This document shows positions 1 through 64,000 of a stretch of DNA of 64,000 nucleotides, in pieces. The first letter of the stretch is position 1. Every line of letters starts with the position of its first letter. The position numbers and the translations under genes were made by a program. Location of the stretch: assembly GCF_902713615.1 (NCBI RefSeq), contig NC_052158.1, positions 39,237,729-39,301,728 of the forward strand, written 5' to 3'. This DNA is from Scyliorhinus canicula. Its lineage: Eukaryota. The notes beneath the pieces are model-generated. The model was given only the letters and a program-made list of their open reading frames with translations, was not told where the DNA came from and ran no database searches.

Positions 1-189
1 AATGCACCTTCTTGCTGTGACTGCAGCTTCTTTAACTCAGAAAACGAAACTAAAACACACAGACACACACCAGCCTTTTTGCTCAAAGCGAAAGTAAAAG
101 CAGATTCACAGCTCAGGTCCACCAAAACACAGACATCACTGCAGCTATTTGATCAACACCCATTCCATAAAGGTACTCTCACATAACAG

Positions 190-610
190 GGAGTGCCGCA
201 CTGTCAAAGGGTCAGTACTGAGGTAGTTCTGCACTGTCAGAGGGACAGTACTATGGGAGTGCTGCACTGTCAGAGGGTCAGTGAGGGACAGTACTGAGGG
301 AGTGCTGCACTGTCAGAGGGTCAGTACTGAGGGAGTGCTGCACTGTCAGAGGGTCAGTACTGAGGCAGAGAGGGTCAGTACTGAGGGAGTGCTGCACTGT
401 CTGAGGGTCAGTACTATGGGAGTGCTGCACTGTCAGAGGGTCAGTACTGAGGGAGTGCTGCACTGTCAGAGGCTCAGTACTGAGGCAGAGAGGGTCAGTA
501 CTGAGGGAGTGCTGCACTGTCAGAGGGTCAGTACTGAGGGAGTGCTGCACTGTCAGAGGGTCAGTACTGAGGGAGTGCTGCACTGTCAGAGGGTCAGTAC
601 TAAGGGTGCT
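190..610. repeat. 33-bp minisatellite (GGGAGTGCTGCACTGTCAGAGGGTCAGTACTGA-type)
   Basis: Tandem copies visible directly; the ORFs here repeat an 11-aa unit (EGVLHCQRVST), i.e. 33 nt. Confidence 0.95.
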
Positions 611-639
611 GCACGGTCAGCTGTGCTGCCTCTCTTTGA

Positions 640-1625
640 GCCATTAATCCCAGGCTCTCTCTGCTTTCTCCGGTAATCGTTTAAAATCTGGGTCTCTACA
701 TCAAATAGAAGCAGTGTGTGGAGTGTGGGATCTTCGGGGTGCAATTGTACCCTTTGTCCTGCCCCAATATTGGTCCCTGAACCAACTTCAGCAATTCAGA
801 TTATTTGCTGCCTTTCTCAAATTATCACAGTGACCACACTTCAAAAAGAACTTCATTGGCTACATAGAGACTGTGGGACATCCTTGGTTACTAACCCTCC
901 ATGTTATCTAAAGTACCACCTTCGGCCTTTAATGGCCCCACATCTCCCAGAGCCACTCCCTTACTCTCAACCGGTTTCCAAAGGGTTTTACTATCACCTT
1001 TCTACTTCCCAAACTCTTATTTTTGTTCTTCTGAAAACCCTCAATTTAATCCTTCTGTTCCTTTGTCGTTCGCTCTATTTCTGGAACTTTTTTTCCCACT
1101 TGTCTCTGTATTTGTGTTAACCATTTCCTGAATCCCACTTCCTGGACTTTGGCTGCCTGGCTGCAGAAGTGAAATTGTTGCTCTTTCGGGGAATGTTTTG
1201 GTCTTGTCCTGTGCTAAATACTCCTTTAAATAGCTCCCACTGTTTCTCTGTAGGGGCATCTCTGACAGTTGGGCCTAGTTTAACAGGCTCAGCTCCATTC
1301 TCCTTCCTTGGAAGTCACAGCCTTTCCTCATCTTAATTCCTCAGTTTGAATCTTTCTCCACCTCGAGCTAAATGTCAAACTCAACCATGGGATGTTCACG
1401 GTTTGAGTTCCCTTTGCTGTCCTGATTTAAATTAACTGTGCTTCATCTCCTCGTTTCCAAATCGAGTGCAGCCTGTTCCCTTGTTACTTATAAAACATAT
1501 TGAAAACTGCTCAGGGAACACAATAGAAATTCACCGTCTCCACAGCCTGGCATCTTTTACTTCTCCCAATCGATGTGAAAATTAAAATTGTTCATTTGAA
1601 CCATTTTCCATTTGTTCTCAGTTTC
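640..1625 (-). mobile_element. Degenerate CR1 LINE ORF2 fragment (endonuclease C-terminal part and linker)
   Basis: Broken minus-strand frames give NFNFHIDWEK, TREQAALDL and DVGPLKAEGG, resembling the intact CR1 ORF2 at 36.6-39.4 kb; many stops and frameshifts. Confidence 0.65.
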
Positions 1626-1888
1626 TCTGATCCAGGTGTTGTGAACACAGAAACTGGGAGCAGGAGTAGGCCACTCGGCCCCTCGAGTTGTTGCACCATT
1701 TGAGAAGATCATGGCTGACCAGATTGTGTCTCAACATTACTTTCCAGACTACCCCCCCCCCCCCCCCCGCCGTACACTCTGACTCTCTTGTCAAGAGGCT
1801 ATCAACTCAACATTAGAAACATTCAATGATGCTGCCTCCATGGCTCTGTGGGGAAGCGTTACACACACTCACCACCCTCAGAGATAAC

Positions 1889-2565
1889 AGGCGGGATTCT
1901 CCCCTACCTGGCTGGGCGAGGGTCCCGGCAGGACTGAGTGGCATGAACCACTCCAGCATTGGGTCGCCCAAAGGTGCAGAATCCTCCGCACCTTCAGGGG
2001 CTAGGCCGGCGGGAAAGAGGCTTGGTGCCACGCCAAAGAGCCTCCGGCGCGAGTCGGCGCATGCGCAGGAGCACCAGCGTCATCCCCGCCCATCCGCAGA
2101 GGGATTCGCTTCCGCACCGGGAATGGCGGAGGGCCAGGGCCTCCGGTGTGGAACAATAGAGTGCCCCCACGGCACAGGCCCGCCCATGGATTGGTGGGCC
2201 CCGACTGCGGGCCAGGCCACCTTGGGGGCACCTACCGGGGCCAGATTCCCCCGCGACCCCTCCAGGAACCCGGAGCCCGCCCGCGCCGCCAGGTCCCGCC
2301 GGTAAGGGACCTTACTCTAATTTATGCAGGCGGGACCGGCAAAGGACGGGCAGGACTTCGGCCCATCGCGGCCCCAGGAATTCGGTCAGCCCCGGGGCCC
2401 ATTGAGTCGCGCCATACCCTACCATTCTCCGAGGTGGGCGGCATGACTCACGCCGGGGCAATTTGGGGGGGGGGGGGGTGGGAGAATTAGGAGGATGGCC
2501 GGGGCGGAATTTACGCCAACCCCCGGTGATTCTCCCACCCGGCAGGGGGTCGGAGAATCACCCTC
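1889..2565. mobile_element. GC-rich MITE, PIF/Harbinger-like
   Basis: Imperfect 14-bp TIRs (AGGCGGGATTCTCC / GGAGAATCACCCTC) with a 3-bp TSD AAC (1886-1888, 2566-2568). Confidence 0.75.
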
Positions 2566-2672
2566 AACATTGTTTTCCCCTACTTTCAGTCTGAAATGTG
2601 AGACGCCTTTTTAAAAAATGTGTCCCCCAATTCTAGTTTCTCCCACGAAAGGCAACATCCTCTCAGAATCCA

Positions 2673-3644
2673 GGGTTTGGTACGTTTCGGCGTGGCCAGT
2701 TCGGCGTGGCCAGTTCGGCGTAGCCGATTCGGCGTAGCCGATTCGACGGAGGAATTTTTCGGCGGAGGGACGTTTCGGCGTCAAATTAGTTATAGTCGCA
2801 AAATGTTTGTGCAGCCCATTTCTTGTATCTTTTCCTTCCAGCCGCCTCAGATATCGTGTTTGTGCACCAAACCGGGTCTCTTAAAGAAAGGCACCAACAT
2901 TAAACTCTTAAAGAAAGCCGGTGTTACTGAAAGTATTGAAGCAGCTGCCCAGTGATCTACACTGCTGTCTGACTTAACACATTGTGTAAAGTCACAATAT
3001 CTTCAGTAACACCGGCTGTATAAAGTCAGACCCGGTTTGGTGCTCCGCGGGGGAGCTTATGGACCCCAACTGTCAGTTGTGTCAATTTCAGCGGCCGGCT
3101 CACTTTGATCCGGAGAGGGAAGCTGCTCTCTCACTGAAGCAATCAGCGGCCGCTGAAATTGACACTGCCGGCTGCTCTCTCCCTCCAATCAGAAACATTA
3201 AAACTTAAAAGTCGGATTGGAGGGAGAGAGCAGCGGGCAGTGTCAATTTCAGCGGCCCGCTGATTGTTTCAGTGAGAGAGCAGCTTCCCTCTCCGGCCGC
3301 TGAAATTGACACTGTTTTAATTAGATCCACGATGGGGGTTTTAAATGTATTTAAAAATCTATGCTAGCGCTTCCCATTGAGAGTCTACGGGGGTCTGACC
3401 TCTCCCCCGCCCCCCGTAGACTCTCAATGGGAAGCGCTAGCATAGATTTTTAAATCAATTTAAAACCCCCATCGTGGATATCCGTGGCTCGGATGCAACG
3501 CGGGTGGCTGTCTTGACGTCCCTCCGCCGAAAAACTCCTCTGCCGAATCGGCCACGCCAAAACGTCCCATTCCAATCGGCTACGCCGAACTGGCCCCGCC
3601 GAATCGGCTACGCCGAACTGGCCACGCCGAAACATCCCATCCCC
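2673..3644. mobile_element. Foldback/Mutator-like non-autonomous DNA element
   Basis: ~100-bp TIRs built from 15-bp subrepeats (TTCGGCGTGGCCAG/TTCGGCGTAGCCGA); 9-bp TSD CAGAATCCA at 2664-2672 and 3645-3653; internal palindromes. Confidence 0.85.
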
Positions 3645-3975
3645 CAGAATCCATCCTCTCAACTCCCCAAAGGATCTTATATGTTTCAATAAGATCACCT
3701 TCCAGACTCCAAAACCAATGGATACAGGATTGACCTTTCCTCGGAAGACAAATCCCTTCATTCCGGGAACCAGCCCTTCGTGTGTCTACCTGTCCCAAAC
3801 ACAAATCCCATCAGAGTCTGACACACTGTGCTGACTTCAATGGTGTCAGATATCAGGCTGGCTGTATAACAGGCGTCTGATCAAATATCACCCATTTCAA
3901 ACTCTCCCCAAAAGATTCACATTAACCCCAGAGAGATAGAGAGAGTGAGAATGGAAGAGTGAATTCTGTACTTAC

Positions 3976-4027
3976 CGGGAGAGACCCAGGGAAAACACAG
4001 GGAGATGGAGAAAAGGATCAGCAACAT
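3976..4027 (-). CDS. Leader (signal peptide) exon of a second MHC class I-like paralogue; downstream exons not seen in the window
   Basis: ATG at 4027, MLLILFSISLCFPWVSP plus G, then donor GTAAGT; near-identical to the leader exon at 32417-32468 within an inverted duplication (~3800-4300 vs ~32165-32645). Confidence 0.75.
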
Positions 4028-4195
4028 TTTGGGAATCCACTGTCCCTGTTCAATGACCGGGAATCAAACTCTCGAAGGAGGAAACAACTTTATAGACTGG
4101 GGTAAACATGAAAAATAACAAAAGGTTTACAGAGACTCCATTTTACTGTCTGACTTAAACTTTGATCATTTCCTGAATGCTGAACCAGAGGATGG

Positions 4196-4339
4196 CTGAT
4201 TGGTTAATCTCAGAAAAACAGCCAATTAAAGAGATAAACAGTCAGGCTGTCACTAGTTACCAGGAAGATCAAACTCAGACAGGTTGAGATTCAGCTTGAA
4301 AAACTTATCTCGGTACAGCGCCTTCCAGAAACTGAAACC
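4196..4339 (-). promoter_or_regulatory. MHC class I-type promoter: ISRE, S, X1/X2 and Y boxes
   Basis: ISRE-like GAAACTGAAACC 4328-4339; on the minus strand CTCAACCT (4281-4288), TCTTCCTGGTAACTAGTGAC (4249-4268) and ATTGG (4222-4226). Confidence 0.7.
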
Positions 4340-4650
4340 TCCCCAAGGGCAGTATTTATAAATCAAAGATTGACCTGAGAGACACACACAGGCCAATGGC
4401 CAATATCTCAGTGGTAGATTTTCAGGAGTGTCTTACAGAGAGGCTGCAGTGAGGTGTGTTTTGTTACCTATGTGGTCAGTAACATGTGCTACTCAAAACC
4501 TTGGTTACTGATGCGGTCTCCTGAATCTCAATGAAGAAGACTCAAACTCGTCCAGTGGTAACAAAGGGTTTACTGAGTAACTATAACAATAACTGCACGA
4601 GTTCTTTACTTTAACTTTGATACTGTCATAATATACATCTATGCATTTAA

Positions 4651-4920
4651 GGCAGCAGGGTAGCATGGTGGTGAGCATAAATGCTTCACTGCTCCAGGGT
4701 CCCAGGTACGATTCCCGGCTGGGTCACTGTCTGTGCGGAGTCTGCACATCCTCCCCGTGTGTGCGTGGGTTTCCTCCGGGTGCTCCGGTTTCCTCCCACA
4801 GTCCAAAGATGTGCGGGTTAGGTGGATTGGCTATGCTAAATTGCCCTTAGTGTCCTAAAAAATAAGGTTAATGGGGGGGGGGGGTTACTGGTATAGTGCT
4901 GTACTGTTCTATGTTCTATA
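4651..4920 (+). mobile_element. tRNA-derived SINE (HE1/V-SINE-like) inside the Gypsy A 5' LTR
   Basis: A/B-box-like head, shared central body, GTTCTAT tail; absent from the sister LTR at 8380-8781. Confidence 0.9.
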
Positions 4921-5529
4921 TAATGGTGCAGACAGGCAGTGATTGACACACAGTAAGCACACAGAACAGAGCATCCAATCACCAAACAGGACACTACCAC
5001 TATAAAGCCAGAGGGCACCAGGTTTCCCGCTCTCTCTGGACCCAGCCTCTGAGACAGTCAGAGCTCGTGAGCTAGCCAGTGCAAACACCATAGCTTGAAA
5101 GTCTGGTCAGGCTAGTACTAGGTCTCCAGTCAAGTCAGTATAGTGTCAACCCACAGATGAACATGTATATTAGTTAAGACGTTAAATAAAATCGTGTTGC
5201 ATCTTATCCAGTGTTAGAGGTCTGTCTCTCGCTACACTCATCAAGTGTAGTCCATGTTGACCCAGCCTGCCCAACAGATCATGGTACCAGGTAGTGATGC
5301 TGAAAATTGATGGACCTACCTTGAGTGAATCAGTGTTGACCGGCAAGCAGCCATCCGGCGACATGGGAAACGTCCACCCTCCTCCGCATCGCCAGCAATC
5401 TCGATGCAAACTGGAAGATCTTCAAACAAAAGATGGAAAGGGTGCAGGCTATCGCACAAATGCAGGGCCTAAGCATCGACGAGAGTGGCCATTTCGCGCA
5501 CCTTTTCCGGGCCCCTGCGCATGCGCGCC

Positions 5530-8162
5530 ATGACCGATACAAAATCCTGCTCAAAACGAACGCCACCCCTGTAATTCACGCATCACATCGGGTGCCGGCA
5601 CCCCTCAAGGATCGCCTCAAGCAGCAATTACAGGACCTCCAGGACCAGGGCATCATATCAAAGGTCACAGAACCCACCGACTGGGTCAGCTCCATGGTCT
5701 GCATCAGGAAGCCGTCAGGGGAGCTTCGGATCTGCACCGACCCCAAGGATCGAAACCGCAACATCATGCGGGAGCATTACCCAATACCAAAGCGTGAAGA
5801 GTTGACCAGTGAGATGGCTCATGCCAAATTCTTTACAAAGCTGGACGCCTCCAAGGGATTCTGGCAAATACAGCTGGATGCGTCCAGTCGCAAGCTGTGC
5901 ACATCAATACCCCGTTCGGTCGCTACTGCTACAACCGGATGTGCTTTGGCATCATCTCTGCCTCAGAGATATTTCACCGCATCATGGAACAGATGATGGA
6001 GGGTATCGAGGGGGTGCGAGTGTATGTTGACGATGTCATCATCTGGTCCACAACTCCCCAAGAACACATCGCTCACCTCAAGCAGGTATTCCAGAGAATC
6101 CATGAGCATGGTCTCCAGCTCAACAGGGCCAAGTGCTCGTTCGGTCAATCAGACATCAAATTCCTTGGTGACCACATCTCGCAACAAGGCGTGCGGCCAG
6201 ATGTGACAAGGTTTCGCCGATCAACGCCATGAAGACCCCGGAGGACAAGAAGGCGGTCCTCCACTTTCTTGGGATGGTCAACTTCCTCGGAAAATTAATT
6301 CCCAATATGGCGTCCCACATCACAGCCCTCTGCCATCTCGTCAAAAAGTCGACGGAATTCCAGTGGCTGCCCGCGCATGAAAAGGAATGCCGTGAGGTGA
6401 GGGTGAAGCTCACCACAGCCCCGCTTCTGGTGTTCTTCGACCCAACCAAGGAAACCAAGATATCCACTGACACAAGCCAGGACGGCATTGGGGCGTTGCT
6501 CCTTCAACGGGATGACTCCTCCTCCTGGGCTCCAGTGGCGTATGCCTCCAGAGCCTTGACGCCCACTGAGCAACGGTACGGTCAGATTGAGAAGGAATGT
6601 CTGGGCCTCCTAACGGGAATCGACAAGTTTCACGACTGTGTGTATGGCCTGCCGAAATCCACGACTGAGACGGACCACAGGCCATGAGTCCATATTATCC
6701 AGAAGGATTTAAATGACATGACGCCTCGGTTACAGCGAATCCTTCTTAAGCTACGCTGCTACGACTTTGAACTTGTCTACACGCCAGGCAAAGAGCTCAT
6801 TGTTGCAGATGCCCTTTCCAGGTCCATTCCCACACCATGTGAACAAACTGACTTCATCTGCCACATCAACGAGCAGGTGCAATTGTGTGCCACCAACCGT
6901 CCAGCCTTTGATGAGAGGGTGAACCAAATTTGTGAGGAAACGGCCAAGGATCCTCTGCTGCAGCATGTGATGCAGCACCTTACCTGGCAGAAGGGACAGT
7001 GTCCCCAGTTCTACAACTTCCGGGATGACCTGACGGTGGTGGACGGCATCCTCATGAAGTTCAACAGAATCGTGATTCCTCAGAGCATGCGGGCTAAGGT
7101 GCTCGGCCAACTCCATGAGGGTCACCTGGGGGTCGGGAAATGCCGACGCAGAGCTCAGGAGGCAGTCTATTGGCCGGGCATCAGCCAGGACGTTGCCAAC
7201 ATGGTCCCCAACTGCCCCACCTGTCAGAGGTTTCAGCCAGCTCAACCCAAAGAAACTTTGCCGCAACATGAGATAGTGATCTCTCCGTGGTCCAAAGTCG
7301 GTGTCGACCTTTTCAACGCCAAGGGGCGTGACTACGTCCTCCTGGTCGACTACTTCTCCAGTTACCCAGAAGTGGTGAAACTGTCCGACCTTACGTCGAA
7401 GGCAGTGATCAAAGCCTGCAAAGAAACGTTCGCCAGGCACGGGATACCGCTCACGGTGATGAGTGACAACGGTCCCTGTTTTTACAGCCAGGAATGGTCT
7501 TACAGCTTCCGTCACATAACTTCCAGCCCCCACTACCTGCAGTCAAACAGGAAGGCCGAAAAGGAGTCCATATTGTTAAGAGGTTGCTATGCAGACTCAG
7601 GCTCCGACTTCAACCTGGCGAAGCTGGCATACAGGGCACTACTGGGTTGTCTCCAGCGCAGATGCTCATGAATCGCACTCTGAGGACCATGGTTCCAGCC
7701 ACCCATGTTCCAGACCTTGACCACCTCACGGTTGTAAAAAAAATGCAGCCGTCTTGGGCCCAACAGAAATCCACATATGATGCTCATGCCACGGATCTAC
7801 CCGAGCTGGTCCCAACTGATAGTGTTCGTGTACAGTTGCCTGGGGGCGACTGGTCAGCCACAGCTGTGGTGATCAAGCATGTGGCTCCGAGATCGTTCCT
7901 TGTCCGCATGGCTAATGGCTCCCTGCTCCGGCGCAACAGACGGGCAGTGCGAAGAGTTCCATGCCCGCCACCTGACCAAAATGCCCCGCCACCCACGATG
8001 CTTCCTCTGGACGTGCCCGACCACGAGGCCACCGATCTACCAGCAATCCTGCCGGCCCCTGCGACCACCGCGATGGCAGCGATCCCGCCTATCCAAGTGC
8101 AGGCGGCCCCTGATCCACCCTGCGACGATCAACGGGAATTCGGCGCCCGCCATAAAGACTGA
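5530..8162 (+). pseudogene. pol: Gypsy pol remnant (RT-RNase H-integrase), frameshifted
   Basis: RT (KLDASKGFWQ, YVDD), RNase H (TDTSQDGIG, YGQIEKECL), integrase (HEGH..CPTC, GVDLF, SDNGP) split over ORFs 5433..5996, 5897..6232, 6229..6687, 6718..7671 and 7494..8162. Confidence 0.92.
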
Positions 8163-9579
8163 ATTTATAGACTGAACTTTTGTACATCTTGTTACCTCAT
8201 CGTTTTGACCTCTGTAAATATTGTTTTATCGTTTCATCTGCCCTATATCTGCACTAGCAACACCTTCCTATGTATACAAGTTCATTTGACACATTTTGTA
8301 TATAGTCAGGCACATGTACATATCCACACGCACATGCACCTTAATATTTATTATCTAAAAAAAAAATAAGGGGGGGAGATGTCATAATATACATCTATGT
8401 ATATAATGGAGTGCAGACAGGCAGTGATTGACACACAGGATGACCAGTAAACACACAGAACAGAGCAGCCAATCATCAGACAGGACACTACCACTATAAA
8501 GCCAGAGGGCACTAGGTTTCCCGCTCTCTCTGGACCCAGCCACAGAGACAGTCAGAGTCCACGAGCTAGCCAGTGCAAATACCATGCTGTAGCTAGTAAG
8601 TCTGGTCAGGCTAATACAATGTCTCCAGTCAGTTCAGTATAGTGTCAACCCACAGTTGAACATGTATATTAGTTAAGACGTTAAATAAAATCGTGTTGCA
8701 TCTTATCCAGTGTTAGAGTTGTGTCTCTTGCTACACTGCATCAAGTGCAGTCCACATCGACCCAGCCTGCCTAACACATCAGATACTAGTGATAAGGTTA
8801 ACAAGATGTAACTGTGGTATCTATACATAACTCCCCTAGCCATCTGAACTAGTCTGCTATTGCCCTGGTCACAGTGCACCCAAGAGAGAGAGAGACCAAA
8901 TGCGGTTGCCTTTTATACCCCTGTTGGTCCAGCCCTCTAGTGATCATGTAATGCGACTGATTACGCATTAACCCCTTGTGTACATGCACATATAGATATC
9001 ACAACATCCCCTTTTTTTGTGTTACATATTTTCTGTATGTTGTAAAGAAAATTGAACAAACATAATGGATGCAGTTTGCAAATGCATTACGTAAAATCAA
9101 TGAGTTAGTCCGTCAAATGTTAATACATTTACCCCCTTAGGTTTTTTCGCTTGTGTGAAATAGTTAGACAAATGATGTTATGTACAAGTTGTGATGATCT
9201 TGATGATTATACAAAGCCAATCAATATTTAGGAGTCCAATCTTAATTGAAAAAAAAATCGTGAGTCCATACTTTGAGTTTGTTCTGTTGAATTGCTTTCT
9301 TCTTCTGTTGTTGAAGTGGTGATGTTGATGTTGTTATTTCTTTGTGAACGTCGTCAGTGTTCCTGTGTTTAAACAACCAATAAGTCATCAATGAGGTATT
9401 TGAATGGTCGAATCACTTTGTTGTCTGATTTATGCTTTTTTTTCTATGCTGGCGGTAGCGATTCTGTGTTACATGTTTGTTATCTGACCGGGACTTTTTC
9501 TTCTGTTTGTGATATTTATTCTGTTTGTCATCTTTGTTGTCTGACCTGGACTTTTTCCTGTGTTTGTGGTATTGACCCT

Positions 9580-10574
9580 TGTAGCCACCTAAAATGGACA
9601 CTGGACTAACAAGATGGAGAATTGCTAAGACTGCAGGGAAAAAGCAGTTTAGCCAAGACAGCAGTCTGCAAAGACTGATTAGCATTTTGCAAGCAGCAAA
9701 ACCAGTTTCTGGCCAGGTGCAAGATCTCAAACCAAAGGTGTTAATAGCAAAACGCTTTGCATATTAATGAGGCAATCCAGATCTGGGCACACACAATGGC
9801 AACATTTGGGTTTTGAATAGATACTTTAAGTGGATGTCCAGACAGAGCGGCACCAGAGGTATCCACCACAAAAGACCATAGAGACCGCCCCCTCCATCGA
9901 GGAGAGACCCTCAGATTGGGGAATTAATAAGACATCGATTGAGATTTGATCCAATCGATACCAGAAGGTGAAAGCCCGCCCCAAAAGAGGCACGGACATT
10001 GGGGCCCTATAAAGATAGACCCCCACACATGGTCCTGTCTGTTTGTGCTCCGGCTTTAGCTGTTGTTTTCGTGCTCCGGCTTTGACTTCGACCAAGAACT
10101 TCGACTTGTATCCTGACTCCAGCCGTTGAGCACCAGCCGCCGAACCGTAAGTGACAATACGACGCTCGCTACGCGAACCAGGCCCACTAGACCCCCAGCG
10201 ACCCGCACACTCTCTGAAGGTTACAGACCAAGATCGGAACGAAGGCCTCGCTCCCTGACCTTGCCTGTTCCTGTTTAGTTAAGTATTCTGATCGCTTAAG
10301 TTTAGTTATAGCTTAGTCCTTTAGCGTGTGCATGCGTATTTATTATATTTGTATAATAAATATTGATCGTTTGGAACTTACTAATCGGTGTATCGTTTTA
10401 TTACTTTGAACCTGACCTTGGAATATTTGTGAGGTGTCTAGATACGGCACCTGGCGACTCCCGAGCTGAAAATACATACATAGAGCCTAGCAGTGTTAAG
10501 CACACGGCCTTTAAACGGAGGCGTGTTAATACACTCCAATAAACGCGAATTACACTCAAGTAAAACGTGCAACA
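9580..10574 (+). repeat. LTR copy, inverted relative to gag-pol
   Basis: TGTAGCC...GTGCAACA; TATAAA 10008-10013; AATAAA ~10358 and ~10538; reverse complement of 18475-19469. Confidence 0.93.
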
Positions 10575-10948
10575 TTTAGTGGTTCCCTCCTTGTGATCCT
10601 CACAATCAAAATATTGTGAAGGATCACCTATGCACGTTGCTTCGAGTGCTTCTGGGTGCCTTCTTTGTGTTCCCTGACCTCGGCAAGCTCCTGAGCGTCT
10701 ACTCTGTCCTTGACTATGGGAAGAAAATTTTTTACCTGACATCTCTACTTGGCGCTATGTCAAAGGGGACATGCATTACCAAAAACCGAGAACCTCTACC
10801 TATCACAACTATCCTTATCTTACCTTAAACATTTCATTACAGACTAAACCTCATTCATACCACATCACATAACATTTCCTGACTCGGCAGTCGAGTTCAG
10901 GACAATATAATACATGGGTATATTTTATTTTATTCACACAGTGCTTTA

Positions 10949-11290
10949 TTATTCATTGAGGGGCTGGGGGGATTGATGAAACCGAAAAATAGGGGATTGA
11001 ACTCCATAGACGGTTGAGGGGCAGGAACGGGAGGCTCTCCTCTTCCACTTCCTCAACCTGAGGGTCTGTACGATGATGACGAGGATTGCAATCACTAGCA
11101 GTGATTCAATCACATATGACATGGAGTACCATGTCATAAATTTTGTGCACCAGGTCTGAACCTCACTGATCAGAGCTGAGCACGGGGGAGTTGCTGTGAG
11201 TGAAACATTTACGGCGGGGGTTGTGGGGGAAACGTATCTTGCTTGGACATAAACAAATACAACATTTAAGAGCAATAAGTAGGCTTCCAT
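10949..11290 (-). CDS. Small single-pass membrane protein (113 aa) in the env position; probably expressed from a spliced mRNA
   Basis: ATG 11290 in AAGATGG context; N-terminal hydrophobic stretch, NVS sequon, C-x10-C, TM YVIESLLVIAILVIIVQTL, basic RLRKWKRR; AG acceptor at 11390-11389 with ACTAAC branch-like motif at 11417-11422. Confidence 0.65.
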   Translation of the reverse strand: MEAYLLLLNVVFVYVQARYVSPTTPAVNVSLTATPPCSALISEVQTWCTKFMTWYSMSYVIESLLVIAILVIIVQTLRLRKWKRRASRSCPSTVYGVQSPIFRFHQSPQPLNE

Positions 11291-12183
11291 CTTCCATCTC
11301 TTCGTTCTTTTTCTCTTCCTCCTGTACGGCTGATCCTTGCTGTGACCCCTTTTTCGTCCTTCGAAAGCTATGGGATCAAGCACAGTATCTGTCAATACAG
11401 CTTAATATCCGTACTTGTTAGTGTATCTGTCTTTCAATTCCAATTGACCCATTAAAATGACTGGCCAAGTCACACCCTGTGACTCCCCTCATTTTTTTTT
11501 TCAAAAGCGAATTTATGAACCAGAATACACCTAACAACTCCCCTCCTGCGAGCCGTCTCGCAGGCTTTGCTCATTTACCATCCGAATGTTCCTGGATGTA
11601 AATAGCATGTGGGATGGCGGCCTAAGGGCTGCCTAACGAAAAATGAAAACAAATTTGAAAGAAAAGGTCGAATGGGTTGCGTATGGGCCGCTACGGGTAA
11701 GATTTGAATGGGATCCCCGGGTAGGGCGTGCTGTGCCATACCCGAGCTTGGCTGACCAAAGTGGGTTCTCAGACAGGGCGGGTCCTCAGTGCCGTTTGTC
11801 CACTGCCTGAGTAACCTGGAGTAAACGGGCAAGAATGTGTTTACCGTGGATTTGCAGCCTCTATTCGCCGAATAGAGGGGCACCTAAAAACCAAGGGAGG
11901 AGCCAAGATGCTCCTTTTGAAAAATGAGCTGGGCTTCAGACATTTCAGACGATAAGGTGAGCTGCTCACCATAGAAAGTTCTCAGAGGTATCTGCGGACA
12001 AACTAAAGTGCGTGCGAGGTGGTCACAATCTTTTCAGCTGAAAAGAAGGTGTCCAGCCTCCAACTGAACCAATAATATTCAATACAAACAACATAAACTG
12101 ACAAACAAAAACATACGTGCAGGTTCCATCAGAAAGGACATCGCTTCCCTCAAGCGGTTCCTATTTTACATCATCTGGACACC

Positions 12184-15100
12184 TCACTTTTCCTCTGTCT
12201 CTGTGAACAGGGTCACAAAGGGGTTGCCGTATCGGGATTCAGACACCGTGTCGTCCTGCTCTCCCGGATCCCACACCCTTGTGTGGATCAGGCATGAAAT
12301 CTTTGAATTATGTGACCGGGCGTCACTTTCGTCGTTGCAGACAAGTCTGTACGAATTGTCCCTGTGCCAGAGTGTTGGGTCTAAAAGTGAATGGGTATTG
12401 TCGGGGTAGTCGGGGTCGGGTGGTGGGTCTGGGTTTTTAATGTAAGTGACTTCCATGGGGTCACTGGAGTCGGGGTCATAGTCGCTGCAATGTGGGCTGT
12501 AGTGTGGTGTGCTGTGGCTGTCCTCAGAGTCAGTGTCTGTATCGCTGTCTCTGCTGCGGCAGCTTGTGGGCGTTTCGGGGCGTGGTCTGTCGTGGTCAGT
12601 GGGCGGAGTCGTGGGCGAGTCCGATGAAGAACTGGTCTGTGAGGGGGATGGTGGAAACGTGTCTCTAGTGGGTGGGGTGAGGTGTTCTGCTGCGTCTAGC
12701 AGGACATGGTGTGCATGGTTGGCCTGTGTTCCATATGCCTTTAACTGGTTGATATGGAACCACGCGGTCTTACCATTAGGATATTTTATCCTATAAACTG
12801 AGGGGCTAATTTTATCCGAAATTGAGTATGGGCCGGAATATTTTGGTGCCAAAAAACTGCTGGGGTTGTATACAGATAGCATTACCTGTTGCCCAACCTG
12901 GAATTCTGTGGGGTGTACGGTCTTGTTAAAGCAAGCTGTGCGTTGTCTACGCCGTTTCCCTAGTTGAACTGCGGCTGTGATCTGTGCAGACCTCACAGTC
13001 TCCACCAGGTCTTTAACTGTCTTTTCGTGTGTGAGGGCCGTCACTTCGGGGCTAGTCATGTCCAGTCCTAAAAGGAATTCTGTACCTTTCATAGGGCGTC
13101 CGGTCATGAGTGTGTGTGGTGTGTATCCTGTGGAAGTTGAAACCGTATTTCTGATGAACATGAGTGCAAATGGGAGCACTGAATCCCATGTGGAGTTGTT
13201 TTCTTGTACCATTTTTCTAAGTGTGGATTTTAGGGTCCGATTCATGCGCTCTACAATCCCGCTGGACTGTGGGTGATACGCAATATGAAAGTTTTGTTTT
13301 ATGCCAAATATTGTCAGGACGTTCTTCATGACCCGTCCTGTGAAGTGAGATCCCTGGTCCGAATCAATGCTTCGGGGTAAACCCCATCTCGTGAAGATGT
13401 GGTGGGTCAGGATCTTTGCAGCTGTCTTAGCTGTATTCGTTCTAGAGGGGAATGCCTCTACCCATTTGGTAAAGGTATCGATGACCACCAGAACGTATTT
13501 ATAGCCATTCCTACAAGGGGGCAATGGTCCTATAAAGTCGATCTGGAGGTTTGTCCAGGAGCCATTAACTGGTCGAGTATGCCGAAGTTGTGCCTTTTTA
13601 GAATACCTCTCCGGGTTATTCTGGGCGCAAATAAGGCAATTCTCGATGTAGTAACTTACATCTGTCCTTAGGTTAGGCCACCAACAGAGCTGCCTGAGGT
13701 GCCTCGTGGTTGCGTCGATCCCTTGATGCCCGTGCCCATCATGGAACAAAGCAATCATTTCATTCCTGTCCTGCTGCGGGACCACATAAAGCTGATCCTT
13801 TATGATCACACCCTCATGTGTGGTCAGTGCGTGTCTGAACTTGTCGTACTGGGGCACAAAGTTGCCTTTGAAAATCTCCCTGAGATCCTCATCCTGCTTC
13901 TGTGCCTCTACTAGATCTTTAATATCGGTCTGTGAGACTTGAACTGCGCTCACAGGGGCGCTAGCTGGTGCGCTAGCTGGGGGTGTCCACAAGTGTCCTC
14001 GCCTGGAACCTGCCTTAGCCAGTGCGTCGGCTTTTACATTCCCAGGGGGGGATGATCTATGGTGGCTTCTCACTTTGATAATGCCGAAGGTCCTGTCCTT
14101 CGCTTTCTCTAAAATGTGTTGGAGTAAAGGGGCTGATGGAAGGGGTTTCCCATCTGCGGAGACAAAACCTCGTGTCCTCCACAGGGGCAGAAAATCTGTT
14201 AAACTATTGCAGACATATAGACTGTCCGAATATATGTCCGCTGGGCTGGGGAAAGAATCGGGGTGGTCCACTATATATGCTATGGCCGCGAGCTCTGCTG
14301 CCTGCGCGCCTAAGTGTCCTGGTAATTTTAATGCTATCTCTTCGAGAGCGCGCCCCTGCGCGTCCTCGACATAGATGCCGCATCCTGTGATACGCTCACC
14401 TTCTAAAACCGTTGATGAACCGTCTACGTATCCATAGTGGTCCACACGTGTCTGTGTGTTGGGGGCTTTGTCTGGGGTTCTCTATCTTCCTGGGGGGTGT
14501 CTTTGCTATGAAGGGTCCTGTGTTGTGTAGGGGAGCTACAATCTCACATTCATGGGGCTGTCCTGGGTATTGAAGGTTGTCGGCTAAAAATGTGTGTGTG
14601 CGGGTCCGTTTTACTGTAATGTCCCGTCCTTGTAAGAGTAGTGTCCACCTAGCTGCCCTAATCTGGCTAACTGAACCGTCCTTCAGTCGACGGTCTAGGA
14701 GTAACTGTGTGGGGGTGTGCTCAGTCAAAATGGTGATGGGGTTGAGTCCGGTAATGTACGAAAAGTATTGTACTGCCCAGAAGACTGCAAGGAGGTGCCT
14801 CTCGCAGGCTGAAAATCCTTGTTCCACTGGGTCTAACAGTCGGGAGGCATAAGCCACTGGTCTTAGCTGCTCGTGCTGTTCCTGAAGTAACACAGCCGAG
14901 AGGGTCAGATCTGTGCTCGCTACCTCTATTGCATAGGGGGAAAGTTGGTCTGGGACTTGTAGCGCGGGTGCTGTGCTAAGGGCTTTCTTTAACTCTTCCA
15001 CAGCCTCTGTATGCTGCGGAAGCCATTCCCAGGGGGCTCCTTTCTTAAGGAGGTCTGAGAGTGGGGCTGCTTTTGTCGCGAATCCGTCAATGTGGTTCCG

Positions 15101-16417
15101 ACAATAACCAACCAGTCCTAAGAACGACCGGAGGGCTGAAACATTCTAGGGAAGGGGCAATTTGACAATCGAATCAATTCTTTTGAATTCGATCTCGTGT
15201 TTGCCGTGTGTGATGACTGTTCCCAAATACATCACTTTATTTTCCAAAATCTGGGCCTTTCTTGGGTTAACTTTACAGCCAATTGAGGTTAAAAGTTCCA
15301 GGAGTTCGGCCAGAAGCGTAATGTGCTCTGCCTTTGTGTCTGTCTGCAGTAGTAGGTCGTCTACATACTGTACCAGACATTCGGGGCGGGAAAATTTTTC
15401 TAAACCATTCGCCAGCTGTCGGTGGAAAATGGAGGGGGAATTGTGGAATCCTTGTGGAAGGCATGTCCACGTATACTGTTGAGCTTTGAAGGTGAAGGCA
15501 AATTTGTACTGGCACGCTTTTGCCAATGGTATTGACCAGAAGCCATTGCTAATGTCCAATACCGTGAAGAATTTGGAGTTGAGTCCCTGTTTGAGCATGG
15601 TCTCGGGACTTGTTGCTACCGTGGGGGCTACTGCTGGGGTTACTTTGTTGAGTTCCCGATAATCGATGGTCAGACGCCATGATCCGTCGGGCTTTCTCAC
15701 TGGCCAAATAGGGGCATTATTGGTCGAGGCTACTGTTCTAAGCACACCTTGCTCCAATAAGCTACCTATTACCTTCTCTATTTCTCCCTCTGCTTCTAGG
15801 GGAAATCTGTACTGTTTCTGTGGTCTGGGGTCAGGTCCGGTAACGTGAATTTGTCCAGTCATTCTGCCACAGTCGTGCCGGTGACTGGCAAATGCTGTCC
15901 TATGTTTGTGTAATACTGCCTTAACTTGTCTGTCCGTGTTTAGTGTAGTCAAGTCAAATGAATAGTCTCCTACTGCGCTAATCCTATTAGCGTAGTCTCC
16001 TACTGTGAGGGTAGCGGGTGCTCTGTCCGATCTTGCCATTCGCCAGACACACTGGTTCACTGGGTCGAACGACAGGCTATGTGCATTCATAAAATCTATC
16101 CCTAGGATGTGTTCTGCTGTCCGGGGAAGATTTACTACTACTACTGGGTGTCCGGTGGAAATGTTCCCTGGCTGGATCGCTACGGGTGCTGTGATATGTC
16201 CCTGCTGCGAGTGTCCTGTGAACCCGCTAAGTGTGATGGTGGAGGTGGTCGGCCACGTGTCTGCCTGTGCCGTGGTGGTGGAATTAATTGTGGTGCGGGA
16301 CCCTCCTGTGTCCCAAAGTAATTCTATGGGCTTCCCTCTAACTTTTGCCGTGACTACCGGTCTTCCGGATGGATCCCATAGTGTGTCACAGACCCAAGTG
16401 GGGGAGCCCGAACACCG
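12184..16417 (-). pseudogene. pol: Pol (PR-RT-tether-RNase H-IN) with one nonsense codon and one frameshift
   Basis: PR LLWDTGG; RT PRPQKQY, LPQGF, YVDD; in-frame TAG at 15146-15148; apparent 2-nt deletion near 14430 (restoring it gives PLWIYVDGSS); RNase H AELAAI/DS/GNVKADALAK; IN HHCC and D,D35E (QIDF, SDQG, VERMN). Confidence 0.93.
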
Positions 16418-18160
16418 TCAGTTCGTTCCGTCCACATTGGTGGGTCCTGACTGTATGCCTATACTGTGAATTGGTTTGGCTTTATTGCGATTCAGAGTGC
16501 CTGTCTGCTGGCCTCTCTGTGATCTCTGGGGTCCATTACATTCCTTAGCCCAATGTCCTAACTGGCCATAGTTGTAGCATTCCTGCGACTTCTGTGGAGG
16601 GCTGCTCTTTCCTTCATTTACCCATGCGGGGTTTTGGTGCTCTCTCACTGCCTGTATGTCTGCTGCAGCCTGAGCTTCTGGGGATTTCACTTTGCCTCTG
16701 CCCTGAACTGATTGCTCCCAAGCGCGGGACAATCTTTTCAGGACCCACTTCTCATTATGGGCCTCTTCTGAGGGGTCATAGCTGTTGCAAGCGCTCTGTC
16801 CTGCTTCTGTGGCATGAGAAATTATGGTGCGCGTCCATTTAACCATATTTTCTCGGTTCAAATGGGCTCTATTTAAATCGCCAAATACTGCGTTAAAATG
16901 GATCCACAGCCTTCCTGCGAATGCTGTGGGGTGCTCGGTTTTCTTCTGTCGGCACTTATTAAGTCCTTCTACGGGGTCACCTCGATTATACCCTATGGCA
17001 TCTAAAATGGAGGTGTGCATTTCCTCTAGGGTGCCTCCGCCAACGTTCTGTGGGTCGGGGAGGGCTGCTACTACCGATTGGTCCAAACTCAGAACTGTGA
17101 GTTTAACCTGCTCTCTCTCGTCCAGGCCGTACATGGTTGCCTGTTGCTTTACCTTTGCGAAAAACTGGTGGGGGTCTGCGGTGGGGAGAAACGGAGTGAT
17201 CTTCTCACACGCGTCCCTGAGTTGGGTTACAGTTAAGGGGGTGGTGTAGGTGATATCGGGTGCGCCTTCTGTGGTCGCTTTCCTCTGGGTGGTGACTGGA
17301 TTTATTGGTACGGTAACTATTTGATCTGTGGGGGGTTGGGGTGCTTGTCTTTTCTGCTGCGCTGCTGGCGCACATGTTCCCTGAACATAACGCTGCGCTG
17401 TCTCACTTAACTTTTTCCAGTCTGGGGCATTCTCCTCATCTAACTGCGTTCCAAAGGTGCTTTGAAACCCATTTTGCACTGAAAGCAGCGATTGCAGCTC
17501 CGCAATCTGTTTCCTGCATTTCGCATGGTCTACAGTACTCTGTCTTTGTTCTGTGGTGGCAGCATGGAGTGCTCTCAAAGCTGCTTTAAGGTCAGAGCAT
17601 TGCCTCTGCAAAGCCTCTACCTGCTTCTCTGATTCTTCTCTTATCAGGACGGCCCGTTGCACGTCCTGATAGGCCTTTTCGTACTGGGTCTGGGAACTGC
17701 TGAGATGGGCTAGACAAGACTGATATGCCCTCTTGGCATCATCCACCTCTCTACCTTTCTCTGCCAACTTCCCTCTAAGATCCGTATTCTCTTTCTCGAT
17801 GTCCCTGACATCCACTTTACTCATTCTATTTCTTTCTTCTAATTCTGCCCGGAGCGTCTGAACGACCTCCTCTGTGCCTCGCAATTGTGCCAAACAGGAC
17901 ACAATCGCCATCGGCTTACGTGCTTTACTCATATTTTTCTTGTGAATTTGAGAGAGGTTCTCCCACCAAGTATGTCCTATACTTCCGGGACCTGTCTCCT
18001 CATTCAAACAAAACTCTTTCCAAAGGGGCCATCCCTTTCCTTGCAGATACTTGCGGAGTTCCAGCTCCCACACGGGACACTGACCTACTCGGCTACTGCT
18101 GGTCGCTGCGACCACAAACCGTTCTGGGTTCATGAGGCGTTCCATTGCCTGCATGGCCAT
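16418..18160 (-). CDS. gag: Gag (coiled-coil region, capsid-like region, zinc knuckle with one Cys to Tyr change)
   Basis: 580-aa ORF after the 5' LTR; CYNYGQLGHWAKEC knuckle; ends in TGA in frame with the protease. Confidence 0.9.
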   Translation of the reverse strand: MAMQAMERLMNPERFVVAATSSSRVGQCPVWELELRKYLQGKGWPLWKEFCLNEETGPGSIGHTWWENLSQIHKKNMSKARKPMAIVSCLAQLRGTEEVVQTLRAELEERNRMSKVDVRDIEKENTDLRGKLAEKGREVDDAKRAYQSCLAHLSSSQTQYEKAYQDVQRAVLIREESEKQVEALQRQCSDLKAALRALHAATTEQRQSTVDHAKCRKQIAELQSLLSVQNGFQSTFGTQLDEENAPDWKKLSETAQRYVQGTCAPAAQQKRQAPQPPTDQIVTVPINPVTTQRKATTEGAPDITYTTPLTVTQLRDACEKITPFLPTADPHQFFAKVKQQATMYGLDEREQVKLTVLSLDQSVVAALPDPQNVGGGTLEEMHTSILDAIGYNRGDPVEGLNKCRQKKTEHPTAFAGRLWIHFNAVFGDLNRAHLNRENMVKWTRTIISHATEAGQSACNSYDPSEEAHNEKWVLKRLSRAWEQSVQGRGKVKSPEAQAAADIQAVREHQNPAWVNEGKSSPPQKSQECYNYGQLGHWAKECNGPQRSQRGQQTGTLNRNKAKPIHSIGIQSGPTNVDGTN

Positions 18161-18474
18161 TTTTCTGACTCACTTTAATTTGGAACAGGGGGTGTTGAGG
18201 TTATGTCTCACGAAACGGGTAAGGCTTACGCTATGTTCCGTTCACAAAACTACCGAAAGTTTGTCGCAACAAAAATGCTTTCAGGTTTTCCTTACAACCC
18301 TGTTAGTACGCATGCACTAAACACACTTCCGAATTACGTTTATTCCTTCGAACACCTTCAATATTTGTGATTTCTTTCCTTTTTCTTTACCAGATTTCTA
18401 ATTCAAATTTCAGGGTCCTCGACGGAGTGGGGGTACCACTTATAGCCGTGTCCCGTCAGGAAGTCGCCACTAAA

Positions 18475-19469
18475 TGTTGCACGTTTTACTTGAGTGTAAT
18501 TCGCGTTTATTGGAGCGTATTAACACGCCTCCGTTTAAAGGCCGTGTGCTTAACACTGCTAGGCTCTATGTATGTATTTTCAGCTCGGGAGTCGCCAGGT
18601 GCCGTATCTAGACACCTCACAAATATTCCAAGGTCAGGTTCAAAGTAATAAAACGATACACCGATTAGTAAGTTCCAAACGATCAATATTTATTATACAA
18701 ATATAATAAATACGCATGCACACGCTAAAGGACTAAGCTATAACTAAACTTAAGCGATCAGAATACTTAACTAAACAGGAACAGGCAAGGTCAGGGAGCG
18801 AGGCCTTCGTTCCGATCTTGGTCTGTAACCTTCAGAGAGTGTGCGGGTCGCTGGGGGTCTAGTGGGCCTGGTTCGCGTAGCGAGCGTCGTATTGTCACTT
18901 ACGGTTCGGCGGCTGGTGCTCAACGGCTGGAGTCAGGATACAAGTCGAAGTTCTTGGTCGAAGTCAAAGCCGGAGCACGAAAACAACAGCTCAAGCCGGA
19001 GCACAAACAGACAGGACCATGTGTGGGGGTCTATCTTTATAGGGCCCCAATGTCTGTGCCTCTTTTGGGGCGGGCATTCACCTTCAGGTATCGTTTGGAT
19101 CAAATCTCAATCGATGTCTTATTAATTCCCCAATCTGAGGGTCTCTCCTCGATGGAGGGGGCGGTCTCTATGGTCTTTTGTGGTGGATACCTCTGGTGCC
19201 GCTCTGTCTGGACATCCACTTAAAGTATCTATTCAAAACCCAAATGTCGCCATTGTGTGTGCCCAGATCTGGATTGCCTCATTAATATGCAAAGCATTTT
19301 GCTATTAACACCTTTGGTTTGAGATCTTGCACCTGGCCAGAAACTGGTTTTGCTGCTTGCAAAATGCTAATCAGTCTTTGCAGACTGCTGTCTTGGCTAA
19401 ACTGCTTTTTCCCTGCAGTCTTAGCAATTCTCCATCTTGTTAGTCCAGTGTCCATTTTAGGTGGCTACA
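18475..19469 (-). repeat. 5' LTR, sense to gag-pol
   Basis: Same sequence read on the minus strand; TATA box and splice donor (CC|GTAAGT at 18903/18902) point towards gag. Confidence 0.93.
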
Positions 19470-19649
19470 CCCTATATGTGATCTTTCTTGAAAGCTGGTT
19501 TTCTTGTTTGTTGTGGAGCAAATGTGAATTTGTGAGATTTGTTGCCATGCCATGGCATGTTTGTACTCTTGCCATTGTTTTGCAGTGTGCTGTTGCATTG
19601 TCCTTCATGTGCCGAGTTGTACCATGTTGTACAGGCCGCTGTTTCATTG

Positions 19650-19910
19650 TTATCGTTTCTGTCTTGGTCATTTTCGTTGTCGTTCTTGTTGTTGTTGTTC
19701 TTTTTGTTCTTTTTGTCATGCTTGTTGTTTCTGTTTTTGTTGCTTTCGCTGTTGTTCTTGTTGCTGTTCTTGTCGTGCTTGTTGTTTCTGTTATGCCTCT
19801 TGTTGTTCTTGTTGCGCTGCATGTTGTCTTTGTTGTTGCTGTTGTTGTTCTTGTTTCTGCTGTGCTTCTTGCGGTTTTTGTTGTTCTTGTTGCGCTTAAT
19901 GAGTGTTCTG
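19650..19910. repeat. (GTT)n-rich low-complexity tract in Gypsy B
   Basis: Degenerate trinucleotide-like repeat visible directly. Confidence 0.85.
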
Positions 19911-20679
19911 TGCAGATGATTTGAGTCATTGTTACAGTTATTGGTGTCAGTGCCCTTTGTCATATCTGATACATTGAGTGTTTCTTCTTGCGAATTGTGA
20001 GAATGATCTGATGTTGCATTGATGTTGGTGACATCAGTCATTTGTGGTGGATTTGATTTCTCTTCTTTGCTTCCTTGGTACACCTCTTCTAGAGTCATTT
20101 CTGGTTCACTTGAAGCATCATTGATTTCTTGGTGCTCCTCTTTTGGAGTCATTTCAGGTTCACTTGAATCATTTTTGGTTTCTTGGTGCCCCTCTTCTGG
20201 AGTCATAATCTTCACAATTTCAATTGACATGGTCTCTCTGGACTCTTGGTGCTCCTCTCCTGGAGTAAAATCTTCAAGATTTCAATTAACATGGTCTCTC
20301 TGGATTCATGAGTAGCCCTACTCTGATTGTTGAATGTTTCTGTACAGACAAGCTGAGATCTGTCAGTCTCACTGTGATCCTGCACGTCCTGTGTGTCGAC
20401 TGTGATCTCATTGTCACTATTCTCACATACAGCGGGTAGACATTCAGTGTCTACTTGTTGGTTAAATGAGCTGGGTAGACTTTCATAGTCTTCTTCTCGT
20501 GGCTCAAATAGCTGGGCAGACTTTCATAGTCTGCTGCTGGTTGTGCAGATAAGGTGGATAGACCTTCAGAGTCTTGTCCATGCATGGCGTTCGCTATGGA
20601 GTGTTTGCTTGCTTCCATTTTTGAGTCTGTCACTGAGCTGTCTGTGGAGGCTTGCATCACTCTCTCTGTGGAATCTTTC

Positions 20680-20885
20680 ATCGCTCTCTGTGGAGTCTTT
20701 AATCGCGCTCTCTGTGTAATCTTTCATCGCTCTCTCTGTGGAGTCTTTCATCGCTCTCTCTGTGGAGTCTTTCATCGCTCTCTCTCTGTATTCTTTCATC
20801 GCTCTCTGTGTAGTCTTTCATCGTTCTCTCTGTGGTGTCTCTCATCGCTCTCTCTGTGGAGTCTGTCATCGCTCTCTCTGTGGAG
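20680..20885. repeat. Short-unit tandem repeat (TCTTTCATCGCTCTCTCTGTGGAG-like) in Gypsy B
   Basis: Tandem copies visible directly. Confidence 0.85.
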
Positions 20886-23850
20886 TTGTGCAGTGTACTC
20901 GCTGAACAGTCGGTCTGTGCTCTCTCAACAGTCGTTCTGTGCTCTCTGTGTGGCGTCGTCTTCTTCTTGGGTATTTGACAGGTTGCTGTCATCCAATGTA
21001 TCAACAATCTCCCATGGCATCATGGTATTGGATTTATCTACCATAAGTAGAGTCATGTTGAGCTTTGCAACCGTGTTGCTGATGCTGCGATCAGCATATC
21101 CGAATAACTCAGCCATGTCCGAGTCGTATTGTGTGTGTATTGTTCGGTCGACAAACCATCTCTTTTTGTTTTGGAGTTGTTACCGTTCTCGTCATGTTCA
21201 ATGTACAAATCACCTTCTTGGGTTTCGGATTTGCCATTGTGCCACTTTGGGTGGTACAGACTGCTTGCTCCAGGGTGTTGTGAAAGTTATTTTCAACTGC
21301 TGGTGTAAGTTCGGGCATTGTTCTGTCTTTTGAGGCAAGAAAATTGAGTTTTACAGCTTTACATTTCTTTTTGTTCATTTACGTGTATTTTGCTTTTAAG
21401 TGGGCGTGGTCCGGGTCCTCTGACATCATGACGCTCATGACGTCATGCGTAGAAGTCGATTGCGCGTGCGCAATTAGAGTTTCCTTTACTGCGCGCTCTT
21501 TTCGCAACTGTGCATGCGCGGCTTCCCGAGTGGATTTTGCCGTTTTCCTTCTTTTTGAGAAGTGCGCATGTACGTACTGGCCGGAACGTTCTCTCTCAAG
21601 ATGGCTGCCAATCAGAAAGTGCTGTTGCATCGAGTGAGAATCTGCCTCTGCCTCGTCGTGAGTGTTTGCGCCATTTTTACCGATTTTGTTTTCTAGATAC
21701 TGATTCTGTGTTTGTAAAGACTCACAGTATTGATTTTGTTTTTGTTCATAAGCAAGTCATTTTTGTACAGCAATTTCTAGAGTTAGATACCTATCTTGTG
21801 AAATTTTTTCCTTCAAATTTTTGTCAGATAGTTCATAAATTAATTGATCCATTATCAGTGTCTCTGAAATCAGCATAATCACAGCCTTGTGATATTAACT
21901 TGAGGTTTGTAATAAAATCAGTGATGGGTACTCCGTTTCTCTGGCATTTACAACAAGAGTTAAATCTTTCCAGCATCTCACCAGACTGACTCTAACAGTG
22001 TTCATCACATTTTTTGAGTATTACTTTTAATTTGGAGTTGGCTTCACCTTCTCAGTAATTAAAGCAATTATAGATTTCTCTAGCTTCATGCCCTTCTATT
22101 GAGAGTAGTCGTGCTATTTTTGTTGCATCAGAGACCGTGCTTAAATTATTAGCTGCAATAAATATTTGGAATATCTGTTCAAATCTTTTCCAGTCATAAA
22201 TTAAATTACTGGTTGTTTCCAGCTGCCCTGGAGGCCCAATGAGTCTCATAGTTAGTCGTCGAGTATCCATTTGTTGCAAAGTCTTCCATAATCGAATGTC
22301 TGGTCTGAATTTTATTCTCTTTTTGTCGAATCTAATCTAACTAGTTCTGTTAAATCTAATATGCCTGGTACCATGTTTTGTTACCTGTGTGGTAGGTAAC
22401 ATGTGCTACTCAAACCTTGGTTAGTGATGAGGTCTTCTGAATCTCGATGAAGAAGACTCAAACTCATCCAGTAGTAACAAAAGGTTTACTGAGTAACTTT
22501 AATAGTAAGTGCATGAGTTATTTCCTTTAACTTTGATACTGGTGATAAGGTTAACAAGATATAACTAGAGTAACTATAAGTAACTCCACTAGCCATCTGA
22601 ACTAGTCTGCTATTGCCCTGGTTACAGTGCACCCAAGAGAGACCCAGAGACCCAATATGGTTGCCTTTTATACCCCTGTTGGTCCGGCCCTCTAGTGATC
22701 ATGTGGTGCTACTGATTACACATTAACCCCTTGTGTACATGCACATATAGAGATCACTACAAGGTGGACGGAGGGGATTGCAGAGTGAAGGACCGAGGCT
22801 GCTGAAGGCAAAGCCCCCAGTGTGGGCCAATTATAATCCCTGATACCGGAGATGTCAGAATTAGAGGAACGCAGAGATCACACAGAGTTAGTGGAGCTGG
22901 AAGAGGTTACAGAAACAGGAAGGGGCAAAGATATGGAGGGTTTACAATTTCTTTAACAAGTATTTTTATTGAAGTTTTTCATTTTAACAAATAACCCAAC
23001 AAAACTACAGGAAAGCTACAGCTCAGCAAATATGTCTTGACGCACATGGATATGGAGGGGAACAGCGACAAAACTGACTCAATATAATTATTAGACTAAA
23101 CCAAGGGAACAATGGAGACCAGGATCAGGCCATGAAATTATGGTAAATGTTTCACCCCTTCCCATTCAGCAATTGTCCACAACTACCACGAGAATTGAGG
23201 ATATCACGCCATGTTCAGGTGGGCCTGATACATACCTCCCTCAACTTCAGCAACATCAGAGGCACCAATGACACACTGTAACCCCCTCCCCTCGGATAAC
23301 AGACCTGGCTGTACCCCTGCGGGAGCCAAACAAGGATTCTTTAACCCCGTCACAACAAAAATAGAGAAAATATAAAGTAAATTTGTGAGATCTCCAGGAG
23401 GATATTTTACATAAACCACAAGACGCAACATAATCCCAACCTCAGGCAGAGTTTAGAATGATCATCAGTCCACATATTTATACAAGAGGACCAGCAGCTA
23501 TAGATTCGGATTATAGACGGTATGGTCAGCTCTTCCCAACAACTTCATCCAGACAGGATAAAAGAAAACCGGAAAATTACCAGGAGCAGAGGGTCGTGAA
23601 AGAATTAAGGGTCCATATTCCTTTGGCACAACCCACCACCAAATGAAGAAGAAGAGAAAAGGCTGCTCGTTCAGGCAGGACATCCCAGCCATAAGGCGGG
23701 GTGGGGGGCAATAGGATATCGAGCACTGAGCAGGACCCGGCTCAACCCCACACCCTCGGGCACTATGGTGTCAGTGAACCAAAGACACTCAAAACACATT
23801 AAAACTCAGCCTCAGGGTATCCCTAATGAGTGCCTTCGAGAAGAGATGTC

Positions 23851-24180
23851 CCACGGTAGCATGGTGGTTAGCATCAATGCTTCACAGCTCCAGGGTCCCA
23901 GGTTCGATTCCCGGCTGGGTCACTGTCTGTGTGGAGTCTGCACGTCCTCCCGGTGTGTGCGTGGGTTTCCTCCGGGTGCTCCGGTTTCCTCCCACAGTCC
24001 AAAGATGTGCGGGTTAGGTGGATTGGCCATGCTAAATTGCCCGTAGTGTAAGGCTAATGGGGGGATTGTTGGGTTACGGGTATACGGGTTACGTGGGTTT
24101 AAGTAGGGTGATCATTGCTCGGCACAACATCGAGGGCCGAAGGGCCTGTTCTGTGCTGTACTGTTCTATGTTCTATGTTC
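23851..24180 (+). mobile_element. tRNA-derived SINE with CR1-type tail
   Basis: Same family as 4651-4920; its 3' end matches the CR1 3' end at ~39465-39530. Confidence 0.9.
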
Positions 24181-24869
24181 AAACATCAGGGGACAACAGG
24201 ATACCAGCCACAGCACTGGGCCTAATCCGGCACAATCTTAAACAAAGGAGTCAGGACACCCAGCACACGTCAAGACCCACCACCCAGCCGGCCCCACCCT
24301 TCACTAACCAACATCCAGGGCTGTGCAAATCTACTCCCAAACTGTTATAATCCCCTGGAGACCCATGGGGATGACCTATTTAATCTCCCAAGAGGTCCAT
24401 CCGCAGGCTCGTTAATTCCCCAGGATAAAACCCAGCCCAGGAAGGAGCCGGGTTTCCAGAATAGTCCCGGCTGGGAATTGGACTGTCGCTTCTATTGACT
24501 TTTCCCAAACCAAGGATTGGAAATACATAATTTATGACTCTCTTTTCCGGATTCTTCCTTGACTACCAAACAAATCGAAGAAAGGCTCTTTAATATCTTG
24601 GATGGAGTGAACATATGAACATAGGGATTAGGAACAGAAGTCGGTAATTCAGCCCTTTGAGTCTACTCCGTCATTCAGTCAGATCAAGGCTGATCTCTTC
24701 CTGGTCTCAAATTCACCTCCCCACCTGTTCCCCATATCCCTTCAACCCATTTTTTATCTGAAATATATCACCATATCAGAAATATGGTGACCACCAAGCA
24801 GAGAAACTACAGAAGTATTTACTAACAGAATAACGATATACAGTGAATGATAATGATGTTACCGCTGAC

Positions 24870-27800
24870 CAGTGGCGGACTGGGTCTAAAATATTGGTTG
24901 CCAGAAGACAAAGAGGGCCCACCCACAACTACAATGCTATCATTTAATTTTCATAACTAATAAATAAAATTTTCAAAAAATACATATGGAAAAAAGGGTA
25001 CAATTAAAATGTTTGTGGAAAAAATGTGTATTTCTTAGTAATTACAGTGTACATGTACTGTACATATTACTGGCTGTAGATACCAAATGTAAATACACAA
25101 TGTTATAATTGAATTTTTTATTTATTGTTTTAAATTTTAAGTAATTGGTTGATATTTTCAAATAGTTTACTGCACAATTTACACATTAACAGATAGTTCA
25201 AAAGCACAATAGAGCATTGCATGCAGTCCACTATATTAAGAGCAATCGTTTGTGTTCGCTAGATGATTGTGCGAATCTGCCAATAATTGCTTCTGCATCC
25301 AATTCATCTAACAATTCCTTTTCAATGGATAGCAACATGTATGATTCCAAATTCTCCTCAGACAGCGAATTTCTTAACCTTGTCTTTATGATCTTTAGCT
25401 TTGAAAATGTCCTCTCACATTGGACTTGAGTAACTGATAGTGTGCAGATGACTTTATAAAGTTCATAAAGGTTATCATATGCCTTGTCATGAAGTCTGTT
25501 GGATGCCAGAATTTTTAGTACACACGATGGGCAAGTGCTGCAAATTTTACAATTGTTGCAACCGGAATCCATATTCTCACCATCATTAAGCAATAGCTTT
25601 AATACATCAAAGTTTGAAGCAAAAGAAAACAATTCCAATATTACTTGATCTTTGCTGATTTGTGGAATCAGCTTAATAATACCTTCCAATGCTTCATCTT
25701 CAAGGCCCTCCTCTGCAATAGTTATAAACTTTGCTGGGTCCAAGTAGGACAAACCTTTATACAACTGTTTGTGTTGTACAAAGCGTGATTCTAGTGACTG
25801 GACAATGTGATCCATTATTAGGTTAAACACATTTACTCTAAAATCAGCTAGAGAATCTGAGGAATTTCTTACATCATCAATAAGCTCATCTGCCATTCTT
25901 TTCTTCTTCCTCTGCCTCTTAACTGGCAATGCTGTTTCCAACGCATCAATTTCCAATGTTTGATTTTCATCCATATTCATCTGTGAAATCCTGTCATTAC
26001 ATTTATTTACAAATTCCAAAGCCTTCCTGTGAACGTTATCAAATGTTCTTGTCTGTTCGTTCAACTTTGTTGTAGCTGAATGTACCAAACTCCATGCAGT
26101 AAACATATCTAAACCACTTGTCTGTAGATAACTTGATAACAGGGTTGTAGTTTCAAATATCTACAAGTAAGTAAATGCTGTCAATATGGTTTCAAACTTT
26201 AGAAGACTTTGAAGTAATTTTTTGTTTTGTTTTTGCATCAAACTTTTCTGAATCTTGTATTATTGATAAGCATGTCAATAGATTTACAAAGTACTGGCAG
26301 CATCAAAACGTCCAAATATAGTTGTTGCTGCATTGGATTTTCCTGACCATCTGATCTCACCAATTAGCTTTAATCGTTTCATTTTTTCTTGTCCTAGATG
26401 TTTTCCAACAACTTCTATCCATACAGCCATTCTCTTGTATGATGCTTTCACAAAAGTTGCTATATTCTGGAGCAAATTGAAAAAAGAAACTGCAGGCACA
26501 CAACATTTTGTTGTTTCAGTTATCACCAAATTCAAGACATGGGCATAGCACCATATATGAACATGTTGATCAGCCACATCAGCAATTTTACTTTGTAAAC
26601 CATTATATTGGCCATGGTAACTTGCAGCACCATCTGTGCTATCAGATAAACATTTTTGGGGGTCAATTTTAAGATGCTATAATGTTTCAATCAATAGATC
26701 AAAAAGTCCCTGTCCTGTACCATCATTACTTGGCACAACTGAAAGTAGTCGCTCACAGATAATACCTTTAAGCACATACCGAATAATAATGCTAAACTGA
26801 TCGATGGATGAATTATCTTGTGTTGAATCAACCTGAATAGAATAATATTTTGCTTGAGAAACTTCATGACTAATTCTTTCTTGTATCATATTCTTAAAAA
26901 TTTTGATTACCATGTTTATAGTTGTTTTACTCAGGTATGTAACAAGTCCACCACGGCCTTTACTTTGAGCCTTTCCTTGTTGCTCTAATCGTTTGATTCT
27001 TTGTTTAGAATTGTTTTGCACTGCAGAAACATGAGCTGCCATAATGGGGTCATATTTTGCCATCAACTGCACTGTAGCTAAAAAATTGCCATGATTCAGA
27101 ACCTCATTATCTAGAGTGTAGGCCGATTCATTTCTGTGACCTCGAAAAGGAAGTGCTTGCTTGCCTAACATCTTTATGATGTCTATAATCCTCATGACAA
27201 TACTTCTCTGCTTCAATACTTCTTTCCTTTTAATTAGTGATGCTGCAAAAAATTTATCTAAGGTGCCATCATTAACCACACTGATATATTGCTGAGCATT
27301 TCTGACATGTGTTGTTGGTGATTTATGTAAAGTCAAGCTCTGGCTAATACGCCTGTAGTCACTAAAGCCACGTACAAAGAGTAATGGATTACAAGTGTTG
27401 GGAAACTCAAAGTCTAAGCAGTATGAACAATATAAGCATCTATTTTCTTTGTTATATGTTAGCCATTTTCTTGGGACTGAGTCATTCATAATTTTCCTCT
27501 CATACAAACGAGCATCAAATGGCAGATCATCAAGTGGCTGAAGTGGATGTTCAGCAAAAAACTGTTTTAGCTTTGCTCGTGATGGATATTGGAAGATTCC
27601 AGTAATTGATCTTTCATTTTCTTGCGTAGGTTCATTTACAGGATGTGCTTCAGAAACCAAGTCATTTATGCTTGAAGAAATATCTGATTCCCTGTCACTA
27701 GTTGAAGCTATGTGTTCAGATGTTGCAACTACAGGCAGTACAGATACCGGAACAAGGAAGCCAGAAGAAATATTGAGCCTGGGTTGATTAGTAATGGATG

Positions 27801-29244
27801 CATCTGTATTTGACTCTACATTCAAAGTAGCTCTTCTCTGTTCTTGTAACTTGCATGTCATTGCATCATCACCATGAGCATTGTTTCTTGCTTCTTGATT
27901 ATTTGTTGCAGAACTGGATATTGATGTGGATTGTGCTTGTGGTATTATAAACTCTGTAATAGGCCTGCATCGCTTGGCTGATTCCTTCCTTTCTGCTTCT
28001 TTTTGTTCTTTGCGTTTTAGTGACCCAGATTTATGCTTTTTCTTTTCCATGCTGGTCGGGGTAATATTCCTGAAATAAAAACCTAATTAAAAATAGCACA
28101 CATTGGTAAAAATGAATATTGATGATTGCAAGAATAACTTGAAGGAACGCCAGATAAACCCCTACTTGATAAAAAATATAAAATAACTTACTTACACTTC
28201 AATAGACTATGTTCATTAGTCAATACTACTGTGGCCTATGCAGCTTCAGAAGAGGAGACAATCCACTGTCCAGTGTTCACACCAGCAAGCAACTGAGACA
28301 ACTGTTGAAACTTAGAAGTTTGGTCCGACTATAGTAAGACATTAAGAATGGTCCCACGACCAAAGTTAACATGTCCAGTTTGATACCAGTGTAGTGTTAC
28401 AAGTCGCAACCCTTTGAGTTTACCGATCATGGCTTATCACTTCAATATCTTTGACCTCATGATTCACGGTCAAAGGTACTTCTCATTTTCGGTGACCTCA
28501 CAACCCTATGTACTGCTTGATATCCTTTCAAGTTGCCGACCATCTCAAATCACGAACTGTAACTTTATCTTTAAATTCACACACTCTTGCTGAAAACGTG
28601 GATTTCCAACTATGTCTGACCCGGGTGAACCAGCCCCCCACCCTCCCCACTCCTTTTCACATCCATTTAACACTGCTTCGTTCCTTCATACACTGAGTGA
28701 TTATTTGTTTGTTTCTTTATTGCATTTTTATTTGGTATTTCTCTTTTTAAAAACAATTATATTTTATTAAGTTAGAATACAAATCTCAGGAAAGAAGTTG
28801 GAGATTTATTTATCTAATTAATTATAATTTTTAAGGGCCCTTCAGAGATTCACGGGCTCCTTCTTGGCTCTCCGGTCCCCGGACCAATGTACCGGCTGAA
28901 ACAAGACTACTGCTTTATATCTTTTGAAGTGGCCGACCATCTCAAATCACGAATTGTAACTTTACCTTTAAATTCACACACTCTTGCTGAAAACATGGAA
29001 TTTCCTTAATTATGCCCGACCCGGGCCCCCCTATTCCACATCCTCCACTACCTCCCCTGCTTCGTTCCTTTTCATGCACTGCTTATTTGTGTCCTGTTCT
29101 CTTTTTTTTTCTTATTCCTTTTTATTACTAAAACAGTTGTCTGTGTTTGTTTCTTTATTGCATTTTTATTTGATATAGGGGGCTCACTTCATCAGGGGCC
29201 CACTTGCCATTGGGCAAGCTGACACCCTGGCCAGTCCGCCACTG
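24870..29244 (-). mobile_element. hAT DNA transposon, full-length, inactivated
   Basis: Perfect 14-bp TIRs CAGTGGCGGACTGG / CCAGTCCGCCACTG; transposase on the minus strand; no matching 8-bp TSD found. Confidence 0.9.
25231..28050 (-). pseudogene. hAT transposase (TTF-type zinc finger, DUF4371-like region, hATC dimerisation domain)
   Basis: ORFs 26677..28050, 26284..26577 and 25231..26106; motifs IQVDSTQD, STDGAA, CYAHVLNL, CERTFSKLKIIKTRLRN; stops at 26677 and ~26161, frameshift(s) at ~26220-26290. Confidence 0.9.
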
Positions 29245-29466
29245 AACAGGAGGTTCAGCACCCTGGGTGGGAGGATAGGGGCAGTGATCCTGTCATTCTG
29301 TTCCCATGCTGCCCCTTCAGGATGTTAATGTGGGGAGTGTCCAGAATCTGGGATGATACTCAGATCACCAGCTCTCCATCTCTGAGCCCCTCTTGATGTG
29401 AGTGAGGCATTAGGACAGCTATGAAGATGATGGTGGGGTTACTGGGAGGATGTGTGTGAGGAACCC

Positions 29467-30135
29467 GGGCCGGGATCCTCCGATCCCATGCCGGGTCGGA
29501 AAATCGTTGTTTGGAGGGGGTGTGAGAAGCGCGCTACGCTGCTCCAACGCTCCAACTCCGGCCCGCTGATTCTCGGGCTCCCGCGGGATTCCCGTCGCGC
29601 CGGTCGGGGGCTGCTGAAAGTGGCGAGTGCCCGCCGGGTTCAGCCGAGTCCCACCGGCGTTGTTTACATCTGGTCTCACCCGGCGGGACCTCGGTGCCCT
29701 GTCCTGTTGGGGGGGGGGGGGGGGGGGCGGGGGGGGGGGGGGGGGCGGGGGGGGGGGCGGGGGGGATCCAACTCCGGGAGGGGGGCGTGGGTGCCATCCA
29801 CGTTGGCCTGGCCCGTGATCGGGGCCTACCGATTGGCGGGTGGGCTAATTTTGTGGGTGTCTATGTTCTTCTGTGCCGGGCCCCTGTAGGGCTCCTCCAT
29901 ATTGCCCGGGGGCGGCGCAGAGACACAAACCCATGCTTATGCGCGGAATCCCGCCAGCCATGGCGCACATGCGCGGACTCATGCCAGCTGTGTCACAGCG
30001 GAAACCACTCCGGCGCCTTACTAGCCCCCTAGGAAGGGGTGAATACCTGACACTGGAGGCCCGTTGACGCCGGAATGGCTCGCACCGCTTTTCAATCTGG
30101 CATCAGAACTTGGCCGCGGGATTGGAGAATCCCAG
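29467..30135. mobile_element. GC-rich Harbinger-like MITE
   Basis: Ends GGGCCGGGATCCTCC / GGAGAATCCCAGC resemble the TIR family at 34504-35721; boundaries approximate. Confidence 0.6.
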
Positions 30136-30544
30136 CTCCGGTCTGATCTGTCGGCTGGTGAGGAACCTCGAACAGTTCAAGTACTTGCTCCGTGTCCTTC
30201 AGCGCCACTGGACCACATCAGATGTATGTTTACCCTTTGGTGGGAAATGTGTTCATTCCAGAATTGAGGAACGTTCTGGTGGCTCAACGTGACAAACACC
30301 TTGCCGGGAGAGAGGGGGGGGGGGGGGGGGGGGGGGGCATCGGGGGTGGAATTCTCTGGGTCGTCCCGTCACTAGCGAGAATCACAATGTTCCGTTGAAT
30401 CAGTCGTGAGGCCAAACCCATTGTGAGTCTCCCGGCCCCGCCCACCGGCCCGACTCCTGTCAAATCCCGTGTCCCAACCAACGCGATTCATGTCACTGCC
30501 AGGAGGGGCAGATTCTGCCCAATGTGTTCACTGTTGGGGGGGGG

Positions 30545-31078
30545 GGGGGTCGAGGATCCCAGTGTCTCCTCTCTTTACACTGGAGCTGCTGGACGAGGTC
30601 TCTACAATCTCACTGTGAGGGGGGGAGTCCAGGGTCCCAGTGTCTCCTCTCTTTACACTGGGGCTGCTGGGCGAGGTCTCTACAATCTCACTGTGAGGGG
30701 GGAGTCCAGGGTCCCAGTGTCTCCTCCCTTTACACTGGAGCTGCTGGGCGAGGTCTCTTCAATCTCACTGTGAGGGGGGAGTCCAGGGTCCCAGTGTCTC
30801 CTCTCTTTACACTGGAGCTGCTGGACGAGGTCTCTTCAATCTCACTGTGAGGGGGGAGTCCAGGGTCCCAGTGTCTCCTCTCTTTACACTGGAGCTGCTG
30901 GACGAGGTCTCTTCAATCTCACTGTGAGGGGGGAGTCCAGGGTCCCAGTGTCTCCTCTCTTTACACTGGAGCTGCTGGACGAGGTCTCTTCAATCTCACT
31001 GTGAGGGGGGAGTCCAGGGTCCCAGTGTCTCCTCTCTTTACACTGGAGCTGCTGGACGAGGTCTCTTCAATCTCACTC
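30545..31078. repeat. 77-bp minisatellite, ~7 copies
   Basis: CTGTGA recurs at 30613, 30691, 30768, 30845, 30922 and 30999. Confidence 0.95.
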
Positions 31079-31595
31079 TTACTGCTTCCCATCTCAGCAT
31101 CAGAGACATCAGTTACACATTTGCAACTATCAGGGTCACCACCTGGACATTAAAGCACTGTGTTGTCAGGAAGCGAGACCTCTGCCTATATCTCAGAATG
31201 ATGACTGATCTCCGAGATCTATCAGCCAGTCTAAGTAGCCACTAGCTCTGCATTCCCCGCAGCCCCACCAGGGGCAATGGAATAAAACATTTTTTTTTCA
31301 CGCTTTGCTTTATATATCTGCTGTCATTACTGGACACATTGGTTCTGCACATGTATAATGGGTTATTGGGCCGTGGAAGTGCCAATTGGGCATTTAAGGA
31401 GTGGAAGTGCAGAATTCAGTACTGGTGTATTTGGGCATGGGGAATCGGTGGGGGGGGGGGGGGGGGGGGTAACCTGGGCATGGGAGTCATGAGCAACCAG
31501 GGGATGGATGGAGGGCGTGAGGTGGCATGATTGCGATGTGGAGAGTGTGCAGGAAGAGTGAGGGCCGGATGATTTTGGTGCTTTCATTTTAACTA

Positions 31596-31913
31596 GGCAG
31601 CACGGTACCACAAGGGATTAGCACTGGTTTCATAGTGCCAGGGTCCCAGGTTCGATTCCCTGCTGGGTTACTGTCTATGCAGAGTCTGCACGTTCTCCCC
31701 GTGTCTGCATGGATTTCCTCCGGAGTGCTCCGGTTTCCTCCCACAGCTCAAAGAAGTGCAGGTTAGGTGGATTGGCCATGATAAATTGCCATTAGAGACC
31801 AAAAAAAGTTAGGAGGGGTCATTCAGTTACGGGCACGGGTGGAATGAGGGCTTAAGTGGGTCGGTGCAGACACGATGGGCTGAATGGCCTCCTTCTGCAC
31901 TGTATGTTCTATG
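31596..31913 (+). mobile_element. tRNA-derived SINE
   Basis: GGCAGCACGGT head, GTTCGATTCC B-box, CR1-type tail. Confidence 0.88.
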
Positions 31914-32173
31914 ATCCCACAGCAGCAAGGTGCATATTTTAAACAGCCCATTTCTGCACTTGGCAGCCCTTGTGCCTTCCTCAGACCTCATCCCCAGGTC
32001 ACTTGGTCTGTTCCAATCCCCAAACGCCCCCCCCCCCCCCCCCCCCCCCCCATCCCAGCAATTTGCAGCCACTTTCCCCTGAGGTACATGGTCAGTCAGG
32101 GATTTTCACAATCCCTGCTCCCTGCCTCCAGGATGAACTGTATTCCTGAATAGTCTTGTTTCCCATTCAGAAT

Positions 32174-32240
32174 CTCAACCTATCTGATTTTAATCTTCCT
32201 GGTAACTAGTGACAATTGACTGCTTTTCTTTTAATTGGGT
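32174..32240 (+). promoter_or_regulatory. MHC class I S-X-Y promoter module
   Basis: CTCAACCT 32174-32181, 12-nt spacer, TCTTCCTGGTAACTAGTGAC 32194-32213, 20-nt spacer, ATTGG 32234-32238. Confidence 0.7.
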
Positions 32241-32416
32241 ATTTTCCCACGATGAACCAATCAGTTAACCTCTCCTTCAGTCTGAGTTCAGGAAGTTTCA
32301 AGGTTCAATGTAAACAGTAAAATGGAGACTCCGTGGACTTGTTGGTTTCATAAGTTTCCTCCTCAGAGAGTTTGATTCCCAGTCACTGATTGGAACAGGG
32401 ACAGTGGATTCCCAGA

Positions 32417-32468
32417 ATGTCCCTGATCCTTTTCTCCATCTCCCTGTGTTTTCCCTGGGTCTCTCCTG
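32417..32468 (+). CDS. MHC class I-like gene, exon 1 (signal peptide MSLILFSISLCFPWVSP)
   Basis: ATG, hydrophobic leader, phase-1 donor G|GTAAGT that matches exon 2. Confidence 0.8.
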
Positions 32469-32844
32469 GTAAGTACAGAATTCACTCTTCCATTCTCACT
32501 CTCTCTCTCTCTGGGGTTAATGTGAATCTTTTGGGGAGAGTTTGAAATGGGTGATATTTGATCAGATGCCTGTTATACAGCCAGCCTGATATCTGACACC
32601 ATTGAAGTCAGCACAGTGTGTCAGACTCTGATGGGATTTGTGTCCAGCTCTCCTGACAGCAGGATGTAGAAACTCCCGGATCAGAGAACCATTACCCAGC
32701 CCCATGACCTCAGTACTGCTGATCAACAGACCTTTAAAGATGGACGTAGACACTGAGACTCCAGCGACAGTTATGGGGGAACAGGTTTATCATTACTGGG
32801 TCCAGCCATTGAGGTTGAAGAACACTGTGACCCGGTTAACCACT

Positions 32845-33075
32845 TACACAGGGGAGGCACTAAAATCAAGTCTTACACAGGAGGGGCACTAAAATCGTCT
32901 TACACAGGAGAGGCACTAAAATCAAGTCGTACACAGGAGGGGCACTAAAATCAAGTCTTACACAGGAGGGGCACTAAAATCAAGTCTTACACAGGAGAGG
33001 CACTAAAAATCAAGTCTTACACAGGAGGGGCACTAAAATCAAGTCTTACACAGGAGAGGCACTAAAAATCAAGTC
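32845..33075. repeat. ~30-bp minisatellite (CTTACACAGGAGGGGCACTAAAATCAAGT)
   Basis: Tandem copies visible directly. Confidence 0.92.
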
Positions 33076-33081
33076 TTACAA

Positions 33082-33258
33082 CACCAGGTTAAAGTCCAAC
33101 AGGTTGTTTCAAATACGAGCTTTCGGAGCGCAGCTCCTTCCTCAGGTGACTGCCCTCCGAGAGCCCGTGTTTGAAACAAACCTGTTGGACTTTACCCAGA
33201 TGTTGTGAGACTTCTTACTGTGCTCACCCCAGTCCAACACCGACATCTCCACATCATG
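33082..33258. mobile_element. Short Penelope-like terminal fragment with inverted arms
   Basis: AAAGTCCAACAGGTTGTTTCAAA and TTTGAAACAAACCTGTTGGACTTT are inverted copies; the family assignment is from recall only. Confidence 0.45.
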
Positions 33259-34503
33259 ACTAAAAATCAAGGGGACCCACGATGTCTCTGGTAGCATATG
33301 GGCGACAGTCACCCCGATTCCCACTTGTCTTCAGGGTCCAGACATAATGGGGTGCGACTGGCTCCAACACATGAAAGTGAATTGGGGGGAAATATTCAAG
33401 CTGGGCGAGGGGGACCTGGACGACGTTGATGTTATTCAAAGATATTCTGAGGTCTTCCGGGACAAAGTGGGAAAGATAAAGCCGAAATATATTCAGACCC
33501 TGAGGCCACACCAGGATTTTATACGGTCCATTATTCCATGTTAGATAAAGTGGAAACAGAGCTTCAGTGCCTTAAAGACCGAGCCATTATTAAACTGGTA
33601 CGGTTCACATGGCACCCATCACACCAATCCTCAAGCCAGACAAGACGGTCTGAATTTTTGGGGATTTTAAACTAACAGTCAATCGAGTGGCCAAATTTGA
33701 CCACTACCCCATATTTAAGATTGAGGACGTGTACGCTAAACTCGCTGGGAGCTTGACGTTCACCAAGCTGGACATGAGCCATGCTTACCTGCAACTGGAG
33801 TTCGCTGAGGCATCCCAAGAGTACGCTGCCATCAACACGCACAAAGACTTGTATGAGTATACTCGGTTATCATTCTGGGTATCATCAGTGTGCACAATTT
33901 TTCAATGCACCAGAGAAAATTTGTTGCAGTGACTGCCCAAAGTTGGGATTTATTTAAATGATGTTCTGATTACCGGCTGCACGGAAGAGGAACACTTCGG
34001 CAACTTGGAAGAAGTGCCAAGAAGATTCTCCAAGTCTAGTGTGTGCTTGTAAAGGGAAAAGTACATGTTCCCGGCCAATGAAGTGACCTATTTAGGCTAC
34101 TGATCAACACAGAAGTGTTGCACCATGTGGAGGAGAAGATAAAAGCCATCAGAGAAGCCCCTGCCCCGAAAAACACTCAGCAGTTGAATTCCTTTTTGGG
34201 GATGATGAACTATTACAGTAGATTCCTTCCGAATGTGGTCACTATGTTAGCGCCATTGTACGTTTTGTTGAAGAAACACCAGAAATGGTTCTGGAAAGCA
34301 CCCCAGGAGGAGGCCTTCAATCAAGTGAAGCAGCGTCTTCAGCCCACTAGTTTACTGATCCATTTTGACCCTCAAAAGGAACTGTCCTCACCTGCGACAT
34401 GTCTCCATATGGGATTGGAGCCATTCTTTCTCACCGATTGCCCAATGGAACAGACAGGCCCAATCGCCTATGTATCCTGAACTCTCTCTGAGGCAGAGAA
34501 AGG

Positions 34504-35721
34504 GGGCGGGATTCTCCAGTCCCGCGGCAGAGTGTACATACCGTTGTAAATGCTGTCGCATTTTACGACGGCGTGAATGGGCCGCTCCCACGTCTAATTC
34601 TGGCCCCTATAGGGGGCCAGTACGGCGTTGGAGCGGTTTGCGCCACTCCAGCTGCAGATCCCGGTGCAAACTGGGCACCGCGGGATCCGTGCATGTGCAG
34701 TTGTGCCGGCGCCAACGAGGACATTCGCAGTGTCCTCCTTCAATGAGCCGGCCCCGAAGCAACATGGCGCAGGGCTACAGGGGCCACTGCGTAGGAAAGG
34801 AGGCCCCCCAGCCACAGAGGCTGGCCTGCCGATCGCTGGGTCCTGATCGCGGGCCAGGCCATTTCATTACCCCCCCCCCCCGGGGTCGGACCCTCCTTAT
34901 CCTCCTCCCTCTCCGCCACAGGCCGCCACCCGACCCTTGCACGCCGTGGTCCCGCCGGCCCAGAGCAGGTTAGAACGGCGTCAGCGGGACTCGGCTCTTT
35001 TCCTACGGCCGCTGGGCCCATCCGGGCCGGAGAATCGGCGGGCCCAGCGGCTGTCGGAAAAGAGCCGAGTCCCGCTGGCATAGGGCGGCTCGCGACCGGC
35101 GTCGCGCCAACCAGATTGCGGAGAATTGCGTGCCAGCGTCGTGCCAACCAGATTGCGGAGAATTGCGTGCCAGCATCGTGCCAACCAGATTGCGGAGAAT
35201 CGCGTGCCAGCGTCGCGCCAACCAGATTGCGGAGAATCGCGTGCCAGCATCGTGCCAACCAGATTGCGGAGAATTGCGTGCCAGCATCGTGCCAACCAGA
35301 TTGCGGAGAATCGCGTGCCAGCGTCGCGCCAACCAGATTGCGGAGAATCGCGTGCCAGCGTCGTGCCAACCAGATTGCGGAGAATCGCGTGCCAGCGTCG
35401 CGCCAACCAGATTGCGGAGAATCGCGTGCCAGCGTCGCGCCAACCAGATTGCGGAGAATCGCGTGCCAGCGTCGTGCCAACCAGATTGCGGAGAATCGCG
35501 TGCCAGCGTCGTGCCAACCAGATTGCGGAGAATCGCGTGCCAGCGTCGCGCCAACCAGATTGCGGAGAATCGCGTGCCAGCGTCGTGCCAACCAGATTGC
35601 GGAGAATCGCGTGCCAGTGTCGCACCAACCAGATTGCGGAGAATCACGTGCCGGCGTCGGGGCAGCGTGGCCCGTTCGCGGGGATTCTCCTGCCCGTTGT
35701 GGGGCTGGGAGAATCCCGCCC
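34504..35721. mobile_element. Harbinger-like MITE with an internal 36-bp tandem expansion
   Basis: Perfect 14-bp TIRs GGGCGGGATTCTCC / GGAGAATCCCGCCC; 3-bp TSD AGG (34501-34503, 35722-35724). Confidence 0.88.
35100..35650. repeat. 36-bp tandem repeat, ~15 copies
   Basis: Unit CGTGCCAGCGTCGCGCCAACCAGATTGCGGAGAATC; 12-aa periodic ORFs in all frames. Confidence 0.95.
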
Positions 35722-36134
35722 AGGCTACTCTCAAACTGAATAGGAGACCTTGGCAGTTATGTTCAGCATTAAGATATTTGACCAATACGTCTGTGGATGG
35801 CATTTCAGTTGGTGATTGATCACAAACCCTTGTTAGGATAATTCAAGGAGAATAAGGCAGTTCCCCATTGCCTCTGCCTGAATATATCGCTGGATGTTGT
35901 TACTGTCAGCCTATGAATATATGTTGGAGAATTGGCCTGAGGCCCAATTATGTCACACCACTGCCTTGAGTTGTCTACTGTAACCCATAAGCTCCGCGTC
36001 CCCACAGGAGGAAGTCCTGATGACTTTAAACTGCCGGGAGACATTACCGGTGTCCACAAGACAAATCAGGTTGTGTACACAAAGAGACACCATCCTGTAA
36101 AAATTGGGCATATGATTATGAACGGTGGTTTCCG

Positions 36135-36375
36135 GGCAGCACGGTGGCCGGAAAGTGGTTTCCAGGCAGCACGTTAGCACAACCGCCTCACGGCGCTGAG
36201 GTCCCAGGTTCGATCCCGGCTCTGGGTCACTGTCCATGTGGAGTTTGCACATTCTCCCCGTGTCTGCGTGGGTTTCGCCTCCACAACCCAAAAATGTGCA
36301 GGCTAGGTAGATTGGCCACACTAAATTGTCCCTTAATAGAAAAAATAATTGGGTAATCTAAATTTAAAAAAAAAA
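36135..36375 (+). mobile_element. tRNA-derived SINE with A-rich tail
   Basis: SINE head and body, flanked by a near-perfect direct repeat ATGAA(C/T)GGTGGTTTCC. Confidence 0.85.
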
Positions 36376-36469
36376 TGAATGGTGGTTTCCCTGGACCTGT
36401 TTCAGAAATGCGAAAGCCTTATTTGATCTGCGAGGACAATGTGTTCCTGTGGGAATCACACGTTGGTCT

Positions 36470-39400
36470 TCAGGATGGTCTTCACCTGAACCAGAGGGGT
36501 ACCAATATCCTGGGGGGGAGATTTGCTAGTGCTCTTCGGGGGGGTTTAAACTAATTCAGCAGGGGGATGGGAACCTAAATTGTAGTCCCAGTGTACAGGA
36601 TGTTGAGAGTAGTGAGGTCAGGGATAGGGTTAAAAGTTCGAAAGAGGGCACCGGCAAGCAGGACGCTGGTTTGGTGTGTCTACTTCAACGCCAGGAGCAT
36701 CCGGAATAAGGTGGGTGAGCTTGCAGCATGGGTTGGTACCTGGGATCTCGATGTTGTGGCGATTTCGGAGACATGGGTAGAGCAGGGACAGGAATGGTTG
36801 CTGCAGGTTCCAGGATTTAGATGTTTCTGTAAGAACAGAGAAGATGGTAAAAGAGGGGGGGGTGTGGCATTGTTAATCAAGGAAAGTATTACGGCGGTAG
36901 AAAGGACGCTTGAGGACTCGTCTACTGAGGCAGTATGGGCCGAGGTTAGGAACAGTAGAGGAGAGGTCACCCTGTTGGGAGTTGTCTATAGACCTCCGAA
37001 TAGTCCCAGAGATGTCGAGGAAAGGATTGCAAAGATGATTCTTGACAGGAGCGAGAGTAACAGGGTAGTTGTTATGGGGGACTTTAACTTTCCAAATATT
37101 GACTGGAAATACTATAGTTCGAGTACTATAGATGGGTCAGTTTTTGTGCAGTGTGTGCAGGAGGGTTTTCTGACACAGTATGTAGACAGACCAACAAGGG
37201 GCGAGGCCACATTGGATTTGGTACTGGGTAATGAACCCGGCCAGGTGTTAGATTTAGATGTAGGTGAGCACTTTGGTGATAGTGATCACAACTCGGTTAT
37301 GTTTACTTTAGCAATGGGCAGGGATAGGTATATACCGCAAGGCAAGAATTATAGCTGGGGGAAAGGCAATTATGATGCTATTCGGCAAGATTTAGGAGGT
37401 ATAGGATGGGGAAGGAAACTGCAGGGGATGGGTACAATCGAAATGTGGAGCTTTTTCAAGGAACAGCTACTGCGTGTCCTTGATAAGTATGTACCTGTCA
37501 GGCAGGGAGGAAGTTGTCGAGCAAGGGAGCCGTGGTTTACTAAGGAAGTTGAAGCACTTGTCAAGAGGAAGAAGAAGGCTTATGTTAGGATGAGACATGA
37601 AGGCTCAGTTAGGGCACTTGAGAGTTACAAGTTAGCCAGGAAGGACCTAAAGGGAGTGTTAAGAAGAGCGAGGAGAGGACACGAAAAGTCGTTGGCGGAT
37701 AGGATCAAGGAAAACCCTAAGGCTTTCTATAGGTATATCAGGAACAAAAGAATGACTCGAGTAAGATTAGGGCCAATCAAGGATAGTAGTGGAAAGTTGT
37801 GTGTGGAATCAGAGGAGATAGGGGAAGCATTAAATGGATATTTTTCGTCAGTGTTTACACTGGAGAAAGACAATGTTGTCGAGGAGAACACTCAGGTTCA
37901 GTCGACCAGGCTAGATGGAATTGAGGTTCAAAAGGAGGAGATGTTAGCAATTTTAGAAAATGTCAAAATAGATAAGTCCCCTGGGCCAGATGGGATTTAT
38001 CCTAGGATTCTCTGGGAAGCCAGAGAGGAGATTGCAGAGCCTTTGTCCTTGATATTTATGTCGTCTTTGTCGACAGGAATAGTGCCGGAAGACTGGAGGA
38101 TAGCAAATATTGTCCCCTTGTTCAAGAAGCGGAGTAGAGACAACCCTGGTAATTATAGACCTGTGAGCCTTACTTCGGTTGTGGGTAAAATGTTGGAAAA
38201 GGTTATAAGAGATAGGGTTTATAATCATCTTGAAAAGAACAAGTTGATTAGCGATACTCAACACGGTTTTGTGAAGGGTAGGTCATGTCTCACAAACCTT
38301 ATTGAGTTTTTTGAGAAGGTGACCAAACAGGTGGATCAGGGTAAAGCTGTTGATGTGGTGTATATGGATTTCAGTAAGGCGTTTGATAAGGTTCCCCACG
38401 GTAGGCTATTGCAGAAAATAAGGAAGTATGGAATTGAAGGTGATTTAGCGGTTTGGATCAGTAATTGGCTAGCTGAAAGAAGACAGAGGGTGGTGGTTGA
38501 TGGCAAATGTTCATCCTGGAGTTCAGTTACTAGTGGTGTACCGCAAGGATCTGTTTTGGGGCCACTGCTGTTTGTCATTTTTATAAATGACCTGGAAGAG
38601 GGTGTAGAAGGATGGGTTAGTAAATTTGCAGATGACACGAAGGTCGGTGGAGTTGTGGATAGTGCTGAAGGATGTTATAGGGTACAGAGGGACATAGATA
38701 AGCTGCAGAGCTGGGCTGAGAGGTGGCAGATGGAGTTTAATGCGGAAAAGTGTGAGGTGGTTCACTTTGGAAGGAGTAACAGGAATGCAGAGTACTGGGC
38801 TAATGGCAAGATTCTTGGTAGTGTAGATGAACAGAGAGATCTCGGCATCCAGGTACATAAATCCTTGAAAGTTGCCACCCAGGTTAATAGGGCTGTTAAG
38901 AAGGCATATGGTGTGCTAGCCTTTATAAGCAGGGGGATTGAGTTTCGGAACCACAGGGTCATGCTGCAGCTGTACATAACTCTGGTGCGGCCACACCTGG
39001 AGTACTGCGTGCAGTTCTGGTCACCACATTATAGGAAGGATGTGGAAGCTTTGGAAAGGGTTCAGAGGAGATTTACTAGGATGTTGCCTGGTATGGAGGG
39101 AAGGTCTTACGAGGAAAGGCTCAGGGAATTGAGGTTGTTTTCGTTAGAGAGGAGAAGGCTGAGAGGTGACTTAATAGAGACATATAAGATAGTCAGAGGG
39201 TTAGATAGGGTGGACAGTGAGAGTCTTTTTCCTCGGATGGTGATGACCAACACGAGGGGACATAGCTTTAAATTGAGGGGTGAGAGATATAGGACAGATG
39301 TCAGAGGCAGTTTCTTTACTCAGAGAGTAGTAGGGGTGTGGAACGCCCTGCCTGCAACAGTAGTAGACTCGCCAACTTTAAGGGCATTTAAGTGGTCACT

Positions 39401-39530
39401 GGATAGACATATGGATGAAAATGGAATAGTGTAGGTCAGATAGGCTTCAGATGGTTTCACAGGTCGGCGCAACATCGAGGGCCGAAGGGCCCGTACTGCG
39501 CTGTAGTGTTCTATGTTCTATGTTCTATGT
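36470..39530 (+). mobile_element. CR1 LINE, 5'-truncated in ORF1, ORF2 open
   Basis: ORF1 tail (GLHLNQRGTNILG..GLN*), ORF2, 3' UTR ending in (TTCTATG)n. Confidence 0.95.
36591..39434 (+). CDS. CR1 ORF2: APE endonuclease plus reverse transcriptase
   Basis: 947-aa open frame; YFNARS, GDFNFP, SDHN, YRPVSLTS, QHGF, GVPQGS, FADD. True start codon uncertain. Confidence 0.95.
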   Translation: MYRMLRVVRSGIGLKVRKRAPASRTLVWCVYFNARSIRNKVGELAAWVGTWDLDVVAISETWVEQGQEWLLQVPGFRCFCKNREDGKRGGGVALLIKESITAVERTLEDSSTEAVWAEVRNSRGEVTLLGVVYRPPNSPRDVEERIAKMILDRSESNRVVVMGDFNFPNIDWKYYSSSTIDGSVFVQCVQEGFLTQYVDRPTRGEATLDLVLGNEPGQVLDLDVGEHFGDSDHNSVMFTLAMGRDRYIPQGKNYSWGKGNYDAIRQDLGGIGWGRKLQGMGTIEMWSFFKEQLLRVLDKYVPVRQGGSCRAREPWFTKEVEALVKRKKKAYVRMRHEGSVRALESYKLARKDLKGVLRRARRGHEKSLADRIKENPKAFYRYIRNKRMTRVRLGPIKDSSGKLCVESEEIGEALNGYFSSVFTLEKDNVVEENTQVQSTRLDGIEVQKEEMLAILENVKIDKSPGPDGIYPRILWEAREEIAEPLSLIFMSSLSTGIVPEDWRIANIVPLFKKRSRDNPGNYRPVSLTSVVGKMLEKVIRDRVYNHLEKNKLISDTQHGFVKGRSCLTNLIEFFEKVTKQVDQGKAVDVVYMDFSKAFDKVPHGRLLQKIRKYGIEGDLAVWISNWLAERRQRVVVDGKCSSWSSVTSGVPQGSVLGPLLFVIFINDLEEGVEGWVSKFADDTKVGGVVDSAEGCYRVQRDIDKLQSWAERWQMEFNAEKCEVVHFGRSNRNAEYWANGKILGSVDEQRDLGIQVHKSLKVATQVNRAVKKAYGVLAFISRGIEFRNHRVMLQLYITLVRPHLEYCVQFWSPHYRKDVEALERVQRRFTRMLPGMEGRSYEERLRELRLFSLERRRLRGDLIETYKIVRGLDRVDSESLFPRMVMTNTRGHSFKLRGERYRTDVRGSFFTQRVVGVWNALPATVVDSPTLRAFKWSLDRHMDENGIV

Positions 39531-41164
39531 TGTCGTTCAGGGTCCTGGTAGATGGCTGTTATTGGAGGATTTGCATAATGGCCACCCAGCATATCTAAAA
39601 TGAAGGTATTGGCACGGAGCTACATGTGGTCATCCAGTATTGACACCGCTATTACTAGCACGGTCGCCAATTGCGACCAGTGTCAAGAACTTTCCATAAT
39701 CCCTTATAAAAGCAAACAAATGGTATTCATAGTCCCATCCCAAAGAGTTTATAACCACGTAGAGCTGTCAATCAAACTGTGAACTGACAGGCATCCCAGT
39801 ATGTTAATGAAAGATTGTGACATCATTCATGCAGTACTTCTCCTCTGATGCTGGATCCCAGTCTTATTGCAATTGAGTGAAATAGCAAGCACTTTTTAAT
39901 ACCAGAGACACTTTTTTCTTTTAAACATTTAAAAAGCAGGAGGTCAAAATGCCTCAAAAGAACCACAGCCTCTTGACAATTCTCTTGACAGTTCCAATGA
40001 GCTTGAATTTTCCATTGTAGCTTTTTATATGCGTTCACGTCAAATTACAACGATCTAAAAGAGAATATTGCTTCTCCAAAAGGATATCCTTCTTCTCCAA
40101 AGATCTTTGGCACCTTGTCCTATCAGGTCTAAAGTGGACAAGTTATGTTTTGAACATCCAACCAGACAGCTGCACTTTAACAAATACAGTTGCCTCTGTG
40201 AATTACAAATGTGCACATGAGAACTCGCCCTCATTCCAACCCCCCACCCCACCCCCTTTCAGGCATTCACTGCCATTTTATAATGACTGAAGTCTGTCTG
40301 TCTGCAAACTCATGTTGTATGTCTGGAGAAATGTCAATATGCCTATTAGTGTTAAAATGTCCACACTCTGATAAACAGATGCAAACCCAACACAGTTTGA
40401 CCACACACAACAGCGAGTTTAAAATGGAGAAAGGCTGGAATGCACTGGGTTCCAAAACAAAAACCCCTCTAACAGCCAAACCTCAAGACCCAAAAGAAAT
40501 TCAATTCCAAATGAGTGTTATCCAAAGAGGAAGATGAGAAACTGAAACTTAAAATTGGCTGTTGCAGACAGTGCCAGGTGTCGCAGTTGTAAGGTCGATG
40601 TGTGGAGGCTTGAATGAGTGCAGAGTGTGGGTTCAGCTCTTCATGTTTCTCTTGCTTCACCGTGGAAACAAGGGAAGGAATTGTAATCCAGTTTCATTTT
40701 TCCCCAGGCAGTGGGGGCGTGTGAGCCCAGTACATACATGTTATATTCCTAACTTTCAATAGAGGAACACAGGGAATACAGGAACAAGAGGAGGTCATTA
40801 GCCCTTCGAGCCTGACTGCCATTTAATACGATTGTGGCTGATCAGACACTTCCATGTCTTTTAGGCCCAAAATCCCTTCACATTATTGACAATCAGAAAT
40901 CTATCAATCTCTACACACTCTAAATGACTCGGCTTCTGAAGATTCACAACCCTCTGTGTGCAGAAATTTCTCCTCATCTCGATCCCGACTGGCTCAGGAA
41001 ATACAGGCCCAGTTTTCCCATCTCTCTTTATAAGACAGTCCCGCCATCCCCGGAAAAAGTCTGGCTAATCTTTACAGCCCTTTTTTGTCCCCTACCTTTG
41101 TAAGGTAGGCGGACCAAAACTGCACACAGTACTCCCGGTGGGGTCTAAGCTCTGATACAATTCT

Positions 41165-43495
41165 ATAGAATAGATAGAACATTACAGCGCAGCACGGGCC
41201 CTTCAGCCCTCGATGTTGCGCCGACCTGTGAAACCATCTGCAGCCTATCTGACCTACACTATTCCATTTTCATCCATATGTCTATCCAGTGACCACTTAA
41301 ATGCCCTTAAAGTTGGCGAGTCTACTACTGTTGCAGGCAGGGTGTTCCACACCCCTACTACTCTCTGAGTAAAGAAATTGCCTCTGATATCTGTCCTATA
41401 TCTACCACCCCTCAATTTAAAGCTATGTCCCCTCGTGTTGGTCATCACCATCTGAGGAAAAAGACTCTCACTGTCCACCCTATCTAACCCTCTGACTATC
41501 TTATACGTCTCTATTAAGTCACCTCTCAGCCTTCTCTCTAACGAAAACAACCTCAAGTCCCTGAGCCTTTCCTCGTAAGACCTCCCCTCCATACCAGGCA
41601 ACATCCTAGGAAATCTCCTCTGAACCCTTTCCAAAGCTTCCACATCCTTCCTATAATGTGGTGACCAGAACTGCACGCTCTACTCCAGAGCTATGTACAG
41701 CTGCAGCATGACCTTGTGGCTCCGAAACTCAATCCCCCTACTGATAAAGGCTAGCACACCATATGCCTTCTTAACAGCCCTATTAACCTGGGTGGCAACT
41801 TTCAGGGATTTATGTAGCTGGATGCCGAGATCTCTCTGTTCATCTGCACTACCAAGAATCTTGCCATTAGCCCAGTACTCTGCATTCCTGTTACTCCTCC
41901 AAAGTGAACCACCTCACACGTTTCCGCATTAAACTCCATCTGCCACCTCTCAGCCCAGCTCTGCAGCTTATATATATCCCTCTGTATCCTATAACATCCT
42001 TCAGCACTATCCACAACTCCACCGACCTTCGTGGCATCTGTAAATTTACTAACCCATCCTTCTACACCCTCTTCCAGGTCATTTATAAAAATGACAAACA
42101 GCAGTGGCCAAAACAGATCCTTGCGGTACACCACTAGTAACTGAACTCCAGGATGAACATTTGCCATCAACCACCACCCTCTGTCTTCTTTCAGCTAGCC
42201 AATTACTGATCCAAACCGCTAAATCATCTTCAATCCCATACAGTACTTCATTATTTTCTGCAATAGCCTACTGTGGGGAACCTTATCAAACTCCTTACTG
42301 AAATCCATATATACCACATCAACCGCTTTACCCTCATCCACCTGTTTGGTCACCTTCTCAAAAAATTCAATAAGGTTTGTGAGGCATGACCTACCCTTCA
42401 CAAAACCGTGTTGACTATCGCTAATCAACTTGTTCTTAGAACTTAGAACTTAGAACAGTACAGCACAGAACAGGCCCTTCGGCCTTCAATGTTGTGCCGA
42501 GCAATGATCACCCTACTCAAGCCAACGTATCCACCCTATACCAGTAACCCAACAAACCCCCATTGACCTTATTTTTTAGGACACTAAGGGCAATTTAGCA
42601 TGGCCAATCCACCTAACCCGCACATCTTTGGACTGTGGGAGGAAACCGGAGCACCCGGAGGAAACCCACGCACACACGGGGAGGACGTGCAGACTCCGCA
42701 CAGACAGTGACCCAGGTTCGATTCCCGGCTGGGTCACTGTCTGTGCGGAGTCTGCACGTCCTCCCCGTGTGTGCGTGGGTTTCCTCCAGGTGCTCCGGTT
42801 TCCTCCCATAGTCCAAAGATGTGCGGGTTAGGTGGATTGGCCATGCAAAATTGCCCTTAGTGTCCTAAAAAATAAGCCCAGGGGACTTATCTATTTTGAC
42901 ATTTTCCAAAATTGCTAACACCTCCTCCTTTTGAACCTCAATTCCATCTAGCCTGGTCGACTGAACCTGAGTATTCTCCTCGACAACATTGTCTTTCTCC
43001 AGTGTAAACACTGACGAAAAGTATCCATTTAACGCTTCCCCAATCTCCTCTGATTCCACACACAACTTTCCACTACTATCCTTGATTGGCCCTAATCTTA
43101 CTCTAGTCATTCTTTTGTTCCTGATATACCTATAGAAAGCCTTAGGGTTTTCCTTGATCCTATCCGCCAACGACTTTTCGTGTCCGCTCCTCGCTCTTCT
43201 TAACTCTCCCTTTAGGTCCTTCCTGGCTAACTTGTAACTCTCAAGTGCCCTAACTGAGCTTTCATGTCTTATCCTAACATAAGCCTTCTTCTTCCTCTTT
43301 ACAAGTGCTTCAACTTCCTTAGTAAACCACGGTTCCCTTGCTCGACAACTTCCTCCCTGCCTGACAGGTACATACTTATCAAGGACATGCAGTAGCTGTT
43401 CCTTGAAAAAGCTCCACGTTTCTATTGTACCCATCCCCTGCAGTTTCCTTCCCCATCCTATACATCCTAAATCTTGCCGAATAGCATCACAATTG
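41165..43495 (-). mobile_element. Second copy of the same CR1 family, 5'-truncated, with an internal deletion replaced by a fold-back SINE
   Basis: ORF fragments 41254..41676, 41802..42170, 42219..42428 and 42865..43524 are nearly identical to parts of the 947-aa ORF2. Confidence 0.92.
42438..42876. mobile_element. Fold-back (palindromic) SINE
   Basis: 148-bp arms 42568-42715 and 42729-42876 around a 13-nt loop; the left arm continues into the SINE tail. Confidence 0.9.
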
Positions 43496-43550
43496 AAGCA
43501 AATCATTACTACTCCTGTACTCAAATCCTCTCACGCTAAATACTAACATT

Positions 43551-43872
43551 CATAGAATCATAGAATTCCCTATAGTGCAGAAGGAGGCCATTCGGCCCAG
43601 TTTGCACTCAAACGAACAATTCCCTCACACCCCTTCCTTGTCCCCGTAATCCCACCTAACCTTTTTGCACACTAAGGGGCAATTTATCATGACCAATCCA
43701 TCTAATTTGCACATCTTTGGACTGTGAGAGGAAACCGGAGCATCCGGAGGAAACCCACCCAGACACAGGGAGAAAGTGAAAACTCCACACAGACAGTCAC
43801 CCGAGGTCGGAATCGAACCTGGATCCCTGGTGCTGTGAAGCAGCAGTGCTAACCTCTGTACCACCGTGCTGC
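43551..43872 (-). mobile_element. tRNA-derived SINE
   Basis: Reverse complement of the SINE head, body and tail. Confidence 0.85.
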
Positions 43873-43879
43873 TCCCTTT

Positions 43880-44330
43880 GCCTTCCTCATAGCGTGCTGC
43901 ACCTGTATGCCAGCCTTTGTACAAAGTGTAGACTTTGTACGTCTATACTTTCTAATTGCTTAACATTTGGGGAATACTCTGCACATCTGTTACGTCTACC
44001 AAAATGGATGACCTCACTTTTTTCCACATTATATTCCACCTGCCATGTTCTTGCCCACTCACTAAGTCTGTCCAAATTCTCATGTAGCCGCTTTATATCT
44101 TCCTCACAATGTACAGCCCCACCTAACTTTGTGTCACCCGCAAACTTGGAAATATTACATTTGCTCCTCTTATGCAAACCATTGATATATATAGTGTGAC
44201 CAGCTGGGTACTAAGTACTGATCCTTATGGTACTCCACCAGCCACAGCCTGCCTACATGAGAATGACCCGTTTATTCCTACTCTCTGTTTGATGCCTGTT
44301 AGCCAATCCTCGATCCATAACAGATGTTGC
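43880..44330 (-). mobile_element. Older CR1 RT fragment
   Basis: ISKFAGDTKLGG, WQVEYNVEKSEVIHFG. Confidence 0.8.
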
Positions 44331-45020
44331 CTCCTGCACGAGCTTTATTCAATGTGGATATTTAGGAGTTGGCATTTCCTTTAAAAAGTGAGCAATGTGC
44401 TACAAAGGTGATCGATCACTCAAGGTCAGATGACCTACCCTGAGAATTTAAAAAGTGACTCACTGTCTAATAGACAAAACGGTACATCATTGGTTTAAAA
44501 AGCTGTCAACCACACTAATGCTGAGACCATTGAAAGACATTGCCGATTTGAATGGGTTTTTTTTGAAACAAGGAAGGTCATCATTATAACCTCCTCAGGG
44601 TGACTGTGTGAAAACAATAAACCAGAATGTAGCTCATCGTCCTAATGTGACCACAATTTCAGAAAGGAATTGTGAGAAAGCAGCCATGTCTGTCTCCTTT
44701 TAATCTCTAAATGCTGCCTGCAGAAAGCTAGGATCGAAAGGACAATAACATCAATGCCTTTAGACCTGGAGGCTATAATATTGTAAGGTCTCCAATCCTG
44801 TTCCATTTCAGGATCAATAATACAGTGCCCTGAACTCCCGGTACTGAGACTGCAAGCTTTGTGACCTGCAGGAAGTCATCGAATCATAGAATCCCGATAG
44901 TGCGGAATGAGAATGTTCTGCCCATTGAATCTGCACTGACCTTCTGAAACAGCATTCTCCCTGGGCCCACTCCCCCACCATATCCCCGTAACTCCACAAA
45001 TCTTTGGAAACTTACCTAGA

Positions 45021-45352
45021 AACATAGAATTCCTACAGAAGGAGGCCATTCAGCCCATCGAGTCTGCACTGACCCTCTGAAAGAGCACCCTACCGAGGAC
45101 CACTCCTTGCCTTACCCCTGTAACTCCATCTAACCTACACATCCTTGGACACTAACGGGATATTTTGTTTGGCCAATCCACCAAACACGCACATCTCTGG
45201 ACTGTGGGAGGAATTCAAAGCACCCGGAAGAAACCCACAGACATAGAGAGCAAGTGCAAACTCCACATAGACAGTCACTCAAGGCCAGAATTGAACTATG
45301 GTCCCTGGCACTGTGAGGCAGCAGTGCTAACCATTGTGTCACCGTGCTGCCT
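45021..45352 (-). mobile_element. tRNA-derived SINE
   Basis: Reverse complement of the SINE family. Confidence 0.82.
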
Positions 45353-45869
45353 TTAAGAGAACCCTGGCAATGACTGTGATATTCGACTTCAACTGTTGAT
45401 TCACCCAAACTATATCTCTTAGGTGTGTGGATATCTTTTCATCACATCTGCAATGTGTATTTTCCAGAGCATGAGAATGACATGATTATGAACTGTTCCT
45501 TTTGTTGATAATATATAAACTTGCACTATTTTCTTCAACTAGACTTAGCTTGAGTCTATTTGTATTCCCTCTAGTGTGAGTGCATTTCATAGTGTTGGAT
45601 TTCAGGGTGAGTGGTAAATTATGAAACCATCTTTCTTTATTTAAACTCGCAAGTAGCTTGCTGCTGCTTAAGCAAATTGTCCACACCTGTTGTTATTAAA
45701 GGTTCACTGATTACAGATGGTTGGGAAGGGAACTGAGATTTCAGCAGTTGTCTCACCCTGTCCGTAACAGTGTGTATGACAGAATCTTTACAGTACAGAA
45801 GGCCATTTTGACCCATCGAGTCTGAACAGGCTTTCTGAAAGTACATCGTACCTGGTCCCAATCCCCTGC

Positions 45870-46200
45870 CTTATCCTCATAATCTTGTACAATCTTTATT
45901 TTCGGATAGAATTCCAATTTCCTTTTGTATACCTCAATAAAACCTCCACCACCCCCTCAGGAAGTTCATTCCAGACTCCAACCGCCCTCTGGATGTAAAC
46001 ATTTTCCTCACATCACTTCTACTCCTTTTGTCCATTATTGTCAATCCGTGCCCTCTCGTTCTTGATGTTCTCTTGAGTGAGAACATTTTCCACTCATTAC
46101 CCTGTCCGTACCCCTCAGCATCTTGATTACCTCCATCAGGTTTCCTCTCAGCCTTCATTTCTCCAAATAAAACAGATCTAACCTCTCCAATCAATCCTCA
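45870..46200 (-). mobile_element. Degenerate CR1 3' fragment
   Basis: RTRGHGL..RSDVRKMF matches the CR1 ORF2 C-terminus. Confidence 0.7.
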
Positions 46201-46272
46201 CAGCTACAGTTCTTTCTCCCCGGAATCTTTGCAACTGTTCACTGAGCTGCTCTTTAATTGTTTGTTTTACAG

Positions 46273-46533
46273 ACACTAACTCATTGACTGTGATATACAC
46301 GGCGGTCTCCGGAATCAGAGGTTTTCCACAGGTTTCAAAAGCTGCGATGATCAATGGAGTTCAAGTTAATTATCATGACAGTAACACTCGACGGACTATC
46401 CCTAGGCTGCAAACTGTGGCAGACACTATCAATGAGGAATTCTGGGAGCGTCTCACTGATCTCAGCAACAAACAATCCGACATGGCGGGGGAGAGTCTGA
46501 ATATAATGATGAAGAACACAAACCAGACATCCG
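46273..46533 (+). CDS. MHC class I-like gene, exon 2 (alpha1)
   Basis: TTTTACAG acceptor, 261 nt, DTNSLTVIYTAVSG...EEFWERLT...TNQTS, donor GTAAGA; N86-type sequon NQT. Confidence 0.9.
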
Positions 46534-48589
46534 GTAAGATCAGTGATGTGGAATCTCTCAGTAACCCTCTGGTTTAATGTCTGTCAGACAGGTACCCAGC
46601 CACAGTCACACTGTAGACTGTGACACTGGGGTGTACAGTGTGTGGGACCATGAATCAGAGACACATGAAGGGTTATTCTGTTCATCCTCCCTATTCTGAT
46701 TGAGACCTTTACAAAGTTGTGTTGACATTGATGAAGATGAGGAGATGGGTTTGTGAATAAACAAGTTGAGAATATGGTGAGATGGTTGAGACCATCCAGG
46801 AAAGTGCAGTTTATTGGGTAATTGCTGTCTTCTTGCTGTGTCTCGATGTGTATTGATATATATGGGGGTGAGATTGATCTTCTCCAGGATTACAGAATGG
46901 ACAATGTGAATCCAGGAGACAGTGTGAAAGGAGAATGGGAATCTCTGTAAGAAATCTCTCCGTGAGATAAGGGATTGGAGATTATGGAGGGCAGAGGCAG
47001 TCACTCGTGGATGGGGATTGTGAGGAGAACTATCAACAGATATTAACACGACTGAGCACAAGTGCATGTGAGAGGAGATTGTGATATTCCTGCTCACAAA
47101 AAGACTGATTAACCATTTGTACTGAGGAGAGTGGAATTGTGGTTATGCATTCACTGTATCACTGTTATAGTGATTAACCGCAGAATGATACTGGTTTGGG
47201 AACACTTTAGAAGCTCTGGATGTGATCTACTGGCCACGTCCTGCCTGAAATGGGACGCGACTAGGCAAGTAGATGCCGGGAGAGATCTATTCCAGGATAT
47301 ACCAGCTCGCCACGCCTCACGTGATCTAATGGGACCTTGTGAGGCTTCGCGAGGAGTGGTGGATGAGGGTTGAGGTGAGGGGTTGGGGTTTGAGGCGGGT
47401 CATCACTTAAAGATTTTGTACAACAAAATTAAATATTGTACACAACTCAAAATTCCTATTTGTATTTAAAGTAGTGTATAAACAGCAGTTTCTAAATTGT
47501 CACTATACCCGAAGGAGACACAATTCTGATAACATTCTGTGTGGGTGTACCAGAGGCTCGAGAATCCTGGACTCATCAATATAAATGTAAGGAACTAAAC
47601 ATGGAGATTGATGTAAAATAGGATGTTGACTCCCCTCTCATCCTGTTTATTATCCTTAAAAAATCTGGGAAATAAAGCCGTGGGCGAGATTCTCCCATCG
47701 GGAGACTGTGCCGATGCCGGAGTGAAAACCGGAGTGTTTCACTCCGGCGTCGGGGGCCGATCCTCGCCTTCTTTTCTCCCACCCCCGGGGGGCTAGGAGT
47801 GGCGCTGCGTCATTTACCAAGTCCTGTTGATAATATCGTGAGTGTAAAATGGGCAGATGCCATTTACGGTATATTGTGGCTTTGTGTCAGAAAAGTCAGA
47901 TTGGTAGGGTTGTATCAACGACAGAGTTGCAATGTTTTGTAACTGCAGTGATTCGTTTGGAGCCACTTTCCCCGCATCAGTTGATGCTATGCCATCAATT
48001 ACCCTGAGAGAATCAGCGTTGGGACCCCAACTAATTGAGAACGTTTGAGTTGTGGCAGTCACTGCTGTAATGTGTGCAATAATATCAAATGAGAGAGCAG
48101 TCCTGAGGGACCAAATGGCCGACTCCTGCTCCTAATACGTAGGGTTGCATGTAATTTGATGGATGAGATGAGCTGGGCTGTATGGCCTTTGCCATCTACA
48201 ATTAGCTTGCAAACAGAGTCTGGTGTTCTGTTTATTTTGTTGTTAATGGACGTTTACTGAACAGGCTTTGAGGGGCAAAATTACCAGGACAGCAATGCGG
48301 AATGAACTACTTGTGAATCAGTAACCTGTTTTACATGGCGCACAATTCTCAAAAGACTTTTCCATTGACTTTAATCTTGTCCTTTAGTCTATTTGACTAT
48401 TATCGCACTCTATCTTGGTTCTTTTTCAGATTTTTGAGGGATTGAAATATTGTGATTAAGTTGTGTTGCATCATTGATATTGGAAATATATTGGAGTGAG
48501 GAGCAACAATCAGTGGAATCTTCAGATTTGTCGATCAGGGAAAACACAGATGCAACTGCATTCAATCTCTGTGCTCTGGCCTCTTAATA

Positions 48590-48877
48590 ATAATAATATT
48601 CTTTAATAGTGTTACAAGGAGGCAATGAAGTTACTGTAAAAATCCCCTTGTCGCCACACTCCGGTACTTGTGCGCTGATGGAAAATTCGAAATGTCCAAT
48701 TCACCTAACAGCACGTCTTTCGGGATTTTTGGGAGGAAACCGGAGCACCCGGAGGAAACTCACGTAGACACAGGGAGAACGTGCACAATACGCACAGACA
48801 ATGACCCAAGCTGGGAATTGAACCCGGGTCCCTGACGCTGTGAAGCAACAATGCTAAACATTCTGCCATTGTGCCGC
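48590..48877 (-). mobile_element. tRNA-derived SINE variant with (TTA)n tail
   Basis: SINE body on the minus strand ending in a TAA-repeat tail. Confidence 0.75.
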
Positions 48878-49559
48878 ACAAATTGTGTCACACAGAGATA
48901 CCTGAGGGCTCCAACTCTTCTCACTAACAGAGAAGAATGATGTCGTTCAATTATTCCTTGTTGTTTCTCAGGCGGCATTTGATCTTTTTGTCCTGTTGAT
49001 AAAAGAGAACCCAATTGCACGTCTTGTATGAAATCCGAGGGCGGACTTTTCCATGCAACCTGCCATATGTTTGGTGGTGGCAGAGGAAGCTCGCTATCGG
49101 CTAGTAGCTGGATCTTCTGGTCCCGCTGTTGCCAAAAGGGTTTTCCGTTGAATGCACCCCTCACCGCCGGTAAACCCGTGGCGTAGGTTTGCCATCGGTG
49201 GATGTAAAGGTCCCGCCGAGGTGAAGGGCAGGAAGATCTCGCCTATTAGTTTAAATATGGTCATGCAGTCAGGCAGGAAACAGTCTTCGACTCCTTGGAC
49301 AGAATGGAAAAGATCATGTGCAGTTTATCTGGGTTGTAAGAGTTGAATATTTCCGCGGGAATATGAATTTCGTGTCACCGTGTCCTTACGATGCAATGTA
49401 AAGAACATGTTAATGAGGGCTGAAGCAGTCAGTGAAATCAGCGTTAGTAAAGTCGGATTGTTCCAAATGACCATAGGCTGCTTTCCCTGTTGAGGGGGGA
49501 GAGCTGACTGATGGTGATTTAACCTCCGGGTCACCACATCTCAGATGAGAGGCAAGGTT

Positions 49560-50150
49560 CAGAAGTCGGGGCCGCCACGTGATACCAAGAAATAGCAGAA
49601 GGCACTGTTTGGAGTCATACCTAGCACAAAGGAAGATAGTTGCGTTTGTTGGAGGTTAGTCATCTCCGATCCAGACCATCACTGCAACAGTTCCTTGTGA
49701 TAGTGTTCTAGGTCCAACCATCGGCAGCAGCTTCATCAGTGATCTTCCTTCCATTGTAAGATAAGGAGTGGGGATGTTGGCTGAAGACTGCACAGTATTC
49801 AGCACCATTCAGGACTCCTCAAATGCTGAAACAGCCATGTCCAAATGTAGCAAAACCTGGATAGCATCTAGTCTTGGGCTCACAACTGGCCAGTTACATT
49901 TACACACAAGTGCCAGGCAACAAACGTCTCCTACAAGTGAGAATCCAACTATCTCCTATTTGACATTCAACGGCATTACCATTACTGACTCCCCAGTAAT
50001 AACATCCTGAGGATTACCATTGATCAGAAACTGAGCTGGATTAGCCATATATATGTTGTGGTTAAAAGAGCAGCAAGTAACTCAACTCCTGACTCTCCAA
50101 AGCCTGTCCACCATCAACAAGGCACAACTTAGCAATGTGATGGAAGATAT
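49560..50150 (+). mobile_element. Degenerate non-LTR retrotransposon RT fragment
   Basis: GMLAEDCTVFSTIQDSS (FADD-like), LTFNGITITDSP. Confidence 0.65.
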
Positions 50151-51018
50151 TGTTATGATAGGGAGATGTTAGGAAATTAGATTGACGATGTAGTGGGAAA
50201 TTTAGGGGTTAACTGAGGATAAAACTGTGAACACTGAATCCAAGGTATATGCCCACACCTGGCCTGAGTTACATTGTGCCATTCAGACTTAAACTTGCTA
50301 ATGGGAGTAAATAGGATACCCCTGTTCAGTCGGGGTGATTCACTTGAGGACGATTGCCCTCCGGGACACTCTGATCTGACCAGCTATTAGCCCATTACAG
50401 AGCCTGATTGCCTCTTTTGTCTGTAAATTGCAGATTCATAACATGGTCCTGTTTATTTGTTGAAACGGGACCAGGCAATCAAAAGTCCAGATAGCAATGT
50501 TGAGTTCAAGTCTGGACACGCCAGGACAGAACCATTGTTTGAGAGGCTGGTCAGAGCTGAGCAAGAGAAAAGAATCCTTTTTGAACAGATGGAGGCAGAA
50601 GGGTTTGGAAAGCCACGAGAGAGGTCATGGAACGCTGCCAGAGAGACAGGCTTTCTGAAAGGGGTCTGAAGAAGCTACACAAGCAACAGGAATATATTCT
50701 GTGCATGCAAGTATCATTGTTGCCTGCCTGTCTAAGTGGAGTTGAGCGCTGTAAGTTCATTTTAAGTGCTGTTCAATGCAATATTGAGTGTTGCTGTGAA
50801 AAGATACAAGTTCTTTCCAGGTTTGAAGGTTAAAAGTTTAAATATTGTTTCTTTTGTTTGAATAAAGTTTTGTTTGTAAAAATAACCGAGCTCCATTTCT
50901 TATGCAATCACTCCTGGAGCGAATCGATCTTTCCGCACAGTAAAACTAATCAAAAAAACATTGAGGTTCTGCTCTAGTATCTTAGCCACTGTTGGGATCT
51001 GACCAGGCCTTGGTAACA
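50151..51018 (+). mobile_element. Solo LTR (868 bp) in MHC intron 2
   Basis: TGTTAT...GGTAACA termini, 4-bp TSD ATAT (50147-50150, 51019-51022), AATAAA ~50860. Confidence 0.75.
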
Positions 51019-51277
51019 ATATCCATTGGGAGAGGATGGGAAAATGAAGTTCAGTCATCATCATATTGAATGGTGCAGTATGTTTGAGGATGTGTGTCGC
51101 CCACCTGCTGCATCATCTTCGATTCTTCACTCTGATTTCTACCCCTTATCCAGTTTAGTTTACATCCTGCTGCTTCCTATCTTATTCCATGGCTTCCAGT
51201 TTTGCCAACAAGCAATGTCTGTTCTTCACTTTAATGATCAGTTCACTGAACATTGATCATCATTCACTCTCTGACAG

Positions 51278-51553
51278 GAATCCACATTTATCAATGGATA
51301 ACGATTGTCGAGGTCACTGAAGACGGCTCTATTCGGAGATCGATGCGAGTTGGATTTGATGGGAAGGATTATATTAGTTTGGAGCCAGACAGAATGAGAT
51401 GGGTCGCATCCAATCACATCGCAGTGAAGACCAAAGAGAAATGGGATTCGGATCAATCCTGGAACAAATATTGGGAGTGGAGTATGGAAGTAGTCGGTGT
51501 CCAGAATTTAAACAAATATTTAGAAGCTGGAAAGGAGTATTTTGGACAGAAAG
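51278..51553 (+). CDS. MHC class I-like gene, exon 3 (alpha2)
   Basis: 276 nt, phase 1-1, GIHIYQW...GFDGKDYI...KTKEKW...KYLEAGKEY; donor GTATTG. Confidence 0.92.
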
Positions 51554-51669
51554 GTATTGAATTCAGTTTTGATCCATGTTCTGATCTATCTTCACTGATC
51601 TATCAAACCGTTCTCCCATTCCATTCAGTGTCTGTCTATTGTTTGTGTTTTCACCCTTTCCCATTACAG

Positions 51670-51948
51670 TTCAGCCTGAAGTCTTCATCTCCAGAAGTGA
51701 GGCCAATAGTCAGTACAAGCCGCTCACTCTCTCCTGCCTGGTTACTGGGTTTTATCCTGTAGACATCGAGGTGACCTGGCTAAGGAATGGAGAGGTAATG
51801 TCTGAGACACAATCCTCGGGGCTTCGACCGAACCACGATGGGAGCCATCAGATCCAGAAAGAGATTGAAATAAATGCTGGGGATGAGGATCAATACTCCT
51901 GTCAAATTGAACACAGCAGCCTGGCAGAGCCCAAGCTCCATCAGTGGG
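51670..51948 (+). CDS. MHC class I-like gene, exon 4 (alpha3, Ig C1 domain)
   Basis: 279 nt; LSCLVTGFYP, VTWLRNG, YSCQIEHSSL; canonical splice sites. Confidence 0.95.
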
Positions 51949-52996
51949 GTAAGGAACTGGACTGGGTATATATGTGTGTGTGTAACAGGATGAGGCCATT
52001 CTGCCCTTTGACTCTGTTCCTCCATTCATTCACATCCTGACTGATCTGTCCCTCAGCTCCATTTATCCACTATTGCTCCATATCTGTCGCTGTTCTGATC
52101 CAATAAAACTCTCTCTATCTCAGTCTGGAACATGTCCATTAACCCCCAGCTCCCACAGCCTTTTGGTGGAGAGAGCTCCAGATTTCCATTGCCCTTTTTG
52201 TGAGCAATTGCTTCCTGATATCACTCCTCAATGTCCTCAGTCTAATGTGAAAATGATGCTCTCTTATTCCAGATTCCACCACCAGAGAAAATAGTTTCTC
52301 AGTATCGACCCTATCGAATCCCTTTATCATTTTAAACATCTGGATCAGATCCTCCTTCACCCTGTTAAACACAGGGAAATACATGGTCAGCTTTATATAA
52401 CCTGCCCTCAGAACTGAGAGAATCCAGCTCAATGAAAAGGCTTCACAAATGCCCAGAGATTAAGTTCCTGACCCTTTGGCCGAGATCTACCGGCTGCATT
52501 GCGTCTGAAATGCAGTGTGACGCAACCGGTAGATGCCGCGGGATATCATCCACGGGATCTACCCTCCACGCCTCAGGAGATCTAAAGCGATCTCGCGGAA
52601 TGTCACGACCTGAATCCTGCCCATTGTGGGCGGGATCACTTTCTAGCAAATCTACCTAATTAGCATGCGAGAGCAAGTCTCACTTTAATATGCGTTCCCG
52701 AAATCTAATCCCGTCACCTGGAGACCTCGGGCGAGTGTTCTTCAATGCTGCTCAATGCTCCGAGCACCAGGCAACACCGGCTAATTGTGCTCTACAGGAC
52801 TCTGACCCCATTGGGTAGATCGCACAAGAATTAGCAGATCTCAGGGAGACGGAATGGCCTTTGTGAAGGGGAGCTCTTGTCTGACTCATCTCACTGGAGG
52901 ATAAGGGAGTGTCTATGGGTCTGATCCAGGTGGAATTCCAGAAGGTCAGGAATCTTGGTACAAAGAGAAAATCCTGATCCTTTTCCAATGTTTCAG

Positions 52997-53116
52997 AAAT
53001 ACGGGAAAACAGTGTGCGACACCATCAACTTGTCATTATAATGGTACCACTGATCCTGGCACTGGCTGTTATATTCGGGATAATTGGAATAATCAGAAGG
53101 TGCATACATCGAAGAG
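52997..53116 (+). CDS. MHC class I-like gene, exon 5 (connecting peptide and TM)
   Basis: TTTCAG acceptor, 120 nt, LVIIMVPLILALAVIFGIIGII then RRCIHRR, donor GTAAGA. Confidence 0.88.
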
Positions 53117-53136
53117 GTAAGAATCCGAGTGATTGG

Positions 53137-54905
53137 AATGTAGAACTGAGGGGACAGAGTGAGTGTGGGGGAATCCCCAGTACTGGGAGTACAGGACACT
53201 GAGAGGGGAGAGAGGGGGGAATGTAGAACTGAGGGGACAGACTGAGTGTGGGGAATCCCCAGTACTGGGAGTACAGGACACTGAGAGGGGAGAGAGAGGG
53301 GAATGTAGAACTGAGGGGACAGACTGAGTGTGGGGAATCCCCAGTACTGGGAGTACAGGACACTGAGAGGGGAGAGAGGGGGGAATGTAGAACTGAGGGG
53401 ACAGAGTGAGTGAGGGGGAATACCCAGTACTGGGAGTACAGGACACAGAGAGGGAGAGAGAGAGGGAATGTAGAACTGAGGGGACAGAGTGAGTGTGGGG
53501 GAATCCCCAGTACTGGGAGTACAGGACACTGAGAGGGGAGAGAGAGGGGAATGTGGAACTGAGGGGACAGAGTGAGTGTGGGGGAATCCCCAGTACTGGG
53601 AGTACAGGACACTGAGAGGGGAGAGAGAGAGAGGGGAATGTAGAACTGAGGGGACAGAGCGAGTGTGGGGGAATCCCCAGTACTGGGAGTACAGGACACT
53701 GAGAGGGGAGAGAGAGAGAGAGAGAGGGGAATGTAGAACCCAGGGGACAGAGTGAGTGTGGGAGAATCCCCAGTACTGGGAGTACAGGACACTGAGAGGG
53801 GAGAGTGAGGGGAATGTAGAACTGAGGGGACAGGGTGAGTGTGAGGGAATCCAGTACTGGGAGTACAGGATACTGAGAGGGGAGAGAGAGGGGAATGTAG
53901 AACTGAGGGGACAGAGTGAGTGTGGGGGGAATCCCCAGTACTGGGAGTACAGGACACTGAGAGGGGAGAGTGAGGGGAATGTAGAACTGAGGGGACAGAG
54001 TGAGTGTGGGGGAATCCCCAGTACTGGGAGTACAGGACACTGAGAGGGGAGAGAGAGAGAGAGGGAATGTAGCACTGAGGGGACAGAGTGAGTGTGGGGG
54101 GAATCCCCAGTACTGGGAGTACAGGGCACTGAGAGGGGAGAGAGAGAGGAGGGGAATGTAGAACTGAGGGGACAGAGTGAGTGTCGGGGAATCCCCAGTA
54201 CTGGGAGTACAGGACACTGAGAGGGGAGAGAGAGAGGGGAATGTAGAACTGAGGGGACAGAGCGAGTGTGGGGGAATCCCCAGTACTGGGAGTACAGGAC
54301 ACTGAGAGGGGAGAGAGAGGGGAATGTAGAACTGAGGGGACAGAGTGAGTGTGGGGGAATCCCCAGTACTGGGAGTACAGGACACTGAGAGGGGAGAGAG
54401 AGGGGAATGTAGAACTGAGGGGACAGAGTGAGTGTGGGGGAGGGGGAATCCCCAGTACTGGGAGGACAGGACACTGAGAGGGGAGAGAGAGAGGGGAATG
54501 TAGAACTGAGGGGACAGAGTGAGTGTGGGGGGATCCCCAGTACTGGGAGTACAGGACACTGAGAGGGGAGAGAGAGGGGAATGTGGAACTGAGGGGACAG
54601 AGTGAGTGTGGGGGAGGGGGAATCCCCAGTACTGGGAGGACAGGACACTGAGAGGGGAGAGAGAGAGGGGAATGTAGAACTGAGGGGACAGAGTGAGTGT
54701 GGGGGGATCCCCAGTACTGGGAGTACAGGACACTGAGAGGGGAGAGAGAGGGGAATGTAGAACTGAGGGGACAGAGTGAGTGTGGGGGAATCCCCAGTAC
54801 TGGGAGTACAGGACACTGAGAGGGGAGAGAGAGGGGAATGTAGAACTGAGGGGACAGAGTGAGTGTGGGGGAATCCCCAGTACTGGGAGTACAGGACACT
54901 GAGAG
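53137..54905. repeat. ~82-bp G-rich minisatellite, ~21 copies, in MHC intron 5
   Basis: Unit GTAGAACTGAGGGGACAGAGTGAGTGTGGGGGAATCCCCAGTACTGGGAGTACAGGACACTGAGAGGGGAGAGAGAGGGGAAT with a variable (GA)n part. Confidence 0.97.
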
Positions 54906-54934
54906 GAGAGAGTTAAGGTTAAACAGGGGGCACA

Positions 54935-56300
54935 CTCACCCTCCGATCCCTCACCTTCCGAACCCTCACCCTCCGAACCCTCACCCTCCGAACCCTCACC
55001 CTCCGATCCCTCACCCTCCGATCCCTCACCCTCCGATCCCTCACCTTCCAATCCTGGAGTCAGTGACTCGGGCACATTAGAAATAGCAGCAGGTAGAGGC
55101 CAACGATTCACAAATCTCGGAGAGAAGCCATTTCCCATCATCACAATCCTCCTCTCCCTCAGCCTTCACTCATTCTGCCTCCTCACAGCCTCCACTCATT
55201 CTGCCTCCTCTCCCTCAGCCTCCACTCATTCCACCTCCTCTCCCTCAGCCTCCACTCATTCCGCCTCCTCTCCCTCAGCCTCCACTCACTCTGCCTCCTC
55301 TCCCTCAGCCCTCACTCATTCTGCCTCCTCTCAGCCTCCACTCATTCCGCCTCCTCTCCCTCAGCCTCCACTCATTCCGCCTCCACTCATTCCGCCTTCT
55401 CTCCTTCAGCCTCCACTCATTCTGCCTCCTCTCCCTCAGCCCTCACTCATTCTGCCTCCTCTCAGCCTCCACTCATTCCGCCTCCTCTCCCTCAGCCTCC
55501 ACTCATTCCACCTCCTCTCCCTCAGCCTCCACTCATTCCGCCTCCACTCATTCCACCTCCTCTCCCTCAGCCTCCACTCATTCCGCCTCCACTCACTCTG
55601 CCTCCTCTCCCTCAGCCTCCACTCATTCCGCCTCCTCTCCCTCAGCCTCCACTCATTCTGCCTCCTCTCCCTCAGCCTCCACTCATTCCGCCTCCTCTCC
55701 CTCAGCCTTCACTCATTCTGCCTCCTCTCCCTCAGCCTCCACTCATTCCGCCTCCTCTCCTTCAGCCTCCACTCATTCCGCCTCCTCTCCCTCAGCCTTC
55801 ACTCATTCTGCCTCCTCTCCCTCAGCCTCCACTCATTCCACCTCCTCTCCCTCAGCCTCCACTCACTCCGCCTCCTCTCACTCAGCTTCCACACCCTCCT
55901 CCATCACTCTCGCTCCCTGTGTCTCCACTCCCTCAGACTCCATTCCATCAGTTTCCATCCCTTCACCCTCCACTCCCTCCTCCTCCACTGCTTTATTCTT
56001 CCTCATCACCCTCCACTCCCTCCTCCTCCACTCCTGCCTTCTCTTTTCCTCAGCCTCCACTCCCTCAACTTTTTCCTTTGATATCCCTGAATTCCTCCCT
56101 CCCCTCCCCTCCACTTCCACACTCTCACCCTCCATTCCCTCACCGATTCACTCACCGTCCATTCTGACACTGTCAACTGCATCATGCACCAGTCCCTCAC
56201 CCTCAACTCCCCTTCCACTCCTTCACTCCCCACTCACTCAACCCCCCCCTACTCCCTCAACTTCCACTCTCTCGCCCCCCCACTCCCTCGTCCTCCAAAG
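54935..56300. repeat. C/T-rich tandem arrays (15-bp unit 54935-55050; ~30-bp unit 55150-55880) and low-complexity sequence
   Basis: TCACCCTCCGA(A/T)CCC and TCAGCCTCCACTCATTCCGCCTCCTCTCCC units visible. Confidence 0.92.
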
Positions 56301-56394
56301 TCTCATAGTTACCATGTGTGAGCCAGTTTAGTTAATGTTGGCAGCTGAGTGAATCGTGGATTTAGTGAGAGATAAAGAAAATCTCACACACTTG

Positions 56395-57313
56395 GGGCGG
56401 GATTCTCTCAGCCCTGGGCCGGGCCGGAGAATCCCCACGACCGGGCCACGCTGGCCCGACGCCGGCACGTGATTGTCTGCAGAGCGGAGAATCGGCACCG
56501 TTGGTACCAGGGTGGTTGCCGTGGCGCTGGTCGGGGGCCGTTCTACGTCGCCGGCCCGCCGATTCTCGGGCCGGGATGGGCCGTGCGGCAGTCATAAAAA
56601 CGCAGAGTCCTGCCGGCGCCTTTCCAATGTGCTCTCAGCCGGCGGGAAATCAGCTTTGAAGGGTCAAGTTGCGGCCTGTGGAGTGGGGACATTCAGTCCG
56701 GCCCTTGGGGGGGTCCTCTGATATGGCCTGGCCCGCGATCGGGGCCCACCGATCGGTGTGCCGTCCTCTCTGTCTCGTGGCCCCCTTTCTTCCACGCCGG
56801 CTCCTGTACTCCTGCCCCATGTTTTTATTTTTATTTTTTTTAAATAAATTTAGAGTACCCAATTATTTTTTCCAATTAAGGGGCAATTTAGTGTGGCCAA
56901 TCAACCTACTCTGCACATTTTTGGGTTGTGGGGGCGAAACCCACGCAGACACGGGGAGAACGTGCAAACTCCACACGGACAGTGACCCAGAGCCGGGATA
57001 GAACCTGGGACCTCAGCGCCGTGAGGCGGTTGTGCTACCCACGAGGCCACCGTGCTGCCCTCTCCTGCCCCATGTTGCGTCAGGGCCAGCGCAGACAAGG
57101 AAATCTCACCGGTGGAACTGTGCATGTGCGCAACCCCCGGCGCCCATTCCACGGCCTAATCAGCAGCTGGCGTGGCGTTGGTCACTTCAGTGCCATGCTG
57201 GCCCCCTGTAGGGGCCAGAATTGCTGATCTTGAGGCTGTGTTGATGCGTCAAGAAATGCAACGGCGTTTTCGACGGCGTCAACACTTAGCCTCAGGATCA
57301 GAGAATTCCGCCC
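56395..57313. mobile_element. Harbinger-like MITE with a nested SINE (~56826-57061, minus strand)
   Basis: TIRs GGGCGGGATTCTCT / AGAGAATTCCGCCC; flanks TTG / TCG (one mismatch). Confidence 0.75.
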
Positions 57314-57364
57314 TCGGTTTTTATATATTATTCTATTTCTCACATTCAGTTATTATTTTCTCAG

Positions 57365-57400
57365 CTCCTGATGCCCCTGTTCTGGAACCTTCAAGATTCA
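57365..57400 (+). CDS. MHC class I-like gene, putative exon 6 (cytoplasmic, APDAPVLEPSRF)
   Basis: TTTTCTCAG acceptor, 36 nt phase 1-1, donor GTGAGT. Confidence 0.6.
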
Positions 57401-57424
57401 GTGAGTAAAATTTTAATTTCTCTC

Positions 57425-57942
57425 CCGTTGATATCACTCCCCTCCTGACCCTGTCTCACTCTCCCAGACACTGTTAAACCTGTCAGACTAATTTCACTCC
57501 CTCCTGACCCTGTCTCACTCTCCCAGACACTGTTAAACCTGTCAGACTAATCTCACTCCCTCCTGACCCTGTCTCACCCTCCCAGACACTGTTAAACCTG
57601 TCAGACTAATTTCACTCCCTCCTGACCCTGTCTCACTCTCCCAGGCACTGTTAAACCTGTCAGACTAATTTCACTCCCTCCTGACCCTGTCTCACTCTCC
57701 CAGACACTGTTAAAACCTGTCAGACTAATTTCACTCCCCTCCTAACCCTGTCTCACTCTCCCAGACACTGTTAAACCTGTCAGACTAATTTCACTCCCTC
57801 CTGACCCTGTCTCACCCTCCCAGACACTGTTAAACCTGTCAGACTAATTTCACTCACTCCTGACCCTGTCTCACTCTCCCAGACACTGTTAAACCTGTCA
57901 GAATAATTTCACTCCCTCCTGACCCTGTCTCACCCTCCCAGA
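57425..57942. repeat. ~60-bp minisatellite, ~9 copies
   Basis: Unit CACTCCCTCCTGACCCTGTCTCACTCTCCCAGACACTGTTAAACCTGTCAGACTAATTT; cut off by the ERV LTR. Confidence 0.93.
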
Positions 57943-58621
57943 TGTAGAAGTGGATTTCATTTGGAACTTCGCTGATAGGGTTAATATAACAGTTCTGAAA
58001 AGCTCTGTGAAAGAGATGTCAACAGGTCAAGGGATGAAATAAAGGGAGTGTGTTCTGACCCGCATCTGTGAAAGAGATGTCAACAGGTCAAGGGATGAAA
58101 TAAAGGGAGTGTGTTCTGACCCGCATCTGTGAAAGCAGAGAGGTCAAAAAGTCAAAGAATGGAATGAATGGGAAACGTTACTTTATTGCAGAGATAACGT
58201 AATTAAGCTCGTTTGACCAGTTGGAACAAATAAACATTGAAATGTAAAAGGAAGGGCCTTGGAATGAGATAAGCCAGATGGCCATGGGATACAAAAACCT
58301 TTGTATTAATATTAATAGTGACTTGTGCTAATGATTATGTCAAAAATAACCTCCCGACCTCGAAGAATAATTCCATATATGTACATGTTCTGGATCCTTG
58401 CCAAATCATAGGTGTATCTAGGAATTTAAGGGGACCACCCCTAAGCTGTAAAATGTATAAAAATACCGTCCTTATTCTGGGATTTTGGCACTTCTCGAAG
58501 GTGGTTACCCGACTGCTTAGAGATTTGTCCCGGCCGTAAATAAACGAATATTCGTTACTGACGTGTTCGAGTGTTTTACTTCTGGACTGACGATCAGATA
58601 CGTGAAAGCGCAATTCACATT

Positions 58622-58639
58622 TGGTGGCCCGTACGGGGA
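58622..58639 (+). promoter_or_regulatory. Primer-binding site complementary to tRNA-Ile(AAU)
   Basis: TGGTGGCCCGTACGGGGA, 2 nt after the LTR CA; complements the vertebrate tRNA-Ile 3' end TCCCCGTACGGGCCACCA (from recall). Confidence 0.85.
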
Positions 58640-59308
58640 TCTCCAGAGGGGTCTGCGCAACTAACCGGCGTAATTGACTGAGCTCGTTCAAAGTAGAGGA
58701 CAAATTTGGCCCCCAACGTGAGTAAAAATTTCTTTTCCACCTTGGTATTCGCCTACTACTAGTTTGATTGTTGCTCAGCCTTGCCGTTGGTTTGTCGAGA
58801 AGCCTCTGCGAGATCCAGGTCAGTCCAGCGAACCCGTTTTAAAGAGGGTAAGTGAGTGAACCCTGTGGTTATCGTCTCTAGGGGCAGCCTGGGACTGCCG
58901 CCGTGATTCCAGGCAGCGTTCGCTGGAGTTACGGGCGGGGTTGCCAGGATTGCTAGGGGCAGCCTGAGGAGCCGCCGTGATTCCAGGCAGCGTTCGCTGG
59001 AGTTACGGGCGGGGTTCTCAGGATTGCTAGGGGACGGTTAACGGGCTGTGGGCTCCGGACGGGACTGCCGCCGTGATTCCAGGCAGCGTTCTCTGGAAGT
59101 TACGGGCGGGGTTCTCGGAGCTTATCCCCCGGTATAACCCATACTTTCACCGAAGAATTTTACCTACTTACCCCTTAATGGCATTTGTGTTCGGGGTCCT
59201 GCGTTATTAAGGAAGTGAAGTAAGCTAATAACCACTTAAAATCTGGTCTTCTTGAGTTGTATTAGCTGTTTAAACTCGGCAGCTTTCCTTGTCTTTCCCA
59301 TGACCGAG

Positions 59309-59349
<41 letters not shown>

Positions 59350-59631
59350 GTTGCTGTTGCAGAGTGCTGCTGCTTCTGCTCCCTGGGTTTATATTCTCTT
59401 TCGAAGAGTTATTAAGTTTTAACGACTGTATTGTATATGGGCTTGTTTCACTCTGATAGTTTAAAAGTATCTTTGATGTAAACATCTTACTACAACTAAT
59501 TATTCATTTCAGGCATATCGTCTCCTCACAGATTTGATTTAAAAAATTGCTTTCGTTTTAATAGTTAACTTTTATTTCTGTGATTACAAATCGTTTAATT
59601 TTCCAATTGTCTACCGAATTAGATTTCCACC

Positions 59632-61593
59632 ATGGGTAATACGGTAGACACTTGTAATGACTCGGGCAGTGCGCTCCAAACTCTGTGTGAACAATACCCT
59701 GAACATTCTAAGCAACTCCGACAATTGTCGGGGGCCCTCCATAAGAGCCTAGGCGAAGATAAATGGCCTCTGGGGGGACCTAAAGATTTGGGTCCTGTCC
59801 TGGAGGCCCAACAAGTAATCTGGAAAACCAATCGCGGTTCCACCGCAAAGAAATTAATTGCCTTGTGGAGGGAATACTGTCAGTCAGTGAAAGATGCCTC
59901 TATACTGGCTAGCTGGCAGGCAAATGCCTCAAAATTGGGTATTGGCCTCACCAAAGGGGGAATTGTTAAAACAGTAGAGGTCTTAAAGAGGGAATGTAAA
60001 GAATATAAAGAACGTAAGAATGCTATTCCTCCCCCGGCGCCGGTCAGCAATGCGAAGCAAGGTTGGGAGGAAGGGGACGATGGGGATGAGGAACATCTGT
60101 TCAATTGCGGGGGACGTCAGAAGCCTCCCCAGTCTCCACCTAACGCGCCCATTCAGAATCCACCACCTTATGCACCACCGCCCCAACCAGCATATCAACC
60201 CCCGGCCATGAGTACAAGGTCGAGAACAAGGGGAAAAGGGAGACCATTCATGCAATTAGTCCAGTTAAAGGAGCAATTGGGAAAACAATTAGATAGTCTT
60301 TTCCAAGACCAGGATGAGGACGAGGAGGTACCTCCTCCTCCTCCTCCTCCTCCACCAGCCCTCGACCATCCCTCACCCCCACCACGACAGATGCCAATGC
60401 GCCAGGTGCCAAATCCTGCCTATGACCCTAATGCAAACGCGGGCAACCCTAATGCTGAACGTACCATGAATATTTATTTTCCGTGGAAACCCAATGCGAT
60501 CATGTCCCTACTGGCTGGAATACCAGATAGGAAAGTGTCCCCTAGTGCCTTTGTTGACCAACTCCAATGCACAATTCGTGTATATGAGGCCGAAGCACGA
60601 GACTTATGGGCCTTGGTCCAGCGGGTCTTGCGCCCAGAGGAACACGTTCGCTTCTGCAATGTCTTACAACAGCAGAATCCTACTATTACCCTCCCTGTGT
60701 CTTTAGCGTCCCTTAACGTGCTCCACCAGGCGGACCAGCTACGCCAAGATGCTATTTTTGCTGCCTTAGACACTACTCTTCAAAAGCCTGTAGATATTAC
60801 TAGAATACTTGAGACCAAACCCCGCAAGGATGAGGAAGCCGACTCCTTTTTAGAGCGTTTTAATGAGGCCTACCGTAATCAAGCCGGAGACGCTAATTAC
60901 CGTGCTGGCAACAACAGCCCACAGTATTGTGCCATGCTCTTGAGCTGCCTGCCCATCTCCTTATCAGATGCAATTAAGACTAACAATATGGATTGGTCCG
61001 ATAATAGTCCCACCCAAATGGCACGAGCTGTGAGGTACTACTGGAAAAACAGCTCACCTGAGGGTCCGTCTAAAGTAACCCCTAAAATTAAGACTGAGTA
61101 TGTCCTTAGAAAAGACGCCCAGGAGGTACCAACACCCTCCCGGGAGCCTGATAACACGGGCTGCCAGGTGGAACCTCAGTGCCGCGCCCCTGCTTGGGTG
61201 ACCCCACAGGGTGGAGGATATACCCCCCATCCAAACGGGCCCCAAGCACCGCTCTATGGGCCTCCGTATGCCCCCCCGGGGAGCAGCGGCGGCCTACGCG
61301 CTACCCCCCTTTTATCCCTATGCCACACCCTACCAGTACCCCCCCCCCTTCCCCCATCTCCCTATTATTCACCAGCGCCGACCCAGGTAGCACCTACCCC
61401 CGCACAACCACCACAACAGGCAAGGCTCTGTTATAGTTGTGGTCAGCCAGGGCATTATGCTCGTAACTGTCCCACGCACCCTAACCACGGCGGAGGGGGT
61501 CGTAGAGGGGGAGGACGGGGCAGGGGAGCGCCCGCAGTGGCTGCTCCAGTCACTACTCCGTTCACTCAGAATAACCCCTTCCAACAAAACTGA
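59632..61593 (+). CDS. gag: ERV Gag, 653 aa
   Basis: N-terminal MG, PPPY late domain (QNPPPY), capsid-like region, CCHC knuckle CYSCGQPGHYARNC; TGA stop in frame with pol. Confidence 0.93.
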   Translation: MGNTVDTCNDSGSALQTLCEQYPEHSKQLRQLSGALHKSLGEDKWPLGGPKDLGPVLEAQQVIWKTNRGSTAKKLIALWREYCQSVKDASILASWQANASKLGIGLTKGGIVKTVEVLKRECKEYKERKNAIPPPAPVSNAKQGWEEGDDGDEEHLFNCGGRQKPPQSPPNAPIQNPPPYAPPPQPAYQPPAMSTRSRTRGKGRPFMQLVQLKEQLGKQLDSLFQDQDEDEEVPPPPPPPPPALDHPSPPPRQMPMRQVPNPAYDPNANAGNPNAERTMNIYFPWKPNAIMSLLAGIPDRKVSPSAFVDQLQCTIRVYEAEARDLWALVQRVLRPEEHVRFCNVLQQQNPTITLPVSLASLNVLHQADQLRQDAIFAALDTTLQKPVDITRILETKPRKDEEADSFLERFNEAYRNQAGDANYRAGNNSPQYCAMLLSCLPISLSDAIKTNNMDWSDNSPTQMARAVRYYWKNSSPEGPSKVTPKIKTEYVLRKDAQEVPTPSREPDNTGCQVEPQCRAPAWVTPQGGGYTPHPNGPQAPLYGPPYAPPGSSGGLRATPLLSLCHTLPVPPPLPPSPYYSPAPTQVAPTPAQPPQQARLCYSCGQPGHYARNCPTHPNHGGGGRRGGGRGRGAPAVAAPVTTPFTQNNPFQQN

Positions 61594-64000
61594 CAGTCGA
61601 TGTTGCCTTCTCGTTTAACCTCCCCTGATTCTGAACCTGTCCTTTCTTTAACCATTTACGGTCACTCTTACCCGTTTCTCATAGACACGGGCGCTACCAT
61701 GTCTTCTGTACAGGCTCACCTCAACCTTCCCCTCTCATCAGAGACCCAGCAACTATCTGGTTTCCAGGGACATGTAGCTAGTTACCCCATTTCTTTCCCT
61801 GTGCCCGTTTCCTACCAGGGCTACACCCTCCAGCACCGATTTATTGTTACAACCGGACTAGATTGTAATCTACTGGCCCGAGACCTTCTCTGTGCCTTTG
61901 GAATACATCTTGAATGTGGGGATAACGGGATCACTGCCCATTCACCCAGCATACCACGCCAGTTGCTCACCCATGTGCACCCGCAATGGTGGGCACTTCA
62001 TTTGATGCCTGAGCGGTTGTTCCATGTCACGCTGGCTTACGACTCGACCGGCGCCGATGAAGGCCTGGTCGATTCTTACAGCCCTCATCTTGAACAAGAA
62101 TTCTCAGTCACCCTTTTTGCTTCTGTGAGCGGGCCCCAAGGGACTGCGGATGCGGCGCAAGTGCCTACCTGGCTATGGCGCCAAGACGGGTACACCGCCC
62201 CGCATGTCACTCGCCATGTCCACTACCCCCACCATGCCAAGGATCTAGGGCCAATGGTCCGACAGGCGTTGGACCAGTCTGACCCCTCTCTTCTGGAACC
62301 CCAACTCCTCCCTGGCGGTCTCACCATTACATACATGTCACAACCAGCTACATCCCAGTCCATTCTTTTACACCATCGCGCCCGGACCGATGCGACTGTT
62401 TCTCCCCACGTATGGGCTGCGGATAAGTTTGATGTTGGTCTCGTCCCTACCCAGCCTATCACTATTCCTCTCCTCCCCGATGTTCAGCTCCCTTCGATCC
62501 GCCAATATCCCATTAAGGCACAAGCTCGCCACTCCATCGATGCACTCATAGCTAAACTTCTCGACCAGGGCATCCTAGTTCCTTGTCAGTCTCCGTGCAA
62601 TACCCCCATCCTAGCGGTGCCCAAACCTGGGAAACCAGATCAGTACCGCCTCGTACAGGACTTACGTGCTATCAATTCTATTGTTCAACCTCTCCACGCC
62701 CTTGTTCCTAACCCTGCTCATATTCTCGCCCAGGTCCCTGCAGATGCACTATTTTTTTCCCTTGTAGACCTCCAGCATGCCTTTTTCGCTCTGCCACTCG
62801 ATCCATCATGCCAGTATCTCTTTGCATTCACTTATAATGGCCAACAATATACTTGGACACGGTTGCCTCAAGGTTTTATTCACTCTCCCACTCTTTTCTC
62901 CCGCTGTCTCCAACGCCAACTACAATCCCTCTCCTTCTCCCAGGGCTCCACTCTTGTTCAGTACGTCGACGATCTCTTGATCGCTAACCCGACTGAGGAG
63001 GGATGTCGGGCCGATACTCAACTTTTACTCAATTTTCTGGCTTCCCTTGGTTACATTGTCTCTCCCTTGAAGGTTACGATTGCTCAGCCTACTGTTAAGT
63101 TCCTAGGTGTTAGGATATCTGCCACCTCTCGTTCCTTAGATCCAGACCGGATCCGCCCTATCTGCGATTTCCCACCCCCAACGACGGCCAAGCAGCTCCG
63201 TCAGTGGCTAGGCATGGTCAATTATTGCCGTCAGTGGATCCCGAATATTACTCTGGATTCCCGCCTCCTTACCCCCTACACCAATGAACCCGGTACTTTT
63301 TCCTTGTCCCCGGAAGCCGCACTGGCCTTTAACCGCCTCAAGGAGGCACTCCTCCAGGCCCCTGCCCTTGGTCGGCCCTTATATGATTGCCCTTTTCAGC
63401 TCTATTGCACAGTCCTTGCCGACTGCGCCACAGCTGTCCTGACCCAACGCCACGGCGACCGCTGTCGCCCGGTTGCATACTACTCCTCTAAACTCGATCC
63501 GGTAGCCCTTGGCTATCCTATCTGTGCCCAAATTCTTGCAGCTATCTACAACAGCCTGCAATCGGCTGCTAATATTACCCTCCAACAAGATATCACTGTC
63601 TATAGTTCCCATTCTGTTACGGCCCTTTTGGGACAGCTACAGACTCAGCATCTCACGATGGCTCGTCAGAATAGATATGAGATTGCTCTCCTTAATAACC
63701 CAAAGGTCCAGTTTGCCCACTGCACCACTATCAACCCTGCTAACTTTTTGACGCATCCTCCCACAGACATGCTCGACCCAACTCATGACTGTCTGCAACT
63801 GTTGCAGGAAGTCTCCTCGGTTCGAGACGACCTCTCCGATATACCCCTCCCAAGTGCAGATTGTTCCTTTTTCACCGATGGAAGTTCTTCCGTCGGCGTA
63901 AGGGGGGATAGACAATCTGGCTATGCAATCATCGATCAAGACGGTGACGTAGTAGAAGCAGCAGCATTTGAAGTTCCCTTTTCTGCCCAACAGGCAGAAT
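61594..64000 (+). CDS. pol: ERV Pol (PR, 2H-phosphoesterase-like insert, RT, tether, start of RNase H); partial, not shown in the ORF track
   Basis: Translated by hand with no stop to the window end; LIDTGA, HVT (62023) and HVT (62203), QDLRAIN, LPQGF, YVDD (62962), FTDGSS. Confidence 0.95.

What the first reader, a model, noticed from the sequence alone, without database searches (positions are those of the whole stretch)
9580..19469. Retrovirus-like element whose two LTRs are inverted, yet integrated as one unit with a clean TSD
Seen in sequence: 9580-10574 and 18475-19469 are reverse complements (995 bp each; about 8 substitutions and no indels by eye). The element therefore reads 5'-TGTAGCC...GGCTACA-3', with the promoter (U3) end of the LTR at both termini. 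A 4-bp TSD (CCCT) flanks the whole unit, and removing it rejoins the host Gypsy B reading frame (KITYRV|NTTNTG), which argues against two chance insertions or an ectopic inversion. Established: Ortervirales with a DDE integrase make direct LTRs through two strand transfers; retroelements with inverted ends (DIRS) use tyrosine recombinase, whereas this one has an HHCC/DDE integrase. Inference: either a family with a different replication scheme, a rare aberrant reverse-transcription product that integrase still accepted (both ends are valid TG..CA), or a mis-assembly. Both LTR promoters face inward, so convergent transcription and dsRNA are also predicted.
Basis: partly seen in the sequence, partly recalled or inferred. 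Interest (0 to 1): 0.93.

Follow-up and report, generated by a model that had tools for sequence, protein, structure and literature searches.

The report
Shark endogenous retrovirus with one flipped LTR
A young foamy-virus-like endogenous retrovirus in a shark genome really does carry its two 1-kb terminal repeats in opposite orientation. The inner junction looks like a one-off accident of reverse transcription that the viral integrase still inserted, not a new way of replicating.

Summary
Arms 9580-10582 and 19469-18467 are reverse complements: a 995-nt LTR plus 8 further shared nt, with 8 substitutions and no indels. Both outer ends are U3 ends, flanked by a CCCT duplication.

The body lies on the minus strand: 5' LTR, spacer, TGG-initiated primer-binding site, gag, pol, a small membrane-protein ORF, and a 10-nt polypurine tract. 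Its RT and integrase are closest to foamy-virus enzymes among solved structures.

The key new point is the inner junction. The 3' end of the polypurine tract is fused to the unprocessed U5 end of an LTR that still carries the 5-nt spacer and the first 3 nt of the primer-binding site. These are two natural reverse-transcription termini.

My reading is an aberrant cDNA integrated through two U3 ends with the 4-bp duplication typical of foamy-type integrases. This copy has no tyrosine recombinase, no internal complementary region and no sense-oriented 3' R, so I do not support a family-wide inverted-LTR replication scheme.

No other copy of the family could be retrieved, so "one-off" is inferred, not shown. 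One published guppy foamy-like ERV also has an inverted LTR, left unexplained there. Mis-assembly and host rearrangement are unlikely but not excluded.

The parts
9576..9579 (.). Left copy of the 4-bp target-site duplication (CCCT)
   Evidence: chance of a 4-nt match about 0.008 at local composition
9580..10574 (+). Flipped LTR, 995 nt, reading U3-R-U5 on the + strand, so it is antisense to the body. Its U3 end faces the host DNA. TATA box at 10008-10013; AATAAA at LTR nt 776 and 959.
10575..10582 (+). Eight nt shared with the sequence downstream of the other LTR: the 5-nt spacer (TTTAG) plus the first 3 nt (TGG) of the primer-binding site. This marks the inner end of the arm as an unprocessed U5 / strong-stop-type end.
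   Evidence: an 8/8 match by chance is about 1.5e-5
10583..10592 (-). Polypurine tract (10 purines on the coding strand) abutting the flipped arm directly
   Evidence: 16 purine runs of at least 10 nt in 9.9 kb, so a chance abutment is about 0.002
10593..12183 (-). Post-pol region with no detectable env. It contains an open 148-codon ORF (10949-11395) for a small membrane protein conserved in Scyliorhinus canicula gene models.
12184..16417 (-). pol (RT, RNase H-like tether, RNase H, HHCC/DDE integrase with SH3-like C-terminal domain). It follows gag in the same frame after the gag stop. It is broken by one in-frame stop and one frameshift.
16418..18160 (-). gag, an open 580-codon ORF with a zinc-knuckle-like motif that scores below the Pfam threshold
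18452..18469 (-). Primer-binding-site-like 18 nt beginning TGG. The primer tRNA was not identified.
   Evidence: no tRNA gene in the window
18470..18474 (-). 5-nt spacer (TTTAG) between the LTR and the primer-binding site
18475..19469 (-). 5' LTR in the sense orientation of the body, with its U3 end facing the host DNA
19470..19473 (.). Right copy of the target-site duplication (CCCT)

Best explanation
This is a single, young, foamy-like (class III-related) endogenous retrovirus whose 3' LTR was attached the wrong way round before or during integration. What the sequence shows: on the coding strand the body runs to a polypurine tract. This is the site where RNase H normally creates the plus-strand primer end. 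At that point the body is fused to the complement of [LTR + 5-nt spacer + first 3 nt of the primer-binding site]. That is the end which the tRNA primer defines for minus-strand and plus-strand strong-stop DNA, and it was not trimmed by integrase. So two natural reverse-transcription termini were joined without homology. What I infer: either a plus-strand strong-stop DNA that had copied only 3 nt of the primer switched template end-to-end onto a plus-sense strand ending at the polypurine tract, or a double-stranded LTR-sized intermediate was joined in flipped orientation by host end joining. The end joining could have happened before integration, or after concerted integration of U3 ends from two DNA molecules. 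Either way the product has a U3 end at both termini. A foamy-type integrase then made a concerted insertion with its characteristic 4-bp duplication. The copy is a dead end. Its sense transcript has no 3' R for the first strand transfer, and pol now carries one stop and one frameshift. Predicted consequences: both LTR promoters point inward, giving convergent transcripts and a panhandle-forming sense RNA, and the element cannot collapse to a solo LTR.
For: Arms, termini and TSD. Eight extra shared nt (spacer + TGG) at the inner end of the flipped arm. A 10-nt purine run abuts them, with chance about 0.002. Ordinary retroviral layout with a primer-binding site only at the right arm. Integrase with HHCC and D,D,E, closest to prototype foamy virus integrase (1.5e-40); RT closest to foamy PR-RT (5.9e-45). 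Foamy virus integrase concertedly inserts pairs of identical ends with a 4-bp duplication, and spumaviruses process only the U5 end: PMC2615609. A 4-nt TSD is the rule in fish foamy-like ERVs: PMC5210030. Aberrant, asymmetric-LTR proviruses attributed to strong-stop DNA switching between co-packaged genomes are frequent in vivo: PMC9278108. Four of the 8 arm differences are CpG transitions, as expected for two physical copies ageing in a methylated genome. No internal copy of the LTR ends and no tyrosine recombinase. The conserved 3' ORF shows the body is the family's genuine 3' part.
Against: No second copy of the family could be read, so neither the normal polypurine-tract/U3 junction nor the rarity of the inverted form is shown. 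The exact 3' end of the polypurine tract is uncertain by about 2 nt. The 3-nt primer-binding-site remnant alone has a 1/64 chance expectation. No microhomology explains the join. A fold-back self-priming variant, suggested by the imperfect inverted repeat between U3 nt 1-17 and the U5-end/primer-binding-site start, predicts a junction 5 nt different from the one observed. The TSD is only 4 bp. Four clustered transversions in U3 (LTR nt 376-478) are unexplained.
Confidence: 0.65

Rival explanations
1. Post-integration host event or composite. Either two insertions of the same family lie in opposite orientation and a deletion fused the 5' LTR + 8 nt of one to the body of the other, or a replication-based or inversion rearrangement flipped the 3' LTR in place.
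For: The region is a dense TE pile with other inverted structures, for example the LINE pair at 37367-43495. The published guppy case was tentatively ascribed to recombination. The TSD is only 4 bp.
Against: A composite needs three coincidences: a chance TSD (about 0.8%), a deletion ending at a purine tract (about 0.2%), and a cut 8 nt past the other LTR. An in-place flip would not add the 8 nt copied from downstream of the 5' LTR. A simple inversion of the body predicts a direct right LTR without those 8 nt, which is not what is seen. No similarity exists between 10583-12183 and the leader or gag of the element. Ectopic recombination between inverted copies leaves each element with direct LTRs (established knowledge).
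Confidence: 0.12
2. Assembly artefact: the flipped arm does not exist in the animal's genome.
For: It cannot be excluded without reads. Repeat-rich shark assemblies are error-prone, and the same window holds another large inverted duplication.
Against: There are no gaps in the window, so no scaffolding flip is possible. The arms differ at 8 sites, half of them CpG transitions, so they are not copies of one read set. A fold-back chimera would duplicate the adjacent sequence, not a segment 7.9 kb away. Both edges of the arm coincide to the base with biological boundaries: U3 end + TSD on one side, U5 + spacer + TGG against the purine tract on the other.
Confidence: 0.1
3. Family trait: a DDE-integrase retroelement lineage that normally carries inverted LTRs and replicates by a non-canonical scheme.
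For: A second foamy-like ERV, guppy PrERV-1, is reported with an inverted LTR and low LTR divergence (PMC5210030). No direct-LTR copy of this shark family could be inspected.
Against: This copy has the canonical asymmetry: a primer-binding site beside one arm and a polypurine tract beside the other. It has no internal region complementary to the arm ends. A transcript started in the right LTR would end without a sense R. The partial primer-binding-site remnant at the flipped arm is what an accident leaves, not a designed terminus. All other fish foamy-like ERVs described have direct LTRs.
Confidence: 0.04

Closest known systems
Foamy-like endogenous retroviruses of fish, amphibians and sharks (FLERVs; PMC5512871, PMC5210030)
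   Same: Retroviral RT, tether, RNase H and HHCC/DDE integrase, closest to foamy virus enzymes among solved structures. About 1-kb LTRs and a 4-bp TSD. Protein relatives in Scyliorhinus, Heptranchias, Xenopus, eel and coelacanth.
   Different: The 3' LTR is inverted. No env is detectable, only a small membrane-protein ORF. gag has a zinc-knuckle-like motif, and pol follows gag in frame after one stop, unlike true spumaviruses. The foamy GGGTG tract/LTR motif cannot be scored here.
Guppy PrERV-1, a foamy-like ERV reported with an inverted LTR (Ruboyianes & Worobey 2016, PMC5210030)
   Same: A young foamy-like provirus with one LTR inverted and low LTR divergence (0.005 there, 0.008 here).
   Different: That paper calls the 5' LTR the inverted one, gives no junction or TSD analysis, and leaves the cause open ('recombination, but this is unclear'). 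I could not obtain its sequence, so I do not know whether the junctions are of the same type.
Defective HIV-1 proviruses with asymmetric LTRs or inversions (PMC9278108)
   Same: Products of faulty strand transfer during reverse transcription that are nevertheless integrated. The proposed mechanism there uses plus-strand strong-stop DNA switching between the two co-packaged genomes.
   Different: Those have deleted LTRs or internally inverted segments with normal U3...U5 termini. Here a whole LTR is flipped and both termini are U3.
DIRS retrotransposons
   Same: A retroelement with inverted terminal repeats.
   Different: DIRS use a tyrosine recombinase, carry an internal complementary region and make no TSD. 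Here there is a DDE integrase, no such region and a 4-bp TSD.
Autointegration (intramolecular integration) products of retroviral DNA
   Same: They can place the two LTRs in inverted orientation (own knowledge of the classical MLV/ASLV literature, not checked in a paper here).
   Different: They are circles joined through integrase-processed CA ends. Here the inner junction keeps the unprocessed spacer and primer-binding-site nucleotides, and the unit is inserted in host DNA through its two U3 ends.

Membership tests
Retroviridae-like ERV (LTR element with DDE integrase) | RT, RNase H and HHCC/DDE integrase encoded in pol | tested here: met
   Pfam RVT_1, RT_RNaseH(_2), RNase_H, Integrase_H2C2, rve and SH3. 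H,H,C,C and D,D,E align with PFV integrase.
Retroviridae-like ERV (LTR element with DDE integrase) | Primer-binding site after the 5' LTR and polypurine tract before the 3' LTR | tested here: met
   A TGG-initiated 18-mer lies 5 nt after the right LTR. A 10-nt purine run abuts the left arm. The tRNA was not identified.
Retroviridae-like ERV (LTR element with DDE integrase) | Two LTRs in direct orientation | tested here: not met
   The arms are reverse complements. This is the anomaly.
Retroviridae-like ERV (LTR element with DDE integrase) | Short target-site duplication of genus-typical length | tested here: met
   CCCT on both sides. 4 bp is the spumavirus/gammaretrovirus length (PMC2615609; PMC5210030).
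Spumaretrovirinae / foamy-like ERVs | RT and integrase closer to foamy viruses than to other retroviral genera | tested here: met
   Among solved structures, PFV integrase scores 1.5e-40 against 8e-14 or weaker for other retroviral integrases and 6e-30 for the Ty3 polyprotein. Foamy PR-RT scores 5.9e-45 against about 1e-29 for MLV/XMRV. No phylogeny was made.
Spumaretrovirinae / foamy-like ERVs | gag without a Cys-His motif; pol expressed separately from gag | tested here: not met
   There is a zinc-knuckle-like match in gag, below the Pfam threshold (17.8 against 20.8 bits). pol continues in the gag frame after a single stop.
Spumaretrovirinae / foamy-like ERVs | GGGTG motif at the polypurine tract/3' LTR border | tested here: inconclusive
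   The tract is not followed by a U3 end in this copy. It ends ...GGGAA. A normal copy is needed.
Spumaretrovirinae / foamy-like ERVs | env gene after pol | tested here: not met
   No Pfam hit and no similarity to the env-like ORF of relative L002. There is only a 148-codon membrane-protein ORF.
DIRS retrotransposons | Tyrosine recombinase instead of a DDE integrase | tested here: not met
   Only a DDE integrase was found.
DIRS retrotransposons | Internal complementary region matching the ends of the terminal repeats | tested here: not met
   The U3-end and U5-end probes and a self-BLAST find no internal copy.
DIRS retrotransposons | No target-site duplication | tested here: not met
   A 4-bp TSD is present.
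Aberrant reverse-transcription product integrated by integrase | The internal junction coincides with natural reverse-transcription termini, while the outer ends are integrase-competent LTR ends with a TSD | tested here: met
   Purine-tract end joined to U5 + spacer + TGG. TG...CA termini and CCCT TSD.
Aberrant reverse-transcription product integrated by integrase | Rarity: other copies of the family have the normal form | not testable with these tools
   The DNA of the Scyliorhinus relatives was not retrievable. Exact-sequence look-up and pattern scans found no other copy.

The most novel reading that the evidence does not exclude
Foamy-like retroviruses may be prone to making and integrating U3/U3 'flipped-LTR' genomes. 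Their integrase needs no processing at U3 and readily pairs identical ends, and their reverse transcription is late and DNA-rich. Under this reading the shark copy and guppy PrERV-1 are two samples of a recurrent, lineage-typical by-product. In the extreme version, a sub-lineage propagates with inverted LTRs.
Probability: 0.08. Interest if true: 0.8.

Novelty: new variant of a known kind. Interest (0 to 1): 0.5.

Why it matters
If the locus is real, it is a natural record that a retroviral integrase inserted a genome carrying two U3 ends in the germ line. It also preserves, to the base, the junction of a failed strand transfer: the polypurine-tract end joined to an unprocessed U5 / primer-binding-site end. 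Such fossils show which illegitimate reverse-transcription products occur and survive in vivo.

The locus also gives a second, better-resolved example next to an unexplained guppy case in the same viral lineage.

For genome annotation it is a warning. LTR-pair finders that require direct repeats will miss or mis-split such copies. LTR dating still works, but the arms cannot recombine to a solo LTR.

The inward-facing promoters make the locus a candidate source of double-stranded RNA and small RNAs against its own family. It does not change the textbook replication scheme.

Tried and rejected
**Attempts to read other copies of the family**
- DNA of the closest relatives was not retrievable because the sample files are too large. 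These are the Scyliorhinus torazame gag and integrase genes (71-81% aa identity) and the S. canicula homologues of the 3' ORF.
- The window's own ORFs are not in the protein collection.
- A 20-nt U5/primer-binding-site probe found nothing in IMG/VR. It found one hit in metagenomes, which has no other similarity and is a chance match.
- A more distant relative, L002 (37% Pol identity; gag-pol-env-like on a 9.9-kb Logan contig), has no second LTR on the contig. It says nothing about LTR orientation.
- The exhaustive representative search with a 102-aa post-pol ORF gave only weak, uninformative hits.

**Origin models rejected**
- In-place inversion of the 3' LTR: does not explain the 8 extra nt.
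- Inversion of the body alone: predicts a direct right LTR.
- Autointegration: the junction would be at a processed CA end.
- Microhomology-guided switches through TTCC/GGAA, or through the U3 / U5-primer-binding-site inverted repeat: they predict 4-5 extra nt that are absent.
- DIRS-like design.

**Other checks without a positive result**
- The 57-nt tandem-repeat units on the two flanks are no more alike than shuffled sequence (36 of 300 shuffles reach the observed score). Flank contiguity therefore rests on the TSD and on composition only.
- No tRNA gene and no Rfam family was found in the window.


Full report
**Observation**

The window holds one long inverted repeat in the stated region, 9580-10591 against 18458-19469: 1012 nt, 99% complementary, 7866 nt apart.
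- Compared base by base, the two arms differ at 8 positions of the 995-nt LTR and have no indels.
- The next 8 nt (TTTAGTGG) are also identical, and similarity then ends. The shared unit is therefore 1003 nt.
- Both arms begin TGTAGCC at their outer ends. A 25-nt probe of that end occurs only there.
- CCCT flanks the unit on both sides. A 4-nt match is expected in about 0.8% of cases at the local composition.
- The window contains no N.

**Anatomy**

The body is on the minus strand. Reading down from 19469, it contains:
- the 5' LTR (19469-18475; TATA at LTR nt 429, AATAAA at nt 776 and 959)
- a 5-nt spacer
- an 18-nt primer-binding-site-like sequence beginning TGG
- gag, an open 580-codon ORF with a sub-threshold zinc-knuckle match
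- pol (12184-16417), with RT, the RNase H-like tether, RNase H, and an HHCC/DDE integrase with an SH3-like C-terminal domain
- about 1.6 kb without env
- a 10-nt purine run at 10592-10583

pol continues in the gag frame after the gag stop. It is broken once by an in-frame stop and once by a frameshift.

All four zinc-binding residues and all three catalytic carboxylates of the integrase align with prototype foamy virus integrase.

Among solved structures, the integrase is closest to foamy virus integrase (1.5e-40) and the RT to foamy PR-RT (5.9e-45). Both are well ahead of gammaretroviral, lentiviral and Ty3 enzymes.

Database relatives are 'NYNRIN-like' or 'GIN1-like' ERV-derived proteins of Scyliorhinus torazame (81% in the integrase, 71-79% in gag), Heptranchias, eel, Xenopus and coelacanth. 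This fits the shark/frog foamy-like ERV group described in PMC5512871. The source is probably a catshark relative; this is an inference.

The post-pol region has no similarity to the env-like ORF of a more distant relative. It does contain an open 148-codon ORF for a small membrane protein that is 59% and 50% identical to parts of two S. canicula gene models. The 3' part of the body is therefore genuine family sequence.

**The inner junction**

This is the new and informative point. On the coding strand the purine run is followed immediately by the complement of TGG, then the complement of the 5-nt spacer, then the complement of U5-R-U3.
- The flipped arm is not a bare LTR. It is an LTR that still carries what lies downstream of a 5' LTR, up to 3 nt into the primer-binding site. 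This is the end that the tRNA primer defines for strong-stop DNA. It has not been trimmed by integrase.
- Its partner is a polypurine tract, the site where RNase H creates the plus-strand primer end.
- An 8/8 match has a chance expectation of about 1.5e-5.
- There are 16 purine runs of at least 10 nt in the 9.9-kb element. The chance that the junction abuts the 3' end of one is about 0.002.

Two natural termini of reverse transcription have been joined head to head, without usable microhomology.

**Most likely mechanism**

Shown: the structure above, the two U3 termini, the 4-bp TSD, and a foamy-type DDE integrase.

Established background:
- Foamy virus integrase concertedly inserts pairs of identical viral ends with a 4-bp duplication in over 80% of products.
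- Spumaviruses process only the U5 end (PMC2615609).
- Fish foamy-like ERVs have 4-nt TSDs (PMC5210030).
- Integrated proviruses with asymmetric LTRs are common in vivo and are explained by strong-stop DNA switching between the two packaged genomes (PMC9278108).

Inferred: a cDNA with the 3' LTR attached the wrong way round arose in one of two ways.
- (a) By a non-homologous end-to-end template switch. A plus-strand strong-stop DNA that had copied only 3 nt of the primer switched onto a plus-sense strand ending at the polypurine tract. Ordinary minus-strand completion then followed.
- (b) By end joining of an LTR-sized double-stranded intermediate in flipped orientation. This could have happened before integration, or after concerted integration of U3 ends belonging to two DNA molecules.

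The sequence cannot separate (a) from (b). In both, integrase sees two U3 ends, which in foamy viruses need no processing.

The copy could not have been a template for further canonical replication, because a transcript from the right LTR ends without a sense R.

**Age and state**

Eight differences in 995 nt (0.8%) indicate a young insertion. At a rate of about 1e-9 per site per year this is a few million years; the rate is my assumption.
- Four differences are CpG transitions. This fits decay of two physical copies in a methylated genome and argues against an assembly duplicate.
- The other four are transversions clustered at LTR nt 376-478. I cannot explain them. If model (a) with two different genomes applies, some differences could predate integration.

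**Rivals**

- *Composite of two insertions plus a deletion.* This needs a chance TSD, a deletion ending at a purine tract and a cut 8 nt past the other LTR. There is also no similarity between 10583-12183 and the element's leader or gag.
- *In-place flip, or inversion of the body.* Neither reproduces the duplicated 8 nt.
- *Autointegration products.* These join processed CA ends and are circles.
- *DIRS-like design.* Excluded: no tyrosine recombinase, no internal complementary region, and a TSD is present.
- *Mis-assembly.* Not testable here but improbable. There are no gaps, the arms differ, the flipped segment lies 7.9 kb from its partner, and both its edges fall on biological boundaries.
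- *Family-wide inverted-LTR replication.* Nothing in this copy supports it. However, I could not inspect any other copy, so 'one-off' remains an inference.

**Precedent**

A full-text search found one directly relevant statement. In the guppy, the foamy-like PrERV-1 'has an inverted 5' LTR'. Its LTR divergence is 0.005, and the cause is given as possibly recombination 'but this is unclear' (PMC5210030).
- No junction analysis is given, and no supplement is held.
- Two young foamy-like ERVs with a flipped LTR in distant hosts may be coincidence, or may hint at a lineage propensity. That is the novel case I keep open at low probability.

**The host site**

The insertion lies in T-rich, A-poor low-complexity DNA with tandem repeats on both sides.
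- Five ORFs of at least 100 aa overlap there on both strands and none has a Pfam domain.
- The Gypsy-like RT and integrase ORFs at 5433-8162 are on the + strand. They appear to be bounded by LTR-like repeats at about 4457-5281 and 8394-9006. That would place the insertion outside that element.
- The repeat units on the two flanks are not significantly alike.

**Predicted consequences (inferred, not tested)**

- Both LTR promoters face inward, so sense and antisense transcripts of the body are expected.
- The sense RNA would carry R-U5 at its 5' end. It would carry the complement of part of U5 at its 3' end before the first antisense AATAAA (complements of TTTATT at LTR nt 760 and 818), allowing a panhandle.
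- The arms cannot recombine to a solo LTR, but they could flip the body.

1. I stopped, used none of them in any tool or conclusion, and left the primer tRNA unidentified.
3. My first notebook entry lists the bounds of the separate ORF pieces of pol as given by the ORF listing, which implies where pol is interrupted.

**Verdict**

This is a real, rare structural variant of an ordinary kind of element. Its junction points to faulty reverse transcription followed by integrase action on two U3 ends. It is interesting to retrovirologists as a natural fossil of that process. It is not evidence for a new replication mode.

Noticed in passing
window 10949-11395 (minus strand): An open 148-codon ORF between pol and the polypurine tract encodes a small membrane protein: hydrophobic N-terminus, an NVS site, one transmembrane helix and a basic tail. 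It is 59% and 50% identical to the C-terminal two thirds of two multi-exon Scyliorhinus canicula gene models (P0104, P0105) and has no Pfam family. It may be an accessory or mini-env-like gene of this ERV family, possibly expressed by splicing.
   Followed up: partly
window 36591-43495: A LINE with an APE+RT ORF (36591-39434) faces an inverted partial second copy. Arms 37367-39514 and 41174-43495 are 95-97% identical, and GC skew flips sign near 40 kb. It may be two insertions tail to tail or an inverted duplication.
   Followed up: partly
window 4646-4896, 23852-24084, 31629-31807, 36173-36335, 42436-42876, 43654-43872, 45147-45356, 48692-48860, 56881-57059: A roughly 200-nt interspersed (SINE-like) repeat occurs at nine or more places at 72-95% identity. 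At 42568-42876 two copies form a 309-nt palindrome. No Rfam family matches anywhere in the window.
   Followed up: partly
window 4457-9006 and 22374-22761: A Gypsy-like element on the + strand has a weak RT match at 5433-5996 and HHCC/rve at 6718-7671. LTR-like repeats lie at about 4457-5281 (split by a SINE-like insertion) and 8394-9006, and a third partial copy at 22374-22761. The ERV insertion site seems to lie outside it.
   Followed up: partly
window 25231-28050 (minus strand): hAT-type transposase remnants: a hAT dimerisation domain in ORF 25231-26106 and a weak DUF4371 match in ORF 26677-28050.
   Followed up: no
window 59632-61593 (+ strand): An open 653-codon gag-like ORF with a good CCHC zinc knuckle. 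It is unrelated to the gag of the inverted-LTR element except at the knuckle, so it belongs to another retroelement.
   Followed up: partly
window 30543-31154, 34985-35775, 53235-54955, 55090-56000, 57372-58000: Several minisatellite arrays with unit lengths of 77, 37, 83, 15 and 59 nt. Some create long spurious ORFs on both strands.
   Followed up: no
LTR nt 376-478 (window 9955-10057 and 18992-19094): Four of the eight differences between the arms are transversions clustered within about 100 nt of U3, three of them within 19 nt. The other four are CpG transitions. The clustering is unexpected for random decay and is unexplained.
   Followed up: no
window 19450-19469 against 18460-18477 (and the mirror positions in the left arm): The first 17 nt of U3 are an imperfect inverted repeat of the U5 end + spacer + first 7 nt of the primer-binding site: 13 of 16 aligned columns with two 1-nt gaps, and 26 of 2000 shuffles score as well. 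It may reflect integrase-recognition symmetry. A fold-back priming model based on it misses the observed junction by 5 nt.
   Followed up: partly
L001:5695-5714 (metagenome contig Ga0163150_10000793): There is an exact 20-nt match to the U5/primer-binding-site probe with no other similarity to the window. It is a chance hit in a very large collection.
   Followed up: yes
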